Source: Candidatus Moraniibacteriota bacterium (GTDB taxonomy: Bacteria; Patescibacteriota; Minisyncoccia; Moranbacterales; UBA2206). From it: DNA of 64,000 nucleotides. The stretch spans positions 41,828 to 105,827 of the forward strand of contig JAUXSK010000018.1 of the NCBI GenBank assembly GCA_030679995.1, written 5' to 3'. Position 1 is the stretch's first letter. The number at the start of each line of letters is the position of its first letter. Of the stretch, positions 1-64,000 are shown one piece after another. A program made the translations under genes and the position numbers. The notes under the pieces were generated by a model. The model worked only from the letters and a program-made list of their open reading frames with translations, was not told where the DNA came from and ran no database searches.

Positions 1-6
1 CACTAT

Positions 7-1137
7 TTGGAATCATTTGAAATCGACGTTCCTATGGAAAACAGATTGGTCGGCAAGCTGTTTTTCGTGCCCTATGCTGCCAGAGATGACCTACGGAGAA
101 TTTTGAAACAGGCTTTGCTCGAAAACAGGCAAAGACTTGGTAACCTCACGCTGGGTCAATGGATTCAAGAGTTTGAAAAAACCTTCAACATCCACACTCG
201 GACAAAATCAGCTCCGGTTGAATTTGTTTCCCGCCATCCGCAAGCAATCCTACTCAATCCCATCGAAAGACGGAGACTAAAAGAAATCATCCATACTTAT
301 GACTATTTGCTGGTTTCAACCCTGCCAACCACCGAGCCTGAGCTTAGTGAAATGTTAGCCAATATGCCGGACACGGAAACATCCGAAAAACAAGACGGCT
401 CCGCAAGAGCAACCTACGCTCCGGAATCCTACAGAAAAAGCTTCTCTGGAAATTCGACATCCGCAGACACAGCAATCATTCCGCTAGACGAAATTTTGAA
501 ACAATTTCCCGAAATCGGCGAACAAATCATCACTTCCAACCGTATACAAATCCTGAGCTTTCCCGAACCGGCGCGCCCGTCCATCAAAAATTGGCTGGCT
601 GATTACACGTCCATCCTGGGCAACGAACCGCACGATTCCATAGCCCGGGGCAATTATTTGTTCCATGAAAAAAATACGCAGAACCTGAGTTCAACCAACA
701 GGAACAGATTGGCTTACATCCTGAAATCCTTCGATGAAAAAACCCCAATCACGATGGACAAGTCAAGCAAACAAATAATCTTCGACGATACGAACGAAAT
801 CCCGGAACCCAGAAAAAACGATCAGAATTCTCAAAACACTTCGACGCAAAAAACGCCAACCGCCAACTACGCGCCGCAAACCAACAAAATCAGCTTTTCT
901 TCCCCGCAGAAATTATCCTTTGAAAAAATAACACCCCCTGCCAAAACCGCCACCGTTCCGGCCAACCTTCCGACTGGAAACCTCGCCAGACCGGCACAAT
1001 TCGGAAATAACCAGCCCGGCAGGATGACCAACCAGCAACCCTACCGCATCACGCCGTCCGGCAGCCGGCAACAGATTGTCGATACGAAAGCGATGCCAAG
1101 AGTGTTGCCGAAGAATGTGGTAAACCTGCGCGATTAA
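7..1137 (+). CDS. Hypothetical protein with a Pro/Gln/Thr/Asn-rich low-complexity C-terminal half. The ORF opens at the window edge with TTG, so the true start may lie upstream or at the ATG at 34.
   Basis: Long uninterrupted ORF with coding-like composition and no recognisable catalytic motif. Confidence 0.4.
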   Translation: MESFEIDVPMENRLVGKLFFVPYAARDDLRRILKQALLENRQRLGNLTLGQWIQEFEKTFNIHTRTKSAPVEFVSRHPQAILLNPIERRRLKEIIHTYDYLLVSTLPTTEPELSEMLANMPDTETSEKQDGSARATYAPESYRKSFSGNSTSADTAIIPLDEILKQFPEIGEQIITSNRIQILSFPEPARPSIKNWLADYTSILGNEPHDSIARGNYLFHEKNTQNLSSTNRNRLAYILKSFDEKTPITMDKSSKQIIFDDTNEIPEPRKNDQNSQNTSTQKTPTANYAPQTNKISFSSPQKLSFEKITPPAKTATVPANLPTGNLARPAQFGNNQPGRMTNQQPYRITPSGSRQQIVDTKAMPRVLPKNVVNLRD

Positions 1138-1178
1138 ATTCAAAATCTAAAATTACAAATTCCAAATAAATCACAATG
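1138..1178. repeat. Left arm of the AT-rich palindromic intergenic repeat (copy R1). It ends in ...CCAAATAAATCACAATG, and that ATG is the start codon of the four-helix-bundle gene.
   Basis: Direct comparison with the full copies at 2020-2147 and 2835-2974 shows the shared AAATYCARAATYYAAAATTACAARYTCCAAATAAAT..CAATG left arm. Confidence 0.7.
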
Positions 1179-1538
1179 TCCGAAATCCAAAAAACAAAAC
1201 GATACGATTTAGAGGATAGAACGTTAGAGTTTGGAAAGAGAATTTTGAGATTAGCAAAGGCCTTGCCAAAAAACACAATAAATTTCAAGTTAATTGATCA
1301 ATTTGTCCGTTCCGGCACTTCAATGGGAGCAAACTACCGAGAAGCTAATGAAACTGAAACCAAAAAAGATTTTAAATTTAGAATGAGAATATGCAGAAAA
1401 GAAGGTAAAGAGACCATTTATTGGCTATATTTAATAGCCGAAGCTAATCCAGAATTTGAAGAAAGAATAAAACCACTTTTACAAGAAACGACTGAAATCG
1501 TAAAAATATTCGCCGCCATTCTTGTAAAATGTGAATGA
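1176..1538 (+). CDS. Four-helix-bundle protein of the 23S rRNA intervening-sequence protein family, nested between the two arms of repeat copy R1.
   Basis: 120 aa, all-helical and Lys/Glu-rich. The FGKRILRL...IDQFVRSGTSMGANYREA...YWLYLI pattern is typical of the family. Assignment is by recall, without an HMM search. Confidence 0.7.
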   Translation: MSEIQKTKRYDLEDRTLEFGKRILRLAKALPKNTINFKLIDQFVRSGTSMGANYREANETETKKDFKFRMRICRKEGKETIYWLYLIAEANPEFEERIKPLLQETTEIVKIFAAILVKCE

Positions 1539-1602
1539 TTTTGATGATTTTGAATTTAATATTTATTTGGAATTTGTAATTTTGTATTTGTAATTTAAAC
1601 AT
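1539..1602. repeat. Right arm of the palindromic repeat (copy R1), ending in TATG, which supplies the start codon of the downstream gene.
   Basis: ATTTATTTGGAATTTGTAATTTTGTATTTGTAATTTAAACATATG is the inverted complement of the left arm and matches the 3' ends of R2 and R3. Confidence 0.7.
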
Positions 1603-2019
1603 ATGGGTTTATTCAATGTTCCCCAATTCATCGACATCGAAGACAAGATTGTCGGACCGCTGACCGCCAAGCAATTGGGCTGGATGGGGGCGGCCGGAGT
1701 GATCCTTTTGGTGGCCTGGAGCATCCTGGACCTCACGGCATTCATCATCGCCGCTATCCTCACCAGCATCATTTTCGGCAGCCTGGCATTCTACCGTCCC
1801 AACGGACAGCCATTGGTCTATTTCATCTTTTCCGCCATCTCTTTCGCCTTCCGTCCTAAAATATATATCTGGAAAAGGGTGGCTGACAAGAGCGTACTCG
1901 GATTCACTCCCGCCCAAAAGACGAAAGCTGAAAAAAATGCTAAAATAAAGACATTGGCACCCAAGGAAGTTTCGGAACGGAAGATAGAAGATATTTCACA
2001 TTTATTGGACAGTAAATAA
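1603..2019 (+). CDS. PrgI/VirB3-like small two-TM T4SS component.
   Basis: The N-terminal NVPQFIDIEDKIVGPLTAKQL resembles the PrgI-family VP..I..E.K..G.LT.RQ motif, followed by two hydrophobic helices. It is ~138 aa and sits immediately upstream of virB4. Confidence 0.55.
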   Translation: MGLFNVPQFIDIEDKIVGPLTAKQLGWMGAAGVILLVAWSILDLTAFIIAAILTSIIFGSLAFYRPNGQPLVYFIFSAISFAFRPKIYIWKRVADKSVLGFTPAQKTKAEKNAKIKTLAPKEVSERKIEDISHLLDSK

Positions 2020-2147
2020 ATCCAAAAATTAAAATTACAAGTTCCAAATAAATTGCAATGGCCAAAATTCAAAATTGTTTTAAATTTTGAAAGTTGAGAT
2101 TTAGAATTTATTTGATATTTGTAATTTTGAATTTGTGATTTAAGTTT
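2020..2147. repeat. Full copy (R2) of the ~130-bp AT-rich palindromic intergenic element, filling the gap exactly from stop codon to start codon.
   Basis: The inverted arms AAAATTACAAGTTCCAAATAAATTGCAATG and ATTTATTTGATATTTGTAATTTT flank a central AAAATTCAAAATTGTTTTAAATTTTGAA palindrome. A 10-codon mini-ORF begins at the CAATG. Confidence 0.75.
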
Positions 2148-2834
2148 ATGGAATCATTGCACTCGGAAAAATTAGCCACCCAGACCAGCACCTCTGCTTC
2201 CCAGCAGTTTCTTGACGTGGCCGAAATCAAGGAAGGCGTCGTAGTGCTGAAAAACGGCTCTTTTCGGGCTGTCATAGCCGTATCGGCCATCAATTTCGAT
2301 TTGAAATCCACTGACGAACAGGAAGCGATCGTTGGACAATATCAAAACTTCCTCAATTCGCTGGATTTCCCGGTCCAAATCCTCATCAGTTCCCGCAAAC
2401 TCAACGTGGACAAATATATCGGTTTCATCGAAAAAAAGGAAAAACAACAGACCAACGAGCTCCTGAAACTGCAAATTTCAGAATACAAGAATTTTATCCA
2501 CCAGCTGGTTTCCGTTTCCAATATTATGGACAAGAATTTCTATATCGTTGTGCCATTTTCCCCGATTGAAAACCAAGAAAAGAGCTTTTTGAGCAATCTT
2601 TTCAATAGCCTCAATGCCAAAAAGAACATCCTGGAAAAAAGGGAGAATTTTGAAACCTACAAAAACCAGCTCTACCAACGGATCGACCACATTTCCGCCT
2701 CGCTGTCTGGCATCGGATTGCGTATCGCCCCGCTGGACACCCAGGAACTGGTCGAATTGCTCTACCAATCCTACAATCCGAACCTTTTCGCGGAAAGCAA
2801 GCTGGGAGATGTGAGCGCAATGGAACTCAAATAG
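2148..2834 (+). CDS. VirB4 N-terminal-domain-like protein, probably the detached N-terminal part of a Gram-positive-type VirB4.
   Basis: GVVVLKNGSFRAVIAVSAINFDLKSTDEQEAIVGQYQNFLNSLDFPVQILI resembles the N-terminal 'inf.L.s.eEq...f..fL..l.fp.Qi' segment of PrgJ/TraE-type VirB4 proteins. It has no TM segment and no Walker motifs. Confidence 0.45.
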   Translation: MESLHSEKLATQTSTSASQQFLDVAEIKEGVVVLKNGSFRAVIAVSAINFDLKSTDEQEAIVGQYQNFLNSLDFPVQILISSRKLNVDKYIGFIEKKEKQQTNELLKLQISEYKNFIHQLVSVSNIMDKNFYIVVPFSPIENQEKSFLSNLFNSLNAKKNILEKRENFETYKNQLYQRIDHISASLSGIGLRIAPLDTQELVELLYQSYNPNLFAESKLGDVSAMELK

Positions 2835-2974
2835 AAATCCAGAATCCAAAATTACAAGCTCCAAATAAATTACAATGTTCAAAATTAAAAAATTCAAAAC
2901 CGTTTTGAATTTTGAAAATTGTAATTTAAATTTTATTTGATATTTGTGATTTTGAATTTGTGATTTAAAATATT
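2835..2974. repeat. Full copy (R3) of the palindromic intergenic element, lying between the two virB4-like ORFs.
   Basis: Same arms and central palindrome as R2. It ends in TATTATG, which provides the start codon of the 604-aa virB4 ORF. Confidence 0.75.
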
Positions 2975-4789
2975 ATGGATTTATTCAACAAAAAAGGTAA
3001 AACCGAACAGGACCAGGTGATTCTTTCTGAGAAATATTACCAGGAAGGCGTCGCGAAACTGCAAGACCTGATCGCTCCGGCCGCCATAAAAATCCTACCC
3101 CAATCCATCCGGCTGGGGGAAACTTTGGCTAAAACGATTTTTGTCATCTCTTATCCGAGATATCTGCATAGTAATTGGTTTTCACCCATCATCAACATCG
3201 ATATGCCGATCGACATCTCGATGTTCGTACATCCCGTCGAAACTTATGACATCTTGAAAACCCTCAAAAAAAGCGCGACCCAGGTCCAATCGCAACTGCA
3301 CATCGAGCAGGAGAAAGGACTGATCCGCGACCCGACCCTGGAAACGGCCATCCAAGACATCGAGGAATTACGGGACAAACTCCAACAAGGTACGGAAAAA
3401 TTCTTCCGCTTCGGCCTATATATCACGGTTTACGGCCAAGATGAGAAAGATTTGGAAAAAGCCGCGAAAAACATCGAATCGATTTTGGAAGCCCAGCTGG
3501 TCTATGTGAAGCCGGCTATCTTCAAAACCGAACAAGGTTTCAATTCCACTATCCCGCTGGCCAATGATGAATTGAACATCGGAACCAATATGAATTCCGC
3601 CCCGCTTTCCACCACGTTTCCCTTCGTTTCTTCCAGCCTCTCCAATGACGAAGGCATCCTCTATGGCATCAACCGCCATAATAACAGCTTGATCTTATTC
3701 GACCGTTTCAAAATGGAAAACGGCAATATGGTGGTCTTCGCCAAATCCGGCGCGGGTAAAAGTTACACCGTCAAACTGGAAGTGCTGCGATCCCTAATGG
3801 TCGGCACCGATGTCATCATTATCGACCCGGAAAACGAATATAAACATTTGTGCGACACGGTAGGCGGATCTTTCGTCAAAATTTCTTTGAATTCCACCAA
3901 CCATCTCAACCCTTTCGATTTGCCGAAAATCGCCGAAGATGAGGATCCGGAAGACATTTTGCGCAACAACATCGCCAGCCTTCTGGGACTCCTGCATCTG
4001 ATGTTGGGCAACATCACTCCGGAAGAGGATTCCATCCTTGACCGCGCGGTGCACGAAACCTATGCCATCCGCGACATCACCGGACAAACCGATTTTAACA
4101 CCCTGGCCAAAGAAGCCTATCCGACTATGTCCGATCTTTACCAGGTTTTGCGCAATATGGAAGGAGCCGAAGATTTGGCCATCCGTTTGGAAAAATACAC
4201 GGAAGGGATTTTTGCCGGCTTTCTCAATAACACCACCAACATCAAAGTGGACAACGCGCTGGTAGTTTTCAATATCCGCGATATGGAAGAAGAATTGCGC
4301 CCCCTCGCTATGTATATCGTCTTGCAATTCATTTGGAACGAGATGCGCACCAATCTTAAAAAAAGGATCGTTCTGGTGGATGAGGCTTGGGTGATGATGA
4401 AATATGACGATGCCGCCTCATTCCTGTTCGGAATTGCGAAACGCTGCCGAAAATATTATACTGGACTCACGACGATCACCCAGGATGTGAACGATTTCCT
4501 TTCTTCGCGCTATGGCAAACCGATCGTGACCAACTCATCCATCCAGCTCCTGCTCAAGCAATCTCCTGCGGCTGTCGATATGATCGCGGAAACGTTCTAT
4601 TTGACCGACCAGGAAAAATTTCTGCTGCTTGAAAGCAATGTCGGAGAAGGGATTTTTTTCGCCGGCACCAAGCATGTGGCCATCAAAGTCATCGCTTCCT
4701 ACAGCGAAGACCAGATCATAACGACCGACCCGGCCCAAATGTTGGAAATCGAACAGGCTAAAAGGGAGTTTGATGATGAGGAAGAATAA
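2975..4789 (+). CDS. virB4: VirB4/TraC/PrgJ-family conjugative-transfer (T4SS) ATPase.
   Basis: Walker A MVVFAKSGAGKSYTVK (nt 3749-3763), Walker B RIVLVDEAWVMM, the ITQDVNDF motif and an N-proximal ISYPRYLHSNWFSPII segment all match VirB4-family signatures. Confidence 0.8.
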   Translation: MDLFNKKGKTEQDQVILSEKYYQEGVAKLQDLIAPAAIKILPQSIRLGETLAKTIFVISYPRYLHSNWFSPIINIDMPIDISMFVHPVETYDILKTLKKSATQVQSQLHIEQEKGLIRDPTLETAIQDIEELRDKLQQGTEKFFRFGLYITVYGQDEKDLEKAAKNIESILEAQLVYVKPAIFKTEQGFNSTIPLANDELNIGTNMNSAPLSTTFPFVSSSLSNDEGILYGINRHNNSLILFDRFKMENGNMVVFAKSGAGKSYTVKLEVLRSLMVGTDVIIIDPENEYKHLCDTVGGSFVKISLNSTNHLNPFDLPKIAEDEDPEDILRNNIASLLGLLHLMLGNITPEEDSILDRAVHETYAIRDITGQTDFNTLAKEAYPTMSDLYQVLRNMEGAEDLAIRLEKYTEGIFAGFLNNTTNIKVDNALVVFNIRDMEEELRPLAMYIVLQFIWNEMRTNLKKRIVLVDEAWVMMKYDDAASFLFGIAKRCRKYYTGLTTITQDVNDFLSSRYGKPIVTNSSIQLLLKQSPAAVDMIAETFYLTDQEKFLLLESNVGEGIFFAGTKHVAIKVIASYSEDQIITTDPAQMLEIEQAKREFDDEEE

Positions 4790-4943
4790 GTTTTTATGAT
4801 TTCAAGTTTCAATCTGCCAGCTGGTAGACCAAATTATTCCAAATCAAATCCAAAGATCAAATTAAAAAATAACTTTTGATATATAGGCTTTGAGCTTGAT
4901 TTGGAATAATTTGAGCCTTGAATAATTTGGATTTTAAAAAATT

Positions 4944-5471
4944 ATGTCCGACGAACAACAAAATCATGCGAATAACCTCAAAATGGCTCGCATCGGTTCT
5001 CTGAAAAATTCAGCCCAGAACATTAGAAAAAACGTCAAAGCCGCGGTTAATGTCGTTTCGCTTACGGCCTACCTCGAACCCTTTACGGACTGGCTGTTCG
5101 GCATCGCCCTTATCCTGGCCATCATCAAAGATATTTTTGATTTAGTCAACAACGCCCTTATTGCCGCTTTCGGCATCGGGATACCCCTGATCGTGGTTTT
5201 TACCGCCATCGTCTCACTCGCCATCGGATTCATAATGCTACTGACAGGCTCTTCCGGCAAAAGGAAAACCGCCAAGAAAATCGCCCAGGGCCTGCTCAAA
5301 CGATTTCTCCTGCTGGTTGGCGCCTCAGCAATCGAAGCGGTTCCCGCAATCAGCTTGTTGCCACTCGAATCACTCGTAGTCATCATCATATTTTGGCTGA
5401 CACTGGTTGAAAGGAAAAAAAACGCGGAAGCGCAAAAAGAACAAGCGGCAGCGATGGCCGCAGCCGCTTAA
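4944..5471 (+). CDS. Small multi-TM membrane protein, possibly a VirB6-like or accessory T4SS membrane component.
   Basis: Three to four hydrophobic helices, a basic N-terminus and an Ala-rich C-terminus. It follows virB4 on the same strand. Confidence 0.45.
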   Translation: MSDEQQNHANNLKMARIGSLKNSAQNIRKNVKAAVNVVSLTAYLEPFTDWLFGIALILAIIKDIFDLVNNALIAAFGIGIPLIVVFTAIVSLAIGFIMLLTGSSGKRKTAKKIAQGLLKRFLLLVGASAIEAVPAISLLPLESLVVIIIFWLTLVERKKNAEAQKEQAAAMAAAA

Positions 5472-5483
5472 AACAAAGTTTTT

Positions 5484-6143
5484 ATGGACACAAAACAAAA
5501 ATCCAGCCCCCTATCCCATTGGAGAACGGAATTGATCAGCTCCGCGATTGTTTTGTTGTGCTTGTTTTTAGCCGTTTATTTCCCAGCCCAAGGAACATTG
5601 CAACTTTTCAGTAACACACTATTCTTTCTCTTTTTATTGCCGGTCTTGTATATAAAAATTATTTTAAAGCAAAATTTGACTGATTTTGGCTTTAATACGC
5701 TAAATATATCTGCTGGTTTATTGTGGTCGCTTGCGATGTTAGCCTCTTCTTTCCTGATTATTTTTTTCTTAATGCATTTTTATAATTTTGAACAAAAATA
5801 TTTTCTTCCAACTTATCTAGCGCAAAATTTCTGGGTCTTTCTGTTCTATGAGCTGGTTCTGGCAAATTTCTTATTTTTTATACAAGGATTTTTCTTCAGG
5901 GGATTTGTTCTTTTTTCATTCGCGAAAAAATTGAATTTCTTCGCCCCCCTTATCCAATTTTTGATTTTCACATTGTTTCTCGCGGCTACAAATTCTATCA
6001 ATTGGAAGGCAGCTCCTTCCATAATACTATCCCTGACTGGCGGCATCGTGGCTTACAAAAGCAAATCATTCATCTATCCATATTTGACCAGTTTATTGTT
6101 TATGATTATCCTAGATGCCTATATAATTTATCTGTTCAAATAA
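5484..6143 (+). CDS. Phe-rich polytopic membrane protein, with at best a degenerate CPBP/Abi-like fold.
   Basis: About six TM helices. FIQGFFFRGF weakly recalls CPBP motif 1, but motifs 2 and 3 (the His residues) are absent. Confidence 0.4.
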   Translation: MDTKQKSSPLSHWRTELISSAIVLLCLFLAVYFPAQGTLQLFSNTLFFLFLLPVLYIKIILKQNLTDFGFNTLNISAGLLWSLAMLASSFLIIFFLMHFYNFEQKYFLPTYLAQNFWVFLFYELVLANFLFFIQGFFFRGFVLFSFAKKLNFFAPLIQFLIFTLFLAATNSINWKAAPSIILSLTGGIVAYKSKSFIYPYLTSLLFMIILDAYIIYLFK

Positions 6144-6149
6144 TTTTTT

Positions 6150-8822
6150 ATGAACATCCTACAAAAATCACTCGCTGCATCTCTTATTTCACTTATTATT
6201 TTCTCATCGGGAGCGCCGGCTATTCATGCCGATTCATTTTCGCTAGACCCGATTTCAGCAGCTGTTACCGATAAGGCTATGGGCGACATAATGGATTATT
6301 TCGGAATTAATCAGCAAGAGCTGAAAAACAATATCCAAACTATGAATGTTTCCCGCCAGAAAAAAATCCCGCCCCAAGTTTCCATCACTTTTACGCCGGC
6401 CAGCCCAGTGCCGGGAGAAAAAATAACCGCCACTGCCACTCCGACGTATTTTATGAATGATCCGTCCCAAATCTACTATACTTGGCTTCTGAAACGGTCC
6501 GGCAAAGATGGCGGCGCCGAAGATTACAAAGTCGCCGCTATGCGCATTATCGCCAGCGGTGATTTCGAGTATGAGCAGGAATCATATGCGGACGACGGTG
6601 AGAAAAGCGCGGGCGATTCCGATACTGGCGATTCTGATGGCTACTATGCCTTTTTCGGCGGCCAAGATCAGAAAGGCAAAAAGTCGCGATGTTTTGCCAA
6701 TGACATTTCTTCCGGCAATGATTATGAAATCACCTGCAAACACGCTTTCCCCACTAGTAGTCCGGGAGAAGTCGGCGACGGAGAATTCGGATTGGAAGAA
6801 GAAAAGTTTTGGCACACCGATCCAAAATCCAACGACACGGCCAACAGCGGGACTATGGATGAGGCTGCCGTGGTCGGACTCGGCAAAACCACTTTCAGTT
6901 GGATTTATGCCCCTGGTGATAAAGTCGGGGTCATCGTAGAGGGTATTTCGGTCGATCCGACCAGCTATGCCGATTCATCTTACAAAACGATGTGGGCTAT
7001 GCCCAAAAATACCGAGGACAATTGCAATAATGTCGATCTTGATTCATTGCCGGAAAACCGCACCGACACCCCTATCATAACTAAAATAGATTATACCGAC
7101 ACGGATACCGACGGCTATGAAGAATCTTATACTAAAGTCACCGCGACCACATCCTACAGTTATGCTACTGGTGATTATATCGTGAAAACCGGTGAATCTC
7201 CCGGCATCCAGATCCTAAAAACTACCAAAACTACGGTTACGACGCAAGATTGCATCTTGCCGCCGGCATCTTTGCTTGAACCATCCCCGGTTGAAATATG
7301 CGGCGATGCCACTACGCCAGCACACTGGCCAATTTCATCCTCGACTTCCAATCCTCGCTTCGTCACTGCCTCTGACGGATCCCTTGATTCAAGCACCGAT
7401 TTCAATAATTGTCTTGAGGATAATTTGGTCGACCCAGCACAAGGAACTTCCAATAAAAAATTGGATGTTTCACTTTCCTATTTGCCAGATACTCCGATGA
7501 ATGACCCTGCCGGAGATAATGCCGATGAGCTGGTTATCCAATCATCTATCTTGAACGCTGGAAATAAAGATTTTATCTATTACGATTGGAGCGTTTCCCT
7601 AGGCTCGTCCATTTCAGCCGATGATTGGATTGCGCTTGACGCCAACACCAAAAAACAAACCGGACTGGATCAGACCGCCGGAATCGGATTGAAATCATTA
7701 AAAATGAATTTGAATTTTGACAAACCGGAAGCGTTCTACGCCAAGATAACCTTGCGGGCAAAAGAAACTTCCTTTGAGAATTTGCAAAAAGAAGGCGTCG
7801 CCACCATCATAGTCCCTATTTACAATGCGCAAAACAAAATCGAGGTCTTCCCAACCAACGTTTCGGCCGACTTGGATATAACCCTCGATGTCGCACCCGA
7901 AGCCAAGCGTTGTGACAGCGGAATTGAAAAAACACTTTGCCCGATTGTAAAAAATGAGATCGTAGGATTAAAGACCGATATCGATCCAGATGATTATAAT
8001 TTAGTCTGGACGCTTAATGGAGAACCACTTTCATCGGCAAATCCGAACGCCGCTACGGCCTATTTCCCGGTACTGCAAGAAAAGGGAACCAAATACACGG
8101 TCAATTTAAACGCTTCCCATAAAACCTCCCAAGAAAAAATAACCCTCACGAAAACTTTTATAGTAGCGGATCCGGAAATCCATATATCCGCCGTCAATGA
8201 AAGCGCCGCCAACTCGACTTGCCTGCCGATCCTCCTGGGATATTATGTCGATCCGATAAATAAAAATCCTAATCCGGCGCCGGCAAGCGATGACTCTTTA
8301 TGGCCTGACTATAGCGAAGATTCTTTTGAAGCCTTGCAAGGCAAGGTAATCAAGTTAAAAACAACATCGAACGCGCTTTCTCCCAGCCAACCGTCTTGGA
8401 TTATCGACGGGGTAATCGTGACAACCGATAACGCGGCTTCCCTCGGCGCCACACTCAATGCCGACGGAACGCTCAGTTTTTCTGCCGATAAATCAACAGG
8501 CGCGACTTATTCGGTAGGCGTCGAAACGCTCTACACCCAAACTAATCTGGTCAAAAAAGCCCTGTATGGAAAATGGGGCATCCCCCTGACGGATTTCTAT
8601 GAAAAGCGCATCAGCAAATCAATTACGATCAAGGTAGCCGATCAGATCGATGTCAGCTCCGCCCTAGCCGCCCGAACGCAGGATAAAAAAATTCTAGCCA
8701 GCCTCTTTTCATCCATACCGGCCTATGTCAATTTCCTTTTCCGAATCATCCTTACTCTCATCTTAATCTTGTTTTCCACCGGATTGCTGTTTTCATTTTT
8801 TCCGAAACAAAACCAAGCCTAG
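6150..8822 (+). CDS. Large (890 aa) secreted surface protein with an N-terminal signal peptide and a C-terminal TM anchor. It is a putative T4SS-associated adhesin or surface factor.
   Basis: Signal-like MNILQKSLAASLISLIIFSSGAPAIHA, a Thr/Asp/Ser-rich body and a C-terminal hydrophobic helix ILTLILILFSTGLLFSFF. Confidence 0.55.
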   Translation: MNILQKSLAASLISLIIFSSGAPAIHADSFSLDPISAAVTDKAMGDIMDYFGINQQELKNNIQTMNVSRQKKIPPQVSITFTPASPVPGEKITATATPTYFMNDPSQIYYTWLLKRSGKDGGAEDYKVAAMRIIASGDFEYEQESYADDGEKSAGDSDTGDSDGYYAFFGGQDQKGKKSRCFANDISSGNDYEITCKHAFPTSSPGEVGDGEFGLEEEKFWHTDPKSNDTANSGTMDEAAVVGLGKTTFSWIYAPGDKVGVIVEGISVDPTSYADSSYKTMWAMPKNTEDNCNNVDLDSLPENRTDTPIITKIDYTDTDTDGYEESYTKVTATTSYSYATGDYIVKTGESPGIQILKTTKTTVTTQDCILPPASLLEPSPVEICGDATTPAHWPISSSTSNPRFVTASDGSLDSSTDFNNCLEDNLVDPAQGTSNKKLDVSLSYLPDTPMNDPAGDNADELVIQSSILNAGNKDFIYYDWSVSLGSSISADDWIALDANTKKQTGLDQTAGIGLKSLKMNLNFDKPEAFYAKITLRAKETSFENLQKEGVATIIVPIYNAQNKIEVFPTNVSADLDITLDVAPEAKRCDSGIEKTLCPIVKNEIVGLKTDIDPDDYNLVWTLNGEPLSSANPNAATAYFPVLQEKGTKYTVNLNASHKTSQEKITLTKTFIVADPEIHISAVNESAANSTCLPILLGYYVDPINKNPNPAPASDDSLWPDYSEDSFEALQGKVIKLKTTSNALSPSQPSWIIDGVIVTTDNAASLGATLNADGTLSFSADKSTGATYSVGVETLYTQTNLVKKALYGKWGIPLTDFYEKRISKSITIKVADQIDVSSALAARTQDKKILASLFSSIPAYVNFLFRIILTLILILFSTGLLFSFFPKQNQA

Positions 8823-8855
8823 ACTATATTTGCCAAAAATACTAATATATCAAAT

Positions 8856-9821
8856 ATGTATAAAAAATTAACCGCCCTTCTTTTAGCCGTATTTTGTCTT
8901 GCGCCGACCTTGGTGCTCGCAGGCGCCTTCGATTACAGGCCGATGGAAATGATTCCCGGCTTTGAAGCTGAAACCGTCGGCAATTTCTACACCTATATCG
9001 GAGCGGTCTATAAATTCGGCCTATGGACCGTAGGGATTTGCGCGATGTTTATGATCGGCATCGGCGGCTATATGTACATCATATCCGCCGGCAACAGTTC
9101 CAGTATGACCAAAGCAAAGGGAGTGATTATCGACGCTATCGCCGGTTTGATCCTGGCGCTGGTTTCCTTTCTGATCCTATACGAAATCAATCCTAATTTA
9201 GTCAAATTAGGCGGCAACGACATCGGCGGCAATACCGCTTTGACTGAAAAGATTATCACCTCAAAAACATTAACCAAGGGCTGTGAAAACTACGCCAATG
9301 ATTTTGAATCCGCTTCCGGAGGCGATAAAAACCTGAAATGCCTACTTATCGGCATCGCCAATGCGGAAAGCAATTGCAATCCTAGTGCGATCAGTAAACA
9401 TAACGCCTGCGGAATGATGCAAATCTTACCGGCAACTGCCGGGCAATCCTGTGAGGAACTGTTATCCAATCCGTCCGCCAGCATCCAAAAAGCCGCTTCG
9501 ATCATCGCTTCCTCCCGCAACAGTATTCCGTCATCTTCCGGCTTTTCACTGGGAACAAGTTATGCCCTCGCTAAAACTACGGTAAGCTATGGCGATTATA
9601 CCTATGACACCGGCAATGACGACTTGATCGCCGCTTATAACGCCGGCTCCGGAAAAATTGCCGCTACGCCGGGCAAAGCCGGTCCATTCGTAGTTTCAAC
9701 GGACTGCCCGAGCCCGACCACTCCCGCCTGGCAATGCCATATCAATCCGGGCGGATTTTCCGAAACCCAAAAATATGTTATGCGCGTCCAATCGTTCCAA
9801 GCGGCTTGCTTGGCTAAATAA
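8856..9821 (+). CDS. Secreted lytic transglycosylase (SLT domain, VirB1-like) with an N-terminal VirB2/TrbC-like hydrophobic hairpin.
   Basis: SLT catalytic signature AESNCNPSAISKHNACGMMQI (E-S...GLMQ type). The N-terminal signal peptide is followed by two hydrophobic helices separated by SAGNSSSMTKAKG. Confidence 0.6.
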   Translation: MYKKLTALLLAVFCLAPTLVLAGAFDYRPMEMIPGFEAETVGNFYTYIGAVYKFGLWTVGICAMFMIGIGGYMYIISAGNSSSMTKAKGVIIDAIAGLILALVSFLILYEINPNLVKLGGNDIGGNTALTEKIITSKTLTKGCENYANDFESASGGDKNLKCLLIGIANAESNCNPSAISKHNACGMMQILPATAGQSCEELLSNPSASIQKAASIIASSRNSIPSSSGFSLGTSYALAKTTVSYGDYTYDTGNDDLIAAYNAGSGKIAATPGKAGPFVVSTDCPSPTTPAWQCHINPGGFSETQKYVMRVQSFQAACLAK

Positions 9822-9836
9822 CCATCTTTCTATTTT

Positions 9837-10973
9837 ATGATCCTATCTAAAAAAATTTTTATATTTTCCTCAATCGCCCTAGTTATTGTCTTGATTCTCT
9901 GGGGAATCTACAGCCTGTCTTTTCGTAAGATTCCGGAACAGCTTGCCACCTTGAAAAGTCCAAGCCCATCATTATCGACGGCGTCCAAAAATGTTGCCGC
10001 AATTGAACCGCTCACCGATGAGGCTGTTTTATCACCCGCGCTTTCCCCGGACGGCGCATCCATCAGATATTATTCAAAAACCAATGGCAAGGCGTATGTA
10101 ATCAACCTTGCTGACCGCGATAAACGGGCTATTTCCGAGAAAGAATTGATCGGTTTATCCGACATAATCTGGTCGCCGGACAGATCCAAGGTTATTTCCG
10201 AGTTTTCAACCGCGACCGGCCGCTCCAAATTCTTTCTGTATGACTACGCACAAAACAAAGGCACGCAACTAAAAGACAATCTCGACACCGTCGTCTGGCA
10301 AAACAATGAAAAAATATTTTATAAATATTTCGACGCGAAAACCCAGACAAGAACCCTCAACTTCGCCAATCCGGACGGATCAAGCTGGCAGAAAATAACC
10401 GATTTGGCGATGAAGGATTTGCTTATCGCACCCATTCCGCGGACCAGTCTGGTTTCATTTTGGAACAAACCGGATGCTTTCACGGAAACCCTGATGCAAT
10501 CCTCGCCGGTTCTGGGCGGAGAAAGAAAAAACATTGTCAAAGGAAAATATGGAGCCGATTATCTCTGGAGCCAGGACGGCAATTCGCTTCTCGTGGGCAG
10601 TGTTGATGCCAAAGGCGGTTCAAAGCTGCAACTGGGCGTAACCAACAGCCTGGGCGGCGAATACCGGAATCTTGGCATTCCGACCCTTGTTTCTAAATGC
10701 ACCTGGTCAAAAAACAACAAAGCCATTTATTATGCTTTGCCTGGAGCGATTCCAACCGAAGCGATCTTGCCTAATGATTACTTAACCGACAAATTCCGTA
10801 CCAATGACACCTTTTGGAAAATCGATGTCGCTACGGGAGAAAAATCCCGCTTGGTAGATTTGGAAAACATAACTGCCGCCTATGATGCCGCCGACTTATT
10901 CCTGGATCCGGATGAAAGCCTGTTGTTTTTCACCAACAAGATCGATGGCAAGCTATATAAAATCACTCTCTGA
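9837..10973 (+). CDS. Membrane-anchored TolB-like (PD40) beta-propeller protein.
   Basis: N-terminal TM helix. Repeated SPDG/WSPD-type PD40 motifs (LSPDGASIRYYS, IWSPDRSKVISEF). Confidence 0.5.
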   Translation: MILSKKIFIFSSIALVIVLILWGIYSLSFRKIPEQLATLKSPSPSLSTASKNVAAIEPLTDEAVLSPALSPDGASIRYYSKTNGKAYVINLADRDKRAISEKELIGLSDIIWSPDRSKVISEFSTATGRSKFFLYDYAQNKGTQLKDNLDTVVWQNNEKIFYKYFDAKTQTRTLNFANPDGSSWQKITDLAMKDLLIAPIPRTSLVSFWNKPDAFTETLMQSSPVLGGERKNIVKGKYGADYLWSQDGNSLLVGSVDAKGGSKLQLGVTNSLGGEYRNLGIPTLVSKCTWSKNNKAIYYALPGAIPTEAILPNDYLTDKFRTNDTFWKIDVATGEKSRLVDLENITAAYDAADLFLDPDESLLFFTNKIDGKLYKITL

Positions 10974-12167
10974 CTACTTTATGCGCAATGTTGTCTTCCG
11001 CTCCGAGCTAGGCTCGGAGCTTTTTTTAATCCCAACAAAAAAACTCAGCCAAAACAAGACCGCCAAATCGTTCTTAAAATAAGTGGTATCAAAAATACCG
11101 TGCACCAATATGTAGATTATGATTGCGGCAGCTCCCCAATCAACCTCTTTTTTCCAACTGCCTGATAAATCCCTGAACCAGAGGACTAATATTGCCAAAA
11201 AGCCCACTAAGCCGGCTAGTCCGGCCTGCAACCAGAACGCCAAAAACAAATTGTGCGGCTGCGGCACCGCCCATTCCAGATAAGGCGGAAAATATTTTTG
11301 ATATTCCAAATATTTGTCCTGGAAATTTCCCGGACCGATGCCTAAAAAAGCGTTATCAACAATCATTTTTCCAGCTGAATTCCAAATCATCATACGCGAA
11401 GCCAAGGAAGATCGATCCTCCAATCGCACCAGACCATCAAATTTACTGGTGCCTATTTGGAAAAATATAATTATCCCCGCAACCAATCCCAGAAACAACG
11501 CGCTTTTCCATTTTTTCCAACCGTTTTCATTTAAAAAAACCAAACCGCCAGCCGCGACAAAAACCGCCAGCCAAGCGGCATATGAAAATGTCAGATATAA
11601 CGCGCTCAAAATAATCGGCAAGGAAATCGCGTAGAATGCTTTCCTTTTAGCGAAAAATGCGCCGCCTATGATAATAGCTGGCGCTAAAAACATCGCCAAA
11701 TAATTCGGGGAATTATAAAACGCTTTAAGTCTGCCGTCATATGTCATTTCACCCAGAAAAAAATAGACCAGCGCTACGCTCGCGACCAGCAAGGCCGAAA
11801 TATAAGTCGCTTCCAAAACAGCCCCGCTCTTTTCCCGCCGAGTCGCTTCAAGTGCGACAAAAGCGAAAACCATCGGAATGATAAACCAGCTTTTTATTAT
11901 ACCTAATCCGACCAAGACAGAGCCACCAAAAAGCGTTCCAAGCGCGAGTCCACCCATAATCATTACAATGGGTATGAAATATTTTTCATATCCTCTGAGC
12001 GCGATTTTGAAGGTCCTGCGCTCAATCACAAACCAGATCACCGCGACGGATGCCATCAATTCAAACATATTCGTAGGCACGCCTAGAAAAGAAATTTTCC
12101 ATAGGTACGCCGGCATCGCGACGATGGCCCAATAAATAAAATTTTCCAAGCTAAATGTTTTTTTCAT
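10974..12167 (-). CDS. O-antigen ligase / Wzy_C-domain polytopic membrane protein.
   Basis: Wzy_C signature ...MMIWNSAGKMIVDNAFLGIGPGNFQ, with more than 10 TM helices. Confidence 0.65.
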   Translation of the reverse strand: MKKTFSLENFIYWAIVAMPAYLWKISFLGVPTNMFELMASVAVIWFVIERRTFKIALRGYEKYFIPIVMIMGGLALGTLFGGSVLVGLGIIKSWFIIPMVFAFVALEATRREKSGAVLEATYISALLVASVALVYFFLGEMTYDGRLKAFYNSPNYLAMFLAPAIIIGGAFFAKRKAFYAISLPIILSALYLTFSYAAWLAVFVAAGGLVFLNENGWKKWKSALFLGLVAGIIIFFQIGTSKFDGLVRLEDRSSLASRMMIWNSAGKMIVDNAFLGIGPGNFQDKYLEYQKYFPPYLEWAVPQPHNLFLAFWLQAGLAGLVGFLAILVLWFRDLSGSWKKEVDWGAAAIIIYILVHGIFDTTYFKNDLAVLFWLSFFVGIKKSSEPSSERKTTLRIK

Positions 12168-13419
12168 CTGACAATTCTAAATTATTCCAACTTATGATAA
12201 TCAAGAAAAGGGCCAGGACTACCGGAGAATATATGGCGGTTTCCACTAGGGAATGCGCCGCAAAAATAACCAAACTGGCCAGACTGAAAAAAAACAAGCT
12301 TTCTTTTTTGCTTTTTTCCCAAAATCCGCGAAAAGTTGCCACTAAAATCCCTATCCACACCAGCGCGTTCAAGATTCCGGTTTCTACGGCTATATCCAAA
12401 TATGTATTGTGCGCGTATATCGGATCCCTATAGGTGGCAGTCGGCTTCACCTCCAGGGGATAATTACCTATGCCAACACCTGCCAACGGATTTTCCCTTA
12501 TCACATCCGTAGCTTTATACCACATTGCCAGTCGGCCCTGATTGGAACCCTCTTTGAGATCGAAACTTGAAATAAATCTTTGCGAGACCGGAGAAGGAAT
12601 CGCCACGACCGCCAGACCCAAGCCCAAAATCACCCCGACTGCGATTTTGGAGGGCCTATTTATCCTCCGCCAAGATAAAATTCCCATAAATACTAATCCG
12701 GCAGCCAAACCTAGATAGCCTCCGCGTGAAAAAGTCAGGATATCCGCCAAAAAAATCACACTAAAAGCGCTAATTGCAAGCCATCTCCGCCTTTTTTGCC
12801 TCAGTATCAACCCAAGAGCTAACGGAACCAACAAACCCAGATAAAAAGAAAACATATGCGGATCAGGGAAGAGCGAAGTCGCCCGCAAATAAGTTTGTCC
12901 GGCAATTCCAACGAGCCAACTGGGATTTTCCAGAACGGCCGCTCCGAAACTTTTGCCCAAAAAGGGCACTGTCATATGTTCAGCCCAAAAAACGTAGATC
13001 GCCTCCAGACCGAATACGAATTGCGCGACAAATTGGACCAGACCGATTAGCGCTATAACCGCCCCACTCAAAACCATCGCGTCCGCGATTCCAAGCAGTC
13101 TTTTTTTATTGGAAATCACTTGGCCGGCCACGAAATAGATTGGGAAGATTGAAAATAAAAAAAGCAATTTGCGCACCGACCAATCGGTGTTTTTAGCCGC
13201 GACAAGCGAAAAAATATTCAAAAACAAGAAGGAAGCCACCAGCCAGGACTGTACGCTGTTTTTTATCACGATATTTTTACTCTTCAATCCTTGTGCCAAC
13301 CAAACAGCGAAAAAGACCAGGATAAAAATCCGGATGGATGCTAGATCGACACCGGCCATCGGATTGATAGCCAGCTGGAAAGGGAGATATAAAACCAGCA
13401 GAACGAGAAAATTATACAT
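12151..13419 (-). CDS. Second O-antigen ligase / Wzy_C-domain membrane protein, a tandem paralogue of the preceding gene.
   Basis: RLAMWYKATDVIRENPLAGVGIGNYP signature. Polytopic. Confidence 0.65.
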   Translation of the reverse strand: MYNFLVLLVLYLPFQLAINPMAGVDLASIRIFILVFFAVWLAQGLKSKNIVIKNSVQSWLVASFLFLNIFSLVAAKNTDWSVRKLLFLFSIFPIYFVAGQVISNKKRLLGIADAMVLSGAVIALIGLVQFVAQFVFGLEAIYVFWAEHMTVPFLGKSFGAAVLENPSWLVGIAGQTYLRATSLFPDPHMFSFYLGLLVPLALGLILRQKRRRWLAISAFSVIFLADILTFSRGGYLGLAAGLVFMGILSWRRINRPSKIAVGVILGLGLAVVAIPSPVSQRFISSFDLKEGSNQGRLAMWYKATDVIRENPLAGVGIGNYPLEVKPTATYRDPIYAHNTYLDIAVETGILNALVWIGILVATFRGFWEKSKKESLFFFSLASLVIFAAHSLVETAIYSPVVLALFLIIISWNNLELSDEKNI

Positions 13420-13517
13420 CTTCTATGGAATTTTTCTTAAAAATCAAACTATTTGGATTTGCAAATCCTCTGTCATCAAAAACGCCGCGATCCGACTTGA
13501 AACCAAGCCGGACTTAT

Positions 13518-14381
13518 TTAGAATTTTACATTCTTAAAGTCCCGATATGCCCGCTGGATGACCAAGGCTGTTCCGTTTTTATTGAATTTTACATCCAGCC
13601 AATTTCCAATTTTTTTTGCTCCGACATAGCCGATTATCCAAGGCTTCATCCAAGTTTTTATATTTTTTTTAAAAAATACCAATCCGGAAATGACTGTCCA
13701 ATAAGCTTCATTCTCCGCGCATTTCCTATTTTTTTTAAGATGATAAATCCAGCTAGCCGAAACCATCACACTCCTAAAACCCGCTTTTCCAGCTCTGAAA
13801 CTTAAATCCACATCCCCCCAGCAGAGAAAAAAGTCCTCGTCAAACAACCCGACTTTTTTAAACACTCCCGCCTTCACCAGCATACCGCGGCCGGTTATGA
13901 ATTCCGATTCGTAAAAATCCTCCGTTTGGATTTTTTTTGCATATTCAAGGCCCATCTCAAACCAATTGATTTTTCCGCCCGAAAAACAAACGCTCGCAGC
14001 ATCGCCTTCAAAAATGATGGGACTGAGCAAGCCTATTTTTTCATCATGCCCAGCCACCTCGATAAGCCGGATCAAACAATCCTTATCGACTTCCGTAGCG
14101 CTATCCAATAGCAATACGTATTCCGCCATCCGCTCAAGGGAAAAACGGATTCCGATATTATTTCCGGCCGCACAACCGAGATTTTCCGCATTTTTAATGA
14201 AATTGGCCTTGGAAAAATTGGTTTTCGCCAATTCCAATGACCCGTCATTAGAATCATTGTCAACAAAAACGACCTCAAAATTCGGATAATTCAACTTGAA
14301 TACGCTCGTCAAACATTTTTGCACCGTCGCCTTGCTATTGTGGTTCAATATTACGATAAAAACCTTAGGATAATTCATCAT
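13518..14381 (-). CDS. Family 2 glycosyltransferase.
   Basis: N-terminal VFIVILNHNSKATVQKCLTSV...VVFVDNDSNDGS (GT-A fold, D.D motif). Confidence 0.7.
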   Translation of the reverse strand: MMNYPKVFIVILNHNSKATVQKCLTSVFKLNYPNFEVVFVDNDSNDGSLELAKTNFSKANFIKNAENLGCAAGNNIGIRFSLERMAEYVLLLDSATEVDKDCLIRLIEVAGHDEKIGLLSPIIFEGDAASVCFSGGKINWFEMGLEYAKKIQTEDFYESEFITGRGMLVKAGVFKKVGLFDEDFFLCWGDVDLSFRAGKAGFRSVMVSASWIYHLKKNRKCAENEAYWTVISGLVFFKKNIKTWMKPWIIGYVGAKKIGNWLDVKFNKNGTALVIQRAYRDFKNVKF

Positions 14382-15807
14382 ATTCTTGCACGCCTTTTTT
14401 ACTGATTAGACTGGTTATTTCGGACAAGCTGATCGTCTTGAAAATCCACAGTGACACGAAATAGACCGCGGAGCTTGCTATGGCCAAGATGAAAAAATTC
14501 AGTCCCGTCATCAATCGGAGACCGATCGCCATCAATCCTCCGGAAAAAACAACGCCTGAGAACTTTTCCATCCGCGGCACGTACTTCAGTTTCCTGGCGA
14601 CCAGCCCGGCCGTCAATACCACGACCGTGAATTCAGTGATCACAGAAATGCAAGCAGCGGCCATATATGAGAATTCCGGGATAAAAATAAGGTTTAGCCC
14701 CACATTGAGCAGCGCAGCCAAGCCCAGCATCCACATAAGTTTTTTTTGCAGATTACCCACAATCAACACCGTATTGAAAAATTGGCCGAAAAAAATAAAT
14801 GCCAGCGCAAAAACCAGGATCCGCAAGACCACGCCCGCCTCTGCGAATCCGGCCCCGCCAATCAATCTAATCACATCATCCGCCAGGAACAATGTGCCGA
14901 TGACCAGCGGCACGACCAATATCACGAAGACTTTGAACGTCTTATCGGCCACATCGACAAACCGGCCACGGTTCGCAAAAATACTATGTGCCATTATCGG
15001 CATAACCAAGCCAGCGATCATACCTGGGAAAAAAGTGATATTCTCCAAAACCTTATACGCGGCATTGTAAATCCCCACATCCGCGCTACTTTTCAAAACT
15101 GAGAGTAAAATGGTGTCCATCTTAAAATATACGAAGGTTACGATAGCGGCAATGCCCATCGGCGCCGATTCCTTCAAAAACGATTTCCAATAATCAAAGT
15201 CGAATCGCAAACGGATCCGCACATATTTCTTGGCCAAAAAATAGATGATGCCGAAATTGACCATCATATTCAAAAGCAAGGCGGAAATTATCCAGTTGAA
15301 GCCTAAATTGGCTCGCACCACCAATATGATCGTCACGACCTGCACGGCTTTGCCGGCCAATTCTCCGACCGCCACCCTGTCCATCGCCAGATTTTTTTGG
15401 AATACGCCGTTCAAGATCTGATAACCAGAAGAAAAAATGAATGAAGCGGCGGCGATCACTATCCCGATCTTGACATCGGCAGAATACGAAAAAAACCAAA
15501 CCACCAAAGGAGAAATGCCAAAAACAGCCACACTGGAAATCAGTCGGATAGAAAATATATTGCCTAAAATCCGCTCTTCATCCGCCCCCTCCCGAGAAAT
15601 TTCCCGCGTAGCGATATGATATAGGCCCAAATCAGAAATTGCCGCGAAAAAAGATAAAAACGCCAACACAGTGGCGTAATTTCCAAACCCTTCTTTACCA
15701 AGATATCTTGTGATAAAACCGATAGCAACCAAAGCAAGCGCCGTAGACAGCACTTTAGAAACGCTGCTCACAAAAACATTGTAAGCTATTTTTCTAGCAA
15801 CAGCCAT
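14365..15807 (-). CDS. Polysaccharide flippase (Wzx/MOP superfamily). The start is called at the internal Met MAVARKIAYNV rather than the longer ORF reaching 15933.
   Basis: About 12-14 TM helices. The N-terminal region resembles Wzx family proteins. The longer ORF would overlap jag by 50 nt. Confidence 0.6.
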   Translation of the reverse strand: MAVARKIAYNVFVSSVSKVLSTALALVAIGFITRYLGKEGFGNYATVLAFLSFFAAISDLGLYHIATREISREGADEERILGNIFSIRLISSVAVFGISPLVVWFFSYSADVKIGIVIAAASFIFSSGYQILNGVFQKNLAMDRVAVGELAGKAVQVVTIILVVRANLGFNWIISALLLNMMVNFGIIYFLAKKYVRIRLRFDFDYWKSFLKESAPMGIAAIVTFVYFKMDTILLSVLKSSADVGIYNAAYKVLENITFFPGMIAGLVMPIMAHSIFANRGRFVDVADKTFKVFVILVVPLVIGTLFLADDVIRLIGGAGFAEAGVVLRILVFALAFIFFGQFFNTVLIVGNLQKKLMWMLGLAALLNVGLNLIFIPEFSYMAAACISVITEFTVVVLTAGLVARKLKYVPRMEKFSGVVFSGGLMAIGLRLMTGLNFFILAIASSAVYFVSLWIFKTISLSEITSLISKKGVQEYDELS

Positions 15808-15883
15808 GTGCGAAATTTCAAATTTTAATTTAAAATCCCAATCTCGATTGAAATTTTTCTTAAAATATGAGTAATTTATGATT

Positions 15884-16381
15884 TTAAACTGTTTCCGCCG
15901 GCTTGATAACGACTTTCCTGTCATCTCCCTCACCGATGCTTTCGGTTATGACATCGGCATTTTTTGAAAGTTCCATATGCACCAGCCTGCGCTCATAGGG
16001 AGACATCGGACGGAGAACGATCGCTCTTTTTTCTTGGACCGCCTGCTGGGCCGTATTTTTCGCCAGCGTTACGATTGAAAAGCTCTTTTCTTTGCGATAA
16101 AAATTGACGTCCACTATGAAATGGATCCGTTCATCCGTCTTTTTCCGGATTAAAATCCTCGCTATATGCTGCAACGACTGGAGATTGACGCCATACTGCC
16201 CGATTAAAAAATTCGATTCTTCCGTTTTTATATTACAAATTATATTCTCCCTGACTATGCCGTCTTCCCCCTCTTCGGTTTCATGCGACATCTCTATTTC
16301 ACAAGAAAATCCCATCTTATCCAATAGCTCCGCCACAGATGACTTGATTATCTCATCCAGATTGCCCGGTTGTTTTTCCAT
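15884..16381 (-). CDS. jag: Jag/KhpB-like RNA-binding protein with KH and R3H domains.
   Basis: R3H-like ERRLVHMELSKNADVITESIGEG. Its position downstream of yidC matches the conserved rnpA-yidC-jag operon. Confidence 0.7.
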   Translation of the reverse strand: MEKQPGNLDEIIKSSVAELLDKMGFSCEIEMSHETEEGEDGIVRENIICNIKTEESNFLIGQYGVNLQSLQHIARILIRKKTDERIHFIVDVNFYRKEKSFSIVTLAKNTAQQAVQEKRAIVLRPMSPYERRLVHMELSKNADVITESIGEGDDRKVVIKPAETV

Positions 16382-16403
16382 ATATTTAAATTTATCTATT
16401 AGC

Positions 16404-17174
16404 TTATTTTGCCACGATAACAGCCACGGACGTCTCCTTTTTCTCCATATATCGCTGCTGCAAAATCATAAATACCGTTGAAACCAACCAATAGAGCGCC
16501 AGCCCGGCCGGGAATTTGATTCCGATAAAAAGCGTCAGCAACGGCCCAAGAAACAACATCTGTTTTGTCATCATCTCAGAAAAATCAGGCTCGCCCTGGA
16601 CTGCCGCCTTTATAGGCTGTTTGGCCATCATCATCTTCGTCTGTATGAATTGAGCTCCGGCAGCCAAGATGACCAACAGAATGTGCGGCAAGCTGCCTAA
16701 AGTGAGCCGGCTGAATTCGATAGCGGAGGCCAAATCCACGATGCCGACGAACATTTTATTGATTTGTCCCGGATTGGCGATGAAAGAGTATAATTCAGCC
16801 TGATTGATAATAAGCCCGGCTTGGGAAATATTGAACAAAACCCGGTAAATAGCGATTAAAAAAACCAATTGGGCTATCATCGGCAAGCACCCGGAGAATG
16901 GATTAGAGCCGCTTTCCTTGTATAATTCCATCATAGCCCGGCTTTGCTTTTCTTTGTCATTTTTATATTTACCCTGGATCGCCTTTATCTTAGGCTGCAA
17001 TTCTTGCATTTTTTTCTGCGATTCGATCTGCTTCTTGCTTAGCGGAAACAGCAAAAATTTAATCAATACCGTCAAAATGATGATAGCTACGCCAAAATCA
17101 GGAATTATATTGTAAATAAAAATCAGCAGGTTATAAATCGGATAATAAACGAATGTATCGAATAAAAATGACAT
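16404..17174 (-). CDS. yidC: Membrane protein insertase YidC (short, Gram-positive type).
   Basis: Polytopic protein with conserved YidC core segments. It is adjacent to rnpA. Confidence 0.85.
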   Translation of the reverse strand: MSFLFDTFVYYPIYNLLIFIYNIIPDFGVAIIILTVLIKFLLFPLSKKQIESQKKMQELQPKIKAIQGKYKNDKEKQSRAMMELYKESGSNPFSGCLPMIAQLVFLIAIYRVLFNISQAGLIINQAELYSFIANPGQINKMFVGIVDLASAIEFSRLTLGSLPHILLVILAAGAQFIQTKMMMAKQPIKAAVQGEPDFSEMMTKQMLFLGPLLTLFIGIKFPAGLALYWLVSTVFMILQQRYMEKKETSVAVIVAK

Positions 17175-17554
17175 TATTTTGTTTTTATTGAAGACTTGTC
17201 TTCTTTTATATTTGTTAGCAATTGTCCCAGCGCCAAAACCTCCATTATATTCTTCTTGAAATCGATGCTTCTGGTTTTTTCTTCTTCCCGCTTACGCGCC
17301 ATAATGACTATATCCAAGCCTTTTTTGATGTTTTTCAGTTCAGGCTGGATAATTCCCCGGATTTCTTTCTTAACCTGATTCCTTTCAATCGCTTTTTTTG
17401 AATATTTAAGACCCACCACTATCCCTATCCGCGTGTCCCGCGTGCCATTTTCCATAATTTTAATGGCAATATTCTTTGCAGAAACAAAAATCCCGAATTT
17501 CTGGACCTTTTCGTGATCTTTTTTTCTGGTTAGCCGGTTTTTGAATGGGAGCAT
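17174..17554 (-). CDS. rnpA: Ribonuclease P protein component.
   Basis: 126 aa and basic. The NRLTRKKDHEKVQKFG...RIGIVVGLKYSKKAIERNQVKKEIRGI pattern matches RnpA. It lies between rpmH and yidC. Confidence 0.8.
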   Translation of the reverse strand: MLPFKNRLTRKKDHEKVQKFGIFVSAKNIAIKIMENGTRDTRIGIVVGLKYSKKAIERNQVKKEIRGIIQPELKNIKKGLDIVIMARKREEEKTRSIDFKKNIMEVLALGQLLTNIKEDKSSIKTK

Positions 17555-17573
17555 TTTGAGAATCTTAGGCTAA

Positions 17574-17711
17574 TTAAGCCGTCGTAAGCCGTTTTCTGCC
17601 CTTAGTCCTTCTTCTTTTCAATACGGCTTGCCCGGTGGCGGTTTCATTTCTCTTGCGAAAACCATGCCTGTTTTTTCTTCTTGTGCTGGATGGTTGGTAT
17701 GTCTGGCTCAT
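17574..17711 (-). CDS. rpmH: 50S ribosomal protein L34. It is absent from the ORF track because it is shorter than 60 aa.
   Basis: My translation of the minus strand gives [45 protein letters not shown], a classic L34 sequence. It sits directly upstream of rnpA. Confidence 0.85.
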
Positions 17712-17714
17712 AAG

Positions 17715-18020
17715 ATTAGATTTTATATATATTATCCTTTAATTAGTCGCTATTGACTGATTCCAAGTTTATCAACTATCCCAGTTAAAGTCAACCTAAT
17801 AGCCCTTTTGCCAAGCATCAACCGATCCGATTACAGAGGCATCCGAAAAGCGCAGGCCCTTGATTTATTTATAATTTCATAATATACAGTAGTTAGGGTT
17901 TTTTTAGGACTTGCCAACAGCTTATCAACAGACTTATCCCCACTCTTTCCTTAGACATTCGATTTTCAGCGTGATATACTTCAGTTTACACAATTCTTAT
18001 TCTTAATCTTAACCTTCCAT
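17715..18020. promoter_or_regulatory. dnaA upstream region carrying DnaA-box-like 9-mers, a candidate oriC half and the dnaA promoter.
   Basis: TTATCAACT, TTATCAACA and TTATCCCCA variants of TTATCCACA. AT-rich, and located between the divergent rpmH and dnaA. Confidence 0.45.
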
Positions 18021-19397
18021 ATGACCAACGAGGAACTTTGGCGGGCCGCTTTAGGGGAAATAGAGCTTTCGATCTCGAAGGCGAACTTCATCACATGGTT
18101 TAAAAACACCTCCATCCTATCAAACAATGATGGTCGCGTCATAATCGGCGTTCCTAACGGATTTGCCAAAGAATGGCTTGAAAACAAATACAATCTCTAT
18201 ATACTCAAAGCTTTGCGAAATATCCAGCCCTCTATAAAAGAGGTTTCTTGCGCCATAGGTTCCGAAAAGGAAAACGCCTTCCGAGAAAACCAGGTCGATG
18301 CGATCATCCCTCCAAAAAGGGTCGTTTTTGAAAAGCCACCGGTCGAAAAAAACTTTCAAATAAGCCAAGAAAATAACCTAAATCCTAAGTATATCTTTGA
18401 GAATTTTATCGTCGGTTCTAGTAATGAGCTGGCTAGGGCGGCCTGCTATGCCGTATCGCAAAATTTGGGCCGTATTTATAATCCGCTTTTCATTTATGGC
18501 GGAGTGGGCTTGGGAAAAACCCATTTATTGCAATCTATCGGCAATGAAATTCTTAAAAAAAATCCTTCCAAGAAAGTAAAATATATCACCTCTGAGCGCT
18601 TCACTAATGAACTGATCGACTCTATCCGGACCCAAAAAATAAACGAATTCAAAGAACATTACCAGAAAATCGACCTTTTAATCATCGACGATGTGCAATT
18701 CCTGTCCGGTAAAGAAAAAACTCAGGAAGAGTTTTTCCATATCTTTAATTACCTGTACCAACTAAACAAACAGATAGTTTTAAGCAGTGACCGCGCACCG
18801 AAAGCTATTCCGACTTTGGAAGAAAGGCTTCGTTCACGCTTTGAAGGCGGGATGATCGCAGATGTTTCCAAAGCTGATTTTGAAACAAGAATGGCTATTT
18901 TAAGCAAAAAGGCGGTTGATGAAGGGTTGACAATTTCCACCACCGCCCTTGATTTTATCGCCCAAAATATCACCCACAACATCCGCGAATTGGAAGGCGC
19001 GCTGAATCGCGTCATCGTCTCGTCGCAACTTACCAACCGGGAACCCACCTTAGATTATGTTTCCGCCCTATTATCAGACATTATCGCCAGTGGCAAAAAA
19101 AAGGGCATAACCCATAAACACATCATCGACGCCGTGTCTTCTTTTTATGATATTGACACCGCTGATTTGATTATGAAGAATAGAAAAAAAGAGGTTGTAA
19201 AACCCCGACAAGTAGCAATGTACCTTATGCGTAGTGAACTCCAATATTCCTACCCGGGAATCGGCGAAAAATTAGGTGGCAGAGACCACACCACCGCTAT
19301 CCATGCTTATGATAAAATATCCAAAGAATTAGAGTTCAATAAAAAACTACTTGAGGACGTCGCTTCTATTAAGGAGCAACTTTACAATATATCCTGA
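18021..19397 (+). CDS. dnaA: Chromosomal replication initiator DnaA.
   Basis: AAA+ Walker A GGVGLGKTHLL, sensor motifs and a C-terminal DnaA-box-binding domain. Confidence 0.95.
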   Translation: MTNEELWRAALGEIELSISKANFITWFKNTSILSNNDGRVIIGVPNGFAKEWLENKYNLYILKALRNIQPSIKEVSCAIGSEKENAFRENQVDAIIPPKRVVFEKPPVEKNFQISQENNLNPKYIFENFIVGSSNELARAACYAVSQNLGRIYNPLFIYGGVGLGKTHLLQSIGNEILKKNPSKKVKYITSERFTNELIDSIRTQKINEFKEHYQKIDLLIIDDVQFLSGKEKTQEEFFHIFNYLYQLNKQIVLSSDRAPKAIPTLEERLRSRFEGGMIADVSKADFETRMAILSKKAVDEGLTISTTALDFIAQNITHNIRELEGALNRVIVSSQLTNREPTLDYVSALLSDIIASGKKKGITHKHIIDAVSSFYDIDTADLIMKNRKKEVVKPRQVAMYLMRSELQYSYPGIGEKLGGRDHTTAIHAYDKISKELEFNKKLLEDVASIKEQLYNIS

Positions 19398-19672
19398 TAA
19401 CTTGTGGATAAACTGTATCCCAACCATTATCTATCCCTGTGTATATCTTCTGAATTAACCATATCCGCTGTGTGCACCCAAAAATAAATAATCCAATGTC
19501 TTGACTTATTCCCCAGCTATGAAAATCAGTGATAAAATATCAACTTATCAAATTATCCACAGTAAATTTACTTTATCTTAGCCATAAATAAGACATATCC
19601 CCAGAAATCCAATCCCTATATAATAAACAATAAACTTATAAATATTTAAAGATAAATTATTATATTAATACT
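19398..19672. promoter_or_regulatory. dnaA-dnaN intergenic region containing perfect DnaA boxes, the probable oriC.
   Basis: TGTGGATAA at 19404-19412 (reverse orientation) and TTATCCACA at 19553-19561, plus several one-mismatch boxes. The region is very AT-rich. Confidence 0.55.
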
Positions 19673-20827
19673 ATGAAACTAACTTGTACCCAAGAAAATT
19701 TTAAAAAAGCTGTCTTTAATTCGGAACGGATGGTTTCCAGACAAAACACCTTACCGATTTTAAATAATATTTTATTTGAAACTGAAAACGGGGGATTGAA
19801 ACTTTCTGCCACAAATCTTGAAATTGGGGTTTCCGTCCAAATCGGGGCAAAAATAGAAGAAGAGGGGAAAATAACTATTCCGGCTAAATTAATCAGTAAT
19901 TTCGTTAATAATCTGCCAGCTGGGGAAAATATATCCCTGGAAGTGATAGATCAAAGCCTTAAAATAAAAAGCGGTTCATCCAAAGCTGTAATAAAAGGCT
20001 TGTCAGCAGAGGATTTTCCTTTAATACCGAAAAAACAAACGGATTTCATATTGAATATACCAAGCTTGAAATTAAAAAATATAATTTCCAAGGTTATTAC
20101 ATGCGTGGCTTTTAATGAAACACGCCAAGAATTGACCGGGGTGAATCTTGTTTTAAAGGAAAAAGAAATTTTATTTGCCGCTACGGACAGCTTCCGTTTG
20201 GTCGAAAGCAGTTTGAAACTGGAAGAAGTGAATGTAAGCAGTGTTTATAAAGAATTTTTAGAGAAAAAAAATACATTCATTATTCCGGCAAATACCTTTG
20301 TGGAATTGGCGCGGATAATATCATCGGATATTGAAAGTGATATTAAAATAGTTTTTGAGGAGGGGCAGGTATTTTTTGAAATAGACGGTACGGATGTGGT
20401 TTCCCGCCTGATTAACGGTAAATATCCGGATTATAAACATATCGTGCCGGTAGAATTCAAAACCCGGATAGTGGGTGAAAAAAACATTTTTCAAGGAGCG
20501 CTTAAAATGTCCAGCGTTTTTTCAAGCGGGAAGACTAATGAAGTGGTGCTTAAAATCGATGCTGAGGAAAATAAACTCCTGATCGAAGCTAGGAGCGTAG
20601 AAGTGGGTGAAAACTCTTCAGAGCTCACTGTGGACATCGTGGGGTCATCTCAAGAAGTAGTTTTTAATTCAAAATATTTATTGGACGGGATAAACACGGT
20701 TATGACTTCGAAAGTTGCTATTCTTATGAATAATGCTTCCTCGCCGGTAGCGATCAAGGAAATCGATGAAAAAACCGGAGAAGTTTTAGAAGGGTATGTT
20801 TATATTGTAATGCCGATAAAGAATTAA
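19673..20827 (+). CDS. dnaN: DNA polymerase III beta sliding clamp.
   Basis: About 384 aa with the three-domain clamp pattern, directly downstream of dnaA. Confidence 0.9.
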   Translation: MKLTCTQENFKKAVFNSERMVSRQNTLPILNNILFETENGGLKLSATNLEIGVSVQIGAKIEEEGKITIPAKLISNFVNNLPAGENISLEVIDQSLKIKSGSSKAVIKGLSAEDFPLIPKKQTDFILNIPSLKLKNIISKVITCVAFNETRQELTGVNLVLKEKEILFAATDSFRLVESSLKLEEVNVSSVYKEFLEKKNTFIIPANTFVELARIISSDIESDIKIVFEEGQVFFEIDGTDVVSRLINGKYPDYKHIVPVEFKTRIVGEKNIFQGALKMSSVFSSGKTNEVVLKIDAEENKLLIEARSVEVGENSSELTVDIVGSSQEVVFNSKYLLDGINTVMTSKVAILMNNASSPVAIKEIDEKTGEVLEGYVYIVMPIKN

Positions 20828-20914
20828 GCTCAGTTTTATCGCGATAAATCGTTGGGACGTCGCGGGGAATTAATTTCTCGGCAAATTGTCCCATAATAAA
20901 TCGAAGGTCATTTT

Positions 20915-21196
20915 TTGCAAATCAACCAGCTCTTTCGATTTGATGATGATCGCTATTTTTTCTTTCCACGAGGCGATGAGCATTTTGTTGTTGTTGATAT
21001 TCACTTCTGGGGAAAAGGTCATTTTGTCTTCCGGCAAAAGTGTTTGGTTATGTGCGAAGAATGTGGTGGTCAGTGGGTGTACTCAGGCTCGGGGGAGCAA
21101 ATGCAGTATCGGTTCTGTAAAAAATGCGGGGCGGAGGAGTTAGTGATCTATCCACTCGGTAAAAAAAGAATAGCATTATGTAGGAACCAAGTATGA
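20915..21196 (+). CDS. Small zinc-ribbon hypothetical protein.
   Basis: CEECGG...(17 aa)...CKKCGA, a C4 zinc-ribbon pattern. It was preferred over the overlapping 20886-21143 frame. Confidence 0.3.
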   Translation: MQINQLFRFDDDRYFFFPRGDEHFVVVDIHFWGKGHFVFRQKCLVMCEECGGQWVYSGSGEQMQYRFCKKCGAEELVIYPLGKKRIALCRNQV

Positions 21197-21279
21197 CCGC
21201 AAACCAAAAAAATAATTAAAGAAGGTGAAAAAGTTTAATTCACAAGGCGGAAACTCATCGAAATTCCCCGCCTTTTTAT

Positions 21280-21597
21280 TTGCTTAAAAGCCGGCTTTTG
21301 ATTATGCTGTATGATATGAAATCGCTTAAAAACTATTTGGTCAAAAGGGATGTTTTTCAACCCAAGACGCTGGATGACCAGACGGTTTTTTATGTTTTCC
21401 GCAAGGTTATCAAGGAGGAATTCGGCAATGTGGGCATTGAAAAGCTGATTCCGGATTATTACAAAAACAAGACGATATTCGTGAAATCAGACAGTTCGGC
21501 TTGGTCTTCGGAGATGTGGCTGCAAAAGGATCGGATCGTGCGCAAGATGAACGCCGAATTGGGCGAAGGATCGATTGAGAAAATCAAAGTCAAATAA
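21280..21597 (+). CDS. DUF721 (DciA-like) protein.
   Basis: IFVKSDSSAWSSEMWLQKDRIVRKMNAELGEGSIEKIKV matches the DUF721 core. It lies near dnaN as in many genomes. The start may be the internal Met at ~21313. Confidence 0.55.
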   Translation: MLKSRLLIMLYDMKSLKNYLVKRDVFQPKTLDDQTVFYVFRKVIKEEFGNVGIEKLIPDYYKNKTIFVKSDSSAWSSEMWLQKDRIVRKMNAELGEGSIEKIKVK

Positions 21598-21625
21598 AAA
21601 ACCTCGGATTTCCGAGGTTTTTTTG
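21598..21625. terminator. Bidirectional rho-independent terminator between the convergent DUF721 gene and the PBP1a gene.
   Basis: AAAAACCTCGGATTTCCGAGGTTTTTTT: a GC stem flanked by an A-run and a T-run. Confidence 0.7.
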
Positions 21626-21634
21626 CGAAGTCTA

Positions 21635-24166
21635 CTAGGGGGTTGAAACGATGTTGGTATGGATCGTGATGTTCGTGTTTTTGGATTTGTCATTTTTATC
21701 AACGGCGACGGCTTTGATTTCCAGGTCGGACGTCTTTTTGCTATCAGGCACGGAATAATCATAGCTTAAAGATGAACCGTTTTTAGAAGAGACTTCGTCA
21801 TCATCGACATATAAGGTTATTTTATCTATATCGAAAGCGGAAGAAGCCGAGACTTTGATTGTGACGGTGTCGGAAGTTATCGTCGCGCCATTGGAGGGTG
21901 AAGTTATTTTCACTTTCGGAGCGATGCTGGAAAAATCATCAGACTCGCATTTTTTGGTAGGTGCTGAATCATTGGAAAGGTTTTTATCTTTCTCGGCATA
22001 TTTCTGGACAGCCTTTTCCCAATTTTTAAATTGCGGATCATCTTCAGGGTCTTTAGGGGCATCTCCGCGCGGATCATCCTTTTTGACATACCATAAGATG
22101 GAATGGGCGGAGAAGAATTTTTTCTTAGTTTTGAGGCTGTCCGGGCAGGCATCGGTAGCTAGGCAGTAGTCGTCGTTTTTACCAGGTATCTCGCAGACCT
22201 CGATTTTTTCTTCCGTGTCAAGCTTGCCATTCAGAATCGGCTTGCCGGCATCTTCCGTTTCATATTTCGGAAATTGTTCCACATTATAGTTTTTCAAAGC
22301 GCCATCCATAAATTTCCGCCAGATCGGAGCGGCCACATAGATTCCGTCAGCCCCCTGGGCCATCGTGGAATTGTCATTGTTGCCAGCCCAGACACCAGCA
22401 ACAAGGGATGGCGTGTAACCCATTGCCCATCCGTCGCGCCATTCATTGGTGGTCCCGGTTTTGGCGGCTACGGGACGGTCAGTGAAATTGAACGGATTGT
22501 TGGTTCCGAAAACCGGAGCGCGCAAGGAATTGGTGGACATTACGTAATCAAGCATAGTCACATATTTTTCGTCGATGACTCTTTGGCCGGGGTCGCTTTG
22601 GTATTCTTCAAGAATTTTTCCGGATGAGTCGGTTATTTTCAAGATAGCGGTTTTGTCATGATGGACTCCGCCGGTAGCTAGGGATCCATAGGCATTCGTA
22701 TGGTCAAGCAAGGTCACTTCGCCGCCGCCCAATACCAAAGAGAGTCCGTAATCGAAGGATTTGTCCAAGGTGGTTATACCAAGCGCCTTGGCAGTCGTAA
22801 TGGAATCCTGGACTCCAGCCAGATAGAGCGTTTGGACAGCAGGAACGTTTAGGGACATCGCTAGCGCATCTTTCATTTGGAGCAGCCCGTGATTTTTCCC
22901 GTCATAATTTTTAGGGTTGTAGCTTTTTCCGGAATCGGTTGAAAAATCGGTGTCTACGTCCCACATTTGGGTTTCCGGAGTATAGCCTTTTTTAAAGGCC
23001 GTCAGATAGACATAGGGTTTGAAGGACGATCCGGGCTGGCGGTTACGGATAGTGACATTGACTTGTCCATCAATGGATTTGTCAAAATAATCCTTGCTGC
23101 CTACCATCGCCAGTATTTGTCCGGTACGCGGATCCATCGCGACCATTGCGGCATTTTCAGCCCCATATTTTTTCGTGTTGGATTCCGCGCCTTCTTTGAC
23201 AGCCTGTTCGGCTAATTGTTGTTTATCCCAATCAAGCGTGGTGTAGACCTTAAGGCCGCCTTGTTCCAATGCTTGCTGCCCATAAGTTTTTTCCAGATAT
23301 TCCTTGATGTACATTACGAAATGTGGCGCGGAAATATTTTCCGAAGACGGCCGTATTTTTGCCAATATATCGACTTCCTTGGCTGCGGCGGCTTGTTCCT
23401 GGGAGATGTAACCGAATTTTTCCATCTGGGTCAGCGCATACAGCTGTCTGCCTCGCAAGGCGTCGGCATTATTTCCATAAGGGGAATAATAGGATGGCGC
23501 TTGGGGCAGGGCGGCTAGAAGGGCGGCCTCATCAAGCGTGAGTTCTGAAGCATGTTTGCCGAAAAAAGTTTGCGCGGCCGCTTCGACGCCATAGGCATTG
23601 GAGCCGTAGGGGATTTCATTGAGGTACATCGCCAATATTTCATCCTTGGAAAATTTAAGCTCGATTTCGATGGCCAGAATCAACTCTTTGATTTTGCGGG
23701 AAAGTGACCTTTCATCGGTAAGGATGGAGTTTTTGACGAATTGCTGGGTAATCGTGGAGCCGCCCCGTCCGCCACCTCGGCGCAAGACGTTTGAAATTAC
23801 GGCATTGGCCAAACCTCGCACATCAAAACCCGGGTGGTGGTAAAAATTCTGGTCTTCCAGGGAAATGGTGGCGTATTTGATGGCATCCGGCATATCGGTG
23901 AATTGGATTTGGGTCCTTTTTTCTTCACCATGGATGTCGTAGAGCAGATGGTCGCCCGTGCGGTCGTAGATTTTAGTCGATTCCGTAACGACCCGTTTGC
24001 TGATTCCATTGGCGCTGGGCAAATCTTTGGCGAAATAGACGAAAATGCCCAAAATCATAAGCACGGAAAGGCCTGTCGCATAAGCGCTGATCCTACCAAA
24101 CATCCGCCAGCGGTTTTTGCTGGAGGTATTTTTGAAATTTCTTAAGGGAGAGAATATTTTGTCCAT
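21635..24166 (-). CDS. Class A penicillin-binding protein (PBP1a, transglycosylase plus transpeptidase) with a C-terminal Ig-like extension.
   Basis: GT51 motif EDQNFYHHPGFDVRG, SxxK transpeptidase motif SSFKPYVY, an N-terminal TM helix and a C-terminal beta-rich tail. Confidence 0.9.
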   Translation of the reverse strand: MDKIFSPLRNFKNTSSKNRWRMFGRISAYATGLSVLMILGIFVYFAKDLPSANGISKRVVTESTKIYDRTGDHLLYDIHGEEKRTQIQFTDMPDAIKYATISLEDQNFYHHPGFDVRGLANAVISNVLRRGGGRGGSTITQQFVKNSILTDERSLSRKIKELILAIEIELKFSKDEILAMYLNEIPYGSNAYGVEAAAQTFFGKHASELTLDEAALLAALPQAPSYYSPYGNNADALRGRQLYALTQMEKFGYISQEQAAAAKEVDILAKIRPSSENISAPHFVMYIKEYLEKTYGQQALEQGGLKVYTTLDWDKQQLAEQAVKEGAESNTKKYGAENAAMVAMDPRTGQILAMVGSKDYFDKSIDGQVNVTIRNRQPGSSFKPYVYLTAFKKGYTPETQMWDVDTDFSTDSGKSYNPKNYDGKNHGLLQMKDALAMSLNVPAVQTLYLAGVQDSITTAKALGITTLDKSFDYGLSLVLGGGEVTLLDHTNAYGSLATGGVHHDKTAILKITDSSGKILEEYQSDPGQRVIDEKYVTMLDYVMSTNSLRAPVFGTNNPFNFTDRPVAAKTGTTNEWRDGWAMGYTPSLVAGVWAGNNDNSTMAQGADGIYVAAPIWRKFMDGALKNYNVEQFPKYETEDAGKPILNGKLDTEEKIEVCEIPGKNDDYCLATDACPDSLKTKKKFFSAHSILWYVKKDDPRGDAPKDPEDDPQFKNWEKAVQKYAEKDKNLSNDSAPTKKCESDDFSSIAPKVKITSPSNGATITSDTVTIKVSASSAFDIDKITLYVDDDEVSSKNGSSLSYDYSVPDSKKTSDLEIKAVAVDKNDKSKNTNITIHTNIVSTP

Positions 24167-24244
24167 AAAATATTATATTTTAAAATACAGCCGAAAGAGG
24201 GTATTTACAGTCATCATCGGAATGCCGTGAAGTCAATTGGTATT

Positions 24245-26200
24245 CTACGATAATTCCGGGTTTTTATCAAGCTCGTCGGCGGGGCTGTTTTCGGATATTT
24301 GAAGTTTATAGCCATCCTTGATTTTATCCCAAATTTTCAAGGCATATCGTGACGGGGTTTTAATTTTAGCCGCGTCAAGAAAACCAAGCTTCGCGAGGGA
24401 GGTGATAGTTTCCAGATTGATGCCTAGATAGGCGTATTTTTCTTTGCCGATAGCTTTTAGCTTGTCCATCAGTAAAAGTTGCTCCAAATAGGCGGTGGCA
24501 TCGCTTCGCGTAAGGATTCCGGACTGCCCTGAAAAACCAGTAGCGCTGTTAAAGAGTCTCTTAACCGATCCGATAGCCGTTTTTAAGCGCAAGTCTACTT
24601 TTTTTTGAAAGTTTTTGTCCGTAATAATCCCAGCGTCCAGCTGGGCCTTTAAAATTTTATAGGCACTATCGTAGAAAGCGGATACACAATCTAAATAATC
24701 TCCGCCTCGCAGCCGGCAAACCATCGCTCGGACGTAATGTGGTATGGGTATCGAACGGGTGCCAAAAGCTTCAGTGGAGATGATGTCCTGCATATGCATC
24801 GCTCCTCCTTCCGCATAGATTCCTCTTCTGTCGCTATTGATGCGGTTGAATAATGTAAGCGGCAGGGCCTCCCTGTTTATTTTTTGAAAAATATGGGCGA
24901 TTTCATGTCCAAGCATAACGGAAATAACGGACTCGACCGTCCTTTTTTTATTTTCAGTGTGTCCCAATTCGTAGACTTTTCGTTTTTGATCAATGTTGTT
25001 CGTTTTAAATTCAGGTCCGGTTACGACTTGCCATTTGCCGTCTGGCGCAGGGTTTTCCCTGGATGGATCATATTCTAAACTTGGATAGACGCTTTTTTCC
25101 TTACAATTTTCCAATAACTCCTCGACCCAGGGGAGATATTGTTCAACGGACATTTTCGCATCGAGAATTTTTTTAGGATCCAGGCCTTTTTTTTGGATGT
25201 TTTCATTTGTGGATAAGGCATTTTCCAAATAAAGCTTTTCTATTTGATCGGCATACCCCTCGATTTCTTTACTGATCTGCTCCCTGTCTCCAGAAGCGTT
25301 GTATTCTTGGGAGGCGCCGTAAATGAATTTATCGAAACGGGCTAGTGTTTTTTCTGGATCGGAAAGTCCATAAAAAAGCTGGATGTCGTCCGGATGCTTT
25401 TTGGCGGGATGGGCTAGGGCGCTTTCTTCTTTTGAAATCGTTTCGTCGCCCAAAATGTCTGCCGTATTTTTGGCGGCTATTCCAAAAAAAACTTGGTTAG
25501 CGATCATTTCATTGACTCTTTTTTTGTAGAGAGTCAATATTTCGCGTAAACCTTCGTTCAGGCCTGAAGATGGCGTCGCGGGAGAACCGAGGCTGGCGAG
25601 TTTTTCCTTGAGAAAATGTTTAAAAATGCGTAGCTGGCTGATTTTTTTTAAAGAAATGTCCGGAGTCAATAGGATAGTGGCTCTTTCCGGCAAGGGCGTC
25701 TCGGGATTGATTCGCAGGCTTCCGTCAACCGCTTTTTGTCGGGAGAGCCTGAGAAAGAAATTATTATCGGAAAAGTTTATGGATCTTCCAAAAAGTTCGG
25801 CGACTTCCTTTGAGGAAACGGTTTTTTCATCAATCAATTGCCTGATAGCTTGGCGGTTTTTCAAGATGGAGGCTGTGACAGCTTGGATCGTTTCCCCGTC
25901 CAATTCTATCCCGGTAGTGGCGAAAAAGTCTTTGCGTCCCGCATCGGATAGGAAATATTCGGGATAGAAAGTATGGCTGACAGATACTAATTTGTAGATA
26001 GTCTCGAAATTTCCCCCTAGTTCATTTTCAAAATCCAGAAGCTCCGCGATTTCTTTTTTAGATAATTCTATTTTTGGCAACTCCCCAGACTCGATTTTCT
26101 CCAAATTTTCAATTTTTTGATCGACGCCAGCCGATGCGCGTTCCGGATACAGTCGAGTTGTTTTTTGGGTTTCAAAATTCATAAAGTCCGAACTAAACAC
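24245..26200 (-). CDS. Large HExxH zinc-metallopeptidase-like protein. It is a putative gluzincin, possibly a DUF1704/MATCAP-type carboxypeptidase.
   Basis: HEIAHIF, with a candidate third zinc-ligand Glu 27 residues later (YAEGGAMHMQ). The DUF1704 assignment is from memory and needs an HMM search. Confidence 0.45.
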   Translation of the reverse strand: MFSSDFMNFETQKTTRLYPERASAGVDQKIENLEKIESGELPKIELSKKEIAELLDFENELGGNFETIYKLVSVSHTFYPEYFLSDAGRKDFFATTGIELDGETIQAVTASILKNRQAIRQLIDEKTVSSKEVAELFGRSINFSDNNFFLRLSRQKAVDGSLRINPETPLPERATILLTPDISLKKISQLRIFKHFLKEKLASLGSPATPSSGLNEGLREILTLYKKRVNEMIANQVFFGIAAKNTADILGDETISKEESALAHPAKKHPDDIQLFYGLSDPEKTLARFDKFIYGASQEYNASGDREQISKEIEGYADQIEKLYLENALSTNENIQKKGLDPKKILDAKMSVEQYLPWVEELLENCKEKSVYPSLEYDPSRENPAPDGKWQVVTGPEFKTNNIDQKRKVYELGHTENKKRTVESVISVMLGHEIAHIFQKINREALPLTLFNRINSDRRGIYAEGGAMHMQDIISTEAFGTRSIPIPHYVRAMVCRLRGGDYLDCVSAFYDSAYKILKAQLDAGIITDKNFQKKVDLRLKTAIGSVKRLFNSATGFSGQSGILTRSDATAYLEQLLLMDKLKAIGKEKYAYLGINLETITSLAKLGFLDAAKIKTPSRYALKIWDKIKDGYKLQISENSPADELDKNPELS

Positions 26201-26294
26201 TAAGTAGTTTAATTATAGGACTATATTATGATTTTTCCAAAAAAAAATAAGCTTGCGAATAGCCCATTGATATTCCGGAGGAGAAGCGCCGGCT

Positions 26295-27239
26295 TTAAAC
26301 ATCCGCCAATCGTCCAAGTGATTGCAAAACGCTTTTTATGAAAACAGCGGAATTTTTCATTTTTTCCGAAGGAAAGCCGATCTGGTCATTCAATTCAAAA
26401 ACGAACGGTTCCGCCCCGTTTTGGACACCAAGATCGATAGAATAGACCGGACGGTTGAATTTTTCATCGATGCGCTCTTGTATTTTTTTCACCCTATCGA
26501 TGATGAATGCCGGGATATTTTCAAGGGGGACTTCTTTGATCGATCCGCCCTGGGCGACATTGGCCAGAAGCGATCCCTCCTTGGGCGCGCGTACATGACT
26601 CAAGACGATTTTGCCATCCGCGATCACTATGCGCAAATCATGGTGGCCATCGATAATCCCGGGGATTCCGCGGGAAGTATCGACAAATTCTTGAAGAATA
26701 TATTCGCGACCCTCTGGGATATCTGCTTGTTTTATTTTTTCCGCGCGATCAATCACGATCCCGTTGCCGCACATCCCGTTGGCGGGCTTGAGCACGACCA
26801 ACGCGGACGGAGAAAATGATTCCAGTTGCCGCAATAGTCCGGCCCTGTCTTTGATCTGGGAGCTTTTGGGCATAAAATCGCCGATAAATTCCTGAGTCGC
26901 ATTTTTATTGTTGCACAATCTTTTAAAATGGATATTATTCAAAGTTTTAGAGCCGGCATCTTCAGTCGGAAAAGACATCCCGCCGCTCCGATCGAAAACG
27001 GCATCCGCCTCGATGCTTTCCGTTTCCGGTTCAAAAAAAATTCCATTATAGCGATAGGCGTTATTGAAGACCAAAGGGCCTGTAGCGTCGGTTTTGCCGC
27101 TGGCGATATACATATCGAAGCCTTCAGCTAAGCCTTGTTTGAAAAAATCATGATAGACGCTCCTTTTCGCATCGAAAGTGGAGAAGGGATCCTTTTCCAT
27201 CTTACGCCTATGGAAATACATCACTATTTTTTTTCGCAT
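26295..27239 (-). CDS. ATP-grasp domain protein (amidoligase).
   Basis: LVVLKPANGMCGNGIVI and YILQEFVD...HHDLRIVIADGKIV are ATP-grasp core motifs. Confidence 0.6.
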   Translation of the reverse strand: MRKKIVMYFHRRKMEKDPFSTFDAKRSVYHDFFKQGLAEGFDMYIASGKTDATGPLVFNNAYRYNGIFFEPETESIEADAVFDRSGGMSFPTEDAGSKTLNNIHFKRLCNNKNATQEFIGDFMPKSSQIKDRAGLLRQLESFSPSALVVLKPANGMCGNGIVIDRAEKIKQADIPEGREYILQEFVDTSRGIPGIIDGHHDLRIVIADGKIVLSHVRAPKEGSLLANVAQGGSIKEVPLENIPAFIIDRVKKIQERIDEKFNRPVYSIDLGVQNGAEPFVFELNDQIGFPSEKMKNSAVFIKSVLQSLGRLADV

Positions 27240-28135
27240 ACGGTTAAATATTCAGCTAATTTTTTAATTTCAGGTGAAATATTGATATCCAGCGTGAGTG
27301 CCGGGCAACTGTTAACCTCGAATATCACAGGACTTCCGTCCGGCCGTTCGATGACATCTACGCCTGCGACCTGGATATGCGTCGTTCGGGCTGCCAAAAC
27401 AGCCTCTTTTTTGATACGGTTTCCGACTGTGGAAATATCGACAAATTCTTCAGTCGCCCCCAAATGCACGTTGTTCCGGAAAGCTTCTTTTTCAGAGCGG
27501 ATTTTTTTCTCAGTTACGGCCACTTTGCTTCCAGTCACAAGGATTCGATATTCAAAATCATTGGGGATGAATTCCTGCAGGAAGATTTCCTTGCGGTCAT
27601 CCTGACTGGATCTTTCCAGGATGATTTTTTCCAGCTCACTGATATTTTTGGCCAAAAAAACACCCGCCCCTTGCGAAGAGTTGCATTCTTTGACTACGAT
27701 CGGCAATTTCAGATATGTTACGGCATTGCGCAGGTGCTTTTTCGGATATGATCCGGCGAAATAAGTCTTGGGAATGGAAATCCCTGCCAACGCCAGGCGG
27801 AACATCTGGGTTATCTTGGCGGCATCGGATGCGTCCTTAGTTTGTTCATGGTAGCGGTCGATCAGATTGACTCCGGATTTTTTCGCTATGTGCGCCAGCA
27901 TATGGGCAACACCCCTGTTCCGGCCGACCTTTCTGATATAAATATTGTTCCAGGATGTCACCGGTTTCCCGCAAATCGACAATCCGACTTTGTTTTTTTC
28001 TATTTGAATTTCGGTCTCTTCTAGACTGGAAACGGAAAAATCCACTCCTTTCCGGGCGAGTTCGGCGCCGGTCAGGCGTAAAAATTTTTTCATTTTCGGT
28101 CCGGTCTTCTTCTTGTTTTTTAATATCAGCAACAT
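27224..28135 (-). CDS. RimK-family alpha-L-glutamate-ligase-like ATP-grasp enzyme.
   Basis: PIVVKECNSSQGAGVFL, LQEFIPNDFEYRILVTGSKV and GVDVIERPDGSPVIFEVNSCP are RimK-like motifs. Confidence 0.7.
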   Translation of the reverse strand: MLLILKNKKKTGPKMKKFLRLTGAELARKGVDFSVSSLEETEIQIEKNKVGLSICGKPVTSWNNIYIRKVGRNRGVAHMLAHIAKKSGVNLIDRYHEQTKDASDAAKITQMFRLALAGISIPKTYFAGSYPKKHLRNAVTYLKLPIVVKECNSSQGAGVFLAKNISELEKIILERSSQDDRKEIFLQEFIPNDFEYRILVTGSKVAVTEKKIRSEKEAFRNNVHLGATEEFVDISTVGNRIKKEAVLAARTTHIQVAGVDVIERPDGSPVIFEVNSCPALTLDINISPEIKKLAEYLTVCEKK

Positions 28136-28171
28136 AAGCGTTTTTAGTTACTTATTATAAAAACGGCTGGG

Positions 28172-29146
28172 TCAAATCTGTTTGTCATCGGAAACTGTCG
28201 TGTTTAATTTCAGGATGAAGTTTATGATGTCCTTGATGACATTCCTGGATTTGCCGTGAGTCGGGTTGTAATGGATATAGATGTCAGGCTTCCCGTTTAT
28301 TTCCAGGATTCCGAATGTCTGAGCGGCAGGATCCTCGGATATATTTTCGCAGATTATGTCGATGCCGGCAAGATAATAGCCGACCGCATCGGCGGCCTTG
28401 ACGCAAATGGAAATAATTTCTTTGTTGATCGAATCCGTGGCATCCCGGGTTTCCCCACCTTCAGCCAGGGAGGAACTTTTTTTGATAGAAACGGCTTCTT
28501 CGGCATCTAGGACGGAATCAAGCGAAAAACCTTGCTCGCGTAAAATTATTTCCAGCGCCCGGTCGATCGGAGTTTTTCGGCGGGTATGCTTCTGTTTTTT
28601 CTGGATGAGGGTGGCTATCGTGGATTTACCATCGCCGATGATTCTCGGCGGAATCATTTCCAGCGCCCCGATAACCTTTTTATCCAGTATGAGGATGCGG
28701 TATTCTTTGCCGAAGATCATTTCCTGGGCGATAAGCGATCTGAAATTCAAAATCTCTTTGATTATGACGGCTTTGGCCTCCTCTGCATTTTTTATGTAAG
28801 GGAAAATACCCTGGCTGTTTGAACCGGCGGAATCTTTGATGATTATGGGGAATTTTAGGTTGTTGAGTTTCTTTTCAACTTCTCCGGGTGTGAAATTTTT
28901 TCTGAAAAAAAAGACCGTAGTCGGCGTGGGAAGCGACTGGCGCCGGAGCAGCGTATAAGTCAGGTCCTTGTACGCCGTTGCGCCAGCGATGCTGATAAAG
29001 TTTTTGGCGATTCTGAATTTTCTTGTGATAAGAAAAGCCTTGCCACCTACGTGGATATAATAACAGCGCCTTTCCGGGATAACTTCTTCGAATGTCCCTC
29101 CCATTTCCTCGACGACTTTCCGGATCAATAAAGTGTTTTTTATCAT
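28172..29146 (-). CDS. ATP-grasp enzyme resembling the N-terminal ATP-grasp domain of cyanophycin synthetase and RimK.
   Basis: FPIIIKDSAGSNSQGIF, IIGDGKSTIATLI and GIDIICENISEDPAAQTFGILEINGKP motifs. Confidence 0.6.
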   Translation of the reverse strand: MIKNTLLIRKVVEEMGGTFEEVIPERRCYYIHVGGKAFLITRKFRIAKNFISIAGATAYKDLTYTLLRRQSLPTPTTVFFFRKNFTPGEVEKKLNNLKFPIIIKDSAGSNSQGIFPYIKNAEEAKAVIIKEILNFRSLIAQEMIFGKEYRILILDKKVIGALEMIPPRIIGDGKSTIATLIQKKQKHTRRKTPIDRALEIILREQGFSLDSVLDAEEAVSIKKSSSLAEGGETRDATDSINKEIISICVKAADAVGYYLAGIDIICENISEDPAAQTFGILEINGKPDIYIHYNPTHGKSRNVIKDIINFILKLNTTVSDDKQI

Positions 29147-30537
29147 TTTTTCACGTCGATTAAAAATTTGTTCAAATTTATCTTCCCGATAATCATCGGA
29201 TATTTCATATGCGATCGGTCGACCAAGGTTATTTTCGTGGGGATGGTTATCGTATCCATAGTGAATTCGATATTGATCATCGGACGGTAGGTGTAGCCAT
29301 TGGATGATTTTACAGGAATGGTGGAAACGATATCCGGAATATCCTTATAAATTTCCCAGCGCTCTTTTTTATCCAATTTCTTCAAATTTTCATAAGGCAT
29401 TTTTAATTTTTCAAATTCATCGATCGTTTTTTCAAAGCCCAGCGTTTTGGCCAGGCTGTCATCGATGGATGACCAGTCGGCGCCCGTGTCGATTTTAGCT
29501 TCCACTTCTATCGTCTTGCCGTCTTTTCCGACCAATTTGATTTTTTCCACGGTGCCGATGACTTTCCGGCCGGAAATTTCCTCGACTTCTTCCTCGATTT
29601 CTCCCCCGAATAGATCCATACCCATCCGCACTCCGCGGGCGATAGTTTTTATTTTGAGGCCGGAAACGCGCCTGAGCCTTTCGGCGAGGCCGGCCAGATT
29701 GGCGACTTGGATGGAAAGTCCCGGGCGGGCATTAAGCTCCAGGATGACTGGGCCGTGATTTTTATCGATAGCCACATCCACGCCTAGGAAGCCCAGATTG
29801 GAAATCTCTTGGGACTTCGAGGCCAGGAGCAGGATATCTTTCCAGTAGGGGATGCGGATGCCGCTGACGGGGAAATTCGTGCCGGGAATTTTTTCAATAA
29901 ATTTATTTTTCCCCTGGATAGCCGTCGTAGTCACTCCGGTGGCCATATCGATTCCGACGCCGACAGCGCCTTGTTGCAGGTTGGCTTTGCCTCCGGATTC
30001 CCGGGTGGGCAGGCGCAACATCGCCATCACTGGGACTTTATTGAAGACGATGACGCGGATATCCGGAATGCCCTTATATGAATAGGGTTTGAATAATTTC
30101 AGAAGCTGCAGGCGCTCTTCAAAAAATGCGATATCCGGCGTGTTGGACAGGGAAAATGAACCGTCCAAAATATTGCGGATGTGGCTGCGCAAATCTTCGA
30201 TAGTGATGAGCGAGCGGTCAGCCTTGACCCATGCGTCATCCCGCCCCTTCTTTTTTCCGTAAACCACGATGATGCCTTCGCCACCAAAACCGCGATTAGG
30301 CTTCAGAGCGAAACTTGAAGGAAGGGATTGCCAATCGAAATTTTCCAAATCTTCGATAGTTTTGATTTTGGCGATCAAGCTCGGCACGGCTATGCCGCTT
30401 TTTTTCAGGACTCGCTTGCTGAGTAACTTGTCGTCAGCCAGCCGTTTGGCCCGAAGCCGATTATACGGGCGAATGAACTCAAGATTTCTTGAGTTCATAC
30501 CGAGAAGCTTTTGGCTGTTTTTGAAAAATTCAAACAT
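29143..30537 (-). CDS. Fusion of an ATP-grasp ligase (alpha-L-glutamate-ligase-related) to a C-terminal retropepsin-like aspartyl-peptidase domain (Pfam 'Zn_protease').
   Basis: N-terminal FALKPNRGFGGEGIIVV...GKANLQQGAVGVGID...ILELNARPG, and C-terminal AKIDTGADWSSID (a DTGA aspartic-protease signature). Confidence 0.65.
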   Translation of the reverse strand: MFEFFKNSQKLLGMNSRNLEFIRPYNRLRAKRLADDKLLSKRVLKKSGIAVPSLIAKIKTIEDLENFDWQSLPSSFALKPNRGFGGEGIIVVYGKKKGRDDAWVKADRSLITIEDLRSHIRNILDGSFSLSNTPDIAFFEERLQLLKLFKPYSYKGIPDIRVIVFNKVPVMAMLRLPTRESGGKANLQQGAVGVGIDMATGVTTTAIQGKNKFIEKIPGTNFPVSGIRIPYWKDILLLASKSQEISNLGFLGVDVAIDKNHGPVILELNARPGLSIQVANLAGLAERLRRVSGLKIKTIARGVRMGMDLFGGEIEEEVEEISGRKVIGTVEKIKLVGKDGKTIEVEAKIDTGADWSSIDDSLAKTLGFEKTIDEFEKLKMPYENLKKLDKKERWEIYKDIPDIVSTIPVKSSNGYTYRPMINIEFTMDTITIPTKITLVDRSHMKYPMIIGKINLNKFLIDVKK

Positions 30538-30540
30538 CGG

Positions 30541-31200
30541 CTAGAGTTTTTTAATAATATCTTTGAAACGGATATATTCGCTCACCCGCAATCCGGTCCA
30601 GCGGCCGATCATAACATTAAAGGGTATGGTGAATAGGATGACCCAGGGATAGGCGACCAAGAGTTTTATCAATGCTCCCCAACTGGCGATATAAAAGCCT
30701 GCTACGGAAATGACCAGGGTTTCAAACGCCAAGATGAGCGCGGTCTTATTGCCTTTTTCAATTTGCACGGCGACGAATTTTTCTACCAGCGTGATCATAA
30801 TCAAAATAGGGAAAATTGAAACGGAAGCCAGTCCGGTCCTGCGCAGGTTGCCGCCGAAAACAAGCAACAATAGGATTAAAACGGCAACGACGGTCAACAT
30901 TATGGCGACACGGGGAAGGTAGAGGAGCCGGAAGGGCTTGAGGATGAAGCGCATCAGCATCCCGATGAAAATGACCGCTAAAAAAATCGCCACGCCATAA
31001 CGCAATCCGTTAGTAGCCAGGAAGGCGAAGGTGATGATAAGGGGCGTGTAGATGCCAAAAGCTTTGATACCGACGACTTGGCGCAAGAAAGCGATCAAAG
31101 TCGCGATAATCGGCAACATCAGGATTAAGATGATCGTTTCAAAAGGCACGCCTTCGATAAGGAAAAAACGGATTATGGGGCTGATGTTCAAGTCCATCAA
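30541..31200 (-). CDS. 7TM membrane protein, first gene of the ATP-grasp cassette. It may be related to the 7TM modules linked to RimK-like ligases.
   Basis: Seven predicted hydrophobic helices in 219 aa. It is spaced 4 nt from the next gene on the same strand. Confidence 0.5.
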   Translation of the reverse strand: MMDLNISPIIRFFLIEGVPFETIILILMLPIIATLIAFLRQVVGIKAFGIYTPLIITFAFLATNGLRYGVAIFLAVIFIGMLMRFILKPFRLLYLPRVAIMLTVVAVLILLLLVFGGNLRRTGLASVSIFPILIMITLVEKFVAVQIEKGNKTALILAFETLVISVAGFYIASWGALIKLLVAYPWVILFTIPFNVMIGRWTGLRVSEYIRFKDIIKKL

Positions 31201-31287
31201 GTTTTTAAGTTTTTAAGTTTTTAATTTTTTAAATGATGTTCGGAGAACATCATTGCTGAAATTAAAAATCAAAAATTCGTTTAAAAA
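31201..31287. repeat. AT-rich intergenic element with (GTTTTTAA)x3 direct repeats and a palindrome.
   Basis: AAGTTTTTAAGTTTTTAAGTTTTTAATTTTTTAAATGATGTTCGGAGAACATCATT...AAAAATTAAAAATT. Confidence 0.5.
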
Positions 31288-31806
31288 TTAAAAATTGTTA
31301 ACTTTCCGGCTGTTTATGTGGCAAATGGCGATCGCTAAGGCGTCAGCCGTATCATCCGGCTTAGGCACGGCTTTCAGGCCTAAAATGCTTTTAACCATCA
31401 GCTGGACCTGCTTCTTTTCCGCTTTGCCGTAGCCTGTGACGGCTTGCTTCACTTGCAGTGGCGTGTAGCTAGCTATCTTGACACCTTTTTGCTCTAGTGT
31501 CAAGAGGATGCCGCCTCTGGATTGCCCGACACTGATGATAGTCTTTTTATTTTTGAAAAAGAATAGCTGTTCCACGGCCGCTTCGCGGGGATGGTATTTT
31601 TCAATGATATTGACAAGATCTTCGGATATCTCAGCCAAGCGGTTTTCCTCTGAATTGTTTTTGGGGGTGGAAATATGCCCGAAAGCCACCGGAACAAGAA
31701 TTCCGGCATTTTCTTCAATAATAGCCCAGCCGACCGTCGCCGTGCCTGGATCTATGCCCAAAACGCGTAACGGATGGCTTATGATTTGTTTTTTAGCTCC
31801 CCCCAT
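31288..31806 (-). CDS. ruvC: Holliday junction resolvase RuvC.
   Basis: LGIDPGTATVGWAII N-terminal RNase H-fold motif, 172 aa. Confidence 0.85.
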   Translation of the reverse strand: MGGAKKQIISHPLRVLGIDPGTATVGWAIIEENAGILVPVAFGHISTPKNNSEENRLAEISEDLVNIIEKYHPREAAVEQLFFFKNKKTIISVGQSRGGILLTLEQKGVKIASYTPLQVKQAVTGYGKAEKKQVQLMVKSILGLKAVPKPDDTADALAIAICHINSRKVNNF

Positions 31807-31811
31807 TTTTA

Positions 31812-32534
31812 TTATTCCAAGTTATCAAAAATTTCTTGGACATCATCTTGGTCGTCCAAGGTTTCCAAAAGTTTTTCATAATCAAGTTGGTCATCGGCTG
31901 AAAGGGTGGTTTTTTGCAAGGAAATATAGGATAAACCGGCATCCTCTATCTTGAGGCCGGCCTTCTCCAAATTTTCTTGTACGGTTTTCAAATTTTCCGG
32001 TGCCGTATAGACGGTCAAGATGTTGTCCGAGTAGGCGGTGTCTTCCGCTCCGGCATCGATGGCCTTTTCTTCCAATTCGTAGGGATCAGCACCTTCGGCA
32101 AGGGCTAAATTGATGTTGCCGACTTTTTTGAAATTCCACATCACGCTGCCCATTTCGCCAAGCTTTCCGCCGTTTTTAGTGAAGATGCTCTTGATTTCGC
32201 TGACAGTGCGGTTCCTATTGTCGGTGGCGGTCTTGATTAACATCATAACGTTGCCCGGCCCCATACCTTCATAAGTTATCTCGACGATTTCCGTGCCGTC
32301 CTTAAGCTCGCCGGTACCTTTCTTGATAGCGCGCTCGATGTTTTCCCGCGGCATATTATCCAAGCGCGCCCGGTCGATCGTCAGCCGTAATTGGAAATTG
32401 GTTTCCTGGCTGCCGCCTCCATCGCGCGCGGCGATCGTGATCATCGTAGCGTGTTTGGTAAAAACCTTGCCTTTCTTGGCGTCATTCAATCCCTTTTTAT
32501 GTTTTATTCCGGCCCAATGCGAATGTCCTGACAT
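31812..32534 (-). CDS. yebC: YebC/PmpR-family transcriptional regulator.
   Basis: N-terminal MSGHSHWAGIKHKKG signature. Confidence 0.9.
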   Translation of the reverse strand: MSGHSHWAGIKHKKGLNDAKKGKVFTKHATMITIAARDGGGSQETNFQLRLTIDRARLDNMPRENIERAIKKGTGELKDGTEIVEITYEGMGPGNVMMLIKTATDNRNRTVSEIKSIFTKNGGKLGEMGSVMWNFKKVGNINLALAEGADPYELEEKAIDAGAEDTAYSDNILTVYTAPENLKTVQENLEKAGLKIEDAGLSYISLQKTTLSADDQLDYEKLLETLDDQDDVQEIFDNLE

Positions 32535-32615
32535 ATATTTATCTTAAGATTTAATAGACCGCGAGCGAGACATTTATAATACAATGGTAGCACCCTGAAA
32601 TTTTAATTTCAAGAA

Positions 32616-33359
32616 TCATTGGATTTCCTTACCGTTATTCCAGGCCATTTCAAAAAGCGGACGGATGGAGGCGGCGAGTTCTTCCGATTCGATGACTACG
32701 ATGAAAGGCTTGTCTTCAAGGGAGGTGATGGCAAGCTTGTTTTCGCATAAAGAAAAATCCATATTAAAAGCGAGTATTTCAGGCAAATAGCGCGCTTGCT
32801 GGCCGTTCGCGGAAAGTTGTCTGGCGGCTTGCAATTCAAAGGGGCTGTTCGGAACCAGATGCTTGCCTTTGACTGATATGAGTTTTTTGTGGTAATCATG
32901 CAACCATTTCTCAAGAGAACCTGGAAAATATTTATCGATTTTTTCATAGGAGGATATAAAAAAAGCTTCCGAGGCGAGATTGAAAGATTCATAAACTTTC
33001 CAGATGCCCTCTTTGGTTTCATGGTAGGTTATTTTCGGCCGTTTTGTGCCTTTGTTGTGCAGGGTCCGGAAAATCGGAAGCATTTCGGAAAAATTTTTAG
33101 CGGTGTCTTTGAGTTGGAATAAAATAAGGGAGGGATCCGTAGCCTGGAAGACACTGATTTTTTTCCCGGGCAGTTCGCTGGCATAACCGCGCTTGATCAA
33201 ACCTTCCAAAATCACATAGATAATCGAGCGTTTCAATTTCGTAGCCTTGGCAATTTCCGTGACAGTGCCTTGGCTCAACTCCAAAAGCGCCAAATATACT
33301 TCGGCCTCTTTTTGGGTGAATCCCGTTTGTTCCAATAAATTTAGCAGGCCTTGATCCAT
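32616..33359 (-). CDS. TrmB-family HTH transcriptional regulator.
   Basis: N-terminal winged helix TQKEAEVYLALLELSQGTVTEIAKATKLKRSIIYVILEGL. It is a paralogue of the gene at 63115-63864. Confidence 0.6.
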   Translation of the reverse strand: MDQGLLNLLEQTGFTQKEAEVYLALLELSQGTVTEIAKATKLKRSIIYVILEGLIKRGYASELPGKKISVFQATDPSLILFQLKDTAKNFSEMLPIFRTLHNKGTKRPKITYHETKEGIWKVYESFNLASEAFFISSYEKIDKYFPGSLEKWLHDYHKKLISVKGKHLVPNSPFELQAARQLSANGQQARYLPEILAFNMDFSLCENKLAITSLEDKPFIVVIESEELAASIRPLFEMAWNNGKEIQ

Positions 33360-33545
33360 ATAAAGAGCGTAACATAAGGGTATATTTTGTCAATATTTTT
33401 GATAAAAAAATAATAAACTGCCAATTTTAAGCCAAAAATAGGTTAATATTAAAACTAAACCATTGATAAATTAATAATTTTGCATTAACATTAAGCGTTG
33501 TTTTAATGGAAAGTTGTTTAAAAATTAAACACAGAGGACGCAATT

Positions 33546-33764
33546 ATGTCGAAGCTAGAAAAATATCGAAAGTACGTGAATATATTGCCAGTCGTAGCGG
33601 CAGCAATTATAGTCGCGGTATGTTGCAAAAGAATTTGGTTGGACGGATCTAGTCCTATGCCAAGTATCTTGGATGTAGTGGAATTGCTTTTTGCCGGGTG
33701 TTGTTGTATAGGCTGGTTTTATCTTTTGGAAAAACTGAATCCTATTGAAGAGGAAATAAAATGA
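33546..33764 (+). CDS. Small two-TM membrane protein.
   Basis: AGAGGA Shine-Dalgarno 7 nt upstream. The ATGA overlap with the next ORF suggests translational coupling. Confidence 0.35.
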   Translation: MSKLEKYRKYVNILPVVAAAIIVAVCCKRIWLDGSSPMPSILDVVELLFAGCCCIGWFYLLEKLNPIEEEIK

Positions 33765-34165
33765 AAAAATTTCTGGCGAGTTTATGGCAGGAAATAGGCA
33801 AGCCAATATTGATTGGAAGTTTAGCACTATTGCTAATCGGAGGCTTGATAACTCATTGTGAGCCGGAAATATCAAAAGAGGAACAAATCAGGCATCAGCT
33901 GAAATATTTTCAAGGCAAGACCTATGACTTGGCGGAAAATGAGCCAGGGGAAAAGTTTTTTTTCCAAGTCGAATTGCAAGAAATTGCGGAGCTTAAGATG
34001 AAACAGATTCTTGTGCGGAGAGCGAGTGATGATATGCTATTTTGCGCCCTAGCTCTGATTGACGCGAAATTCAAAGCGGGCGCGGAAGTAAAATATATGT
34101 TTTTCAGAGGAAGAAAAAACTCTTTCGGTCTTCTTAATGAGTTTGCGGTCGCCATCCCTAAATGA
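33761..34165 (+). CDS. Hypothetical exported or membrane-anchored protein.
   Basis: N-terminal hydrophobic segment. It is coupled to the upstream small ORF. Confidence 0.35.
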   Translation: MKKFLASLWQEIGKPILIGSLALLLIGGLITHCEPEISKEEQIRHQLKYFQGKTYDLAENEPGEKFFFQVELQEIAELKMKQILVRRASDDMLFCALALIDAKFKAGAEVKYMFFRGRKNSFGLLNEFAVAIPK

Positions 34166-34227
34166 TGGCGAGAGAAGGCTTGTTCAAAAGGCCCCGATCC
34201 TGAAGCAGGAGCGGGGCCGTTGATTTT

Positions 34228-36222
34228 TTATAAGGCCAGGGTGATTTTGTTTAGAAAAGAACTTATTTTTATATTCAGGTTTTCCAGCAATGTGATAGCC
34301 CAGTGTTTGCGCGCGGGAAAATTTTCAAAAGCATAATCGGGTTGCAAGCGCGGGTTTTCCCCGGCGAAGGCTTGGGCGGTGCTGATGTGAAGGCCGAAAT
34401 TGATGAAGGAAAACCTGGTTTTTTGTCTGTTTTCCCAATCGGGCGAAGGCGATGATTGGCCGAGATCCTTCGCGGTTTCCGGAGTGGGAAGAATTTCTTC
34501 TTGGATTTTTTCTTCGACGATTCCAGTCGCCGTATTATTTTCCGCGGGAGTCGCCAAGGGGCTTGGCTCTTTTTCGGCCGGCGTTATGACGGCTGGGATG
34601 TTCCATTTCCAGCCGGACTTGGTTTTTACATAGGTCGCGCCTTCGGCGACGGATTTCTTTTTGTCGCCATAGCTGACGTGCGAAGCGGTTTTACCGTTCG
34701 GATAGCGCAGTTCTATTTTTCCTTTGGTATTCGGCAAAGTGAATTTCGAAACGGCATAGGTGATTTTGGCGGCTTTACCGTCTTTTATGAAAAAATCTTC
34801 CGTAATCGGATGATTGGATAATGTCTTTGTTCCGCTGGCGATGCTCCAATTTTTAAGGTTGATTTTCTTTTTAGTGTTATTTTTAATATTCAAAAATTCC
34901 GCGCCGGTATCGGCTCCGTCCGGATTAGGCGAGAGGCTGATTATTTTGACATCCAGCTTGGGAAATTTTTCCACTTCGATTTTGAAAGTGTCGATTTTGT
35001 CCTCGCTGCCATCAGAAACTTTTAGCGTCACTTTATATTCGCCGGTCTTTTCATATTTGTGGCGGGTTTTTTGCAAATAACTCTTGTGTCCGTCGCCGAA
35101 ATCCCAAGTATATTTCAAATTATCTTTATCTTTATCAGAGCCTTTGGCGGAAAATTCGGCATAAGTATTCACATAAACTTTTTCCGGAACTTCATCTTTG
35201 ACTTGGGGAAAGTTGTTGAAAATATTTTCCGCGCCCGGTGTTAAAAATTTACTCCAGCGCCAATTTTTTCCGTCGAAGTTGTAGGAAATATTTTGTTTAG
35301 CGCTTTTGTAATCGATCGTGGAAATTGTTTTTCCATCCGGGGAATAAAGCGTGACCGATTCCGAACCGGAATTGTTCAGGGCGAACTTGAAATCCTTTTT
35401 ATGAATTACAAGATAGCTTTGTGATTCTAAAGATGTGTTTTTGGGAAAAACATACTTTCCGCTCTTGGAGGCATCATGCAATATCCAGCCGGAAAGATCG
35501 ATTGGCAGTTCTTCCGGATTGTATAATTCGATGAATTCTTCACCGTCGGTTGAGGGATAGGGAAGCAGCTCGTTCAGAGTCAGTTTTTCTGAGTATGCTT
35601 CAGATTCTTCGGGCGGTGAGGTGACCTCCACATCTTGACCGGTAAAATTTTCTATTCCAGGGGTTCCATTATTAACGTAGCTTTCTTGCCAAATATCGTC
35701 GTCTAAATCGAATTCCAAGGTTTTTTTATTTCCATTGGCCCCCATCGTTTTGTCATAAGAAGTGCCAGCCGACCATGTCTTGCAACGATCAAAACTGATT
35801 TTTATTCCAGCCTGTGTATTATTTAGATTTAAGACCGAATCTGATAATGTTCCTGCATAATCAGGATGATCATTTATAAAATCATTTTTATTATCCGCGA
35901 TTATAACATATTCTTTCGAGGCCATATTTAAATCAGAATCAAACGTATGGCAGGTGTTTTTTAATTTTCCGTTAGCATCGCGTTCTTCTTTTTCATCGAT
36001 AAGCCCTAATGAATTTTTCGGAATATTTATTTTCGAACCGGACGCGTTAAAAATTTCAATCCATTCCCTCCCGGTATCGCTGCCATCAAGGTCGTACATT
36101 ATTTCGGTGATAATCAGATCGGCAGAAATTTCATCGGCGGAAAGTTTTTCTGAAAGAATAAAAAACCCTGTCAATAAACAGGGTAAAAAAGCGGCCAGAT
36201 AGATTTTGCGTTTGTTTTTCAC
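34228..36222 (-). CDS. Secreted protein with three lamin-tail domains (LTD) and a PKD domain.
   Basis: LIITEIMYDLDGSDTGREWIEIFN, LNELLPYPSTDGEEFIELYNPEELPIDLSGW and IISLSPNPDGADTGAEFLNIKN are LTD motifs. YTWDFGDGH...YKVTLKVSDG is a PKD domain. An N-terminal signal peptide is present. Confidence 0.6.
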   Translation of the reverse strand: MKNKRKIYLAAFLPCLLTGFFILSEKLSADEISADLIITEIMYDLDGSDTGREWIEIFNASGSKINIPKNSLGLIDEKEERDANGKLKNTCHTFDSDLNMASKEYVIIADNKNDFINDHPDYAGTLSDSVLNLNNTQAGIKISFDRCKTWSAGTSYDKTMGANGNKKTLEFDLDDDIWQESYVNNGTPGIENFTGQDVEVTSPPEESEAYSEKLTLNELLPYPSTDGEEFIELYNPEELPIDLSGWILHDASKSGKYVFPKNTSLESQSYLVIHKKDFKFALNNSGSESVTLYSPDGKTISTIDYKSAKQNISYNFDGKNWRWSKFLTPGAENIFNNFPQVKDEVPEKVYVNTYAEFSAKGSDKDKDNLKYTWDFGDGHKSYLQKTRHKYEKTGEYKVTLKVSDGSEDKIDTFKIEVEKFPKLDVKIISLSPNPDGADTGAEFLNIKNNTKKKINLKNWSIASGTKTLSNHPITEDFFIKDGKAAKITYAVSKFTLPNTKGKIELRYPNGKTASHVSYGDKKKSVAEGATYVKTKSGWKWNIPAVITPAEKEPSPLATPAENNTATGIVEEKIQEEILPTPETAKDLGQSSPSPDWENRQKTRFSFINFGLHISTAQAFAGENPRLQPDYAFENFPARKHWAITLLENLNIKISSFLNKITLAL

Positions 36223-36261
36223 CCGGATTGGTTGTTTTTTTGTTCAAGATCGATAATCGGA

Positions 36262-36864
36262 CTATTTGGCGGTCTTTTTTTCAAGCGCGGTCCTGATCGC
36301 TTCGGCTTCCGTTCTGGCTTTTGCGTCCCCGGTTTGTTTTTCGCTTGATTTTTCCAGATTCATAATGATATTTTTCAAAGCATACGGGTCGGCTACTTTT
36401 TCAAAAAGGAATTTTTCCTGTTCGGCCGCAGTCTGGATTTGGACATCGCCGTAATTAAGGAAAGTCGGAATAATGCCCAGGACCTCGGCGGAAACATCTT
36501 GGATCTTGTCCAGTTCGACTTCGCTGACCTCGCGCGAAAAAAGTCCGCGCTGGGTGATATTGACGATTCTTTTGCTGGTTATGATCCAAACATCGAAATA
36601 GTAATCGATCCAAACCAGGAAAAACATAATCCAGATCAGCATCGCGAAAAGGCTTTCAAAAAAAACAAGCAGTCGCTGATAATCCGCGTCCGCCAGGATG
36701 GGGAAAAGGGCTGGCAAAATAGCATAGCTGCCGAACAATAGCAGGAGCATCGTGAAAATCAAAAATAAATTTTGCAGGATATTGAACCAATGCCGGTGGA
36801 TAACGGTGATCATTTCTTCATCTTCCCGCTTATCGGAAAAATGATATGGATTTGAATTAAGCAT
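36262..36864 (-). CDS. Membrane protein with a bacterial PH-like (bPH_2/DUF304-type) domain.
   Basis: Two N-terminal TM helices, then WIITSKRIVNITQRGLFSREVSEVELDKIQDV...YGDVQIQTAAE. Confidence 0.5.
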   Translation of the reverse strand: MLNSNPYHFSDKREDEEMITVIHRHWFNILQNLFLIFTMLLLLFGSYAILPALFPILADADYQRLLVFFESLFAMLIWIMFFLVWIDYYFDVWIITSKRIVNITQRGLFSREVSEVELDKIQDVSAEVLGIIPTFLNYGDVQIQTAAEQEKFLFEKVADPYALKNIIMNLEKSSEKQTGDAKARTEAEAIRTALEKKTAK

Positions 36865-36873
36865 ACGTTTCGG

Positions 36874-37098
36874 TTAGAAGGTTAGTTTATAAAATAATGA
36901 ATTCCAGTCAATCGAGAAAAACAGCAGGAGATTGGAGAACAAAAGTCCGGCAGACACGGCTATGAACAGGAGCAGGACGATGGTTTTTATTTCCGAAGCC
37001 GTGGAATATTTGACCAGATGATATGCGATAAAAAGAGAAGCGAGCGTGTATATGGACACCAGGATCAGATATAGGATCAAGACAAAGAGAGAAAACAT
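36874..37098 (-). CDS. Small two-TM membrane protein.
   Basis: 74 aa, entirely hydrophobic, upstream of the PH-domain gene on the same strand. Confidence 0.3.
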   Translation of the reverse strand: MFSLFVLILYLILVSIYTLASLFIAYHLVKYSTASEIKTIVLLLFIAVSAGLLFSNLLLFFSIDWNSLFYKLTF

Positions 37099-37106
37099 CG
37101 TGTTAG

Positions 37107-38195
37107 TCAGATTAATTTGTTAGCGTTTGAATATTTTATGCCCAGGTGGTTGTAGGCGTGCTCGGTCACCATGCGGCCGCGCGGAGTCCTGGTCATAAAG
37201 CCGATTTGCAAGAGATAGGGTTCGTAGACATCCTCGATCGTCTTTATTTCTTCGCTGGTTGCCGCGGCGATCGTGCTCAGGCCGACCGGTCCGCCGTTGA
37301 ATTTTTCGATAATGGTGCGCAAGATGTGGCGGTCGGCCGGTTCCAACCCGATCGGGTCGACGTCGATCATTTCCAGGGCTTCCTGCGCGATGGCGCTGTC
37401 CACGAATGGGTGGTTTTTGATCTGTGAAAAGTCGCGTACGCGTTTCAAAAGCCGGTTGGCGACGCGCGGGGTTTGGCGGGCGCAACTGGCGATTTTGGCT
37501 AGTCCGGTGTCGTGGATATCCACGCCTAGGATCCGGCTGGATCTTTTGATGATATCCTTCACTTCCTCGTTTCCATAGAATTCCAACCGGTAGGTAGCGC
37601 CGAAACGGTTACGCAACGGATTGGTGAGTGATCCAAGTTTGGTCGTGGCGCCGATAAGGGTGAATTTAGGCAGATCCAACTGGATGGTGCGGGCCGAGGG
37701 GCCTTTGCCGATGATGATATCCAATTTGAAATCTTCCATCGCCGGATAGAGGATTTCTTCGATGGATTTATTGAGCCGGTGGATTTCATCGATAAATAGG
37801 ATATCGCCATCTTGCAAATTAGTCAGGATCGAACCGAAATCGCCGACGCGCTCGATGGCCGGGCCGGAAGTGGTCTTAATGTTGACGCCCATTTCTTTGG
37901 CGATGATGTTGGCCAGAGTCGTTTTGCCTAGTCCAGCCGGGCCGTATAGCAGGATGTGTTCGATAGGCTCTTTACGTTTTTTGGCGGCGCGAAGCAGGAA
38001 ATCCAGATTTTTTTTGACTTTCTCCTGGCCGATATATTCGGAAAAACTCTGGGGACGCAAGGTGTTATCCAGATTATTGTCTTCAACGGTTGCTTTCGGC
38101 TGGGTAGCGGAGGCCAGATCATTGAATTGTTCGGATGAATCGACTAACACAAGTAGTTTTAAATTTTCAATTTTAAATTTAAAATGAAATCCCAA
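37107..38195 (-). CDS. ruvB: Holliday junction helicase RuvB. Its N-terminal ~25 codons are encoded by AT-rich repeat sequence, so the true start may be further downstream.
   Basis: Walker [15 protein letters not shown], Walker [11 protein letters not shown] and sensor motifs. Confidence 0.9.
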
Positions 38196-38285
38196 ATGTT
38201 TAAATTTTTAAACATTCAGCATTTAAAATTGATTTAAAATTTCAAATTTATAAATTTAAAATTATAGGCTTTAGCCTCATTGTAG
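38150..38285. repeat. AT-rich repeat/palindrome element related to the intergenic repeat family.
   Basis: TTTTAAATTTTCAATTTTAAATTTAAAATGAAATCCCAAATGTTTAAATTTTTAAACAT... containing the perfect palindrome ATGTTTAAATTTTTAAACAT. Confidence 0.5.
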
Positions 38286-38291
38286 CATTGC

Positions 38292-38320
38292 TTGACAAAA
38301 AATAAAAGGTGTGCTAAGAT
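38292..38320 (+). promoter_or_regulatory. Near-consensus sigma70-type promoter driving the orphan plus-strand transcript.
   Basis: TTGACA (38292-38297), a 17-nt spacer, then TGcTAAGAT extended -10 (38312-38320). Confidence 0.55.
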
Positions 38321-38326
38321 GCCTAG

Positions 38327-38558
38327 TCATATGATTTTGGCTGAAAAACGCCTTTCGTATGGCTAGCAGTAAGCTGTAGGCAATTGGTGATTTCTATCTT
38401 TTGTCATCAATTTTGGGAACTTTTTATCAAGATATGGGCGGATTGGTGCAAGCTGGGCCGTGCCTCGATACTGTTCCTTCCCCGAGGGCCTAGCTCTTGG
38501 GACTTGCCTGCAGATTACTGATTGATAGAGAAAAACTCGGTTCATACCGGGTTTTTTG
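38327..38558 (+). ncRNA. Candidate ~230-nt small RNA of unknown identity, with its own promoter and intrinsic terminator and no plus-strand ORF.
   Basis: Bounded by the promoter above and a terminator ACTCGGTTCATACCGGGTTTTTTG (38534-38557). It is GC-richer than its surroundings and contains GGGCGGATTGGTGCAAGCTGGGCCGTGCCTCG...CCCCGAGGGCCTAGCTC pairing potential. It lacks the 5' GGGG / 3' CCA tmRNA signatures and the RNase P P4 motifs. Confidence 0.3.
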
Positions 38559-38577
38559 TTTGGATAAAAAAGAAAAG

Positions 38578-38612
38578 GCGGGAGCTCCAGTGTGATGGAA
38601 TTCCCGCCCGGG
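38578..38612 (-). terminator. Rho-independent terminator of the GGDEF gene.
   Basis: The minus strand reads GGGCGGGAATTCCATCACACTGGAGCTCCCGCC followed by TTTTCTTTTTT. Confidence 0.55.
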
Positions 38613-38618
38613 CAAAAG

Positions 38619-39794
38619 TTATTTCTTATGGCAAGGCCGCAACAATACCCTTATCTCATAATCAAGAGTGAGAACTCTGTTTCTGAGAAAGGAAGCGCAT
38701 TCGTCGATTTCTGAGATTTCTGATATTTCAACTAGAAAATCATCATGTGATGCGGTTATGTCGCAAGTCTGTAATAGGCCATATTTTTTAATTATCAGCC
38801 GGTACAGTTCGCTTGAAACATCGGTTCGCAGGCGGTTTATTCGCCTTGCTTCATGTAAACGGATGGCGGATTCCTGGTCCGTCGTTCCGCGTGTTATCAG
38901 CAAGGCCTGCAAATTATTCGCGGGACAGGCTGATTCCCAGAGTTTTTCCTTGAGGATTATTTTCCTGTGGGTGACTAAGTCACCGGAAATATCCTCCACC
39001 ATTCCCATCAGGGTGTCTCCCAAGGCTTTTTTCGAAAAAGCCTTGTTTTTGTCGCACGTTTGCAAGAATGAAACAAGGATATCCCAAAAAATGCATTCCC
39101 CAGCCGTAACGGACGGGGTGAAATGGAACTTTCCTGATGAGCGTTCCGCTTTTTCTAGCAGGCACTGGCCATATTCGCCAAGTCGATTATTCGTTTCCGG
39201 ATTATGGAAGTCCAAATCAGGAAAGGAAATCTTCGAGACTTCGGAAATAACCAGGTCTCTTAAGACGAGATACATCGGACAGTAGGTCGGTTCATCAATC
39301 GCGCAAGGAATTATTTCATCAACGCTGCCGGTGCTTCTTCTGACCAGCACATCGAATTCATCTCCACCTGCCCGGTCGATTTCCAGGATCAGCGAATGCT
39401 TTTCGCAAAAGTCCCGGATTGTCTGGTTATGGAGAGCTCCGGCAACCAGATCCAGCAGGGCATCACCTAATCGATGGCTGCCGACATCGTTGACCGTTTT
39501 CAGTCCATCCAGATCGAAACGGATCTTAGCGACCCGTTTCAGTCGGGTTTTGATTTCGGCTATCGGCTGGCCGCTAAAAAGAGTTAGGATAAAAATATTG
39601 CGAATCTCGTTTTTTATCCAAGCTCCGCCCTCGTGGAAGCCATGCTTGGCTGCCAACTTCTCGTAATTTGGGGGAGAACAAGTCTCCTTATCGTCATTTG
39701 GTGTCGCCACCCTACTTATCAATTCTTGTAATTCGCTTTCCATAGTCATACGTCGATTCTCCTGTCGAATTTTAAGATTGATGCTTAAGTCCAC
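38619..39794 (-). CDS. GGDEF-domain diguanylate cyclase (catalytic motif intact, no I-site) with a C-terminal extension of unknown function.
   Basis: FDLDGLKTVNDVGSHRLGDALL...RAGGDEFDVLV follows the canonical D.D..K..ND..GH..GD..L...R.GGDEF order. GGDEF lies at nt 39354-39368. Confidence 0.7.
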   Translation of the reverse strand: MDLSINLKIRQENRRMTMESELQELISRVATPNDDKETCSPPNYEKLAAKHGFHEGGAWIKNEIRNIFILTLFSGQPIAEIKTRLKRVAKIRFDLDGLKTVNDVGSHRLGDALLDLVAGALHNQTIRDFCEKHSLILEIDRAGGDEFDVLVRRSTGSVDEIIPCAIDEPTYCPMYLVLRDLVISEVSKISFPDLDFHNPETNNRLGEYGQCLLEKAERSSGKFHFTPSVTAGECIFWDILVSFLQTCDKNKAFSKKALGDTLMGMVEDISGDLVTHRKIILKEKLWESACPANNLQALLITRGTTDQESAIRLHEARRINRLRTDVSSELYRLIIKKYGLLQTCDITASHDDFLVEISEISEIDECASFLRNRVLTLDYEIRVLLRPCHKK

Positions 39795-39876
39795 CTAGTT
39801 GACAGCCAAAGCGCGGTGTCTGGTGTCCAAATAGGTGGACTTAATTTTTTTAAAGAAACTGGGTCGGTAAAGGATG

Positions 39877-42800
39877 TCACAGGTCAGTCACCCGTTCGAT
39901 TTCTTCGATGGTAGTTTCACCCTCCAAGACTTTCAATACGCCGTCTTGGGCCATCGTCAACATTCCGTTTTCCATAGCCTTGTCGGCCAATTCAGAAGTG
40001 ATGGCGCCTTGGGTAATAAGGGCTTGGATGTCTTTATCGACAATAAACACTTCACTGATGGTGGTGCGGCCTTTGTAGCCGAGGTAATTGCATTTTTCAC
40101 AGCCTTTGGGTTTGCAGATTTTTTCAATCGGCGGGATTTCCACGCCGGATTTCGGTGAAATCGTTTTGATAACCATAGTGATTTTTTCTTTTTCTTCGAG
40201 TGTCGGAATGGTTTTTTCTTTGCAGTCGCACAATTTGCGCACCAGGCGTTGTGCCATAAAAGCGTTTACGCCGGAAGCGATATCGGAAGGCGAGACGTCC
40301 ATATTGAGCATCCTCTGGACCGCTCCAGCCGCGTTGTTGGTGTGGATGGTAGAAAGGACCAAATGTCCGGTCAGCGCGGCTTGCACGGCGACTTCGGCGG
40401 TCTCGTTGTCGCGGATTTCACCGATCATCATAATGTCAGGATTCTGGCGCAAGAGCGAACGCAGGGCGGTCGGAAAAGTATAACCCTCTTTGTCGTTCAC
40501 GGGAGTTTGCAGCAGACCTTCGATTTGGTACTCGATCGGATCTTCTACGGTGATGATTTTCACTTCGGGTTTATTGAGGATATTCAAGAGACTGTAGAGG
40601 GTAGTGGTTTTGCCGGAACCGGTCGGACCGGTATTTAGGAAAACCCCGTTTGGCTTGGAAATTTCGTGCAAGATTTTTTTCTTGTTCTGTTCGCGGATGC
40701 CGAGCTTGTTGATGTCCAATTCTTGCGAAGCCTTGCTTAAAAGCCGCATTACTACGGTTTCCCCGTAGCCGCCGAGAATGATGGAGATACGCACGTCGAC
40801 CGATCTTTCCTTGACATCGGCAATCTCATCGGCGAAGCGGATTGAAAAACGGCTGTCGACGACGCCTTCGCGCACTTGGGATTTGACGCCGCTCAGGATT
40901 TTTATTTCACCGAGGATGGCCGGATATTCATTGAGCGGCAATGCCACGACGGTTTGCAGGATGCCGTCGATGCGGAACCGGAATTTCACATCGTTTCGTC
41001 CTGGCTCGATGTGGATGTCGCCGACCCCGAGCAATGAGGCGGCTGCGAAGATGATTTTGTTGATATCGGGGACTTTGGCGAGGTAGATGGCGGCTTGGAG
41101 TTTTTTGAAATCGGCGATGTTTTCTTGGGCTTTGGCAAAAGATTCCTCGTCGACCAGGATATTGCGGCCGAGCGATTGGGACATCAGCTTTTCATAGACG
41201 CCTTCCAAGAAATCACCTTCGCCCGTGACACGCTTCACTTCGTCGATGGAGGTTATGCCGCCCAAAGCTTTCAAAATTCCGTCTTGCAACATCGTGATCA
41301 TTCCGGCCTCCAGCGCGGCCACGGTCAATTCCGTTTCTCCAGCCAGATTGAGAATCAGGCTTTCCAAATCCTCATTGAGGGTGAGCACTTCAAAGATGCC
41401 GATGCGTCCCTTATAACCGAGATTATTGCATTTGGGGCAACCCTTCGGCCGGTAGAGCTTGGTGATCTCTTTGGGTACCTCGACTTTGGCTTTGGGGGAT
41501 ATGATGGATAATATTTTTTTGATGGAAGCGAGTGATTCTTTGGCTGGCACATATTCCTCCTTGCAATCGCACAATTTGCGCACTAATCTTTGGCCGATAA
41601 TCGCATTGACAGCGGGAACGATCAGCGAGGGCTTCACGCCCATCTCGATGAGGCGGGGGATGGTCCCGATGGCGTTGTTGGTATGGATGGTGGAAAGGAC
41701 CAAATGTCCGGTCAGCGCCGAGTTGACGGCGATGTCGGCTGTTTCTTCATCGCGGATTTCTCCCACTAGGATGACGTCCGGATCCTGCCTGACGATGGCG
41801 CGCAAACCGTTGGCGAAAGTGTAGCCACGGGATCTTTCAATCTGGGTCTGGGAAATGCCGGCGACTTCATATTCGATCGGATCTTCGATGGTGATGATTT
41901 TCGTTTCCGGATCGTTGAGTTTGTTGATGAAAGAATAGAGAGTGGTGGTTTTACCGGAGCCGGTCGGACCGGTCGTGAGAATCATACCGTTAGGCGCGGA
42001 AATCTGTTTTTGCAACTCCTCATAGGCCAGGCCTTGCAGTCCCAGACTTTCCACATTGACCTGGATGGAGGAGGGATCAAGAAGGCGCATAACCACACTT
42101 TCTCCGAAACTGCCTGGAATGATGGAAACGCGGATAGCGATTTTTTTAGCTTCGATGTTCACTTCGAAATTACCATCCTGGGCGATGTCGCGCAGGTTGA
42201 TTTTCATGCCCGACATCATTTTTATCCTGGAGATGATGGTTTTGAAGATATTCAGAGGCAAAAAAGCCACGTCATGCAAGACGCCGTCGATCCGGTAGCG
42301 CAGACGGAATTCTTTTTCCTGCGGTTCGATGTGGATATCGCTTGCGCCAAGTTTATAGGCGCCGCCCATGACGATATTCAGGACTTGGGTAGTCGGTAAC
42401 TCGTTAATCCGTTGTTTCAGGGTGATGAGGTCTTTCAGATATTCATCGAATTTTTCCAAATCGTCCCCGGTGAGGTTGACGCTTAGCTGGGAAAGGATGT
42501 CGGTGAAAACGATCTTTTTATATTTCTCTAGGACTTTATCCATATTATAGCGGGAAATCACGAAAATCTGCGTATCCCAACCCCTGGTTTCAGAAAGATT
42601 TTTCAAGTATCCGACAGTTTTCAATTGTATCGGATCAGGCGAGACTATCGTAGCTTTCTTGCCGATTTTCTGGATGATGGCGATATCATAGAGCCTTGCA
42701 TCTTCCTCGGATAGCAACTTCAGGCTTTCAGTGCTGATCGGGACGAGATTGGTGTCAAGATATGGCAGTCCGAGCGCCGCCGCGAAAGCTGCCGCCTGCT

Positions 42801-42912
42801 CTTCTTCGGATTGGTGGCGTAAATTGGACAGGACTTTGGCGGTGTCAGTTTCTTTTTGAGAAGCTCCGACAGTTCCCAAGGATGATGAGCGGTCCCTTAA
42901 TATTTTTATCAT
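39877..42912 (-). CDS. pilB: Covalently fused tandem GspE/PilB-family secretion ATPase with N1-N2-CTD-N2-CTD architecture.
   Basis: Two complete modules. Each has Walker A GPTGSGKTT (nt ~41944-41973 and ~40601-40633), Asp box, Walker B (DPDVILVGEIRDEETA and NPDIMMIGEIRDNETA), His box LTGHLVLSTIHTNNA and a tetracysteine CDCK...C(P/E)KCN. A GspE_N-like N1 domain lies in the first ~150 aa. Confidence 0.85.
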   Translation of the reverse strand: MIKILRDRSSSLGTVGASQKETDTAKVLSNLRHQSEEEQAAAFAAALGLPYLDTNLVPISTESLKLLSEEDARLYDIAIIQKIGKKATIVSPDPIQLKTVGYLKNLSETRGWDTQIFVISRYNMDKVLEKYKKIVFTDILSQLSVNLTGDDLEKFDEYLKDLITLKQRINELPTTQVLNIVMGGAYKLGASDIHIEPQEKEFRLRYRIDGVLHDVAFLPLNIFKTIISRIKMMSGMKINLRDIAQDGNFEVNIEAKKIAIRVSIIPGSFGESVVMRLLDPSSIQVNVESLGLQGLAYEELQKQISAPNGMILTTGPTGSGKTTTLYSFINKLNDPETKIITIEDPIEYEVAGISQTQIERSRGYTFANGLRAIVRQDPDVILVGEIRDEETADIAVNSALTGHLVLSTIHTNNAIGTIPRLIEMGVKPSLIVPAVNAIIGQRLVRKLCDCKEEYVPAKESLASIKKILSIISPKAKVEVPKEITKLYRPKGCPKCNNLGYKGRIGIFEVLTLNEDLESLILNLAGETELTVAALEAGMITMLQDGILKALGGITSIDEVKRVTGEGDFLEGVYEKLMSQSLGRNILVDEESFAKAQENIADFKKLQAAIYLAKVPDINKIIFAAASLLGVGDIHIEPGRNDVKFRFRIDGILQTVVALPLNEYPAILGEIKILSGVKSQVREGVVDSRFSIRFADEIADVKERSVDVRISIILGGYGETVVMRLLSKASQELDINKLGIREQNKKKILHEISKPNGVFLNTGPTGSGKTTTLYSLLNILNKPEVKIITVEDPIEYQIEGLLQTPVNDKEGYTFPTALRSLLRQNPDIMMIGEIRDNETAEVAVQAALTGHLVLSTIHTNNAAGAVQRMLNMDVSPSDIASGVNAFMAQRLVRKLCDCKEKTIPTLEEKEKITMVIKTISPKSGVEIPPIEKICKPKGCEKCNYLGYKGRTTISEVFIVDKDIQALITQGAITSELADKAMENGMLTMAQDGVLKVLEGETTIEEIERVTDL

Positions 42913-42984
42913 AAAGATACGGACTCAATTTTGTTTATTTTACTTCATTTTACTTCATTTCGCGCTATCCTACAAATTGCAAGC

Positions 42985-43010
42985 TCAAAAAAACTCCCAT
43001 AATGGGAGTT
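42985..43010 (-). terminator. Rho-independent terminator downstream of the nrnA-like gene.
   Basis: The minus strand reads AAACTCCCATTATGGGAGTTTTTTTGAG. Confidence 0.6.
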
Positions 43011-43075
43011 TATCCGGAGTGATATTTTTCAAAGCTGGTTTCTGGTCCGGTTTCCAGTGTCGGATCAAGAAAAAA

Positions 43076-44356
43076 TCAATGGCTGATTTCTTTTATTTTC
43101 TTAGCGATCGATTCTCCAGCCTCAGCTATGTTGGCCATAGTTAGGTGTATCTCCAATGTGTCGCGCTTGAGCGTGCCGTTGAAAAACTGATTGATTCTTT
43201 TTAGCAATTCTTGGTCGGATGATTTCAAATCAGCTACGGTCGAAAGGGAAGTATCATTATAGAGAGCCATAAAAATTTTACCATCACTGTAGTTTTCCTG
43301 CAATTTCTCCAAAATCAGCGCGATATCGGTTTGGTTGGAACGGCTTTGCACGAAATCTTCCACACTGATGATTGTCCAAACCAATTTAGTCTGTTCATCC
43401 AGATTGAGATTTGACATGGCGCGCCCCCAAAGTTTCAGGATATGCAAAGGCTGGGTTTTGTACAGCCAGCGGATGATAGTCTGCTGGTCGGCTTTTTTGT
43501 CCATCAGGGCGGCGGCGGCCAAGAGGGATCGCGGAGTGGTGTTTTTCTTCTGGAAACTTTCCGTGGCGCTGATGATACCGGTCAGAAGACAGTCGGCGAT
43601 AGCCTTGTCGATCAGGTTCACATCCATATCATTGAAGGCGGCGCTTAGGATTTCGCTGCAAGATGAAGCGGTGGTATCGACCAGGTTGATTTGGCCGAAA
43701 TTGTCATTGTCGCTGCGGTGGTCGATATTGACGATCGGGACTTCGAAAAACAGATCCGGATTATTCTCATATATCTTGCCGAGCCGTTCCAAGTCCGGGC
43801 TGTCCAAAACAACGATCAGGTCATATTTGAATTTGGCCAGGATGAAAGAGAAATCACGCGGATTGAGCGCGCCTTTCTCAGGCGTCAGATAAATATTCAA
43901 TTTATCGGCTGTTTTTTCCGTGCGGATATCCCGGATCTTATTGTAGGCCGTGTCGAATGACAGTACGAAGTCGCGGGCGCCGGAAATTTCCGTGAGGATC
44001 CCCTCCGGCTTAGGCAGGAAATCATATTTGGCGGAGAGGTGGTTGGAAAAGGCGATCGTAGCCCGGACGCCTTTTTTTTGCAGAAAAAAATAGAGCGCCC
44101 AAGCGCTGCCGACCGCATCTCCGCTGGGATTTTCCGGAATCAAAACCAGTACATCTTGGGATTTGTCTATGAATTGCTTGAATTGTTCCTGGGGTGACAG
44201 TGTCATAAGTTGATAGTTATTTTTAAGCAGTATTACAAGATAACAGGATAAAAAGCGCGTGTCAAATAAAGCCCTCTTTTCTTTTTGGCGGATTACCGCT
44301 AACATATGTATGTTATGGAAAAAGAATTTATCACTGGAAATTTCAAAGAAACGCAA
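43076..44356 (-). CDS. nrnA: DHH/DHHA1-family phosphoesterase (NrnA-like nanoRNase / pAp phosphatase).
   Basis: DHH-family layout with VNIDHRSDNDNFG (a DHR variant of the DHH motif) and a C-terminal DHHA1-like GGGH region. Confidence 0.6.
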   Translation of the reverse strand: MRFFEISSDKFFFHNIHMLAVIRQKEKRALFDTRFLSCYLVILLKNNYQLMTLSPQEQFKQFIDKSQDVLVLIPENPSGDAVGSAWALYFFLQKKGVRATIAFSNHLSAKYDFLPKPEGILTEISGARDFVLSFDTAYNKIRDIRTEKTADKLNIYLTPEKGALNPRDFSFILAKFKYDLIVVLDSPDLERLGKIYENNPDLFFEVPIVNIDHRSDNDNFGQINLVDTTASSCSEILSAAFNDMDVNLIDKAIADCLLTGIISATESFQKKNTTPRSLLAAAALMDKKADQQTIIRWLYKTQPLHILKLWGRAMSNLNLDEQTKLVWTIISVEDFVQSRSNQTDIALILEKLQENYSDGKIFMALYNDTSLSTVADLKSSDQELLKRINQFFNGTLKRDTLEIHLTMANIAEAGESIAKKIKEISH

Positions 44357-44854
44357 AAATTAGGCAAGTCCCTGGCTTTAGAGATTGGAAACGAGCTCCA
44401 AGGTCCAGCCTTGTCTTCAATAGCGCGATCTCAAAGTCCGATTCTGGAAGGCGCCTTCGTGTTTTGTCTGGAAGGCGATTTGGGCGCCGGAAAAACCACG
44501 TTCACGCAGGGGGTATTGAAAGGATTGGGAGCTGAGGGGCCATACACGAGCCCGACCTTTCTCATAATGAAAGAATATAATTTGCAAGATACAAAATACA
44601 AGAAACAAGAAACAAAAAAATTCAAAATTCAAAATTCAAAATTCAAAATTCGGAACATATATCATATTGACGCGTATCGGGTTGGAGCTGAAGATGTTTT
44701 GAGTCTAGGCTGGGAAGAGATGATCGCCGATCCGAAAAACGTCGTAATCGTGGAATGGCCGGAAAAAATCGCACGGATATTACCGGAAAATTCAATCAGG
44801 ATAAAATTTGAGTGGCTGGATGAGAATCAGAGGAAAATAACCTTTGGAAAATAA
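44306..44854 (+). CDS. tsaE: tRNA threonylcarbamoyladenosine biosynthesis ATPase TsaE (YjeE), carrying an in-frame ~20-aa Lys-rich insertion derived from a repeat element.
   Basis: Walker A LEGDLGAGKTTFTQG, then SPTFLIMKEY and IYHIDAYRV. The insertion NLQDTKYKKQETKKFKIQNSKFKIRN lies between the conserved Y and H. The start may be at 44315. Confidence 0.75.
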   Translation: MYVMEKEFITGNFKETQKLGKSLALEIGNELQGPALSSIARSQSPILEGAFVFCLEGDLGAGKTTFTQGVLKGLGAEGPYTSPTFLIMKEYNLQDTKYKKQETKKFKIQNSKFKIRNIYHIDAYRVGAEDVLSLGWEEMIADPKNVVIVEWPEKIARILPENSIRIKFEWLDENQRKITFGK

Positions 44855-44886
44855 AAAATCTTACCGTTGCGGTAAGATTTTTTTAA
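44855..44886. terminator. Bidirectional terminator between tsaE and the CDF transporter gene.
   Basis: AAAAAATCTTACCGTTGCGGTAAGATTTTTTT. Confidence 0.7.
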
Positions 44887-44889
44887 GTG

Positions 44890-45894
44890 TTAATTTATTT
44901 CGATATCCACGTGGATCACTTCTGGAAACTTTTTCTGGATCCTTTTCTCGATGGCGTCGATCTTGCTGCCGATGAGGCGCGGTACGCGATCGATGTAGTC
45001 TGCGCAAAAACGTACAAAGCCGGCATAATCGTCCTTGATATCATCGAATTCATCTTTGAGCGCCCCGTTTCGGTACATCGCTTTCATCAGGGCCGGTCCA
45101 TGGAATTCAACTTCGCATTTGATGCGGTATTTTCTGAAGTCTAGGGTGGAGGATTTGAAATCGATGACCTTTTCAACGGCTGGCTCGGCCTCAAGGATTT
45201 TGATGATATGTTCTTGCATATCTTCCGGCATAGATTTTTCCAACAGGTATTCCCGATTTTTAGCGATTAGGATGATGGCGACAACCGCCAGGAGGATGCC
45301 GATGAAGATGGAACCAATCGCATCCCAATAATGCTGGCCGGTCAGATAGGTCAGGACGATGCTGGCAATCGCGATTAGGATACCTAAAACCGCCACTCCG
45401 TCTTCATAGAGGACGGCGATAGAGGACGGATCGCCCTGGCGCAGCGATTGCGCCAGGCTTTGGTTTTTGATTTTGATGGCGCGAAAAGCGATGATGAAGG
45501 TAAAACTTTCAATGATGAGTGAAAGGATAAGGATAGCGAATATGGCAGGTGAAATATGCACCTCGGCGGTTTGGCGCAAATCGCTGATGCCTTTGTAGAT
45601 GGTCACGCCGGCGCCCAGAAAGAAAATCCCGCAAGCCGAAATGAGCGCCCAGAAAAACCTTTCATGGCCGTAGCCATAGGAGAATTTCCGGGTGGCTTTT
45701 TTGGAAGACCTCTTGATGCCGACCATCAGCAACGCCTGGTTGCTGGTATCGGCCAAGCTGTGGATGCCTTCGGAAAAAAGCGCGCTGGATCCAGAAAGGG
45801 AAAAGCCTGCGAACTTGAGAATCGTGACCAGAAGATTGCCGCCCAGGGCGGATGCGACCGGCCAAAAACCGGAGGTTTTGTCAGTAGGTATCAT
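44890..45894 (-). CDS. Cation diffusion facilitator (CDF) family metal efflux transporter.
   Basis: Six TM helices and CDF signature HSLADTSNQALLMVGIKRSSKKATRKFSYGYGHERFF. Confidence 0.8.
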   Translation of the reverse strand: MIPTDKTSGFWPVASALGGNLLVTILKFAGFSLSGSSALFSEGIHSLADTSNQALLMVGIKRSSKKATRKFSYGYGHERFFWALISACGIFFLGAGVTIYKGISDLRQTAEVHISPAIFAILILSLIIESFTFIIAFRAIKIKNQSLAQSLRQGDPSSIAVLYEDGVAVLGILIAIASIVLTYLTGQHYWDAIGSIFIGILLAVVAIILIAKNREYLLEKSMPEDMQEHIIKILEAEPAVEKVIDFKSSTLDFRKYRIKCEVEFHGPALMKAMYRNGALKDEFDDIKDDYAGFVRFCADYIDRVPRLIGSKIDAIEKRIQKKFPEVIHVDIEIN

Positions 45895-46124
45895 TGAATA
45901 AAGATAAGATTACGCTTGATAGTATAACGCAAAAACCCGGAACAAGGAAGCTTTGTAAGACTTGTCACGATAGGAGTAGGCTTGGCTGATCTGCGAAAGG
46001 GCGGACTGTTTGTTTTAAAAGCTTCCATCCAAAGCCGCTATTTTTAAAAATAATGATTTTGGAAAAAGCGGGAATCGTCTGAGCGTTACAAGTCGATTCC
46101 CGTTTTAATGAAGTCCGGGTTAAT

Positions 46125-46367
46125 CTAAGGGACTTTTTCCATATTATACCCCCAGTGTTTAAAGGGTAGATTCAATTCGGCCATCCTCAGACCCAAGGGG
46201 GAATTAAATCGAATGGAGAGGATCAATTCTCCTTTTTCTCCAAGTCTGGCAAATAATTCCAAATTTTCTCCCCCAGTCTCTTGTGAAAATTCGGCCATCT
46301 CGGACTTTATTTCTTCAAACGCGATTTTGGCCTGCCCAGACAGCAATATTCTGGAAAGATTAAGCAT
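46125..46367 (-). CDS. Small hypothetical protein (80 aa).
   Basis: Strong SD AAGGAGGG 5 nt upstream of the ATG, and a stem-loop terminator CGGGAATCG...CGATTCCCG immediately downstream. Confidence 0.4.
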   Translation of the reverse strand: MLNLSRILLSGQAKIAFEEIKSEMAEFSQETGGENLELFARLGEKGELILSIRFNSPLGLRMAELNLPFKHWGYNMEKVP

Positions 46368-46892
46368 TTCACCCTCCTTTTTCAGCGTGATTGGTATTTT
46401 TTAAAATACAGCCCTTTATTTTTTTAGGGTATGATATTGTAGCTCTATAATAATAAATTAGCAAGCGACTGGAAATGTTCGCAGAATATCCTAAAAATTT
46501 TCCAACCAAAAAAACCGCCACGATTCCACTCAACAGATCTAAGAGAAGGATTTTGATTTGCCCGGCGGAACAGTGTCGGCTTTCTAAATGGATTGAGCTA
46601 TAGGGTACTTAATATATTGCAATTGCCATAATTTAAGTATGCTTAAATTTGCAGCTTTGGGAGGGCTTTCAGTACAATTTTATATTTTTTCAAAAATTTC
46701 CATTTGGTTGTTATCATGGATATTTCCGCATTTGAAATTTTAATGTGCTCCTGCTGAACCCATCATTCTTGCATCAAATGACGAGTTTGGTAAGAAAAAA
46801 ATCCAAATGGGACATAGTAATACGGATATCTTATCTTTGATTTAAGCTATGCTATAATAGGATAATGAAATTAAACATTTAAAATCAAAACA

Positions 46893-47648
46893 ATGCGAAA
46901 AACCAAAATATTCCTGCTCTTGCTGGGCGTGCTGGCGCTGGCCGGCTGCTCGCAGGAGGAAGTGAGGCAAAATACGGTGGACAGTCCGGTTTTGAATCCG
47001 GCGGCCAATACCCAACAGATGCTGGATCTGAAAAACCAGGCCCAGCAAAATATCCAAGGATCGGTCGATAAGGAAAACGCAAGATTAAATAATACGCTTA
47101 ATGAAAACAATATGAATGATGTGGCAAACGCACTAGGGGAAAACGCAGCGCTGGTCAAAAACTATCCGCTGGCTGTAATTAAAACCAGCCTGGGAGATAT
47201 CAAAGTTAAGTTCAATGGCGACAAGACGCCGGTGACAGTGGGTAATTTTCTGAAATTGGCACAGGCCGGTTTTTACAATGACACGAAATTCCATCGGGTC
47301 ATCAAAGGCTTTATGATCCAAGGCGGCGATCCGAATTCCAAAAAAGATAACGTTTCCACTTGGGGAACGGGCGGACCAAATTATCGTTTCAATGACGAAT
47401 TGTCGGGACAGGAGAAATATCCGCAAGGCACATTGGCAATGGCTAATGCCGGACCGGATACCAACGGGTCGCAATTTTTCATCGTGACGGCCAGCCCCGA
47501 GGCGCCGTTGCCGCCGAGTTACACCGTTTTCGGTTCCGTCGTGTCCGGCTTGGATGTGGCGCTCAAGATCGAGAACGTCAAAACCGGAACCAATGACCGG
47601 CCGGCGGAGGATGTGGTGATCAAGGGTGTTGAATTGTTGGAGAAATAA
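46893..47648 (+). CDS. Cyclophilin-type peptidyl-prolyl cis-trans isomerase, a lipoprotein.
   Basis: Lipobox LLLLGVLALAGC. The cyclophilin core FHRVIKGFMIQGGDP...GTLAMANAGPDTNGSQFFI. Confidence 0.85.
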   Translation: MRKTKIFLLLLGVLALAGCSQEEVRQNTVDSPVLNPAANTQQMLDLKNQAQQNIQGSVDKENARLNNTLNENNMNDVANALGENAALVKNYPLAVIKTSLGDIKVKFNGDKTPVTVGNFLKLAQAGFYNDTKFHRVIKGFMIQGGDPNSKKDNVSTWGTGGPNYRFNDELSGQEKYPQGTLAMANAGPDTNGSQFFIVTASPEAPLPPSYTVFGSVVSGLDVALKIENVKTGTNDRPAEDVVIKGVELLEK

Positions 47649-47662
47649 GAAACTTTGTTTTC

Positions 47663-47697
47663 AAAAAAAAGCCTGCTCAAAAAGCAGGCTTTTTTGA
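47663..47697 (+). terminator. Rho-independent terminator after the PPIase gene.
   Basis: AAAAAAAAGCCTGCTCAAAAAGCAGGCTTTTTT. Confidence 0.75.
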
Positions 47698-47762
47698 TAG
47701 TAAAAATTTCAATGGGTAGAAAATAATTTGTAATATCCAGATCTTCTAGATATACTTGGTAT

Positions 47763-50465
47763 ATGAGTGAGAAATCAAAAAAACTGGTCGTCATCGACGG
47801 CAACGCGATCATCCACCGCTCGTTCCATGCTTTGCCGCCGCTTTCGACCAAATCGGGCGAGTTGGTGAACGCGGTCTATGGGTTCGCTTCGACCTTGCTT
47901 TCCGTTATTGAGAAATTCCATCCGGACTATATTTTGGCGACTTTCGATTTGGCGGCACCGACTTTTCGCCATACGGAATATGCGGAATATAAGGCGACGC
48001 GGACCAAGGCGCCGGACGAATTGTACGCGCAGATTGATCGGGTCAAGGAATTGGTGCGGGCGTTCAATATTCCGATTTATGAGAAAGAAGGGTTTGAGGC
48101 GGATGATGTGATCGGGACAGTGGTGAAGCAATCGGAAAAATTGGATGCGGGCATTGAAAACATCATCGTGACGGGCGATTTGGATACTTTGCAGTTAGTG
48201 ACAGAGAAAACGAAAGTTTATGCTTTGCGCCGCGGCATTACGGACACGGTTCTATATGGCGCGCCGGAAGTAATGGAACGTTTCGGATTGCGGCCGGATC
48301 AGATGATCGATTACAAAAGCTTGCGGGGAGACGCGTCGGACAATATTCCCGGTGTCAAAGGCATCGGCGAAAAAACCGCTACGGACCTTTTGCAAAAATA
48401 CGACACTGTGGAAAAAGTCTATGAAAACATCGCCGAGATCAAAGGCGCCGTGAAAGACAAGTTGGAAAAGGACAAGGCCCAGGCTTTCAAAAGCAAATGG
48501 CTGGCGACGATCGTTTTGGACGCGCCGGTTAAGCTGGAATTGGATAAAGCCATTACGCGAGAATTCGACCGGCCGACGATCGTGAAGCTTTTCCAGGAAT
48601 TGAATTTTTTTTCACTTATAAAAAGACTCCCGCAGGCCGATGCGAATCTACGAACGGAATCCGAATCTACGAACGGAAATGACGGGGTGAAGGATTTCAA
48701 GTTTGAATTGATCAAGGAAGATAAATTGGATGATTTCATCAAGCTTTTGGGCGGTCAATCTGAAGTGGCTTTCGCCCTATCGACGCGAGGCGGGGAGAAA
48801 TATTTTTCCAGCACGATCAAGGGTGTGGCATTTTGTTACAAGACCGGCCGAGCGGGTTATGTCGAATATTCAGAAAATAATTTTGCAAAACTGAAAAATA
48901 TTTTTGAAAATGGAAGTGTCCGGAAAACAGGCTATGATTTGAAATATGACTTGGAGGTCTTGGAAAAATACGGAATCGGTTTGCGGGGCATCGATTGGGA
49001 TGTGATGATTTCCGCGTATGTTTTGAATCCGGGCGGAAAAGTCGGGCTGGAAGATATCGTCCTGGAGGAATTGGGGGAAGAGCTGGAGCCGGCTGAAAAG
49101 AAAGGCCAATTGGGACTGGAAATCGAATCGATGGATGAGGTGGCGCAAAAGATGTGCCGGCGGGCGGATTACATTTTCAAATTGAAAAACATCTATCAGC
49201 AGAAAATCCAGGAAATCAGCGGCCAACAAAAAGGCGAGCACAATCTGAAAAATGTCTTTACGAAAATCGAAATGCCCCTAGTCGGAATTTTAGCCAAAAT
49301 TGAAATGAACGGCATCCGGCTGAACGAGGTTATTTTTGCGGGCATTTCCGTGACAATCAGCAAGCGGATTGAAAGCTTGGAAAAAAGCATCTATGGGCTG
49401 GCCGGCACGGATTTCAATATCAATTCGCCCAGGCAAGTGGCGGAAATCCTGTTTGAAACGTTGAAAATCCCGGCGGACAATATCAAGAAATTGAAAACCG
49501 GCTATTCCACGGCGTCTTCCGAATTGGAGAAATTGCGCGGGGAGCATAAAATCATCGAGAAAATCGAGGAATATCGGGAAATTTTCAAGCTGAAAACGAC
49601 CTATCTTGACACGCTTCCGAAATTGGCGGATGAAAATTCCCGCATCCACACGACATTCAACCAGGCGGTGGCCGCCACCGGCCGGCTTTCTTCATCCGAT
49701 CCGAACTTGCAGAATATCCCAATCCGGACGGATGTCGGGCAATTGTTGCGCACGGCTTTCGAAGCGGAAAAGGGTTTCCGGCTGGTGAGCGTCGACTATT
49801 CCCAGATCGATTTGCGGGTGGTGGCGCATATGTCAGGCGATAAAAATATGATTGAGGCCTTTACCAAAGGCGAAGACATCCATCGCACGACAGCTTCGAT
49901 CATCAACGGCGTTTCTTTTTCGCAGGTGACCGAAAAGATGCGAAGCAAAGCCAAGGCCTTGAATTTCGGCATCATCTATGGGATGGGTGTGTTCGGCTTC
50001 GCCGCTTCGGCTGGCATCGGACGGGAAGAGGCCAGGAAATTCATCGCGGAATATATGGAAAAATTTTCCGGCGTGGCGGAATATATGCGGAAAACCAAAG
50101 AAGAAGCCAAGAAAAACCTGTTTGTGGAAACGCAACTGGGGCGTCGGCGCTATATCCCGGAAATAAACTCCGCCAATTTCCAAGTGCAAAGCGGAGCCGA
50201 AAGGATGGCGATCAATATGCCGATCCAGGGCATGGCGGCGGACATTATGAAATTGGCGATGATCGAAGCGGAGGAATTGGTGGCGGAATATGCCGGCCAA
50301 GTCCGCACGGTCTTGCAGATACACGATGAACTTCTGTTTGAAGTCAAGGAAGAAATCGCGGAGGATTTTATGCGGAAAATAAAAACCGTAATGGAAAATG
50401 TCTACAAGCTCAAAGTCCCATTGGTAGTGGATGTGAAGGCTGGGGATAATTGGGGGGAGATGTGA
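47763..50465 (+). CDS. polA: DNA polymerase I with 5'-3' exonuclease, 3'-5' exonuclease-like and polymerase domains.
   Basis: N-terminal LVVIDGNAIIHRSFHA (FEN domain). C-terminal RRRYIPEINS...KLAMI and QIHDELLFEV polymerase motifs. Confidence 0.95.
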   Translation: MSEKSKKLVVIDGNAIIHRSFHALPPLSTKSGELVNAVYGFASTLLSVIEKFHPDYILATFDLAAPTFRHTEYAEYKATRTKAPDELYAQIDRVKELVRAFNIPIYEKEGFEADDVIGTVVKQSEKLDAGIENIIVTGDLDTLQLVTEKTKVYALRRGITDTVLYGAPEVMERFGLRPDQMIDYKSLRGDASDNIPGVKGIGEKTATDLLQKYDTVEKVYENIAEIKGAVKDKLEKDKAQAFKSKWLATIVLDAPVKLELDKAITREFDRPTIVKLFQELNFFSLIKRLPQADANLRTESESTNGNDGVKDFKFELIKEDKLDDFIKLLGGQSEVAFALSTRGGEKYFSSTIKGVAFCYKTGRAGYVEYSENNFAKLKNIFENGSVRKTGYDLKYDLEVLEKYGIGLRGIDWDVMISAYVLNPGGKVGLEDIVLEELGEELEPAEKKGQLGLEIESMDEVAQKMCRRADYIFKLKNIYQQKIQEISGQQKGEHNLKNVFTKIEMPLVGILAKIEMNGIRLNEVIFAGISVTISKRIESLEKSIYGLAGTDFNINSPRQVAEILFETLKIPADNIKKLKTGYSTASSELEKLRGEHKIIEKIEEYREIFKLKTTYLDTLPKLADENSRIHTTFNQAVAATGRLSSSDPNLQNIPIRTDVGQLLRTAFEAEKGFRLVSVDYSQIDLRVVAHMSGDKNMIEAFTKGEDIHRTTASIINGVSFSQVTEKMRSKAKALNFGIIYGMGVFGFAASAGIGREEARKFIAEYMEKFSGVAEYMRKTKEEAKKNLFVETQLGRRRYIPEINSANFQVQSGAERMAINMPIQGMAADIMKLAMIEAEELVAEYAGQVRTVLQIHDELLFEVKEEIAEDFMRKIKTVMENVYKLKVPLVVDVKAGDNWGEM

Positions 50466-50493
50466 GTCGCAATAAGAGTGATAAATTTCAGGA

Positions 50494-51390
50494 ATGATAA
50501 ATAAAAATATGTATGAGGGAGAAACAATCAAAAAGGACCAGATTGGCAACGGGAACGAGGTCGTATCGCCCGGAACCGCGGACGGACGCTGGAAGAAAAA
50601 AGAAGAATCGATAAAGTCATTCCGTCCGACTGGCAATATAATCGCGGACGCGAAAGCCTATTATGATTTGATCGGATTGAGGTATACCGGAAGCCACATC
50701 GGCGAATTATTTGAAAACAATGATGCGAAGGGTATGGCTGATCAGCTTCGATATTCCATTGGCGTAGAAGAAAAAAGTGGGTTTGAGGATATCGACCATT
50801 ATTTCGATGTGAGCCGGCAGGTTATGCAAGGTATCGTGGATGCGTATGAGGCGCAAGAGGAGAAGGAATTCAGTGTGGAAGCGGTTTCTCGTGATGAGTG
50901 GGAGAGGTTCAAACGGTTGAGACTGGAGGCTTTGAAAAAATATCCCCAAGCTTTCGGGGCTTCATACGAAGAAGAATCCGCTAAGTCGGATGAATATTGG
51001 CAGAAGAAAATAGCCGATTTCCATAAGAAAGAATCTTCTTTCTCGGTTTCGAGGATGTTTGCGGCCAAAGACAAAAATAGTAAAGAACTGATCGGTATGG
51101 GCGGATTTTTCAGAAAGGCTCCTGCGGCGGTTATGATTTCGGAGCTCTATGTCAAAAAAGAATTCCAAGGCAAGGGCGTAGGAGAATCTCTATTGAGAAA
51201 TATCATACAAGAGGCGGAAAAAGACGGACGATTCTCCCAGATTGAGCTGATAGTCAGCAAGGGTCAGAAGGAGGCGATAGGACTGTATGAAAAACTCGGT
51301 TTTAGGGTGGCCGGACAGGCAGGGGATGAAACGACCACTTTGAAAGACAGTCTTTTGATGGTCAGGCAGTTGGACAAAGTCGCCGAATAA
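50494..51390 (+). CDS. Protein with a C-terminal GNAT N-acetyltransferase domain and an N-terminal region of unknown function.
   Basis: GNAT motif A ELYVKKEFQGKGVGESLL and motif B EAIGLYEKLGFRV. The true start may be internal. Confidence 0.5.
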   Translation: MINKNMYEGETIKKDQIGNGNEVVSPGTADGRWKKKEESIKSFRPTGNIIADAKAYYDLIGLRYTGSHIGELFENNDAKGMADQLRYSIGVEEKSGFEDIDHYFDVSRQVMQGIVDAYEAQEEKEFSVEAVSRDEWERFKRLRLEALKKYPQAFGASYEEESAKSDEYWQKKIADFHKKESSFSVSRMFAAKDKNSKELIGMGGFFRKAPAAVMISELYVKKEFQGKGVGESLLRNIIQEAEKDGRFSQIELIVSKGQKEAIGLYEKLGFRVAGQAGDETTTLKDSLLMVRQLDKVAE

Positions 51391-51533
51391 ATTTTTATCT
51401 AATACGGAAGGGGCCGTTTCAGGCTCCTTTTTTTGATGGGTGGCCGGTTTTTTTGAGAGTCGTGAATTGGATGCGCAGGCGGTTTTTTTAAAAAATCTTT
51501 ATGCGACCCGGAATAAACGGCCATCAGTTGGAT

Positions 51534-51568
51534 TGACAATCGAATATGTTTGTGCTAAAATTTCTTGA
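51534..51568 (+). promoter_or_regulatory. Near-consensus sigma70 promoter upstream of the small ORF at 51644.
   Basis: TTGACA, a 17-nt spacer, then TGcTAAAAT. Confidence 0.5.
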
Positions 51569-51643
51569 TTACGAAGTGGTTTTTTAAAAAAGCTCGCCAT
51601 AATTTGGCGGAAAGAATAATTTTACTTAATAAGAGGTGTCCGT

Positions 51644-51949
51644 ATGTCAGAGGAAAGCTTGCGCTGGTTCAAGGCCAAAAGGACAAATGGTAATTGTAGC
51701 AAACCAGACAGAGATGCGGGCTTGTCCCAGTCTTGCATAAACGGAGCGGTAATGAGTAGGCAGATGAGTAAGAGCGCCGAAAGACGCTTGGCGAAGATAA
51801 AGAATCAGGGATTGTATGAAGGCTGTACGGTCCAGATGAGCAACACGGGCAAGTTGCGTGAAATTAAAAGCATCACTCATGATGGCAGAATATTGATGAA
51901 AGGTGCCGAACGGGTTTGCAGTCCCAGCGATTGCACGCTGGTTAAGTGA
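51644..51949 (+). CDS. Hypothetical small Cys-rich protein.
   Basis: Good SD AAGAGG 7 nt upstream, plus the promoter above. Confidence 0.35.
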   Translation: MSEESLRWFKAKRTNGNCSKPDRDAGLSQSCINGAVMSRQMSKSAERRLAKIKNQGLYEGCTVQMSNTGKLREIKSITHDGRILMKGAERVCSPSDCTLVK

Positions 51950-52074
51950 TATTATAAAGAGGGTAAAGGGGCTTGTGTAATTCTACGAAGCCCCTTTAAA
52001 AATGCTCGCTTTATTTTTTATAAAAAAATCACTATACTCGATACAACGTTAATTATCCCCCTAAGATCGAATTT

Positions 52075-52944
52075 ATGCCGGAATTGCCTGAGGTCCAGAC
52101 GGTCGTCTCGGATCTGAATGAAAAAATCAAAGGCGACACCATCGTCGATTTTTGGAGTGGGTGGCCGAAAGCGATCAAGGGAAAGTCCTTGGCTTTGTTC
52201 ACGAAAGAAATCGCGGAGCGGAAAATCTTGGGCGCGCGCCGGATCGGGAAAAACATCTTCATCGATCTGTCGGGTGGGAAAACTTTATATTTGCATTTGA
52301 AAATGACAGGACACTTACTGGTAAAAGTTCAAAATCCAAAATCCAAAGCCGAGGATTATTTCGCGGACAGGGTCAATCAATATATCAGGCACAGCTGGAC
52401 GTTAAAAACTAAAAACCATAAACTAAAAACCATTGAGTTTTCGGATATGCGGAAGTTCGCCAAGATCGTTTTGGATGATACGGACAGAATCGCCCAGTTG
52501 CCGGAAATCGAAGCGTTGGGGGTTGACGCGATGGATCCTGAATTCACTTGGCAAAAATTCGATGAAATCCTGGATAAGAAAAAAAACGCGCCCATCGGGA
52601 TCCTGCTGATGGATCAGTCTTTGATCGCCGGTATCGGCAACATCTATCGCAGTGAAATTCTTTTTGAAGCCGGCATCTTGCCGACTAGAAAAGCGGCGGA
52701 TATCGCAAGGGAGGAAAGGAAAAAACTCTTTCGCTCGATCGGGAAAATTTTGCGGAAAGCCGTCAAATTGCGGGGAACTTCCGATTCCGATTACCGTGAC
52801 ACCTCGGGAGCGCCGGGCGGTTACCAGAAGGTTTTGCAAGTCTATCGCAAAGCTGGTGAAAAATGTCAAAGATGTGATACAATAATCAAGCGGGCGGTTT
52901 TGGGGCAGAGAAGCGTTTTTTATTGCCCGGACTGCCAGAAGTGA
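52075..52944 (+). CDS. mutM: Formamidopyrimidine-DNA glycosylase (Fpg/MutM).
   Basis: N-terminal MPELPEVQT catalytic Pro2/Glu3, an H2TH region and a C-terminal zinc finger CQRCDTII...YYCPDCQ. Confidence 0.85.
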   Translation: MPELPEVQTVVSDLNEKIKGDTIVDFWSGWPKAIKGKSLALFTKEIAERKILGARRIGKNIFIDLSGGKTLYLHLKMTGHLLVKVQNPKSKAEDYFADRVNQYIRHSWTLKTKNHKLKTIEFSDMRKFAKIVLDDTDRIAQLPEIEALGVDAMDPEFTWQKFDEILDKKKNAPIGILLMDQSLIAGIGNIYRSEILFEAGILPTRKAADIAREERKKLFRSIGKILRKAVKLRGTSDSDYRDTSGAPGGYQKVLQVYRKAGEKCQRCDTIIKRAVLGQRSVFYCPDCQK

Positions 52945-52995
52945 ATGAGGTTTAAAAAAGCTGGAATTGTAATTTTTTAAATAAAAACAACGAGT

Positions 52996-54147
52996 ATGAA
53001 ACAAAAAGCCATTATCGCCATCATTGCGATAATCATCGTGGGCGGAGGATTTTATTTTTTCTCAGGCCCGGAGAAATCCACCAAGCAGATCGATTTGGAT
53101 ACGAAGGAGAAATCGCAGAGCTATCCGATTGTCAATGACGGACCGGTCAGTCCGGTTTCCGGACTTTCTTGTGAAAATTGGAACCGGCGGGCAGTGGCGG
53201 TTATGCAACCAGCCGATGTCCAGGCTCGGCCGGCTGCCGGATTTTCCGAGGCGGATATGGTGATCGAGATGCCGGCCTATACCGGATCGGTAACCCGTCT
53301 GATGGGAGTTTATATCTGCAACATCCCGGAGGAAATCGGCGCTATCAGGAGCTCCCGGCATGATTATATCGCCCTGGCTAAGGGGTTGGATGCGATTTTC
53401 ATCCATTGGGGAGGTTCGCATTTCGCTTTGGATCTATTGAAAGATAAAATTATCGACAGCTATGATTGTATGACCGGATCGTATTGCGAGCGCTGGGCGG
53501 TGAGCGGGAAGATGCGCTTGGAGGACACCGGGCACATCACGAAAGCGAACGTGCTCAAGATGATCGAGAATTTCAAATATCGCACGGAAAACAAATTTGC
53601 CGGTTATGCGCATCAGGGCGAGGCACCGCTGGACCAACGGCCGGAGAAAGGCCATTTGCGGGTATCCTTCAAAGATCCATATGACGTTTCATTTGATTAT
53701 GATAAGCAGACGAATACGTATTTGAGGACTTGGAATGACGAAGCGGACACTGATCGCAACAATAAACAAAGGATAGCGCCGAAAAACGTGGTTGTCCTGA
53801 CGGCCCAGTCGGAGCAGATCACATTGGATCAGAATTATGTCGGACAAGGTTTGCAGGATCCTTGGAAAAATGTCGAGGAAATCAAGAAAACCGGAGTCGA
53901 GAGTATCAGCGGCCGCTACAATAATATGCAGATCGGGGATCCATGGTATGATTCGGTCGATTCCGGCGAAGCGCATTATTATATGAATGGTCAGGAAGTG
54001 ATCGGCACTTGGAAAAAAGATAAATCGAGTTTGGATAGCAAGTTGTTTTTCTATGATCAATCCGGTCAAGAAATAAAATTCGTACCTGGACAAATCTGGG
54101 TGGATATATTGCAGCCAGGGCAGGTGTTGCGTTGGACGGTCGACTAA
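52996..54147 (+). CDS. DUF3048 (YerB-like) membrane-anchored protein.
   Basis: N-terminal TM helix. RPAAGFSEADMVIEMPAYTGSVTRLMGVY resembles the DUF3048 N-domain. Confidence 0.55.
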   Translation: MKQKAIIAIIAIIIVGGGFYFFSGPEKSTKQIDLDTKEKSQSYPIVNDGPVSPVSGLSCENWNRRAVAVMQPADVQARPAAGFSEADMVIEMPAYTGSVTRLMGVYICNIPEEIGAIRSSRHDYIALAKGLDAIFIHWGGSHFALDLLKDKIIDSYDCMTGSYCERWAVSGKMRLEDTGHITKANVLKMIENFKYRTENKFAGYAHQGEAPLDQRPEKGHLRVSFKDPYDVSFDYDKQTNTYLRTWNDEADTDRNNKQRIAPKNVVVLTAQSEQITLDQNYVGQGLQDPWKNVEEIKKTGVESISGRYNNMQIGDPWYDSVDSGEAHYYMNGQEVIGTWKKDKSSLDSKLFFYDQSGQEIKFVPGQIWVDILQPGQVLRWTVD

Positions 54148-54154
54148 AAAACTT

Positions 54155-54187
54155 CAAAAAATCCCCTGGAAAGGGGATTTTTTTTAT
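54155..54187 (+). terminator. Rho-independent terminator after the DUF3048 gene.
   Basis: AAAAAATCCCCTGGAAAGGGGATTTTTTTT. Confidence 0.75.
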
Positions 54188-54212
54188 CCTAGGGATATGC
54201 TAGAATGGTTCT

Positions 54213-55181
54213 ATGATACTTTTTCTTTATGGCGAGGATCCATTCCGATCCCGTCAAAAATTAGCGGAAATAAAAAAAAGATTCCTGGTTTCCGACGCGT
54301 CCGGATCGGGACTGTCTATTTTCAATTGGACGGAAAAAAATTCCAAATATCGGTTGTTGGACGTGCTGGGCACTTCCAATCTTTTGGCGCCCAAAAGATT
54401 GGTTATCGTGCGGGATATGCTGGAAGTGGCGACGGACAGTGAGAAAGACGAGTTGATCGCTTATCTGAAAAAATATGAAAAACAGATCCAGGCCGATCAG
54501 GATTTGGTGGTTATTTTTTGGGAAGACGGCCAGCCGAAGAAAAACGGCAAATTATATAAAGCGCTCTTTAAGATAGCCAAATCCCAGAATTTTGAAAGAT
54601 TGTCCGGAGGCAAATTGGACCAGTGGCTTGCGCAACGGATAAAAGAGTTGGATCCGACCGGCGGTATTTCGGGGGCGGCTTTGGAAAAGCTGATCCTATT
54701 CGCAGGCAGCGATACGGATTATTTGGATAAGGAATTGCAAAAACTCGTCAATTTTGCCGACGGACGGATTATCCAGGCGGATGATGTGGAGCTTCTGGTG
54801 CGGGCGAATTCGGATGCCAATATCTTTGATACGATCGATGCGTTAAGCGCGAATAATAAAAAAAAAGCTTTGCGCCTGGTGCAGGAGCATCTTAAAAAAG
54901 GCGACGATCCTTTCTATGTTTTTTCGATGTATGTCTACCAATTCAGGAATATTTTGAAAGTGGCCGATTTGGATGGACAATATCACGGCAATGATTATGC
55001 GATCGCCAAGGCCAGCGGTTTGCATCCTTTCGTGGTGAAAAAAAGTCTGAGCCAAGTGCGGAATTTTCCTATGCCGAAGCTCAAGGAGATTTATCAGAAA
55101 TTAAGCGATTTGGACACCCGGATCAAAACCGGCCAAATCGATATCCGGGTGGCGCTGGATAAGTTTATTGTGGAATTGTAA
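54213..55181 (+). CDS. holA: DNA polymerase III delta subunit.
   Basis: N-terminal MILFLYGEDPFRSRQKLAEIKKRF. Length and helical C-terminus are typical. Confidence 0.75.
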   Translation: MILFLYGEDPFRSRQKLAEIKKRFLVSDASGSGLSIFNWTEKNSKYRLLDVLGTSNLLAPKRLVIVRDMLEVATDSEKDELIAYLKKYEKQIQADQDLVVIFWEDGQPKKNGKLYKALFKIAKSQNFERLSGGKLDQWLAQRIKELDPTGGISGAALEKLILFAGSDTDYLDKELQKLVNFADGRIIQADDVELLVRANSDANIFDTIDALSANNKKKALRLVQEHLKKGDDPFYVFSMYVYQFRNILKVADLDGQYHGNDYAIAKASGLHPFVVKKSLSQVRNFPMPKLKEIYQKLSDLDTRIKTGQIDIRVALDKFIVEL

Positions 55182-55406
55182 TTGCAATGCGTTACTTTCT
55201 TTTGGCAGCAAAAGAAAGTAACCAAAAAAAACTGCCGGCACCGGGCTTGTGCTGTCTAGATTCTCAGCTTACTCGCTAAAATTCCCGAAAAGGCTAAAAA
55301 AGATTGTTAGCAGGTAATTTTTTAACGCTCATGCGCTGAAATTTACCTGCCGGCCGGTAGGCGGGGAAACGCACTACGCCAAGGTGCGGAATATTTTTTA
55401 AACAAA

Positions 55407-55432
55407 CAAAAAACACCTTTCGGTGTTTTTTA
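55407..55432. terminator. Bidirectional terminator serving rpsT on the minus strand.
   Basis: AAAAAACACCTTTCGGTGTTTTTT. Confidence 0.7.
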
Positions 55433-55444
55433 AGTTTGTGAAGA

Positions 55445-55717
55445 TTATTTCTTGATTGCGATCGCTTTGACTTTCTTGTTGAGTCTGGATTTCTTGCGGG
55501 CGGCCGTATTTTTACTGATAACTTCTTTCTGGGCAGCCTTATCAAGTGATTGGAAAGCTTTTTTGGCCCATTCTTGGGCTGTCTTGGCGTCATTTTTGGC
55601 TATGGCTTCGGTAGCTTTTTTGATAGCGCTCCGGAAAAGACCCTTAATCCGCTTGTTTATCTCGGTCTTCCTGTCGGTGACGCGCATGTATTTCTTGGCT
55701 GATGCTTTGATTGGCAT
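55445..55717 (-). CDS. rpsT: 30S ribosomal protein S20.
   Basis: MPIKASAKKYMRVTDRKTEINKRIKGLFRSAIKKA is a classic S20 N-terminus. Confidence 0.85.
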   Translation of the reverse strand: MPIKASAKKYMRVTDRKTEINKRIKGLFRSAIKKATEAIAKNDAKTAQEWAKKAFQSLDKAAQKEVISKNTAARKKSRLNKKVKAIAIKK

Positions 55718-55832
55718 ATTGTTTTCTTAAGTTAATTCCTTTTAGTTACCTAGTATTTTTAGCACAGTCTGGGAATTTATGCAAGGATTTATTGGAAAAA
55801 CCGCGCGGAGATGTTAGAATGGCAACATACAT

Positions 55833-56405
55833 ATGATAGCTAAGATCAAAGGTAAAATAGAATACAGCAAGGATCGGTTCGTAGTGGTGGATGTCAACGG
55901 CGTGGGTTATAAAGTCCATTTGACGAGCTATGCGCTGGGTAAGATCGCCGGGATGGAACAGGTCGATTTTTTCGTGCATACGTCCGTCCGGGAAGACGCT
56001 CTTGATCTATTTGGCTTTCTGACTTTGGAGGAATTGGATATGTTTGAACTTTTGATTTCCATCTCAGGTATCGGACCCAAAGCCGGCTTGGGCATCCTTT
56101 CCATCGCTACGCCTAAAACCATCAAAACCGCTATTTTGAACGAGGATTCTTCCATCCTGACCAAAGTGTCGGGAGTGGGTAAAAAAACCGCTGAGAGGGT
56201 CATTTTAGAGCTCAGGAACAAGGTGGCCGACCTGGCAGTCGGAGAGAAGGAAGAAGCGGTCTCTGATTCTGACGCGATCGAAGCTTTGATTTCGATGGGA
56301 TATTCCGTGACCGAGGCGCGCGACGCCTTGAAATTGGTGCCGAAGGATATTGCGGATATCGGCCAAAGGGTCAGTGCGGCTTTAAGGAGTTTGGGCAAAA
56401 AATAA
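55833..56405 (+). CDS. ruvA: Holliday junction DNA helicase RuvA.
   Basis: MIAKIKGKIEYSKDRFVVVDVNGVGYKVHLT OB-fold N-terminus, plus two HhH motifs. Confidence 0.9.
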   Translation: MIAKIKGKIEYSKDRFVVVDVNGVGYKVHLTSYALGKIAGMEQVDFFVHTSVREDALDLFGFLTLEELDMFELLISISGIGPKAGLGILSIATPKTIKTAILNEDSSILTKVSGVGKKTAERVILELRNKVADLAVGEKEEAVSDSDAIEALISMGYSVTEARDALKLVPKDIADIGQRVSAALRSLGKK

Positions 56406-56431
56406 AATAAACCATAAGAACCAATCATATT

Positions 56432-57409
56432 ATGCGGGATAACAAAAGCAGTTTCATAGCCAAGAACTCCCCGGATGGAGGATTTTTGCAATCGGATTGG
56501 TGGAAAAATTTCCAATCGGCGGTCGGCAGGAAAAATCTGAATATCAAAGGCGAGACATTTTGGAACAATATTTTCGAACACAAACTGCCTATCGTCGGTA
56601 AATATTTTTATATTCCGCGCGGTAACATATTCAAGATCAAAGATAAAAATGTCAAGAACTATTTTGACAATCTGATCGGTTTGGCCAGGGATAATGGCGC
56701 TGGCTGGATACGGATCGAGCCGGCCTCGCAGGAGGTCCTTGAATTGACCCGTAAAAATGTAAGTTTGCCGATCATAAAAACCCCGCACGAGATGCAACCG
56801 AGAGAGCTTTTTATTATTGATTGCGCCAAGAGCGAGGCGGAGTTATTGGCGGCGATGAAGCCGAAAACGCGCTATAATATCAGGTTGGCGGAGAAAAAAA
56901 ACGTCAAAGTCATCGTTTCCAACCGCAAGGAATGCATAGATAGTTTTTGCGATTTGGTGGAAATCACAAGCAAACGGCAAGGGATAACTCCGCATCCGAG
57001 AAATTATTATCAGAAAATGTTCGAAGTTGTCCCGAGTGAAAATATTAAGCTATACTGTGCGGAATTCGAAGGGGAGATAATAGCCGCCAATATAGTCATA
57101 TTTTTCGGAAATACCGTCACTTATCTGCACGGAGCTTCCGACGATCGGTTCCGCAATGTGATGGCGCCCTATCTTTTGCAATGGAGGCAAATCCAGGATG
57201 CGAAAAAGGCCGGCGCGGTCGGCTATGATTTTGGCGGAGTAAAAACGCAAACGGAGGATAATAATTGGGCGGGTATCACCCGGTTTAAATTTGGTTTTTC
57301 ACCGGCGACCAAGGTCAGCGAATTTCCCGGCAATTACGATATCATCCTGAACCCCTTTAAATACCAGGCCTACAGGCTGATCCGGAAAATAAAAAGTTTT
57401 TTGCGGTAA
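56432..57409 (+). CDS. FemAB-family peptidoglycan interpeptide aminoacyltransferase.
   Basis: KSEAELLAAMKPKTRYNIRLAEKKNVKV and GAVGYDFGGV match FemAB motifs. Confidence 0.65.
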   Translation: MRDNKSSFIAKNSPDGGFLQSDWWKNFQSAVGRKNLNIKGETFWNNIFEHKLPIVGKYFYIPRGNIFKIKDKNVKNYFDNLIGLARDNGAGWIRIEPASQEVLELTRKNVSLPIIKTPHEMQPRELFIIDCAKSEAELLAAMKPKTRYNIRLAEKKNVKVIVSNRKECIDSFCDLVEITSKRQGITPHPRNYYQKMFEVVPSENIKLYCAEFEGEIIAANIVIFFGNTVTYLHGASDDRFRNVMAPYLLQWRQIQDAKKAGAVGYDFGGVKTQTEDNNWAGITRFKFGFSPATKVSEFPGNYDIILNPFKYQAYRLIRKIKSFLR

Positions 57410-57532
57410 ACTGAAGACGTATGGATCAACTCTCCTGCAGGGGGGTTGATTTTTTATATCCGGGATGGTATAGTGCAAAACTCCCGTTCTTTCATTAAAT
57501 TTAAAATCAATCGGCAAAAGGAGGTGGTTTAG

Positions 57533-58183
57533 GTGGTTGCAATCGTCAGGAGGGGCTGGGTAGATGTCGATGTCTTCAAGTTTGCCCGTAAGAATGATAA
57601 ACCTTGGACGCTTTTGGCTTTGAGATACGCCAAGTTATATTTCCAGGGGATGTATCGCAAGGACGGCCGGGATGCTTTCGTGCATGCGTACAAAGTCGCC
57701 CAAATCTTGATTTACTTCGGTGTTTGGGATGACGAGGTCATAGCTGCGGGTATTTTGCATGATATCCTGGAAGACGTATCTTATGCGGCTTTGGATGTTT
57801 TGAGTCAAGTTTTTCCGCAAAGAACGGTCTCGCTGGTTGTCATTGTGACAAAATTCGAAGGGGTTATATTAGCTGAGTATTTCCATAATATCAGCCTTAA
57901 TCCTTTCACTGTCCTGATCAAGTTGGCAGACAGGTTACATAACTTGCGCAATATGATCAAAAATCTGGATAAGAAACATTGTTTCAATCTGGAAAAGCTT
58001 CGCGAGCAATCACAGGAGACGAACGATTTCGTTGTCCGCCTGCCGTATGCGGCGATTGTCCGTGAGAAAACCAAGGCATCAGGATGCCCGCCGGAATATT
58101 TTTCCGCTATGGCGGCTATGGCAGGTGAATTGCGTGAAGCGGTCCATCTGGCTAAAGTTATTTTGGCTGGGCTGGTCATCTGA
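57533..58183 (+). CDS. HD-domain protein resembling the RelA/SpoT-type (p)ppGpp hydrolase domain (a small alarmone hydrolase-like protein).
   Basis: HAYKVAQILIYFGVWDDEVIAAGILHDILEDV matches the H...A..L.....D...I.AALLHDvvED HD motif. There is no synthetase domain. Confidence 0.55.
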   Translation: MVAIVRRGWVDVDVFKFARKNDKPWTLLALRYAKLYFQGMYRKDGRDAFVHAYKVAQILIYFGVWDDEVIAAGILHDILEDVSYAALDVLSQVFPQRTVSLVVIVTKFEGVILAEYFHNISLNPFTVLIKLADRLHNLRNMIKNLDKKHCFNLEKLREQSQETNDFVVRLPYAAIVREKTKASGCPPEYFSAMAAMAGELREAVHLAKVILAGLVI

Positions 58184-58238
58184 GGGGGTCTGCTTGCATT
58201 TCGCAACCGGACCCTTTTTCTATGTTATAATTCAAAAT

Positions 58239-59573
58239 ATGAAAAGATTGGTTCCGCAAAAATTGAAAAATATTTATCATCTATTCCAAGCCATCTTGGC
58301 GAATATTCGGTATGGCTTTCCGACTAGGAAGATGAAAACCATCGGCATCACCGGCACGGACGGCAAAACTACGACCTGTCAGATGGTAGCTAAGATTTTG
58401 GAAGAGGCTGGTAAGAAAGTGGCGATGGCTTCCACCATAAATTTCCGCATCAACGGCGAGGAAGAAAAAAACCTTTCCCACTTCACGACTTTGTCGGCTT
58501 TCGCGGTGCAGAAATTCGCGAGGCGGGCGGTGGACGCGGGCTGTGAATATCTGGTTTTGGAAACTTCTTCGCATTCACTCGATCAATACCGGGTGTGGGG
58601 AGTGGATTATAAAACGGCGGTCATTACTAACGTGACGCGCGAGCATTTGGACTATCACCAGACGATGGAAAAATACCGCCAAGCCAAGGCGAGGCTTTTT
58701 AAAAAAGTCCAAGTAGCAATCGTGAATCTGGATATGGAAAAACCGGAGGAATATTTCGACCGTGGCGCGGGTAACATTTTGGGATATGGCTTGAAAATCC
58801 AAAATCCAAAATTACAAATTTCAAATAAATGCAAAATTCAAAATCAAAAATTCAAAACCGTCATTGCTCAAAATATTGAATTAGGAATTGATAAATCAGC
58901 TTTTTCAGTCGGTGATCAAAAGTTTATTTTAAATTTGATCGGGGATTTCAATATTGAAAACGCGCTGGCGGCTATCAGCGTCGGGGTTTCGGAAAATATC
59001 GATCTGGCGACTTGCGCCAGGGCCTTGGAGAAAATCACCGGCGTGCCGGGACGGATGGAATATGTGCCGAATGGCAGGGGATTGAATATTCTGGTGGATT
59101 TCGCTTTGACGCCGATCGCTCTGGAAAAACTATACTCGGTGCTTTTGAAAATAAAAAAACCGGAAGCGCGGATCATTGCGGTTTTTGGATCGTGCGGGGA
59201 ACGCGATCGCGGCAAGCGGCCGATTATGGGCGCAGTCGTTTCCAAATATGCTGATTTCGTGATTGTGACCGATGACGAGCCTTATCATGAAAATCCAGTC
59301 CAGATAATAAATGAAATATTTTATGGCGTTATCGGACAGAGGATGGCAGACGAGATCCCGAATCAAGATCCAAACAAAAAAATAGAAGGTGAAAATTGCT
59401 GGAGAATAACGGGCAGAAGGGAAGCGATCAGAAAGGCTTTGGAAATAGCCAAACCCGAGGATATTATCGCCGTCACCGGCATGGGAGCGGAAGAATCGAT
59501 GATAGTGGGGGATGAAAAAATCCCGTGGAACGACCGGCAGGTGATTTTGGAGGAGTTAAAAAAGATAAAATAA
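58239..59573 (+). CDS. murE: Mur ligase family protein (MurE-like UDP-MurNAc-tripeptide ligase) with an in-frame ~24-aa repeat-derived insertion.
   Basis: GITGTDGKTTT P-loop and the VLETSSHSL...VITNVTREHLDYH central domain. The start is called at MKRLVPQKL rather than the ORF-track start at 58032, which overlaps the upstream gene. The insertion LKIQNPKLQISNKCKIQNQKFKTV lies at nt ~58792-58863. Confidence 0.8.
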   Translation: MKRLVPQKLKNIYHLFQAILANIRYGFPTRKMKTIGITGTDGKTTTCQMVAKILEEAGKKVAMASTINFRINGEEEKNLSHFTTLSAFAVQKFARRAVDAGCEYLVLETSSHSLDQYRVWGVDYKTAVITNVTREHLDYHQTMEKYRQAKARLFKKVQVAIVNLDMEKPEEYFDRGAGNILGYGLKIQNPKLQISNKCKIQNQKFKTVIAQNIELGIDKSAFSVGDQKFILNLIGDFNIENALAAISVGVSENIDLATCARALEKITGVPGRMEYVPNGRGLNILVDFALTPIALEKLYSVLLKIKKPEARIIAVFGSCGERDRGKRPIMGAVVSKYADFVIVTDDEPYHENPVQIINEIFYGVIGQRMADEIPNQDPNKKIEGENCWRITGRREAIRKALEIAKPEDIIAVTGMGAEESMIVGDEKIPWNDRQVILEELKKIK

Positions 59574-59598
59574 AAAATCCCTCACGGGATTTTTTTGA
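59574..59598. terminator. Bidirectional terminator between murE and the PAP2-like gene.
   Basis: AAAAAATCCCTCACGGGATTTTTTT. Confidence 0.75.
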
Positions 59599-59614
59599 TG
59601 GGTCGGTTTAGGAA

Positions 59615-60064
59615 CTAAAGGACGGCGATAAGGAAAACGGTCAGGGCGAAGCCGAGGATACCGCCGGCCAGGGCTTCGGACGGTTTGTGACCCATCCTTT
59701 CTTTGAGGCGCGGATAGTCCGCTTCGGCTGCTCCGATTTTGTGGACGATCATATTGATGTAACGGCTGTGTTCGCCCATATAGACGCGCAGCCGGGTGGC
59801 GTCGTCGATAATCAAAATAGCCAGAGTAATCGCGATGGCGAAAGCCCCGGAAGTGAGGCCTTCGAAATAGCCGACCGAAGTCACCAGGGAGGCCATCAAT
59901 GCGGAGTGGACGCTCGGCATATGGCCATAGGTCATTCCGTGACTCAGGGTGTATTTGAAATCCCGGTTATGCCGGAAGTAGAAAATGACGAATTTCAGGA
60001 TTCTGACCAGGGCCAGGACGATGAGCGGAATAAGGACGACATAATAGGCGGACAAGTTTCCCAT
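59615..60064 (-). CDS. Divergent PAP2 (DUF212) family membrane protein.
   Basis: YGHMPSVHSALMASLVTSVGY and DDATRLRVYMGEHS match the acid-phosphatase/haloperoxidase-related divergent PAP2 family. Confidence 0.7.
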   Translation of the reverse strand: MGNLSAYYVVLIPLIVLALVRILKFVIFYFRHNRDFKYTLSHGMTYGHMPSVHSALMASLVTSVGYFEGLTSGAFAIAITLAILIIDDATRLRVYMGEHSRYINMIVHKIGAAEADYPRLKERMGHKPSEALAGGILGFALTVFLIAVL

Positions 60065-60332
60065 AATATATTTATTAGGATATTAACTGTCTGAATTATA
60101 GCACATCCGCTTGACGGATATGCTATCTGGATATATAGTGGGGATATGTCGAATATGTCACAAAGAAATTTCTGGTTTTATTTTTACGGCTTTAGTCAGA
60201 GGTCGTTTCTTTGTGGATTTTAGGGAATAGTCAAAAATCACAAGAAAACGACCTCTGAAGAAGGCCGTTTTTTATTTCGGTTTTTTGTCAAATCAATGGC
60301 ACAATGTGCTAAAACTAAAGAGAGGAGATATT

Positions 60333-60512
60333 ATGTCCGGTCAAGAAGCTTGCAGTAAAAAAAATGATGCTGGCGTGCAGAGTCACGAGCAGCACGAAGA
60401 AAATGGAAGGAGCAAGGTACAAAGTTATCCGACAGCGGTGTTGGATAGCTGTGGGAAACCAACCGGCAGAATCGTGCAGGTGGTTCCCGGCGTCAATGAT
60501 GCCGATTTTTAA
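60333..60512 (+). CDS. Small hypothetical protein (59 aa).
   Basis: Strong SD AGAGGAGA 6 nt upstream of the ATG at 60333. Confidence 0.3.
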   Translation: MSGQEACSKKNDAGVQSHEQHEENGRSKVQSYPTAVLDSCGKPTGRIVQVVPGVNDADF

Positions 60513-60626
60513 AAAACTGCCCTTTAGGGTCAAAGGTGGCGTTGGGAGAATTTTCTCTTGGCGCCGCTTTTATTTTTCCCCGAAAAATGCTAAAATACTG
60601 ATATTAATTACTTAAGTGAAAACATT

Positions 60627-61178
60627 ATGGGAAGCGGATTGATATTATTAATCGTCTTGGCGGTGGCTGCCTTGTGGGTGGTCGCGGTCTATAACGGCCT
60701 GATCAAACTGAAGAATCGGGTGGACGAAGCCTGGAGCGATATCGACGTGCAATTAAAGAGGCGCTATGACCTGATTCCGAACTTGATCAATACGGTCAAA
60801 GGCTATGCGGCGCACGAGAAAGAAGTATTTGAAAAAGTAACTGCCGCGCGTACCATGGCGATGAATGCTGGATCAACCCAGGAAAAAGCAGAGGCTGAAA
60901 ATATGCTAACGGGAACCTTGAAGAGCTTGTTTGCCGTTTCGGAAGCCTATCCTGATTTGAAAGCTAATCAAAACTTTTTGGAATTGCAACGGGAACTGAC
61001 GGACACTGAAGACAAAATCCAGGCTTCGCGCCGTTTTTACAACGGCAATGCCCGGGATTTCAATATTAAAATCGAAGTTTTCCCGAACAATCTGATTGCT
61101 GGGATGTTGCATTTCACCAAACGGGAATTCTTTGAGGCTGGCGAAGGCGAGAAGGAAAACGTGAAAGTCGAATTCTAG
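60627..61178 (+). CDS. lemA: LemA-family membrane protein.
   Basis: N-terminal TM helix plus WSDIDVQLKRRYDLIPNL...EAYPDLKANQNF...RRFYN. Confidence 0.85.
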   Translation: MGSGLILLIVLAVAALWVVAVYNGLIKLKNRVDEAWSDIDVQLKRRYDLIPNLINTVKGYAAHEKEVFEKVTAARTMAMNAGSTQEKAEAENMLTGTLKSLFAVSEAYPDLKANQNFLELQRELTDTEDKIQASRRFYNGNARDFNIKIEVFPNNLIAGMLHFTKREFFEAGEGEKENVKVEF

Positions 61179-61213
61179 CCCCCTTGATTGATGCTGATTT
61201 TTCCTATTTGTGA

Positions 61214-61242
61214 CAAAAAACCGCCCGCGGGCGGTTTTTTTG
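61214..61242 (+). terminator. Rho-independent terminator after lemA, overlapped by the TGTGCTATAAT extended -10 of htpX.
   Basis: AAAAAACCGCCCGCGGGCGGTTTTTTTGTGCTATAAT. Confidence 0.75.
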
Positions 61243-61286
61243 TGCTATAATCCAAAAAGAACCATAAAAATAAGCTAAAAAGACAA

Positions 61287-62186
61287 ATGGCAACTATCTA
61301 TACGCAAGCGGACAAAAATACGCGCCTGACCTGGCTATATATCACCGGTTTTCTGGTTTTCGTAATCGGGGTGGGTTATGTTTTCGCGGGAGCGATGCGC
61401 AACAGCCTGATTCTCTATATCGCGGTGGCTTTTTCCATCGGGATGAGTTTCGTTTCCTATTGGTGGAGCGACAAGATCGTTTTGGCGATGAGCAACGCCA
61501 AGGAAGTGACGCACGACAATGCCCGCGAGATCTACCATTTGGTTGAAAACTTGTGCATCACCGCCGGCTTGCCGGTGCCGAAAATATACATCATCCAAGA
61601 CAGCGCGCCCAACGCTTTCGCGACCGGACGCGATCCGGAACATGGGGTGATTTGTCTGACGACCGGCATCATCGCAAAATTAGAAAAAGCCGAGTTGGAA
61701 GGCGTCATTGCCCATGAATTGTCGCATATCGGCAATCGGGACATTCTGCTTTCGACAGTCGTGGTCGTGTTGGTGGGTTTTGTCACGTTGTTGGCCGACT
61801 GGTTCCGCAATTGGACGTTTTGGGGTGGCGGCCGCAGTCGCGATAATAATAATGAAGGTGGCGGACAATTACAACTTATCTTGTTCATCCTGGCGATCGT
61901 GCTTTCCATTTTGGCTCCGATCGCTGCTATCCTGATGCAAATGGCGATTTCCCGGAAAAGGGAATTTCTGGCCGATGCTTCCGCGGCCCTGCTGACGCGC
62001 TATCCGGACGGACTGGCACGCGCCTTGGAAAAAATTTCCGCCGACCAAGAACCGCTCGAAGCCGCCAATCGGGCCACGGCACACTTGTATATCACCAATC
62101 CCTTCAAGGGGAAAAAAGTCTCTTCGTTATTTATGACCCATCCTTCAATAGAAGCGAGGGTCAAGGCTTTGCGGAATATGCGATAA
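61287..62186 (+). CDS. htpX: Zinc metalloprotease HtpX (M48 family).
   Basis: Two N-terminal TM helices, HELSHIGNRD (HExxH) and a downstream conserved Glu. Confidence 0.85.
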   Translation: MATIYTQADKNTRLTWLYITGFLVFVIGVGYVFAGAMRNSLILYIAVAFSIGMSFVSYWWSDKIVLAMSNAKEVTHDNAREIYHLVENLCITAGLPVPKIYIIQDSAPNAFATGRDPEHGVICLTTGIIAKLEKAELEGVIAHELSHIGNRDILLSTVVVVLVGFVTLLADWFRNWTFWGGGRSRDNNNEGGGQLQLILFILAIVLSILAPIAAILMQMAISRKREFLADASAALLTRYPDGLARALEKISADQEPLEAANRATAHLYITNPFKGKKVSSLFMTHPSIEARVKALRNMR

Positions 62187-62352
62187 TCAGCGGATAATAA
62201 GCGATAAAAAATATGGAAGGAGAAAGATTCAAAAAGAACTCAAATAATCAAAAGTATTTTTTTTGTGCATGATAACGTGTTGAAAAGTTTTTTAGGGATA
62301 AAAAAAGAAGGACAAGCGCGCTGGCTTGTCCTTTAGCTTGTTGTAATGAATA

Positions 62353-62913
62353 TCACTTGCGATCTACCACATAAAATGGGTAGTAGTATCCAAGTCCTTG
62401 CTCTAAATAAGTTTTCTTCAATAATTCTACTCCCTCCCAATTTTGCAGATACTCATACTCGGGATGGAGGTTGAAGAAATCGCTTATTATCTTTTGAGGT
62501 ATGACCATATGATACACGGGAAACATAATGAAGGCGCCAAGCAGAAACGCGAGTCCAAAGTGCGTTATTATTTCTATATTATTCAATGGATTTATGTTTT
62601 GGGCGTCTATTCCAATAAATATTTGCAAGGTTGCCCATACAAAAGGAAATAAACACACACCAATTCGCATAATAGAATAAATAAGATTCTTCTCGGATGT
62701 TTTTATTCCATTAATTACTGATAGCACATCATGCTTTTTTTGTGTCTGAATATTTTCTTGCTGCTCCTTTTCTTGTTTCTTGGTCTCGGCGTTTTCTTTT
62801 TGGCGCCGTTCCAATTCTTCCTGTTGGATCACTTCGCCGTTGCAAAGAAGCAGATATTCTTTTCCGCAATCGCAGATAAATTGTTTGTGTACGCTTGTAA
62901 ATAATAATTTCAC
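62353..62913 (-). CDS. Hypothetical protein with an N-terminal Cys-pair zinc-ribbon-like motif and C-terminal TM helices.
   Basis: CDCGKEYLLLCNG. A terminator hairpin GGACAAGCCAGCGCGCTTGTCC lies downstream on the minus strand. Confidence 0.35.
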   Translation of the reverse strand: MKLLFTSVHKQFICDCGKEYLLLCNGEVIQQEELERRQKENAETKKQEKEQQENIQTQKKHDVLSVINGIKTSEKNLIYSIMRIGVCLFPFVWATLQIFIGIDAQNINPLNNIEIITHFGLAFLLGAFIMFPVYHMVIPQKIISDFFNLHPEYEYLQNWEGVELLKKTYLEQGLGYYYPFYVVDRK

Positions 62914-63114
62914 GGCAATCCTCCCCGAAGGTTATTTTTATTTTGATGAATGAATTGTTAAAGGATGCTTCATTATACAAATAGTAAAAATTATGGCAAA
63001 TATTTCGGGGATAATGTTGATATTTTCCCTTAGTGTAGCTGTTCATTTCTTACAATCTTTGATTATATGACGAAAAAAGTTGACACTTTTTTAAAATGAC
63101 GATAATATATTTCT

Positions 63115-63864
63115 ATGGATAAATTAAGAGAAAAATTGATTGGCTTGGATTTGTCCGATAGGGAAACCGATGTTTATCTGGCTGTTTTGGTTTTTGGAAA
63201 AGGTACGGTTTCCGATATCGCGCGCAAAGCGAAAATCAAAAGGACGACCGTTTACGAATACATTGAAAGTTTATTGGAAAAAGGATTGATATATAAGACC
63301 GCCGAAAAAAAGCGCATATTCTATTGCGTTGAAAATCCGGAAAAGATAGTCAAAATGTTGGAGAATATAAAGAAGGCGATCGATGAGAAAAAGCAGAGAG
63401 CGGAAAAAATAATTCCTGATTTGCAGTCTTTGTATTCCGCTTCTTTTAATAAGCCTGTGATCAGTTTTTATGAAGGAAAACAGGGAATCAGGAGAATATA
63501 TGAAGAGATGGCTGATACCCACAAGGATGTTTATTCGATTTTTTCTCCGACCAGTTTTTTCAAACTGTTTTCTTTCCGGGAAAACCACGAGTTGTTGATG
63601 AAATTATATGAAAATGGCGGGATGATGTATAATCTGGTTGAAAAATCGGACAAAGCTGTTGAGCGGTTGAAACGCAAGGAATATGACGGTTTCGTGAAAA
63701 ACAAGTTATTGCCGGAAGGATTCAAATTTGAAACCGATTTGTTGATCGTCGGCGATACGGTGGCTATGGTTTCCTTCAAAAATTTGGTAGGCGTAATCAT
63801 CAAAGATAAGGCAATCGCGGATTTGCAAAAAAACATTTTTAATTTGCTTTGGAAAAATAAATAA
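63115..63864 (+). CDS. TrmB-family HTH transcriptional regulator, a paralogue of the gene at 32616-33359.
   Basis: DRETDVYLAVLVFGKGTVSDIARKAKIKRTTVYEYIESLLEKGLI winged helix. Confidence 0.6.
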   Translation: MDKLREKLIGLDLSDRETDVYLAVLVFGKGTVSDIARKAKIKRTTVYEYIESLLEKGLIYKTAEKKRIFYCVENPEKIVKMLENIKKAIDEKKQRAEKIIPDLQSLYSASFNKPVISFYEGKQGIRRIYEEMADTHKDVYSIFSPTSFFKLFSFRENHELLMKLYENGGMMYNLVEKSDKAVERLKRKEYDGFVKNKLLPEGFKFETDLLIVGDTVAMVSFKNLVGVIIKDKAIADLQKNIFNLLWKNK

Positions 63865-63879
63865 TATCCTATGCAATTC

Positions 63880-64000
63880 AAGCTTCCCAAAAACAACGAC
63901 CGTTACCAATGGACGCTCCATTCCATCGAGAAGATGAAATTCTATGGTTTGAGCGAACAAAAAATCCTGGGTGTCATCAAGCGGCCCCAGCGCAAAGAGG
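63880..64000 (+). CDS. 5' fragment of an ORF that continues beyond the window.
   Basis: ORF MQFKLPKNNDRYQWTLHSIEKMKFYGLSEQKILGVIKRPQRKE runs to the window end. Confidence 0.2.

What the first reader, a model, noticed from the sequence alone, without database searches (positions are those of the whole stretch)
1138..2974. A ~130-bp palindromic MITE-like repeat family precisely fills three consecutive intergenic gaps in the T4SS-like locus
Three copies share terminal inverted arms (AAAATTACAAnnTCCAAATAAAT...CAATG on the left, ATTTATTTGrwATTTGTrATTTTGwATTTGTrATTTAA..TATG on the right) around a central palindrome. They are R1 (1138-1178 plus 1539-1602), R2 (2020-2147) and R3 (2835-2974). Each starts immediately after the upstream stop codon and ends in the ATG of the downstream gene. 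The element therefore supplies the translation start, and no Shine-Dalgarno sequence is evident. This looks like a mobile or recombinogenic element acting as a portable start cassette, or as a terminator-plus-promoter hairpin module.
Basis: seen in the sequence. Interest (0 to 1): 0.75.

Follow-up and report, generated by a model that had tools for sequence, protein, structure and literature searches.

The report
IVS-like hairpin elements between operon genes
Three gaps between genes of a secretion-pilus operon in a Patescibacteria (CPR) genome are filled by copies of a widespread inserted hairpin element, built like the "intervening sequences" known from ribosomal RNA genes, and it does not supply the genes' start codons.

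Summary
The repeat is real. R1 (1138-1602), R2 (2020-2147) and R3 (2835-2974) share arms and fold into long imperfect hairpins.

That gene is under strong purifying selection (dN/dS 0.04-0.14). R1 therefore has the anatomy of a 23S-rRNA IVS, but it sits in an mRNA operon. R2 and R3 look like gene-less derivatives of it.

The family is dispersed across Patescibacteria, with 72 full-length copies in the loci fetched.

In 80 orthologous operons the same junctions are either empty or occupied. Empty ones read TAA-N(1-4)-ATG. Occupied ones carry hairpins of many unrelated sequence families, some enclosing an IVP or a GxxExxY nuclease gene, always in sense. These are insertions, not native leaders.

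The ATG belongs to the host gene. Lack of a Shine-Dalgarno site is genome-wide (4 of 54 genes have one). No promoter or terminator signal was found.

The arms are heptad arrays (AAATNNN) with no covariation between them. Retained copies are far more conserved than neighbouring synonymous sites. How the element moves, and any RNase III processing, are inferred only.

The parts
1138..1602 (+). R1: full-length element (465 nt), two inverted arms around a sense ORF, with IVS-like anatomy
   Evidence: Inverted repeat 1121-1171 / 1561-1611 is 80% complementary. The fold closes a stem of more than 24 bp, -99.9 kcal/mol, z -3.2.
1138..1175 (+). R1 left arm: five A-rich heptads (AAATNNN) running up to the ATG of the internal ORF
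   Evidence: Heptad frame.
1176..1538 (+). Gene for a 120-aa four-helix-bundle protein (23S rRNA intervening-sequence protein, related to Avd)
   Evidence: PF05635 E 1.1e-17. TIGR02436 E 1.8e-23. PDB 2RLD E 4e-17. dN/dS 0.04-0.14 against homologues.
1539..1602 (+). R1 right arm (T/G-rich heptads). The conserved part ends at about 1598, followed by ACAT and the ATG of prgI
2020..2147 (+). R2: gene-less copy (128 nt), an imperfect hairpin of about 60 bp that keeps the remnant CAATG and the first ~17 nt of the IVP gene
   Evidence: -36.2 kcal/mol, z -5.4. Heptad z 5.5.
2835..2974 (+). R3: gene-less copy (140 nt)
   Evidence: -33.5 kcal/mol, z -5.3. It is 137/140 identical to the orthologous copy in L124, while dS of the adjacent gene is 0.276.
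4790..4943 (+). Hairpin element of another sequence family filling the VirB4-to-pilin gap, with a small GC-rich palindrome nested at 4806-4821
   Evidence: Arms 4830-4855 / 4888-4913 are 88% complementary. MFE -41, z -5.9. The gap is empty (21-22 nt) in L120 and L121 and holds a different family in L124 and L126.
58795..58861 (+). One-armed family-A copy translated in frame inside murE (peptide KIQNPKLQISNKCKIQNQKFKT)
   Evidence: It does not form a hairpin. The insert is present in the closest MurE homologues and absent or shorter in P0126, P0132, P0135 and P0143.
44589..44651 (+). In-frame tract of the same kind of A-rich heptads (AAAATTC x5) inside a TsaE-like gene
31201..31287 (-). Another AT-rich hairpin filling a gap between two co-directional genes
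   Evidence: Arms 31211-31241 / 31245-31275. z -4.3.
38157..38254 (-). AT-rich palindrome (48-nt arms) just upstream of the gene that starts near 38195
1603..2019 (+). Host gene: PrgI-family protein
   Evidence: PF12666 E 2.7e-11.
2148..2834 (+). Host gene: stand-alone TraC-like N-terminal domain protein (228 aa), not a fragment made by R3
   Evidence: More than 100 homologues of 226-236 aa carry PF26593.
2975..4789 (+). Host gene: VirB4/TraG-type P-loop ATPase
   Evidence: PF19044 E 2e-29, plus PF03135.
4944..5471 (+). Host gene: T4SS pilin-like protein
   Evidence: PF18895 E 3e-4, below the curated cut-off.

Best explanation
R1-R3 are copies of a dispersed palindromic insertion element of Patescibacteria. 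Its full-length form is built like a 23S-rRNA intervening sequence (IVS).

Anatomy. Each arm is about five A-rich heptads (AAATNNN), and the other arm is their complement. In R1 the arms enclose a sense-oriented, selectively maintained gene for a four-helix-bundle IVS protein, which is related to Avd. R2 and R3 are gene-less, MITE-like derivatives made by internal deletion.

Insertion site. The copies were inserted into the 1-4-nt spacer between the stop and start codons of tightly packed genes of a T4SS-like pilus operon. That is why they appear to 'precisely fill' the gaps.

Expression. They have no promoter or terminator of their own and are read through as part of the operon mRNA.

Inferred, not shown. 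The hairpin forms in the transcript and, as in rRNA IVSs, is a substrate for RNase III or a similar enzyme. That would separate the cistrons and leave the U-rich right arm as an A/U-rich leader, in a genome that does not use Shine-Dalgarno sites. The insertion enzyme is unknown.
For: Repeat and hairpins:
-.

IVP gene in R1 and its conservation:
-.

The same arms-plus-IVP layout recurs elsewhere:
- It is found in L064, L033, L063, L073, L079 and L126.

The family is dispersed:
- nhmmer found 103 sites, 72 of them full length, in MAGs of Moran-, Falkow-, Magasanik-, Buchanan-, Nomura-, Levy-, Peri- and Saccharibacteria.
- Nine viral pattern hits are chance matches only.

Empty versus occupied orthologous junctions:
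- L135 and L137 read TAA-A-ATG or TAA-T-ATG where L138 has 133 and 142 nt.
- Gap 4 is 21-22 nt in L120 and L121 but 154 nt in the window.
- Gap lengths are bimodal and 40-56% of junctions are occupied.

Turnover:
- Unrelated arm families fill the same gap in relatives.

Element-borne genes:
- Every gap of 430-560 nt (11 of 11) holds a sense ORF, either IVP (TIGR02436) or GxxExxY (TIGR04256).
- All roughly 18 independent ORF-bearing contexts seen are co-oriented with their neighbours.

Deletion derivatives:
- R2 and R3 keep the start of the ORF.
- L151 gap 1 keeps only the ORF's 3' end.

Recent duplication and horizontal spread:
- An identical IVP occurs in at least two genomic contexts.
- IVP is 88% identical between this genome and a Falkowbacteria MAG, whereas MurE is already at or below 79% for most homologues within Moranbacteria.

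IVS definition:
- A stem of terminal inverted repeats, an S23p ORF in sense in the loop, RNase III excision, and heptamer repeats before the ORF (PMC4990558).
Against: - No transposase, and no target-site duplication could be defined. The termini read (T/A)AAAT...ATTT(A/T) in AT-rich flanks.
- There is no direct evidence for any RNA-level role. RNAalifold finds no consensus structure. The arms show no covariation, with 82.2% paired against 83.7% in shuffles. Sense and antisense strands fold equally well, 36 against 32, p 0.45.
- Retained gene-less copies are 3 to 25 times more conserved than neighbouring synonymous sites. A purely selfish, decaying MITE would not predict this.
- The source genome beyond the 64-kb window was not available, so the genome-wide copy number is unknown.
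Confidence: 0.7

Rival explanations
1. The hairpins have been recruited by the host as intercistronic modules. They would uncouple, stabilise or process segments of the pilus-operon mRNA, as REP or Correia elements do, and would be kept by selection. This is not exclusive of an origin by insertion.
For: - R3 differs from its orthologue at 3 of 140 positions (K 0.022) against dS 0.276. L157 and L158 gap 2 differ at 1 of 128 against dS 0.199.
- 40-56% of junctions g1-g4 are occupied across 75 non-identical operons, while the next junctions downstream stay short.
- Copies in one genome differ by 11-20%, so homogenisation alone does not explain the conservation.
Against: - Many orthologous operons work with 1-4-nt junctions.
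- Neighbouring gaps are swapped wholesale between the same close relatives.
- There is no covariation and no sense-strand folding advantage.
- One pair evolves at the neutral rate: L147 and L148 gap 3, K 0.064 equal to dS.
Confidence: 0.3
2. One reading: the element is a portable start cassette that provides the ATG, or a terminator-plus-promoter hairpin module.
For: - The gaps run from stop codon to ATG.
- No Shine-Dalgarno site lies upstream.
- One promoter-like match, TTGTGA-16-TAAAAT, lies in R3.
Against: - The ATG and N-termini are identical in orthologues without the element.
- The conserved repeat ends 4-9 nt before the ATG, and the intervening bases vary.
- Lack of a Shine-Dalgarno site is genome-wide, 4 of 54.
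- The promoter-like match is not conserved in R1 or R2, and its -10 hexamer ends 3 nt before the ATG.
- No terminator-like site was found, the stems are A-U rich and there is no U-tract.
Confidence: 0.04
3. The sequences are native, vertically conserved leaders or spacers of this operon.
For: R3 is retained at the same gap in L124, and R1 and R2 in L126.
Against: - Empty junctions of 1-4 nt occur in relatives with 86-89% nucleotide identity between the empty and occupied loci.
- Unrelated families occupy the same gaps.
- The same family occurs at unrelated loci in many phylum-level lineages.
Confidence: 0.02
4. The palindromes arise on the spot, by slippage of heptad simple repeats and template switching in AT-rich spacers, not by insertion of a pre-formed element.
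For: - Strong 7-nt periodicity in many unrelated families, best lag in 28 of 81 gaps.
- One-armed heptad tracts lie inside murE and tsaE.
- No target-site duplication was found.
Against: - A 1-nt spacer cannot seed a 130-nt palindrome.
- The core CCAAATAAAT-N-ACAATG and the loop are conserved across distant lineages.
- The arms travel with a conserved gene.
- Near-identical copies lie in adjacent gaps, as in L158 g1 and g2.
Confidence: 0.05

Closest known systems
23S rRNA intervening sequences (IVS) of Leptospira, Coxiella, Brucella and Xanthomonas that carry the S23p/IVP ORF
   Same: The size matches: 428-444 nt in Coxiella, 465 nt here. Both have terminal inverted repeats that close a long stem, a gene of the same family (PF05635) in sense orientation in the loop, no obvious ribosome-binding site, and heptamer repeats just before the ORF (PMC4990558).
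   Different: This element sits between protein-coding genes of an mRNA operon, not in helix 9, 25 or 45 of 23S rRNA. The ORF is under strong purifying selection, whereas in Coxiella it is decaying. Gene-less copies and a second cargo gene (GxxExxY) exist. RNase III excision is untested here.
Bacterial MITEs such as Correia/NEMIS (Neisseria), ERIC, RUP and BOX
   Same: Inverted-repeat elements of 100-160 bp, multicopy, intergenic, co-transcribed with neighbouring genes, and derived from a longer partner that shares the ends. From my own knowledge, Correia elements are cut by RNase III in mRNA.
   Different: The longer partner carries no recognisable transposase. No target-site duplication was found. 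The arms are degenerate heptad arrays rather than true inverted repeats at the variable positions.
REP/BIME and REPIN elements with RAYT transposases
   Same: Lineage-specific palindromes occupy orthologous intergenic sites inside operons and turn over rapidly between relatives. Nested, composite arrangements occur.
   Different: REPs are 20-40 bp, G+C-rich, and carry a GTAG or CGTC head (PMC3733652, listed). These elements are 80-230 bp and A+T-rich. No RAYT gene lies in the window.
Rickettsia palindromic elements (RPE)
   Same: Repeats of similar size (100-150 bp) that can sit in frame inside conserved genes and be translated. Compare murE 58795-58861 and tsaE 44589-44651. The RPE properties are from my own knowledge.
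   Different: There is no sequence relationship. Here most copies lie between genes, and the coding-region copies are one-armed.
Avd, the accessory protein of diversity-generating retroelements
   Same: The cargo protein belongs to the same four-helix-bundle superfamily. One homologue (L171) also matches NF033474. PDB 2RLD is a five-chain entry. Avd is a positively charged pentamer that binds nucleic acid.
   Different: No reverse transcriptase or template/variable repeat lies near R1. The RT next to P0353 in L207 looks like one more neighbouring gene rather than a partner.

Membership tests
23S rRNA intervening sequence (IVS) with S23p ORF | Terminal complementary sequences that form a long closing stem | tested here: met
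   R1 arms 1121-1171 / 1561-1611 are 80% complementary, and the MFE fold has a stem of more than 24 bp.
23S rRNA intervening sequence (IVS) with S23p ORF | ORF of the S23p/IVP family (PF05635) in the loop, on the transcribed strand | tested here: met
   ORF 1176-1538, PF05635 E 1e-17, TIGR02436 E 2e-23, on the same strand as the operon.
23S rRNA intervening sequence (IVS) with S23p ORF | Located inside a 23S rRNA gene (helix 9, 25 or 45) | tested here: not met
   No rRNA in the window. The element lies between protein-coding genes. No rRNA was found in 16 loci that carry the family.
23S rRNA intervening sequence (IVS) with S23p ORF | Excised from the transcript by RNase III | not testable with these tools
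   Needs end mapping or an enzyme assay. No RNase III signature lies in the window.
MITE | Short (under about 300 bp), non-coding, with terminal inverted repeats | tested here: met
   R2 is 128 nt and R3 is 140 nt, with arms of 57-60 nt that are 74-75% complementary.
MITE | Many dispersed copies, with presence/absence at orthologous sites | tested here: met
   Four copies in the window. Several copies per MAG, for example CAVURJ01, JBAYHH01 and CAZYSZ01. Empty sites were found. The copy number in the source genome is unknown.
MITE | Target-site duplication | tested here: inconclusive
   The flanks of 46 copies are AT-rich with no consistent duplication.
MITE | A longer partner with the same ends that encodes a transposase | tested here: not met
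   The longer partner (R1 and its relatives) encodes IVP. Other families encode a GxxExxY PD-(D/E)XK protein. Neither is a known transposase.
REP / REPIN | G+C-rich palindrome of 20-40 bp with a GTAG or CGTC head | tested here: not met
   The elements are 128-140 nt with 19-20% G+C.
REP / REPIN | A RAYT (Y1 transposase) gene in the same genome | not tested
   Only 64 kb of the genome was available.
Intrinsic terminator / promoter module | G+C-rich stem followed by a U-tract, and conserved -35/-10 hexamers | tested here: not met
   No terminator-like site lies in the elements. Promoter-like hits number 14 against 8.7 +/- 2.7 and are not shared by the copies.
Structured RNA family (Rfam) | Match to a curated covariance model, or covarying base pairs | tested here: not met
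   No hit at gathering score. Only sub-threshold miRNA-hairpin models appear at E up to 1. There is no covariation.
Integron gene cassette (attC) | Promoterless ORF plus an imperfect palindrome, with an integrase and attI nearby, and cassettes that vary between genomes | tested here: not met
   The genes between the hairpins are syntenic in all 80 operons, with or without hairpins. No integrase was sought beyond the Pfam scans.

The most novel reading that the evidence does not exclude
IVS elements may be a distinct, so far unclassified class of mobile hairpin cassettes.
- They would have no conventional transposase.
- Their cargo protein would recognise the five-heptad arms in a sequence-specific way and mediate spread or maintenance, possibly through an RNA intermediate. 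The cargo is either the pentameric Avd-like IVP or a small GxxExxY PD-(D/E)XK nuclease. An RNA intermediate would explain why the gene is always in sense.
- The preferred targets would be stop/start junctions, existing hairpins and rRNA helices.
- Gene-less copies would be served in trans and kept under selection.

This would give the 23S-rRNA IVSs, whose origin has been open for 30 years, a natural home.
Probability: 0.25. Interest if true: 0.85.

Novelty: new variant of a known kind. Interest (0 to 1): 0.62.

Why it matters
- Origin of IVSs. It links two things usually treated separately: the enigmatic intervening sequences of 23S rRNA, and the very numerous orphan "four helix bundle" and "GxxExxY" genes of Patescibacteria, Bacteroidota and Cyanobacteria. 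It suggests the rRNA IVS is one landing site of a broader family of hairpin cassettes. The paper searches I ran found no description of such cassettes in operons.
- Genome packing. It shows how ultra-compact CPR operons with 1-4-nt stop/start junctions are repeatedly invaded and remodelled.
- Annotation. The elements generate spurious ORFs, break assemblies at repeats, and insert peptides into essential enzymes such as MurE and TsaE.
- A testable puzzle. Gene-less AT-rich hairpins are better conserved than neighbouring synonymous sites, yet show no base-pair covariation.

Tried and rejected
- Does R3 split a VirB4 gene? No. The 228-aa TraC-like protein is a stand-alone gene of 226-236 aa in more than 100 homologues.
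- Promoter and terminator scan of 900-5600: nothing significant.
- Rfam at gathering score and at E up to 1: nothing meaningful. There are no tRNAs in the window.
- RNAalifold on 46 copies gave no consensus structure. Counting pairs on a structure I supplied showed no covariation.
- Sense versus antisense folding and G-U counts, as a test for selection on the RNA strand: no asymmetry.
- Target-site duplication and terminus logo: inconclusive.
- Exact-protein look-ups for the window's IVP and VirB4 were not on record, so the source genome could not be retrieved.
- Phage collection by blastn: no match. The viral-contig pattern scan gave 9 chance hits and no full element.
- PADLOC defence models for IVP and GxxExxY: no credible hit.
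- RNase III signature in the window: none.
- rRNA context in 16 loci that carry the family: none, only tRNAs.
- Literature searches for IVP or GxxExxY cassettes, or for palindromic repeats in Patescibacteria, found no description.
- Concerted evolution as the cause of conservation looks unlikely. Copies within one genome differ more (11-20%) than orthologous copies do between genomes (2%).
Full report
OBSERVATION

Stop codons lie at 1135-1137, 2017-2019 and 2832-2834. ATGs lie at 1603, 2148 and 2975.

The repeat finder joins the three left ends (58 nt, 81-84% identity) and the three right ends (80 nt, 66-89%). It also pairs left with right arms as inverted repeats of 51-60 nt that are 74-80% complementary. 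Alignments give 84-85% mean column identity.

The left-arm motif occurs 6 times in the window and the right-arm motif 3 times. Both have 0.00 expected in shuffles.

As RNA, R2 and R3 fold into imperfect hairpins of about 60 bp (-36.2 and -33.5 kcal/mol, z -5.4 and -5.3). R1 closes a stem of more than 24 bp around its interior.

The interior of R1 (1176-1538) is a 120-aa gene. It matches the family called 23S rRNA intervening-sequence protein or four-helix-bundle protein:
- PF05635, E 1e-17.
- TIGR02436, E 2e-23.
- PDB 2RLD, E 4e-17, a five-chain entry.

The family is related to Avd of diversity-generating retroelements.

R1 is therefore a 465-nt unit with inverted arms closing a stem and this gene in sense in the loop. 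That is the anatomy published for the Coxiella and Leptospira IVS: 428-444 nt, a 28-bp stem, the S23p ORF in the loop, heptamer repeats before the ORF, and excision by RNase III (PMC4990558). The difference is that R1 sits in an mRNA operon.

R2 and R3 keep the CAATG and the first ~17 nt of the gene, and the region just after its stop codon. They look like internal-deletion derivatives.

Two more related features lie in the window. A fourth, one-armed copy lies in frame in murE at 58795-58861. The next gap, 4790-4943, holds a hairpin of another family.

THE FAMILY ELSEWHERE

A profile built from R2 and R3 finds 103 sites, 72 of them full length. They fall in Moran-, Falkow-, Magasanik-, Buchanan-, Nomura-, Levy-, Peri- and Saccharibacteria, often with several copies per MAG. 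The same pattern in 2.9 million viral contigs gave 9 hits, none a full element. This serves as a chance baseline.

In L064, L033, L063, L073, L079 and L126 the same arms again enclose an IVP gene, with the ATG directly after the left arm.

IVP evolves under strong purifying selection, with dN/dS 0.04-0.14. It is 88% identical to a copy in a Falkowbacteria MAG. MurE, by contrast, is already at or below 79% for most homologues within Moranbacteria. That points to horizontal spread.

An identical IVP protein (P0353) sits in at least two different genomic contexts.

INSERTIONS, NOT NATIVE LEADERS

I fetched 80 orthologous operons (upstream gene, prgI, traC-like N-domain gene, virB4, pilin) at 38-98% protein identity.

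Junction lengths are bimodal:
- Empty junctions are -13 to about 30 nt.
- Occupied junctions are 80-230 nt and fold as strong hairpins.
- A third group of 430-560 nt has hairpin arms plus a small gene.

Pairs of relatives with 86-89% nucleotide identity in the adjacent gene show the insertion directly. L135 and L137 read TAA-A-ATG, TAA-TTTT-ATG and TAA-T-ATG where L138 carries 133- and 142-nt palindromes. L120 and L121 have 21-22 nt where the window, L124 and L126 have 135-154 nt.

The ATG and the N-terminal codons are the same with or without an element, so the start codon belongs to the host gene.

This explains why the elements 'precisely fill' the gaps. The only tolerated target between these genes is a spacer of 1-4 nt.

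Across 75 non-identical operons, 40-56% of junctions g1-g4 are occupied.

MANY FAMILIES, TWO CARGO GENES

The occupants belong to many sequence families with no detectable similarity to one another:
- AAATTACAA...TCCAAATAAAT, which I call family A.
- TTTTAATTTTGTAATTTTTAA.
- AGAACCACTGATTA.
- GTCATTGCGAG or GTCATTCCCGC.
- TACGAAT heptads.
- TTTACTAAATACGAAAT.
- Others.

One genome tends to reuse one family in adjacent gaps. The window has family A three times, L172 has one family three times, and L158 has one family four times. Close relatives carry different families in the same gap.

All 11 long gaps hold a sense ORF, which is either IVP or a GxxExxY PD-(D/E)XK protein (TIGR04256/PF13366). 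Counting the loci from the genome scan and the protein look-ups, about 18 independent ORF-bearing contexts are all co-oriented with their neighbours.

L158 mirrors the window. Its gene-bearing copy is in g4 and gene-less copies of the same family are in g1-g3. L151 g1 keeps only the last ~40 nt of a GxxExxY gene between its arms. This supports the idea that the short forms derive from the long ones by internal deletion.

NATURE OF THE ARMS

Each arm of family A is five heptads (AAATNNN, or NNNATTT in the complement), followed by TACAATG.

On 46 copies, pairing (82.2%) is no better than when partners are shuffled among copies (83.7%). Compensatory changes are fewer than in the shuffles.

The hairpin therefore comes from the conserved heptad frame, and the variable triplets are often mismatched. 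RNAalifold finds no consensus structure.

Across 68 strong hairpins in the operon set, sense and antisense strands fold equally well (36 against 32, p 0.45; G-U pairs 206 against 252). Nothing here shows selection on the RNA helix as such.

A 7-nt period is the best lag in 28 of 81 occupied gaps of unrelated families, against 4 of 60 coding controls. Coxiella's IVS also has heptamer repeats before its ORF.

Five heptads per arm and a pentameric cargo protein make an intriguing coincidence. I flag it as speculation only.

AN UNEXPECTED CONSTRAINT

Where an element is retained at the same junction in two relatives, it is much more conserved than neighbouring synonymous sites:
- R3 against L124: 3 of 140 differences, K 0.022, against dS 0.276. 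The flanking 70-nt windows carry 8-9 differences each.
- L157 against L158, gap 2: 1 of 128, against dS 0.199.
- Window against L126, gap 2: K 0.26 against dS 1.29.
- One pair is neutral: L147 and L148, gap 3.

R1, R2 and R3 differ from each other by 11-20%, so within-genome homogenisation is not the cause. In the same pairs of relatives, adjacent gaps have been swapped for other families.

There are two possible readings. Either individual copies are under sequence-level purifying selection, or a conserved master repeatedly re-inserts at the same junction. I could not separate them.

Only 4 of 54 ORFs in the window have a Shine-Dalgarno-like motif. Its absence downstream of the elements is therefore a trait of the organism.

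The promoter/terminator scan finds no terminator-like site in the elements. It finds 14 promoter-like sites against 8.7 +/- 2.7 expected. The one in R3 is not conserved in R1 or R2, and its -10 hexamer ends 3 nt before the ATG.

R3 does not split a gene. The 228-aa TraC-like protein is a stand-alone gene in more than 100 homologues.

MOST LIKELY MECHANISM

Shown:
- The elements are insertions of a dispersed, horizontally spreading palindromic family.
- The long form carries a functional, promoter-less, sense-oriented gene.
- The short forms are derivatives.
- The elements are embedded in an operon with no transcription signals of their own.

Inferred:
- They are read through.
- The hairpin forms in the mRNA and is cut by RNase III, as rRNA IVSs are.
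- Cutting separates formerly coupled cistrons and exposes a U-rich leader, in an organism that initiates translation without Shine-Dalgarno pairing.

Unknown: the insertion mechanism. There is no transposase and no target-site duplication. The only candidates are the cargo proteins themselves, or enzymes encoded elsewhere in the genome.

COMPARISON WITH KNOWN ELEMENTS AND NOVELTY

R1 meets the structural definition of an S23p-type IVS but fails the defining location in 23S rRNA. R2 and R3 behave like MITEs, but their longer partner lacks a transposase. They are not REPs (wrong size, composition and head motif), not terminators, and not any Rfam family. The in-frame copies in murE and tsaE recall Rickettsia palindromic elements.

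The paper searches I ran found no description of IVP or GxxExxY hairpin cassettes between genes, or of palindromic repeat families in Patescibacteria.

I rate it a new variant of a known kind. It is interesting mainly because it may place rRNA IVSs within a broader class of mobile hairpin cassettes, and because of the unexplained conservation of the gene-less copies.

Noticed in passing
window 58795-58861 (murE, ORF read from about 58242 to 59573): A one-armed family-A heptad tract is translated in frame as KIQNPKLQISNKCKIQNQKFKT. The closest MurE homologues share the insert. It is missing or shorter in P0126, P0132, P0135 and P0143.
   Followed up: yes
window 44589-44651 (inside ORF 44306-44854, TsaE-like): A second in-frame tract of A-rich heptads (AAAATTC x5) interrupts a conserved P-loop protein. 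I did not compare it with homologues.
   Followed up: partly
whole window: Only 4 of 54 ORFs of at least 100 aa have a Shine-Dalgarno-like motif within 20 nt upstream. The upstream regions are A/T-rich.
   Followed up: partly
window 4806-4821; L126 g1 and g2; L128, L141, L147 and L178 gaps; L215 against L214: Small G+C-rich palindromes, for example TCTGCCAGCTGGTAGA and CCTGCCTGCCGGCAGGCAGG, sit nested in or beside the large AT-rich hairpins. One is a 27-nt insertion polymorphism between samples. This may be a second class of element that targets hairpins.
   Followed up: no
L204-L213 (contexts of protein P0353): An identical IVP gene with family-A arms occurs between BacA and a peptidase gene. 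It also occurs directly upstream of a 397-aa reverse transcriptase (PF00078), next to a bAvd gene, KilA-N and Bro-N, and a giant fn3 protein. That second context looks like a DGR locus. Some contigs combine the two flanks.
   Followed up: partly
window 38157-38254 and 31201-31287 (- strand): Two further AT-rich palindromes of other families. One lies just upstream of a gene start and the other fills an 87-nt gap between co-directional genes.
   Followed up: partly
window 38255-38618 (- strand): A 423-nt intergenic region folds very strongly (-142 kcal/mol, z -9.3 by mononucleotide shuffles; -125 kcal/mol, z -4.6 on 38150-38640). It has G+C-rich stem-loops and no Rfam match. It could be terminators plus an unknown RNA.
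   Followed up: no
L036 6290-6502: A full-length family-A copy lies 8 nt from a tRNA gene. The element also lands next to non-coding genes.
   Followed up: no
L006, L034, L118, L018, L056, L108, L102, L113, L117: Full or partial family-A copies occur in MAGs labelled Gammaproteobacteria, Bdellovibrionales and Brocadiaceae. This is either mislabelled or contaminated bins, or spread beyond Patescibacteria. One IVP homologue is labelled WOR-3.
   Followed up: no
L121 5061-5448: The GxxExxY gene in gap 1 is split into two ORFs (62 and 76 aa) by a frameshift. The orthologous copy in L120 is intact. Cargo genes do decay in some lineages.
   Followed up: partly

Follow-up and report, generated by a model that had tools for sequence, protein, structure and literature searches.

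The locus at the 5' end of the window, by which we mean the whole 64,000-nucleotide stretch of DNA that was analysed, is a chromosomal, relaxase-free T4SS typical of the ultrasmall Patescibacteria (CPR), in the Moranbacteria layout. Very probably it was inherited vertically and derives from monoderm MPF-FATA conjugation machinery that has lost its DNA-processing parts. Patescibacterial T4SSs were described in 2023 (Wang et al., Cell, PMC10633639) and in 2025 (Quinonero-Coronel et al., Microb Genom, PMC12102498). The system is thus already known, and the original prediction, which favoured a chromosomal apparatus over a conjugative element, was right but not new, since the same conclusion has been published for Patescibacteria (PMC12102498; PMC10633639). 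In the 2025 survey, 2,425 patescibacterial VirB4 proteins formed a single clade nested in MPF-FATA; TrsD, PrgI, VirB6 and VirB2-like genes were usually adjacent, relaxases were rare, and the locus was often near dnaA (PMC12102498).

ORF calls placed the eight predicted co-directional genes on the + strand, exactly where they had been proposed (1603-2019, 2148-2834, 2975-4789, 4944-5471, 5484-6143, 6150-8822, 8856-9821 and 9837-10973). Most of the proposed identities stood, and those of the VirB4 N-terminal 'fragment' and the 175-aa and 219-aa proteins were corrected. The eight genes were confirmed but their extent was not: the 5' edge of the window cuts the locus and leaves its 3' two-thirds, the ORF at 7..1137 (+) also belongs to it, and more genes lie beyond the edge. 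Just upstream of that edge, relatives carry one VirB6-like gene and two genes whose products are exported. The truncated ORF encodes the C-terminal 376 aa of a ~460-aa cytoplasmic protein and is 87% identical to a 464-aa gene product of a close relative, L001. Its product had no predicted TM segment and no Pfam or PDB match, and in 28-30 of 81 related loci a homologue stood in the same place, 3' of the VirB6-like gene and 5' of prgI. A terminator-like G+C-rich hairpin (11000..11020, +; a 9-bp stem with 7 GC pairs, then TTTTTTT) directly 3' of the last gene probably marks the end of the operon.

Upstream of most of prgI lies an IVS-like cassette (1121..1611, +), a 51-nt inverted repeat with 80% complementary arms (1121-1171 and 1561-1611) around a 120-aa gene at 1176-1538. 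The product, a four-helix bundle, matched Pfam 23S_rRNA_IVP (1.1e-17) and TIGR02436 (1.8e-23); the cassette is an insertion into the operon and no part of the T4SS. In the same slot, L001 carries a PDDEXK_3 gene within a different inverted repeat. Long AT-rich hairpins fill the prgI-trsD spacer (2017..2143; fold -31.7 kcal/mol, z -5.2) and the trsD-virB4 spacer (2834..2968; fold -33.1 kcal/mol, z -6.2), the former containing a 22-mer core with 6 copies in the window against 0 expected, the latter belonging to direct-repeat families D2 and D3. The spacer between virB4 and the gene for the 175-aa protein holds another hairpin (4830..4913; I12, 26-nt arms, 88% complementary; RNA fold -39.1 kcal/mol, z -4.3) that is absent from L001, where this spacer is 22 nt long.

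The predicted PrgI/VirB3-like membrane protein (1603..2019, +) scored above the Pfam PrgI cutoff (2.7e-11, 44.3 bits against 27), and its gene was 5' of trsD in 74 of the 81 related loci. The next protein (2148..2834, +) is, as proposed, a homologue of the VirB4 N-domain, but it is not a fragment; it is a stand-alone TrsD-type protein, and a separate TrsD ORF (~225 aa) was found upstream of a ~600-aa VirB4 in all 81 loci. With NCBIfam models it aligned to positions 95-271 of VirB4_plasma, the Mycoplasma VirB3-VirB4 model (4.8e-12), to positions 11-124 of the CD1110 model (3.3e-9) and to TrsD (3.1e-7), and its L001 orthologue contained Pfam TraC-like PF26593. The VirB4 ATPase (2975..4789, +), with a central domain and a C-terminal P-loop domain, matched the VirB4-like CD1110 family (conju_CD1110) at 4.3e-112 and 375.8 bits (cutoff 325) and covered positions 274-893 of the Mycoplasma model. 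Its Pfam matches were P-loop_TraG (2.2e-29) and, barely over cutoff, CagE_TrbE_VirB, and its best solved-structure match was the Thermoanaerobacter VirB4 C-domain (4AG5, 1.8e-51). The CD1110 score and 4AG5 support the Gram-positive MPF-FATA type, and family models and solved structures classed the protein as an MPF-FATA-like VirB4 rather than FtsK or HerA. Walker A (GAGKS) and Walker B (DE) were invariant across 12 homologues. The homologues, all of ~600-615 aa, comprised more than 120 clusters at an identity of at least 80%; those with a named source almost all carried Moranbacteria, Parcubacteria or Patescibacteria labels, and none came from outside the CPR. PrgI aligned weakly to positions 35-122 of the Mycoplasma model (E 0.065), and in gene order PrgI, TrsD and VirB4 jointly tile the length of this fusion model. 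VirB4 evolved slowest within the locus and the surface parts fastest.

The two small membrane proteins that had been predicted downstream of virB4 were recovered and refined. The 175-aa protein (4944..5471, +) has ~4 TM segments, a cytoplasmic N-terminus and the conserved motifs LKDxLD and NFLPxET in an alignment of 19 homologues, and a homologue was found immediately 3' of virB4 in 21 loci. It was rejected as a pilin, as its Pfam T4SS_pilin match was sub-cutoff and the locus pilin HMM gave no match at E<=1. The 219-aa polytopic protein (5484..6143, +) belongs to a divergent CPBP/Rce1-like family, in which Pfam Rce1-like was matched by 15 of 25 members (best 5.2e-8), the window copy not among them. 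This copy lacks the motif-1 glutamate (QGFFFRG vs YE(V)FFRG in most members), and a conserved His was sought in the family alignment and not found. The 890-aa surface protein (6150..8822, +) has the signal peptide and C-terminal TM anchor anticipated for it, both predicted, with a conserved N-terminal domain at ~residues 75-290 followed by an array of Ig-like beta-sandwiches. The core occurs throughout the phylum, but the genes for the 890-aa and CPBP-like proteins were found only in close relatives, most of them labelled Moranbacteria.

The protein encoded at 8856..9821 (+) consists of a signal peptide, a VirB2-like helical hairpin, a linker and an SLT lytic transglycosylase. The fusion of a VirB2-like hairpin to a VirB1-type SLT domain, as originally proposed, was supported by Pfam SLT (1.6e-13), by T4SS_pilin matches in 35 of 37 positional homologues and by an AF2 model (pLDDT 85) with helices at 44-76 and 81-111 and a globular domain at 143-320; the lysozyme-like domain of the model matched MltE, MltC and Slt70. 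All catalytic motifs are kept in the homologue alignment (invariant E171-S, G-x-MQ and AYN-G, with conserved cysteines), and judged from its sequence the SLT domain looks intact. A hairpin HMM found this to be the sole pilin-like ORF in the 64-kb window, with no pilin arrays there. The pilin-like domain of the window protein alone scored under the Pfam T4SS_pilin cutoff (1.8e-4), an observation that counts against our reading of the locus. The last gene (9837..10973, +) encodes the predicted TM-anchored TolB/PD40-type beta-propeller; a profile built from 40 homologues matched solved TolB propellers in the PDB at 5.6e-17, and against TIGR02800, the TolB equivalog, the protein reached 2e-8 and 33.6 bits (cutoff 343). 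In 46 of 81 loci its gene and the pilin-like one are neighbours. The propeller resembles TolB of Tol-Pal in its PD40-type fold but lacks the TolB N-terminal domain; the cell is monoderm, the protein is held in the membrane by an N-terminal TM helix, and neither tolQRA nor pal lies nearby.

The gene order was conserved across related genomes, dozens of which share it with VirB4 proteins 57-98% identical; the 81 loci contained TrsD in 81, PrgI in 74, a VirB6-like gene in 53, and the pilin-like and propeller genes in 46 each. Pfam TrbL was reached by only 9 of 43 members of the VirB6-like family, and by comparison with the relative, the VirB6 of this system would lie outside the window. VirB8 was sought and not found; this and the points on VirB6 count against the favoured explanation. 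The original prediction had noted no relaxase, VirD4 coupling protein or integrase nearby, and none was recognised by eye and by a partial Pfam scan among the ORFs of the 64-kb window. None was called either in the 10 kb upstream of virB4 in L001 (VirB4 98% identical), where the genes were KsgA, UbiA, two for exported proteins, a VirB6-like gene and one for a conserved cytoplasmic protein. In many genomes VirD4 homologues are far from virB4 (PMC12102498). In this genome, too, a coupling protein or a relaxase may lie outside the 64 kb, a point that weighs against the favoured explanation. The window is part of a Candidatus Moranbacteria chromosome, and the 3' end of the locus lies ~7 kb from dnaA, with yidC, jag, dnaA, dnaN and a GC-skew minimum at 16-20 kb of the window. 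No tRNA or compositional break was found at the locus. The shared gene order, even composition and these chromosomal neighbours fit a vertically inherited apparatus rather than an ICE. One relative's complete genome (L037, CP064994.1) measures 1.05 Mb, in keeping with the small genome that had been assumed.

Among known systems, the Paceibacteria T4SS (PMC12102498) shares the adjacent PrgI, TrsD and VirB4, the VirB6-like gene upstream, the lack of a relaxase, dnaA nearby, and a VirB2-like pilin and VirB1-type hydrolase near virB4; the hydrolase-virB4 association was noted specifically for Paceibacteria (PMC12102498). The cluster SEML1_0006-0019 of Southlakia epibionticum (PMC10633639) has the same order of VirB6-like, PrgI, ~290-aa, 612-aa VirB4 and hydrolase genes, again without relaxase or coupling protein. 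It differs in having six tandem free-standing pilins, an M15/M23-type peptidase in place of SLT, a longer PrgI (300 aa) and an NTF2-like (VirB8-like) gene, and the annotation rows retrieved included no propeller. The staphylococcal pGO1/pSK41 system (MPF-FATA subclass: TrsC, TrsD, TrsE, TrsG) likewise encodes a VirB3-like protein, TrsD and a VirB4-like ATPase separately and includes a lytic transglycosylase; unlike the locus, pGO1 is a plasmid with relaxase and coupling protein that transfers DNA, lacks a VirB2-like pilin, and has a hydrolase, TrsG, that carries no pilin hairpin. Agrobacterium VirB1/VirB2 (MPF-T) combines an exported SLT-family hydrolase and a two-helix pilin in one VirB4-powered machine, but as separate proteins, here one polypeptide, and in a diderm whose outer-membrane core (VirB7, VirB9, VirB10) is absent here. 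In its full text and the supplements available, PMC12102498 mentions no TolB-type propeller, CPBP-like protein, Ig-rich 890-aa protein or pilin-hairpin-SLT fusion. Within the parts covered of this survey and the Southlakia paper (PMC10633639), the SLT-bearing sole pilin-like gene, the conservation of the propeller, the 890-aa and CPBP-like genes in close relatives and the IVS-like spacer cassettes are unreported.

The locus might be a dedicated DNA or nucleic-acid importer, like H. pylori ComB or archaeal Ced, feeding host nucleic acids to a cell unable to make nucleotides. That no coupling protein or relaxase was recognised would suit this, import of DNA or other macromolecules was proposed by the authors of PMC12102498, and in a 2026 preprint a cultivated relative is reported to feed on host RNA and to have tubular structures, perhaps T4SS pili. 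The similarity of VirB4 to CedB (1.3e-13) is weak, far under cutoff and far exceeded by that to conjugative VirB4, and Pfam and NCBIfam recognised no DNA-binding or nuclease component in the locus. We regard import as a rather unlikely but serious option; it is a sub-hypothesis on the substrate and compatible with the T4SS reading. Improbable, in our view, is a mainly attachment organelle, whose ATPase builds a pilus or presents the Ig-like adhesin of 890 aa and moves no substrate. The fast evolution of that protein, the pilin-like hairpin and the fact that no T4CP was found speak for it; against it, the VirB6-like channel protein is conserved, the 890-aa protein is restricted where the core is not, and adhesion is already provided by type IV pili in this group (PMC12206443), a pilB-type gene being present at 39877-42912 of the window.

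That the locus belongs to an integrative conjugative element, or to what is left of a decaying one with VirB4 split by pseudogenisation, is very improbable and largely refuted already. VirB4 does match conjugative ATPases, and the operon contains palindromic repeats and a small gene that looks selfish. Pseudogenisation was rejected, TrsD and VirB4 being separate with intact ORFs in 81 of 81 loci and VirB4 being at least 80% identical over more than 120 clusters. NCBIfam describes TrsD/TraD as a conjugative-transfer family and TrsD occurs in the pGO1 subclass (PMC12102498), so a stand-alone TrsD is also found in working conjugation systems; that no relaxase, T4CP or integrase was recognised among the window ORFs read or scanned or upstream in L001, the lack of a tRNA and of a compositional island, and the same chromosomal neighbours in many genomes also argue against an ICE. 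An anti-phage module of MADS type on a HerA/VirB4-like ATPase is hardly conceivable and refuted by the family scores, since the PADLOC mad8 match (4.5e-22, 77 bits) spans the generic P-loop domain only and is five times weaker than that to VirB4, no other locus protein matched a defence model, and its partners PrgI, TrsD, pilin and SLT are components of T4SSs.

In the T4SS that we favour, the VirB6-like protein, PrgI, TrsD and VirB4 would form the membrane translocon and motor. VirB4 would pull the hairpin protein out of the membrane, by which a short filament or conduit would be built or primed. Because the SLT domain follows the second helix, it would sit on the outer face and could cut open peptidoglycan where the machine is assembled, perhaps also in the host wall. 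A VirB2-type helical filament may not tolerate a 200-aa domain on each subunit, and the hairpin may therefore be just a membrane anchor. The propeller and the 890-aa Ig-like protein might span the envelope and contact the host. Most genes of the homologous Southlakia cluster are essential, among them the pilin genes and those for the VirB6-like protein, PrgI, the 293-aa protein, the 612-aa VirB4 and the peptidoglycan hydrolase; the NTF2-like gene SEML1_0012 is not (PMC10633639). As the homologous Saccharibacteria system is essential for epibiotic growth (PMC10633639), the probable function is, by analogy, not conjugation but contact-dependent transfer of macromolecules from epibiont to host cell or the other way round.

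ORF calling located eight consecutive ORFs on the forward strand at 1603-10973, exactly the genes of the original prediction, separated by spacers of 6-154 nt; the last ORF is followed at 11000-11020 by a strong hairpin resembling a terminator. Two more co-directional ORFs (7-1137 and 1176-1538) lie 5' of the eight. The window derives from the chromosome of a Candidatus Moranbacteria bacterium, a member of the Parcubacteria/Paceibacteria within the CPR: a 100% identical VirB4 was recorded from a Moranbacteria MAG, and almost all source-named VirB4 homologues were labelled Moranbacteria, Parcubacteria or Patescibacteria. One complete relative (L037) has a genome of 1.05 Mb. The genes yidC, jag, dnaA and dnaN were found about 7 kb from the end of the locus (the last gene runs to 10973, and dnaA begins at 18021), the cumulative GC skew has its turning point near 20 kb, and housekeeping genes occupy other parts of the window, including PBP1A, ruvABC, polA, fpg, holA, murE, htpX and a pilB-type ATPase.

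The ATPase encoded at 2975-4789 is VirB4. It scored 375.8 bits against the NCBIfam conju_CD1110 equivalog model (cutoff 325) and covered positions 274-893 of a Mycoplasma VirB3-VirB4 fusion model, and its sole solved relative by sequence was the C-domain of Thermoanaerobacter VirB4 (4AG5, 1.8e-51). Its best NCBIfam models were both of MPF-FATA types, and the Walker A (G259-A-G-K-S263) and Walker B (D469-E470) motifs were invariant among the aligned homologues. The adjoining PrgI/VirB3 ORF (1603-2019) matched Pfam PrgI at 2.7e-11 (44.3 bits, cutoff 27). The TrsD ORF (2148-2834) aligned to positions 95-271 of the Mycoplasma model (4.8e-12), and it also matched TrsD/TraD (3.1e-7) and the N-terminal part of the CD1110 VirB4 model. 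The original prediction had named an FtsK/HerA-type ATPase as the finding that would speak against it; since the three consecutive ORFs PrgI, TrsD and VirB4 tile a single VirB3-VirB4 polypeptide, this alternative came out negative.

The TrsD ORF had been described as an N-terminal fragment of VirB4. The homology to the N-domain holds, but the fragment status does not, because a separate gene of the TrsD type was present in all of the related loci. These 81 loci comprised 80 from a search in which each species was represented by one genome (VirB4 57-85% identical) and one from a look-up of a close homologue (98%). In each of the 81, an intact TrsD-type ORF of about 225 aa was located 0.6-0.9 kb upstream of VirB4, and VirB4 began at the same residue; its length was 594-646 aa in all of the closest 120 clusters. 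The NCBIfam TrsD/TraD model covers conjugative-transfer proteins that stand alone, Southlakia likewise has a 293-aa gene beside a 612-aa VirB4 (PMC10633639), and a 2025 survey placed TrsD in the pGO1 subclass (PMC12102498). Judged from these gene comparisons, the split in VirB4 is ancestral and not a product of decay. A pseudogene split by a palindromic element was rejected because the split is universal and because the spacer sequences differ between close relatives, yet both ORFs are intact. VirB4 was the slowest-evolving gene of the locus: where it was 82% identical, the 890-aa protein was about 32-45% and the 175-aa protein about 30% identical. Separately, six Moranbacteria loci (L016, L019, L021, L022, L027 and L029) had VirB4 ORFs of 724-835 aa, 120-230 aa beyond the usual length of about 605; either an insertion or an extended C-terminus could account for the excess.

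The spacers around trsD and virB4 were filled with AT-rich, near-perfect hairpins of about 85-135 nt (2017-2143, 2834-2968 and 4830-4913; z -4.3 to -6.2). In L001, the related locus with the 98% identical VirB4, the first two spacers had the same length as in the window with unalignable sequence, and the third hairpin was absent. Between two genes of the T4SS operon, a cassette at 1121-1611 consists of a 51-nt inverted repeat enclosing a 120-aa four-helix-bundle gene from the '23S rRNA intervening-sequence protein' family, and the same slot of L001 (8083-8652) held a PDDEXK_3 gene within a different inverted repeat. Four-helix-bundle genes occurred at varying operon spacers in 10 of the 81 loci. 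In its stem-plus-ORF architecture the cassette resembles rRNA intervening sequences, but it lies in an mRNA operon. A 22-mer core was common to the first two hairpins and the cassette arms, with six copies in the window against none expected. The spacer hairpins may be MITE-like elements or signals for RNA processing or stability. A copy of the repeat arm was also found at 58794-58851, in frame within a murE-like ORF (58032-59573) and translated as KIQNPKLQISNKCKIQNQKF, and an AAAATTC-type repeat at 44579-44655 was in frame within a tsaE-like ORF (44306-44854). Both recall the in-frame palindromic elements of Rickettsia.

An integrative conjugative element was considered as an alternative to a chromosomal apparatus. 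As originally predicted, no relaxase and no integrase were recognised among the window ORFs (by eye, in part Pfam-scanned) or over the 10 kb that precede virB4 in L001, a stretch that contained no mobility genes. Nor did the window hold a second VirB4/FtsK-like P-loop ORF that could be a coupling protein of the VirD4 or TcpA type (by eye, in part Pfam-scanned), and none was present in the same 10 kb of L001. Scans of the window for tRNAs and Rfam families gave no match, and the GC content of the locus (0.42-0.47) was inside the range of the window, with no compositional break. Gene order and chromosomal neighbors, including two convergent Wzy_C genes, were common to many genomes. The shared synteny, the absence of a tRNA and the lack of a compositional break supported a chromosomal apparatus rather than a conjugative element, and by gene content and order the locus is very unlikely to be a mobile element. 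A reading as a defense system was dismissed, the sole match being a generic mad8 P-loop. The Wzy_C gene pair (O-antigen ligase/polymerase-like; 10974-13419, reverse strand) abuts the end of the T4SS operon and kept its position in 13-17 related loci; in the window, the pair is followed by a GT2 glycosyltransferase gene and a flippase gene, and the T4SS and the surface-glycan cluster form a conserved pairing.

The T4SS locus extends beyond the eight genes of the original prediction. The operon of L001 starts, in order, with genes for a 355-aa TSP3-repeat protein, a 322-aa exported protein, an 811-aa polytopic protein and a 464-aa cytoplasmic protein, and ksgA and a ubiA-family gene were found 5' of the operon. 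The window ORF at 7-1137 encodes the last 376 residues of the 464-aa protein, with 87% identity to that of L001. The 811-aa protein has about seven TM segments and belongs to a polytopic family that was present in 53 of the 81 loci and conserved across the TM core. Pfam TrbL/VirB6 matched 9 of 43 family members (best 6.7e-10), the L001 copy itself being unmatched. The conservation and the TrbL matches point to a VirB6-like channel subunit that is probably encoded just beyond the window edge. No VirB8-like (NTF2-fold) protein was matched by Pfam or NCBIfam among the proteins of the locus or those upstream in L001.

The protein encoded at 8856-9821 consists, in an AF2 model with an overall pLDDT of 85, of a signal peptide, two hydrophobic helices (residues 44-76 and 81-111, pLDDT about 90), a disordered linker and a lysozyme-like domain. 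The fold of the C-terminal domain matched MltE, MltC and Slt70. An alignment of 42 homologues showed that the SLT motifs E-S, G-x-M-Q and A-Y-N-x-G were kept, with E171, S172, G186, M188, Q189, Y261, N262 and G264 invariant or nearly so. Motifs and modeled fold are those of a family 1 lytic transglycosylase (SLT/VirB1-type), and the domain is a predicted enzyme. The hairpin of the window protein scored 21.9 bits against T4SS_pilin (PF18895), below the cutoff of 26.6; the same model matched 35 of 37 proteins at this position in related loci (best 4.9e-9). The pilin-like gene was present in 46 of the 81 loci, and only 4-5 of 37 pilin-like orthologues carried the SLT domain. A large protein database contained about 50 clusters of pilin-SLT fusions, the few source-named ones being from Moranbacteria or Parcubacteria. 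An HMM built from the hairpins of the locus family revealed no second pilin-like ORF in the 64-kb window. The 175-aa protein (4944-5471) was considered as a second pilin and rejected: it is without a signal peptide, has four TM helices, was not matched by the locus pilin HMM and fell below the Pfam cutoff. In this lineage, the only VirB2-like hairpin of the T4SS carries a motif-intact SLT domain that is predicted to be extracellular, with no free pilin nearby.

The propeller protein (9837-10973), present in 46 of the 81 loci, is N-terminally anchored, and a profile of 40 homologues matched solved TolB propellers at 5.6e-17. It is not assigned to TolB, as the propeller alone matched (33.6 bits, cutoff 343); neither NCBIfam nor the profile search detected the TolB N-terminal domain in this ORF, and there were no tol or pal genes among the nearby ORFs. 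Pfam Rce1-like/CPBP matched 15 of the 25 members of the family that includes the 219-aa protein (5484-6143; best match of the family 5.2e-8). CPBP/Rce1 proteases have the motifs EExxxR (motif 1), FxxxH (motif 2) and HxxxN (motif 3). The family alignment contained no conserved histidine, and in the window copy QG replaces the motif-1 glutamate, so that the protease motifs are not in place. To judge from these alignments, the protein probably has the CPBP fold but not the activity of a classical protease of this kind. The 175-aa protein has a cytoplasmic N-terminus, about four TM helices and an LKDxLD motif. The CPBP-like, 890-aa (6150-8822) and 175-aa genes were counted in 25, 23 and 21 of the 81 loci, respectively, and only in those with a VirB4 closest to that of the window, mostly titled Moraniibacteriota. 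Shorter secreted proteins at the position of the 890-aa protein in other Paceibacteria were compared with it by BLASTP (E 0.21) and are positional analogues only. Profiles of the CPBP-like, VirB6-like and 464-aa families had no match among the sequences of solved structures.

Several other genes of the window may be recorded here, all on the reverse strand. A 664-aa exported protein (34228-36222) with three lamin-tail domains (LTD 2.5e-37) and a PKD domain adds a further large surface protein to the neighborhood of the pilus and T4SS genes. In a 1011-aa ORF (39877-42912), two PilB/GspE-type secretion ATPase modules are fused in tandem to give a double type IV pilus ATPase; the internal DNA repeats are 74-75% identical at a spacing of 1341 nt, and the P-loop (GPTGSGKTT) is intact in both modules. 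The region at 26295-31200 may be a cluster for peptide ligation or surface modification: after four consecutive genes (314, 303, 324 and 464 aa) that resemble RimK/ATP-grasp ligases by eye comes one for a 7TM_transglut membrane protein (4.1e-31).

The locus encodes the system that Wang et al. 2023 and Quinonero-Coronel et al. 2025 described, and its layout is that of the Patescibacteria T4SS, with TrsD and PrgI adjacent, a VirB2-like gene near, no relaxase and a position near dnaA. In Southlakia, the T4SS resembles Gram-positive conjugation machines; it includes pilins but neither a relaxase nor a coupling protein, and epibiotic growth requires most of its genes (PMC10633639). VirB4 was found in 2,417 of 3,035 Patescibacteria genomes, mostly as one clade nested in MPF-FATA and adjoined by TrsD, PrgI, VirB6 and VirB2-like genes; VirB1-virB4 linkage occurred chiefly in Paceibacteria, relaxases were rare, and the locus was frequently near dnaA (PMC12102498). 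A 2025 review listed the system as a new T4SS type and as the only T4SS that its owner reportedly needs for growth (PMC12857230), and a 2026 preprint linked tubular structures, possibly T4SS pili, to feeding on host RNA. Because of this match, the original interpretation is supported, yet it was already published. The propeller, the CPBP-like protein, the Ig-rich 890-aa protein and the pilin-SLT fusion were not found in the text and supplements of those publications, one supplement being covered in part.

By analogy with T4SS biology, VirB4, VirB3 and the TrsD N-domain would form a membrane-proximal motor on the VirB6-like channel, and VirB4 would dislocate VirB2-type hairpins out of the membrane. 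The C-terminus of VirB2 is outside the membrane, so the SLT domain, with its conserved cysteines, would face the wall. There it could clear the producer's peptidoglycan at the assembly site, the role of VirB1, or be carried by the filament in the direction of the host. The propeller and the Ig-rich protein are candidate envelope-spanning and host-contact parts. It is conceivable, if rather unlikely, that the pilin-SLT protein is incorporated in the filament, or attached to it, to give a peptidoglycan-cutting needle through the host wall, together with a propeller and Ig-rich module for envelope spanning and host recognition that is unlike any known T4SS. Import of host nucleic acid by the T4SS is a live hypothesis.

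The locus reveals no new principle, and its interest is confined to lineage-specific accessory parts. The pilin-SLT fusion, the TM-anchored propeller, the CPBP-like protein and the fast-evolving Ig-domain protein form a catalogue of parts that the published HMM survey does not mention. They are candidates for the half of the machine that crosses the envelope and contacts the host, a half without counterpart in the model Gram-positive systems. The Patescibacteria T4SS is carried by a large share of bacterial diversity.

Follow-up and report, generated by a model that had tools for sequence, protein, structure and literature searches.

In this member of the Moranbacteria the VirB4 secretion ATPase is, as read from its sequence, one protein encoded in two genes, an arrangement that is ordinary and already known, and the hairpin repeat found between them settled later in a gap that was already there and did not cause the split. 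The two genes lie on the + strand of the 64,000-nt window, by which is meant the whole stretch of DNA analysed. ORF1 (2148-2834, with its TAG stop at 2832-2834) has a 228-aa TrsD-like product that would be a free-standing VirB4 N-terminal domain, and ORF2 (2975-4789) encodes a 604-aa VirB4-type ATPase of a type IV secretion system (T4SS) which does not have the first N-terminal domain. Taken as a whole, the explanation we consider highly probable is that the locus is a standard T4SS operon of Patescibacteria (class Moranbacteria) in which VirB4 is made as two polypeptides by virtue of an ancient gene fission, or, equally possibly, of the two parts never having been fused.

Full-length VirB4, whether TrwK of R388 or the fused ~790-aa Colwellbacteria-type proteins, is a single polypeptide, whereas here there are two, and these tile it. 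On the 894 positions of the NCBIfam VirB4_plasma profile ORF1 covers 95-271 and ORF2 274-893, and on the 752 positions of the CD1110 profile the corresponding stretches are 11-124 and 178-734. In BLASTP comparison with P0254, a fused Patescibacteria homologue of 797 aa, residues 15-226 of ORF1 match its residues 5-231 and residues 25-594 of ORF2 its residues 226-793; together the two span the whole of P0254 with no gap, and the predicted folds of ORF1 and of a fused homologue match TrwK. The first-pass annotation had taken the 228-aa product for the N-terminal part of VirB4 and the 604-aa product for the remainder with its Walker motifs, and in both respects it was right.

ORF2 is the easier of the two to place. 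Besides ISYPRYLHSNWFSPII it has a Walker A motif, GAGKS, and a Walker B motif, LVDEAW; it scores 375.8 bits against NF045971 conju_CD1110 (cut-off 325) and 102.8 bits against PF19044 (cut-off 25.8), and its Pfam matches comprise P-loop_TraG, AAA_10, DUF87, TraC_F_IV and CagE_TrbE_VirB. The VirB4 C-terminal domain of PDB 4AG5 aligns with its residues 220-583 (E 1.8e-51). As the profile coordinates already imply, with the match beginning only at position 178 of 752 (CD1110) or 274 of 894 (VirB4_plasma), a complete N-terminal domain is absent, and the part that is missing is ORF1.

The affinity of ORF1 is more distant. NCBIfam NF041427 (TrsD/TraD) matches it over positions 26-180 of 201 with E 3.1e-7 and 30.4 bits, a score so far under the curated cut-off of 200 bits that the relationship to TrsD has to be called remote; profile alignment by hhalign with pSK41 TrsD (residues 32-217) gives E 1.5e-5 at 19% identity. 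In layout it belongs with TrsD/TraD, being a 228-aa ORF directly upstream of a VirB4 devoid of its first domain. It has 2533 homologues, the best 120 of which are all 226-244 aa, and among representatives of 50%-identity clusters 149 of the best 150 are not full-length. The TraC-like family PF26593 is the precomputed label of all 120 closest homologues, some of them 92% identical, and of the fused proteins also. A local Pfam scan of ORF1 gave no PF26593 match, the model possibly being absent from that copy, and returned only a sub-threshold DUF6128, so the assignment of ORF1 itself rests on the labels of its 92%-identical homologues. Sequence search of the PDB with ORF1 yielded no meaningful match. 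When its AF2 model (pLDDT 82) was compared with the PDB by Foldseek, the top 14 matches were all TrwK/VirB4 chains, with probability 1.00 and TM scores, normalised by query length, of 0.33-0.52. The profile and P0254 coordinates place ORF1 in line with the start of full-length VirB4, and its predicted fold is the same.

A model of a fused homologue aligns end to end with TrwK (predicted structure, TM 0.62), and its pLDDT drops to 59-60 across the break point, residues 211-230. The proposed picture is that ORF1 would correspond to the first ~200-residue N-terminal domain of VirB4, as a separate TrsD-like protein, that ORF2 would comprise the second half of the N-terminal region together with the RecA-type ATPase domain, and that the break between them would fall in a domain linker. 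That the sizeable Colwellbacteria-type clade of Patescibacteria has both parts fused is a direct demonstration that TrsD-like proteins and the N-terminal domain of VirB4 are one and the same. The fused forms represent another clade, and their identity to the window's proteins is only 41-52%. Two 600-aa members of that clade, P0289 and P0385, were considered as independent fissions and rejected, the apparent splits being due to runs of N within the genes.

A counterpart is to be found far from Patescibacteria. The staphylococcal plasmids pGO1 and pSK41 (MPF-FATA subclass) have the same order of a small VirB3-like gene, a 227-aa TrsD and a VirB4 ATPase. In pSK41 trsD is followed after 14 nt by the gene for the 672-aa DUF87 ATPase TraE, where the window has a 140-nt hairpin as spacer. 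The window's genes divide where TrsD/TraE of pSK41 (TrsD/TrsE of pGO1) divide, residue 4 of ORF2 corresponding to residue 5 of TraE. Unlike those plasmids the window's operon is chromosomal, and, again unlike them, no relaxase or coupling-protein gene is seen in its part at 1-9821. Nearer home, the T4SS described for Patescibacteria by Quinonero-Coronel et al. (2025, PMC12102498) has the same VirB4, TrsD, PrgI/VirB3 and VirB2-like pilins, with TrsD adjoining VirB4, and the system of Ca. Southlakia epibionticum (Wang et al. 2023, as cited in PMC12102498) has the same component set. According to PMC12102498 no T4SS component is more abundant in Patescibacteria than the TrsD homologues, 1,664 of which adjoin VirB4. 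The two-gene layout is accordingly normal, conserved and already published for this group. What the present comparison adds to the published picture is that the Patescibacteria split shares its break point with pSK41 TrsD/TraE and that the Colwellbacteria-type clade is fused; text searches of PMC12102498 met with neither spacer hairpins nor a clade in which TrsD and VirB4 are fused. The trap for annotators is that what looks like a ‘split virB4’ in Patescibacteria is the usual pairing of a TrsD-like gene with VirB4, and neither a pseudogene nor the victim of an insertion.

Did the repeat nonetheless do the splitting? The AT-rich imperfect hairpin R3 (2834-2974, + strand; MFE -33.5 kcal/mol, z -5.6), which the first-pass annotation correctly saw separating the TrsD-like gene from virB4, fills the 140 nt at 2835-2974 with a GC content of 0.19, and the annotation held that its insertion had cut the gene and supplied a new ATG. 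R3 does lie exactly between the two ORFs, and fused ~790-aa versions do exist elsewhere in Patescibacteria. Against a recent cut of an intact virB4 stands a survey of Moranbacteria in which the split is present in all 77 species that carry both genes, and 38 of these have at most 40 nt between the genes, which leaves no room for a hairpin; the pSK41 genes break at the same point, and the fused forms, at the identities given above, belong elsewhere. (The genome scan was based on the closer alignment, A2, the diverse alignment A1 being without a conserved stretch of 7-10 residues.) The spacer varies from 1 to 499 nt, and the longer spacers of the relatives contain unrelated hairpins. R3 itself occupies the same site, at 96% identity, in the closest relative L005 and is absent or replaced in the others. 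As to the start codon, homology among the repeats stops at 2968 and the ATG of ORF2 is at 2975, while the N-terminus, M(F)DLFNKKG, aligns with that of TraE and is kept in L001, L003 and L040, whose spacers have another hairpin or none; conservation beside such different neighbours marks the ATG as native. The species survey refutes the insertion in practice, and its residual probability is very small. An unsplit gene, which had been thought worth seeking in relatives, is absent from all 77 Moranbacteria species and is met with elsewhere in Patescibacteria as the fused forms of another clade.

Nor does the locus look like a virB4 on its way to becoming a pseudogene. The two-ORF appearance is all that would suggest decay, which had been put forward as one option. 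Across dS values of 0.29-3.2, ORF1 has a dN/dS of 0.03-0.10 and ORF2 one of 0.03-0.05, and such strong purifying selection on both genes means that the locus is not decaying. The length of ORF1 stays within 226-232 aa in 80 species, the Walker motifs are intact, and Ca. Southlakia epibionticum cannot do without its TrsD gene (PMC12102498). The chance that decay is under way is the slightest of those weighed here.

A further option was repair at the RNA level, with the hairpin excised or bypassed so that a single fused polypeptide results. The long hairpin into which the spacer folds does bring stop and start side by side, and R1, a relative of R3, resembles a ribosomal RNA intervening sequence (IVS) of the kind excised by RNase III. 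RNase III cleavage, though, separates RNA without ligating it. ORF1 has its own stop ahead of the repeat, the two ORFs differ in frame (0 and 2), and the spacer has 3-5 stop codons in each of the three frames; among the relatives, with their 1 to 499 nt of spacer, every frame relation (0, 1 or 2) occurs. Such repair is very improbable, and the best reading of the sequence is that the ATPase would function as two polypeptides.

Another alternative accepts the origin of the 228-aa protein from the VirB4 N-terminal domain and has it now work apart from the ATPase, perhaps as a scaffold or regulator. TrsD is without an assigned function, and in Gracilibacteria its homologues mostly do not adjoin VirB4 (both from PMC12102498). 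In Moranbacteria, by contrast, the two genes are adjacent and in the same orientation at all 77 loci, the fused forms keep the same domain, and the predicted fold of ORF1 still matches the VirB4 N-terminal domain. An independent role is improbable, if less so than the foregoing alternatives. The preferred reading, modelled on what the N-terminal domain of VirB4 does in the R388 structure, is of two products that would join again non-covalently, with PrgI/VirB3, at the membrane.

The surroundings are those of a T4SS. A gene for a small PrgI/VirB3-like membrane protein (138 aa; 1603-2019, +; PF12666 PrgI, E 2.7e-11) is the first of a conserved trio, PrgI, TrsD-like, VirB4, and has the same place in L001, L003 and L004. 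Downstream of virB4 come a VirB2-like, T4SS pilin-like membrane protein of 175 aa (4944-5471, +; a weak match to PF18895 T4SS_pilin, E 2.9e-4, below cut-off), whose position is kept in relatives, then ORFs of 219 aa and 890 aa, neither of which has a family match, and finally a VirB1-like SLT lytic transglycosylase with a pilin-like N-terminus (8856-9821, +; PF01464 SLT, E 1.6e-13). The order of PrgI upstream and of the pilin-like and SLT genes downstream is the same in relatives. A VirB6 homologue was not identified in the operon.

If more work is merited anywhere, it is only on the spacer hairpins with their IVS-type cargo. R1-R3 form a three-copy family (direct repeats D1-D3, inverted repeats I1-I6), and all are on the + strand. 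R1 (1135-1602), in the spacer before prgI, has arms at 1135-1192 and 1519-1602, paired in the MFE fold, around an ORF (1176-1538) for a 120-aa four-helix-bundle protein matching TIGR02436 (E 1.8e-23) and PF05635 23S_rRNA_IVP (E 1.1e-17); its GC content of 0.33 is below the 0.45-0.49 of the genes around it. R2 (2017-2147; MFE -36 kcal/mol, z -6.2) lies between prgI and the TrsD-like gene. An unrelated hairpin (4790-4943, +; MFE -39.6 kcal/mol, z -4.4; inverted repeat I12) lies downstream of virB4, in the spacer ahead of the pilin-like gene. RNAalifold of the three R copies gives 45 pairs, 3 with two-sided changes, and since three copies are too few we make no claim of selection on the structure. 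Similarity to the R arms inside a MurE-like gene, at 58794-58861, is left unexplained; an in-frame insertion there was rejected, alignment to solved MurE showing no extra residues at that point. At gathering thresholds an Rfam scan of the whole window found no family and no rRNA, and a tRNA scan found none. In 1000-5600 a promoter and terminator scan, uninformative for AT-rich hairpins, gave no intrinsic terminator in R1-R3 and 14 promoter-like sites where 8.0 +/- 2.6 were expected.

On the preferred explanation R3 is one of several fast-turnover elements that settle in pre-existing operon spacers, and it sits exactly from the upstream stop codon to ~7 nt before the native ATG; as its folding brings stop and start close, it is probably tolerated and without function for the split. 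The R copies are flanked by TAA(TAG)...TAA, the left TAA/TAG being the stop codon of the upstream gene, a hint that the elements insert into stop codons and duplicate 3 bp of target. The IVS in the 23S rRNA of Coxiella burnetii, which RNase III cuts (PMC4990558), is 428 nt long, has a terminal stem of 28 bp and contains an S23p ORF. R1, with 468 nt, terminal arms in a long stem, lower GC and its PF05635/TIGR02436 ORF, is like it, and differs in its place, which is not in rRNA but in an mRNA operon, with protein-coding genes on either side; R2 and R3 have no ORF. A search for literature on IVS-type cargo proteins in mRNA spacers turned up nothing relevant. It is conceivable, though on balance doubtful, that the spacer hairpins are family-diverse, mobile IVS-like elements of stop-to-start spacers which, by analogy with rRNA, would be co-transcribed and then excised by RNase III, segmenting the mRNA between the trsD-like gene and virB4, in a host operon that would be highly expressed and is essential in a cultivated relative. 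Some of the unrelated hairpins that relatives have at the same sites enclose ORFs of the four-helix-bundle or GxxExxY/PD-(D/E)xK type, and the cargo ORFs are on the operon strand in 10 of 10 matches (9 distinct loci).

The stretch 1-9821 is one operon on the + strand, in which a 376-aa ORF (7-1137) is followed by the spacer element R1 (1135-1602), a PrgI/VirB3-like gene (1603-2019; PF12666, E 2.7e-11), the spacer element R2 (2017-2147), ORF1 for a TrsD-like protein of 228 aa (2148-2834), the spacer element R3 (2834-2974) and ORF2 for a 604-aa VirB4 ATPase (2975-4789), which carries ISYPRYLHSNWFSPII, Walker A (GAGKS) and Walker B (LVDEAW). Then come a hairpin unrelated to the R family (4790-4943), a pilin-like gene (4944-5471), two ORFs without a family match and an SLT/VirB1-like gene (8856-9821), all in the same orientation. 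The first-pass annotation had the coordinates and lengths of both ORFs exactly right.

ORF1 and ORF2 together tile VirB4, as it had proposed. On the NCBIfam VirB4_plasma model (894 positions) they occupy 95-271 and 274-893, and on the CD1110 VirB4 model (752 positions) 11-124 and 178-734, with ORF2 by itself above the curated cut-off of the latter (375.8 versus 325 bits). In an exhaustive ORF1 search just one of the 150 best cluster representatives was a full-length relative, the fused 797-aa Patescibacteria protein P0254; by BLASTP its residues 5-231 correspond to ORF1 residues 15-226 (41% identity) and its residues 226-793 to ORF2 residues 25-594 (52% identity). The 14 best PDB matches of the ORF1 AlphaFold model (pLDDT 82) are TrwK/VirB4 chains of plasmid R388, and ORF2 residues 220-583 match 4AG5, the solved VirB4 C-terminal domain (E 1.8e-51). 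The predicted model of P0254 aligns with TrwK end to end (TM 0.62), its confidence dropping to pLDDT 59-60 at residues 211-230, the break point. ORF1 did not fall into another family, nor did full-length VirB4 prove to be without a counterpart of it.

R3 did not make the split, though the first-pass annotation, whose observation of the two ORFs otherwise stands and whose interpretation was only partly right, had it do so and bring a new ATG. Of the 2533 homologues of ORF1, the best 120 (67-92% identical) are all 226-244 aa long and labelled Pfam PF26593 ‘TraC-like’. When one genome per species was scanned, 482 species had a relative, the best 80 being Moranbacteria, and in all 77 loci holding both genes among these 80 the ATPase is a separate ORF and ORF1 has its own stop at 226-232 aa. 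Between that stop and the homology-inferred ORF2 start, 38 species have a spacer of ≤40 nt, 4 one of 41-69 nt and 35 one of 70-499 nt; the longer ones hold hairpins of AT-rich AAATTT, ACGAAT and GC-rich types that are unrelated in sequence. Of R3 itself only the closest relative, L005 (98% ORF1 identity, dS 0.29), has a copy, 96% identical. Three relatives with other spacers (L001, L003 and L040) keep the N-terminus of ORF2, M(F)DLFNKKG, so the ATG is native and does not come from the repeat.

Decay of virB4 had also been proposed, but both genes are under strong purifying selection: in comparisons with four relatives, ORF1 has a dN/dS of 0.03-0.10 and ORF2 one of 0.03-0.05. Nor does removal of the element at the RNA level to restore one ORF fit: ORF1 is in frame 0 and ORF2 in frame 2, the R3 spacer has 3-5 stops in every frame, and among the 77 loci, with their variable spacer lengths, the relative frame is 0, 1 and 2 in 14, 32 and 31 respectively. 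These features exclude read-through, frameshifting and excision-and-fusion as a conserved mechanism.

The two-gene arrangement is a conserved one and, given the published TrsD-VirB4 homology and adjacency in Patescibacteria, already described. PMC12102498 gives the VirB4 N-terminus as a remote homologue of TrsD, counts TrsD homologues as the most abundant T4SS component of Patescibacteria (2,272 in 2,221 assemblies), 1,664 of the 2,272 adjoining VirB4, and reports one as essential in Ca. Southlakia epibionticum. In the annotation of Staphylococcus plasmid pSK41, trsD (227 aa) follows a small hypothetical gene and is separated by 14 nt from the next gene, for a 672-aa DUF87 ATPase (TraE). Residue 5 of TraE aligns with ORF2 residue 4 and onward (E 3e-49), so the break point is identical, and hhalign places the ORF1 family profile on residues 32-217 of TrsD (E 1.5e-5, probability 80%).

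Fused forms exist too. A search with P0254 gave >115 clusters (90% identity) of 775-807-aa proteins, 59-100% identical to it, many labelled Candidatus Colwellbacteria and all with PF26593 and ATPase domains; beside the split loci this fused clade means that both architectures occur in Patescibacteria, each consistent within its own clade. Two 600-aa members of the list were rejected as real splits; they are artefacts, due to runs of N in the gene (1213-1667 in L085 and 1171-2052 in L086, both public MAG scaffolds), from which gene callers report a 600-aa ‘split’ ATPase that could pass for an independent fission. In R388 structures the first N-terminal domain of VirB4 lies on the membrane side with VirB3, and the ORF1 protein most likely provides this domain in trans. 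Support for the predicted two-subunit ATPase comes from adjacency and common orientation in 77/77 loci, from the position of the break in a linker and from the relatives in which the two parts are fused.

R1, R2 and R3 have common arms of about 60 nt, which form imperfect hairpins when folded (z -5.6 to -6.2). Every copy begins with the stop codon of the gene before it (TAA 1135-1137, TAA 2017-2019 and TAG 2832-2834) and ends in ...ATTTAA (TAA at 1596-1598, 2141-2143 and 2966-2968), 4-7 nt before the next ATG, so that folding brings stop and start close to each other. The flanking TAA...TAA could, speculatively and with three copies to go on, be a 3-bp target duplication from insertion into stop codons. 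The L005 contig (JAUXSI010000020.1) ends at 4765, 78 nt into its R3 copy, and the suggestion is that R repeats break short-read assemblies. A 69-nt stretch at 58794-58861, 85% identical to the R3 left arm, lies in frame in a MurE-like ligase gene and encodes KIQNPKLQISNKCKIQNQKFK; as a simple insertion it was rejected, there being no extra residues there on alignment to solved MurE.

R1, with a GC of 0.33 versus about 0.47 in the adjoining genes, encloses between AT-rich inverted arms a 120-aa four-helix-bundle ORF (1176-1538) of TIGR02436/PF05635, the family to which the proteins of 23S rRNA intervening sequences (IVS) belong, and its layout is that of the Coxiella IVS (PMC4990558); it is an IVS-like element in an mRNA spacer, between the 376-aa gene and prgI. 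At the same site L005 has another four-helix-bundle ORF (3050-3427) with other arms, so turnover is fast in view of its 98% ORF1 identity. L001 has a GxxExxY ORF (4941-5327) in another hairpin; in L040 a 496-nt stem that separates the TrsD-like gene from virB4 holds a GxxExxY ORF (4758-5153). The fetched loci gave 10 cargo-ORF matches, representing 9 distinct loci because L001 and L006 are the same sequence, 10/10 on the operon strand and 10/10 flanked by complementary arms. Further Moranbacteria T4SS operons with such hairpin-enclosed spacer ORFs are L007, L016, L024, L030, L041 and L042, the cargo being of four-helix-bundle (TIGR02436) or GxxExxY/PDDEXK_3 (TIGR04256) kind. These elements are a side matter and leave the verdict on virB4 unchanged.

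Elsewhere in the window, with ORFs crudely called, there are long spacers of 423-622 nt at 38196-38618, 44357-44889, 57410-58031 and 60065-60626; none of the four gave a tRNA or Rfam match, and the predicted folds of all four are unusually stable (-0.26 to -0.34 kcal/mol per nt). The third may be coding, because a 216-aa ORF (57533-58183) overlaps it.
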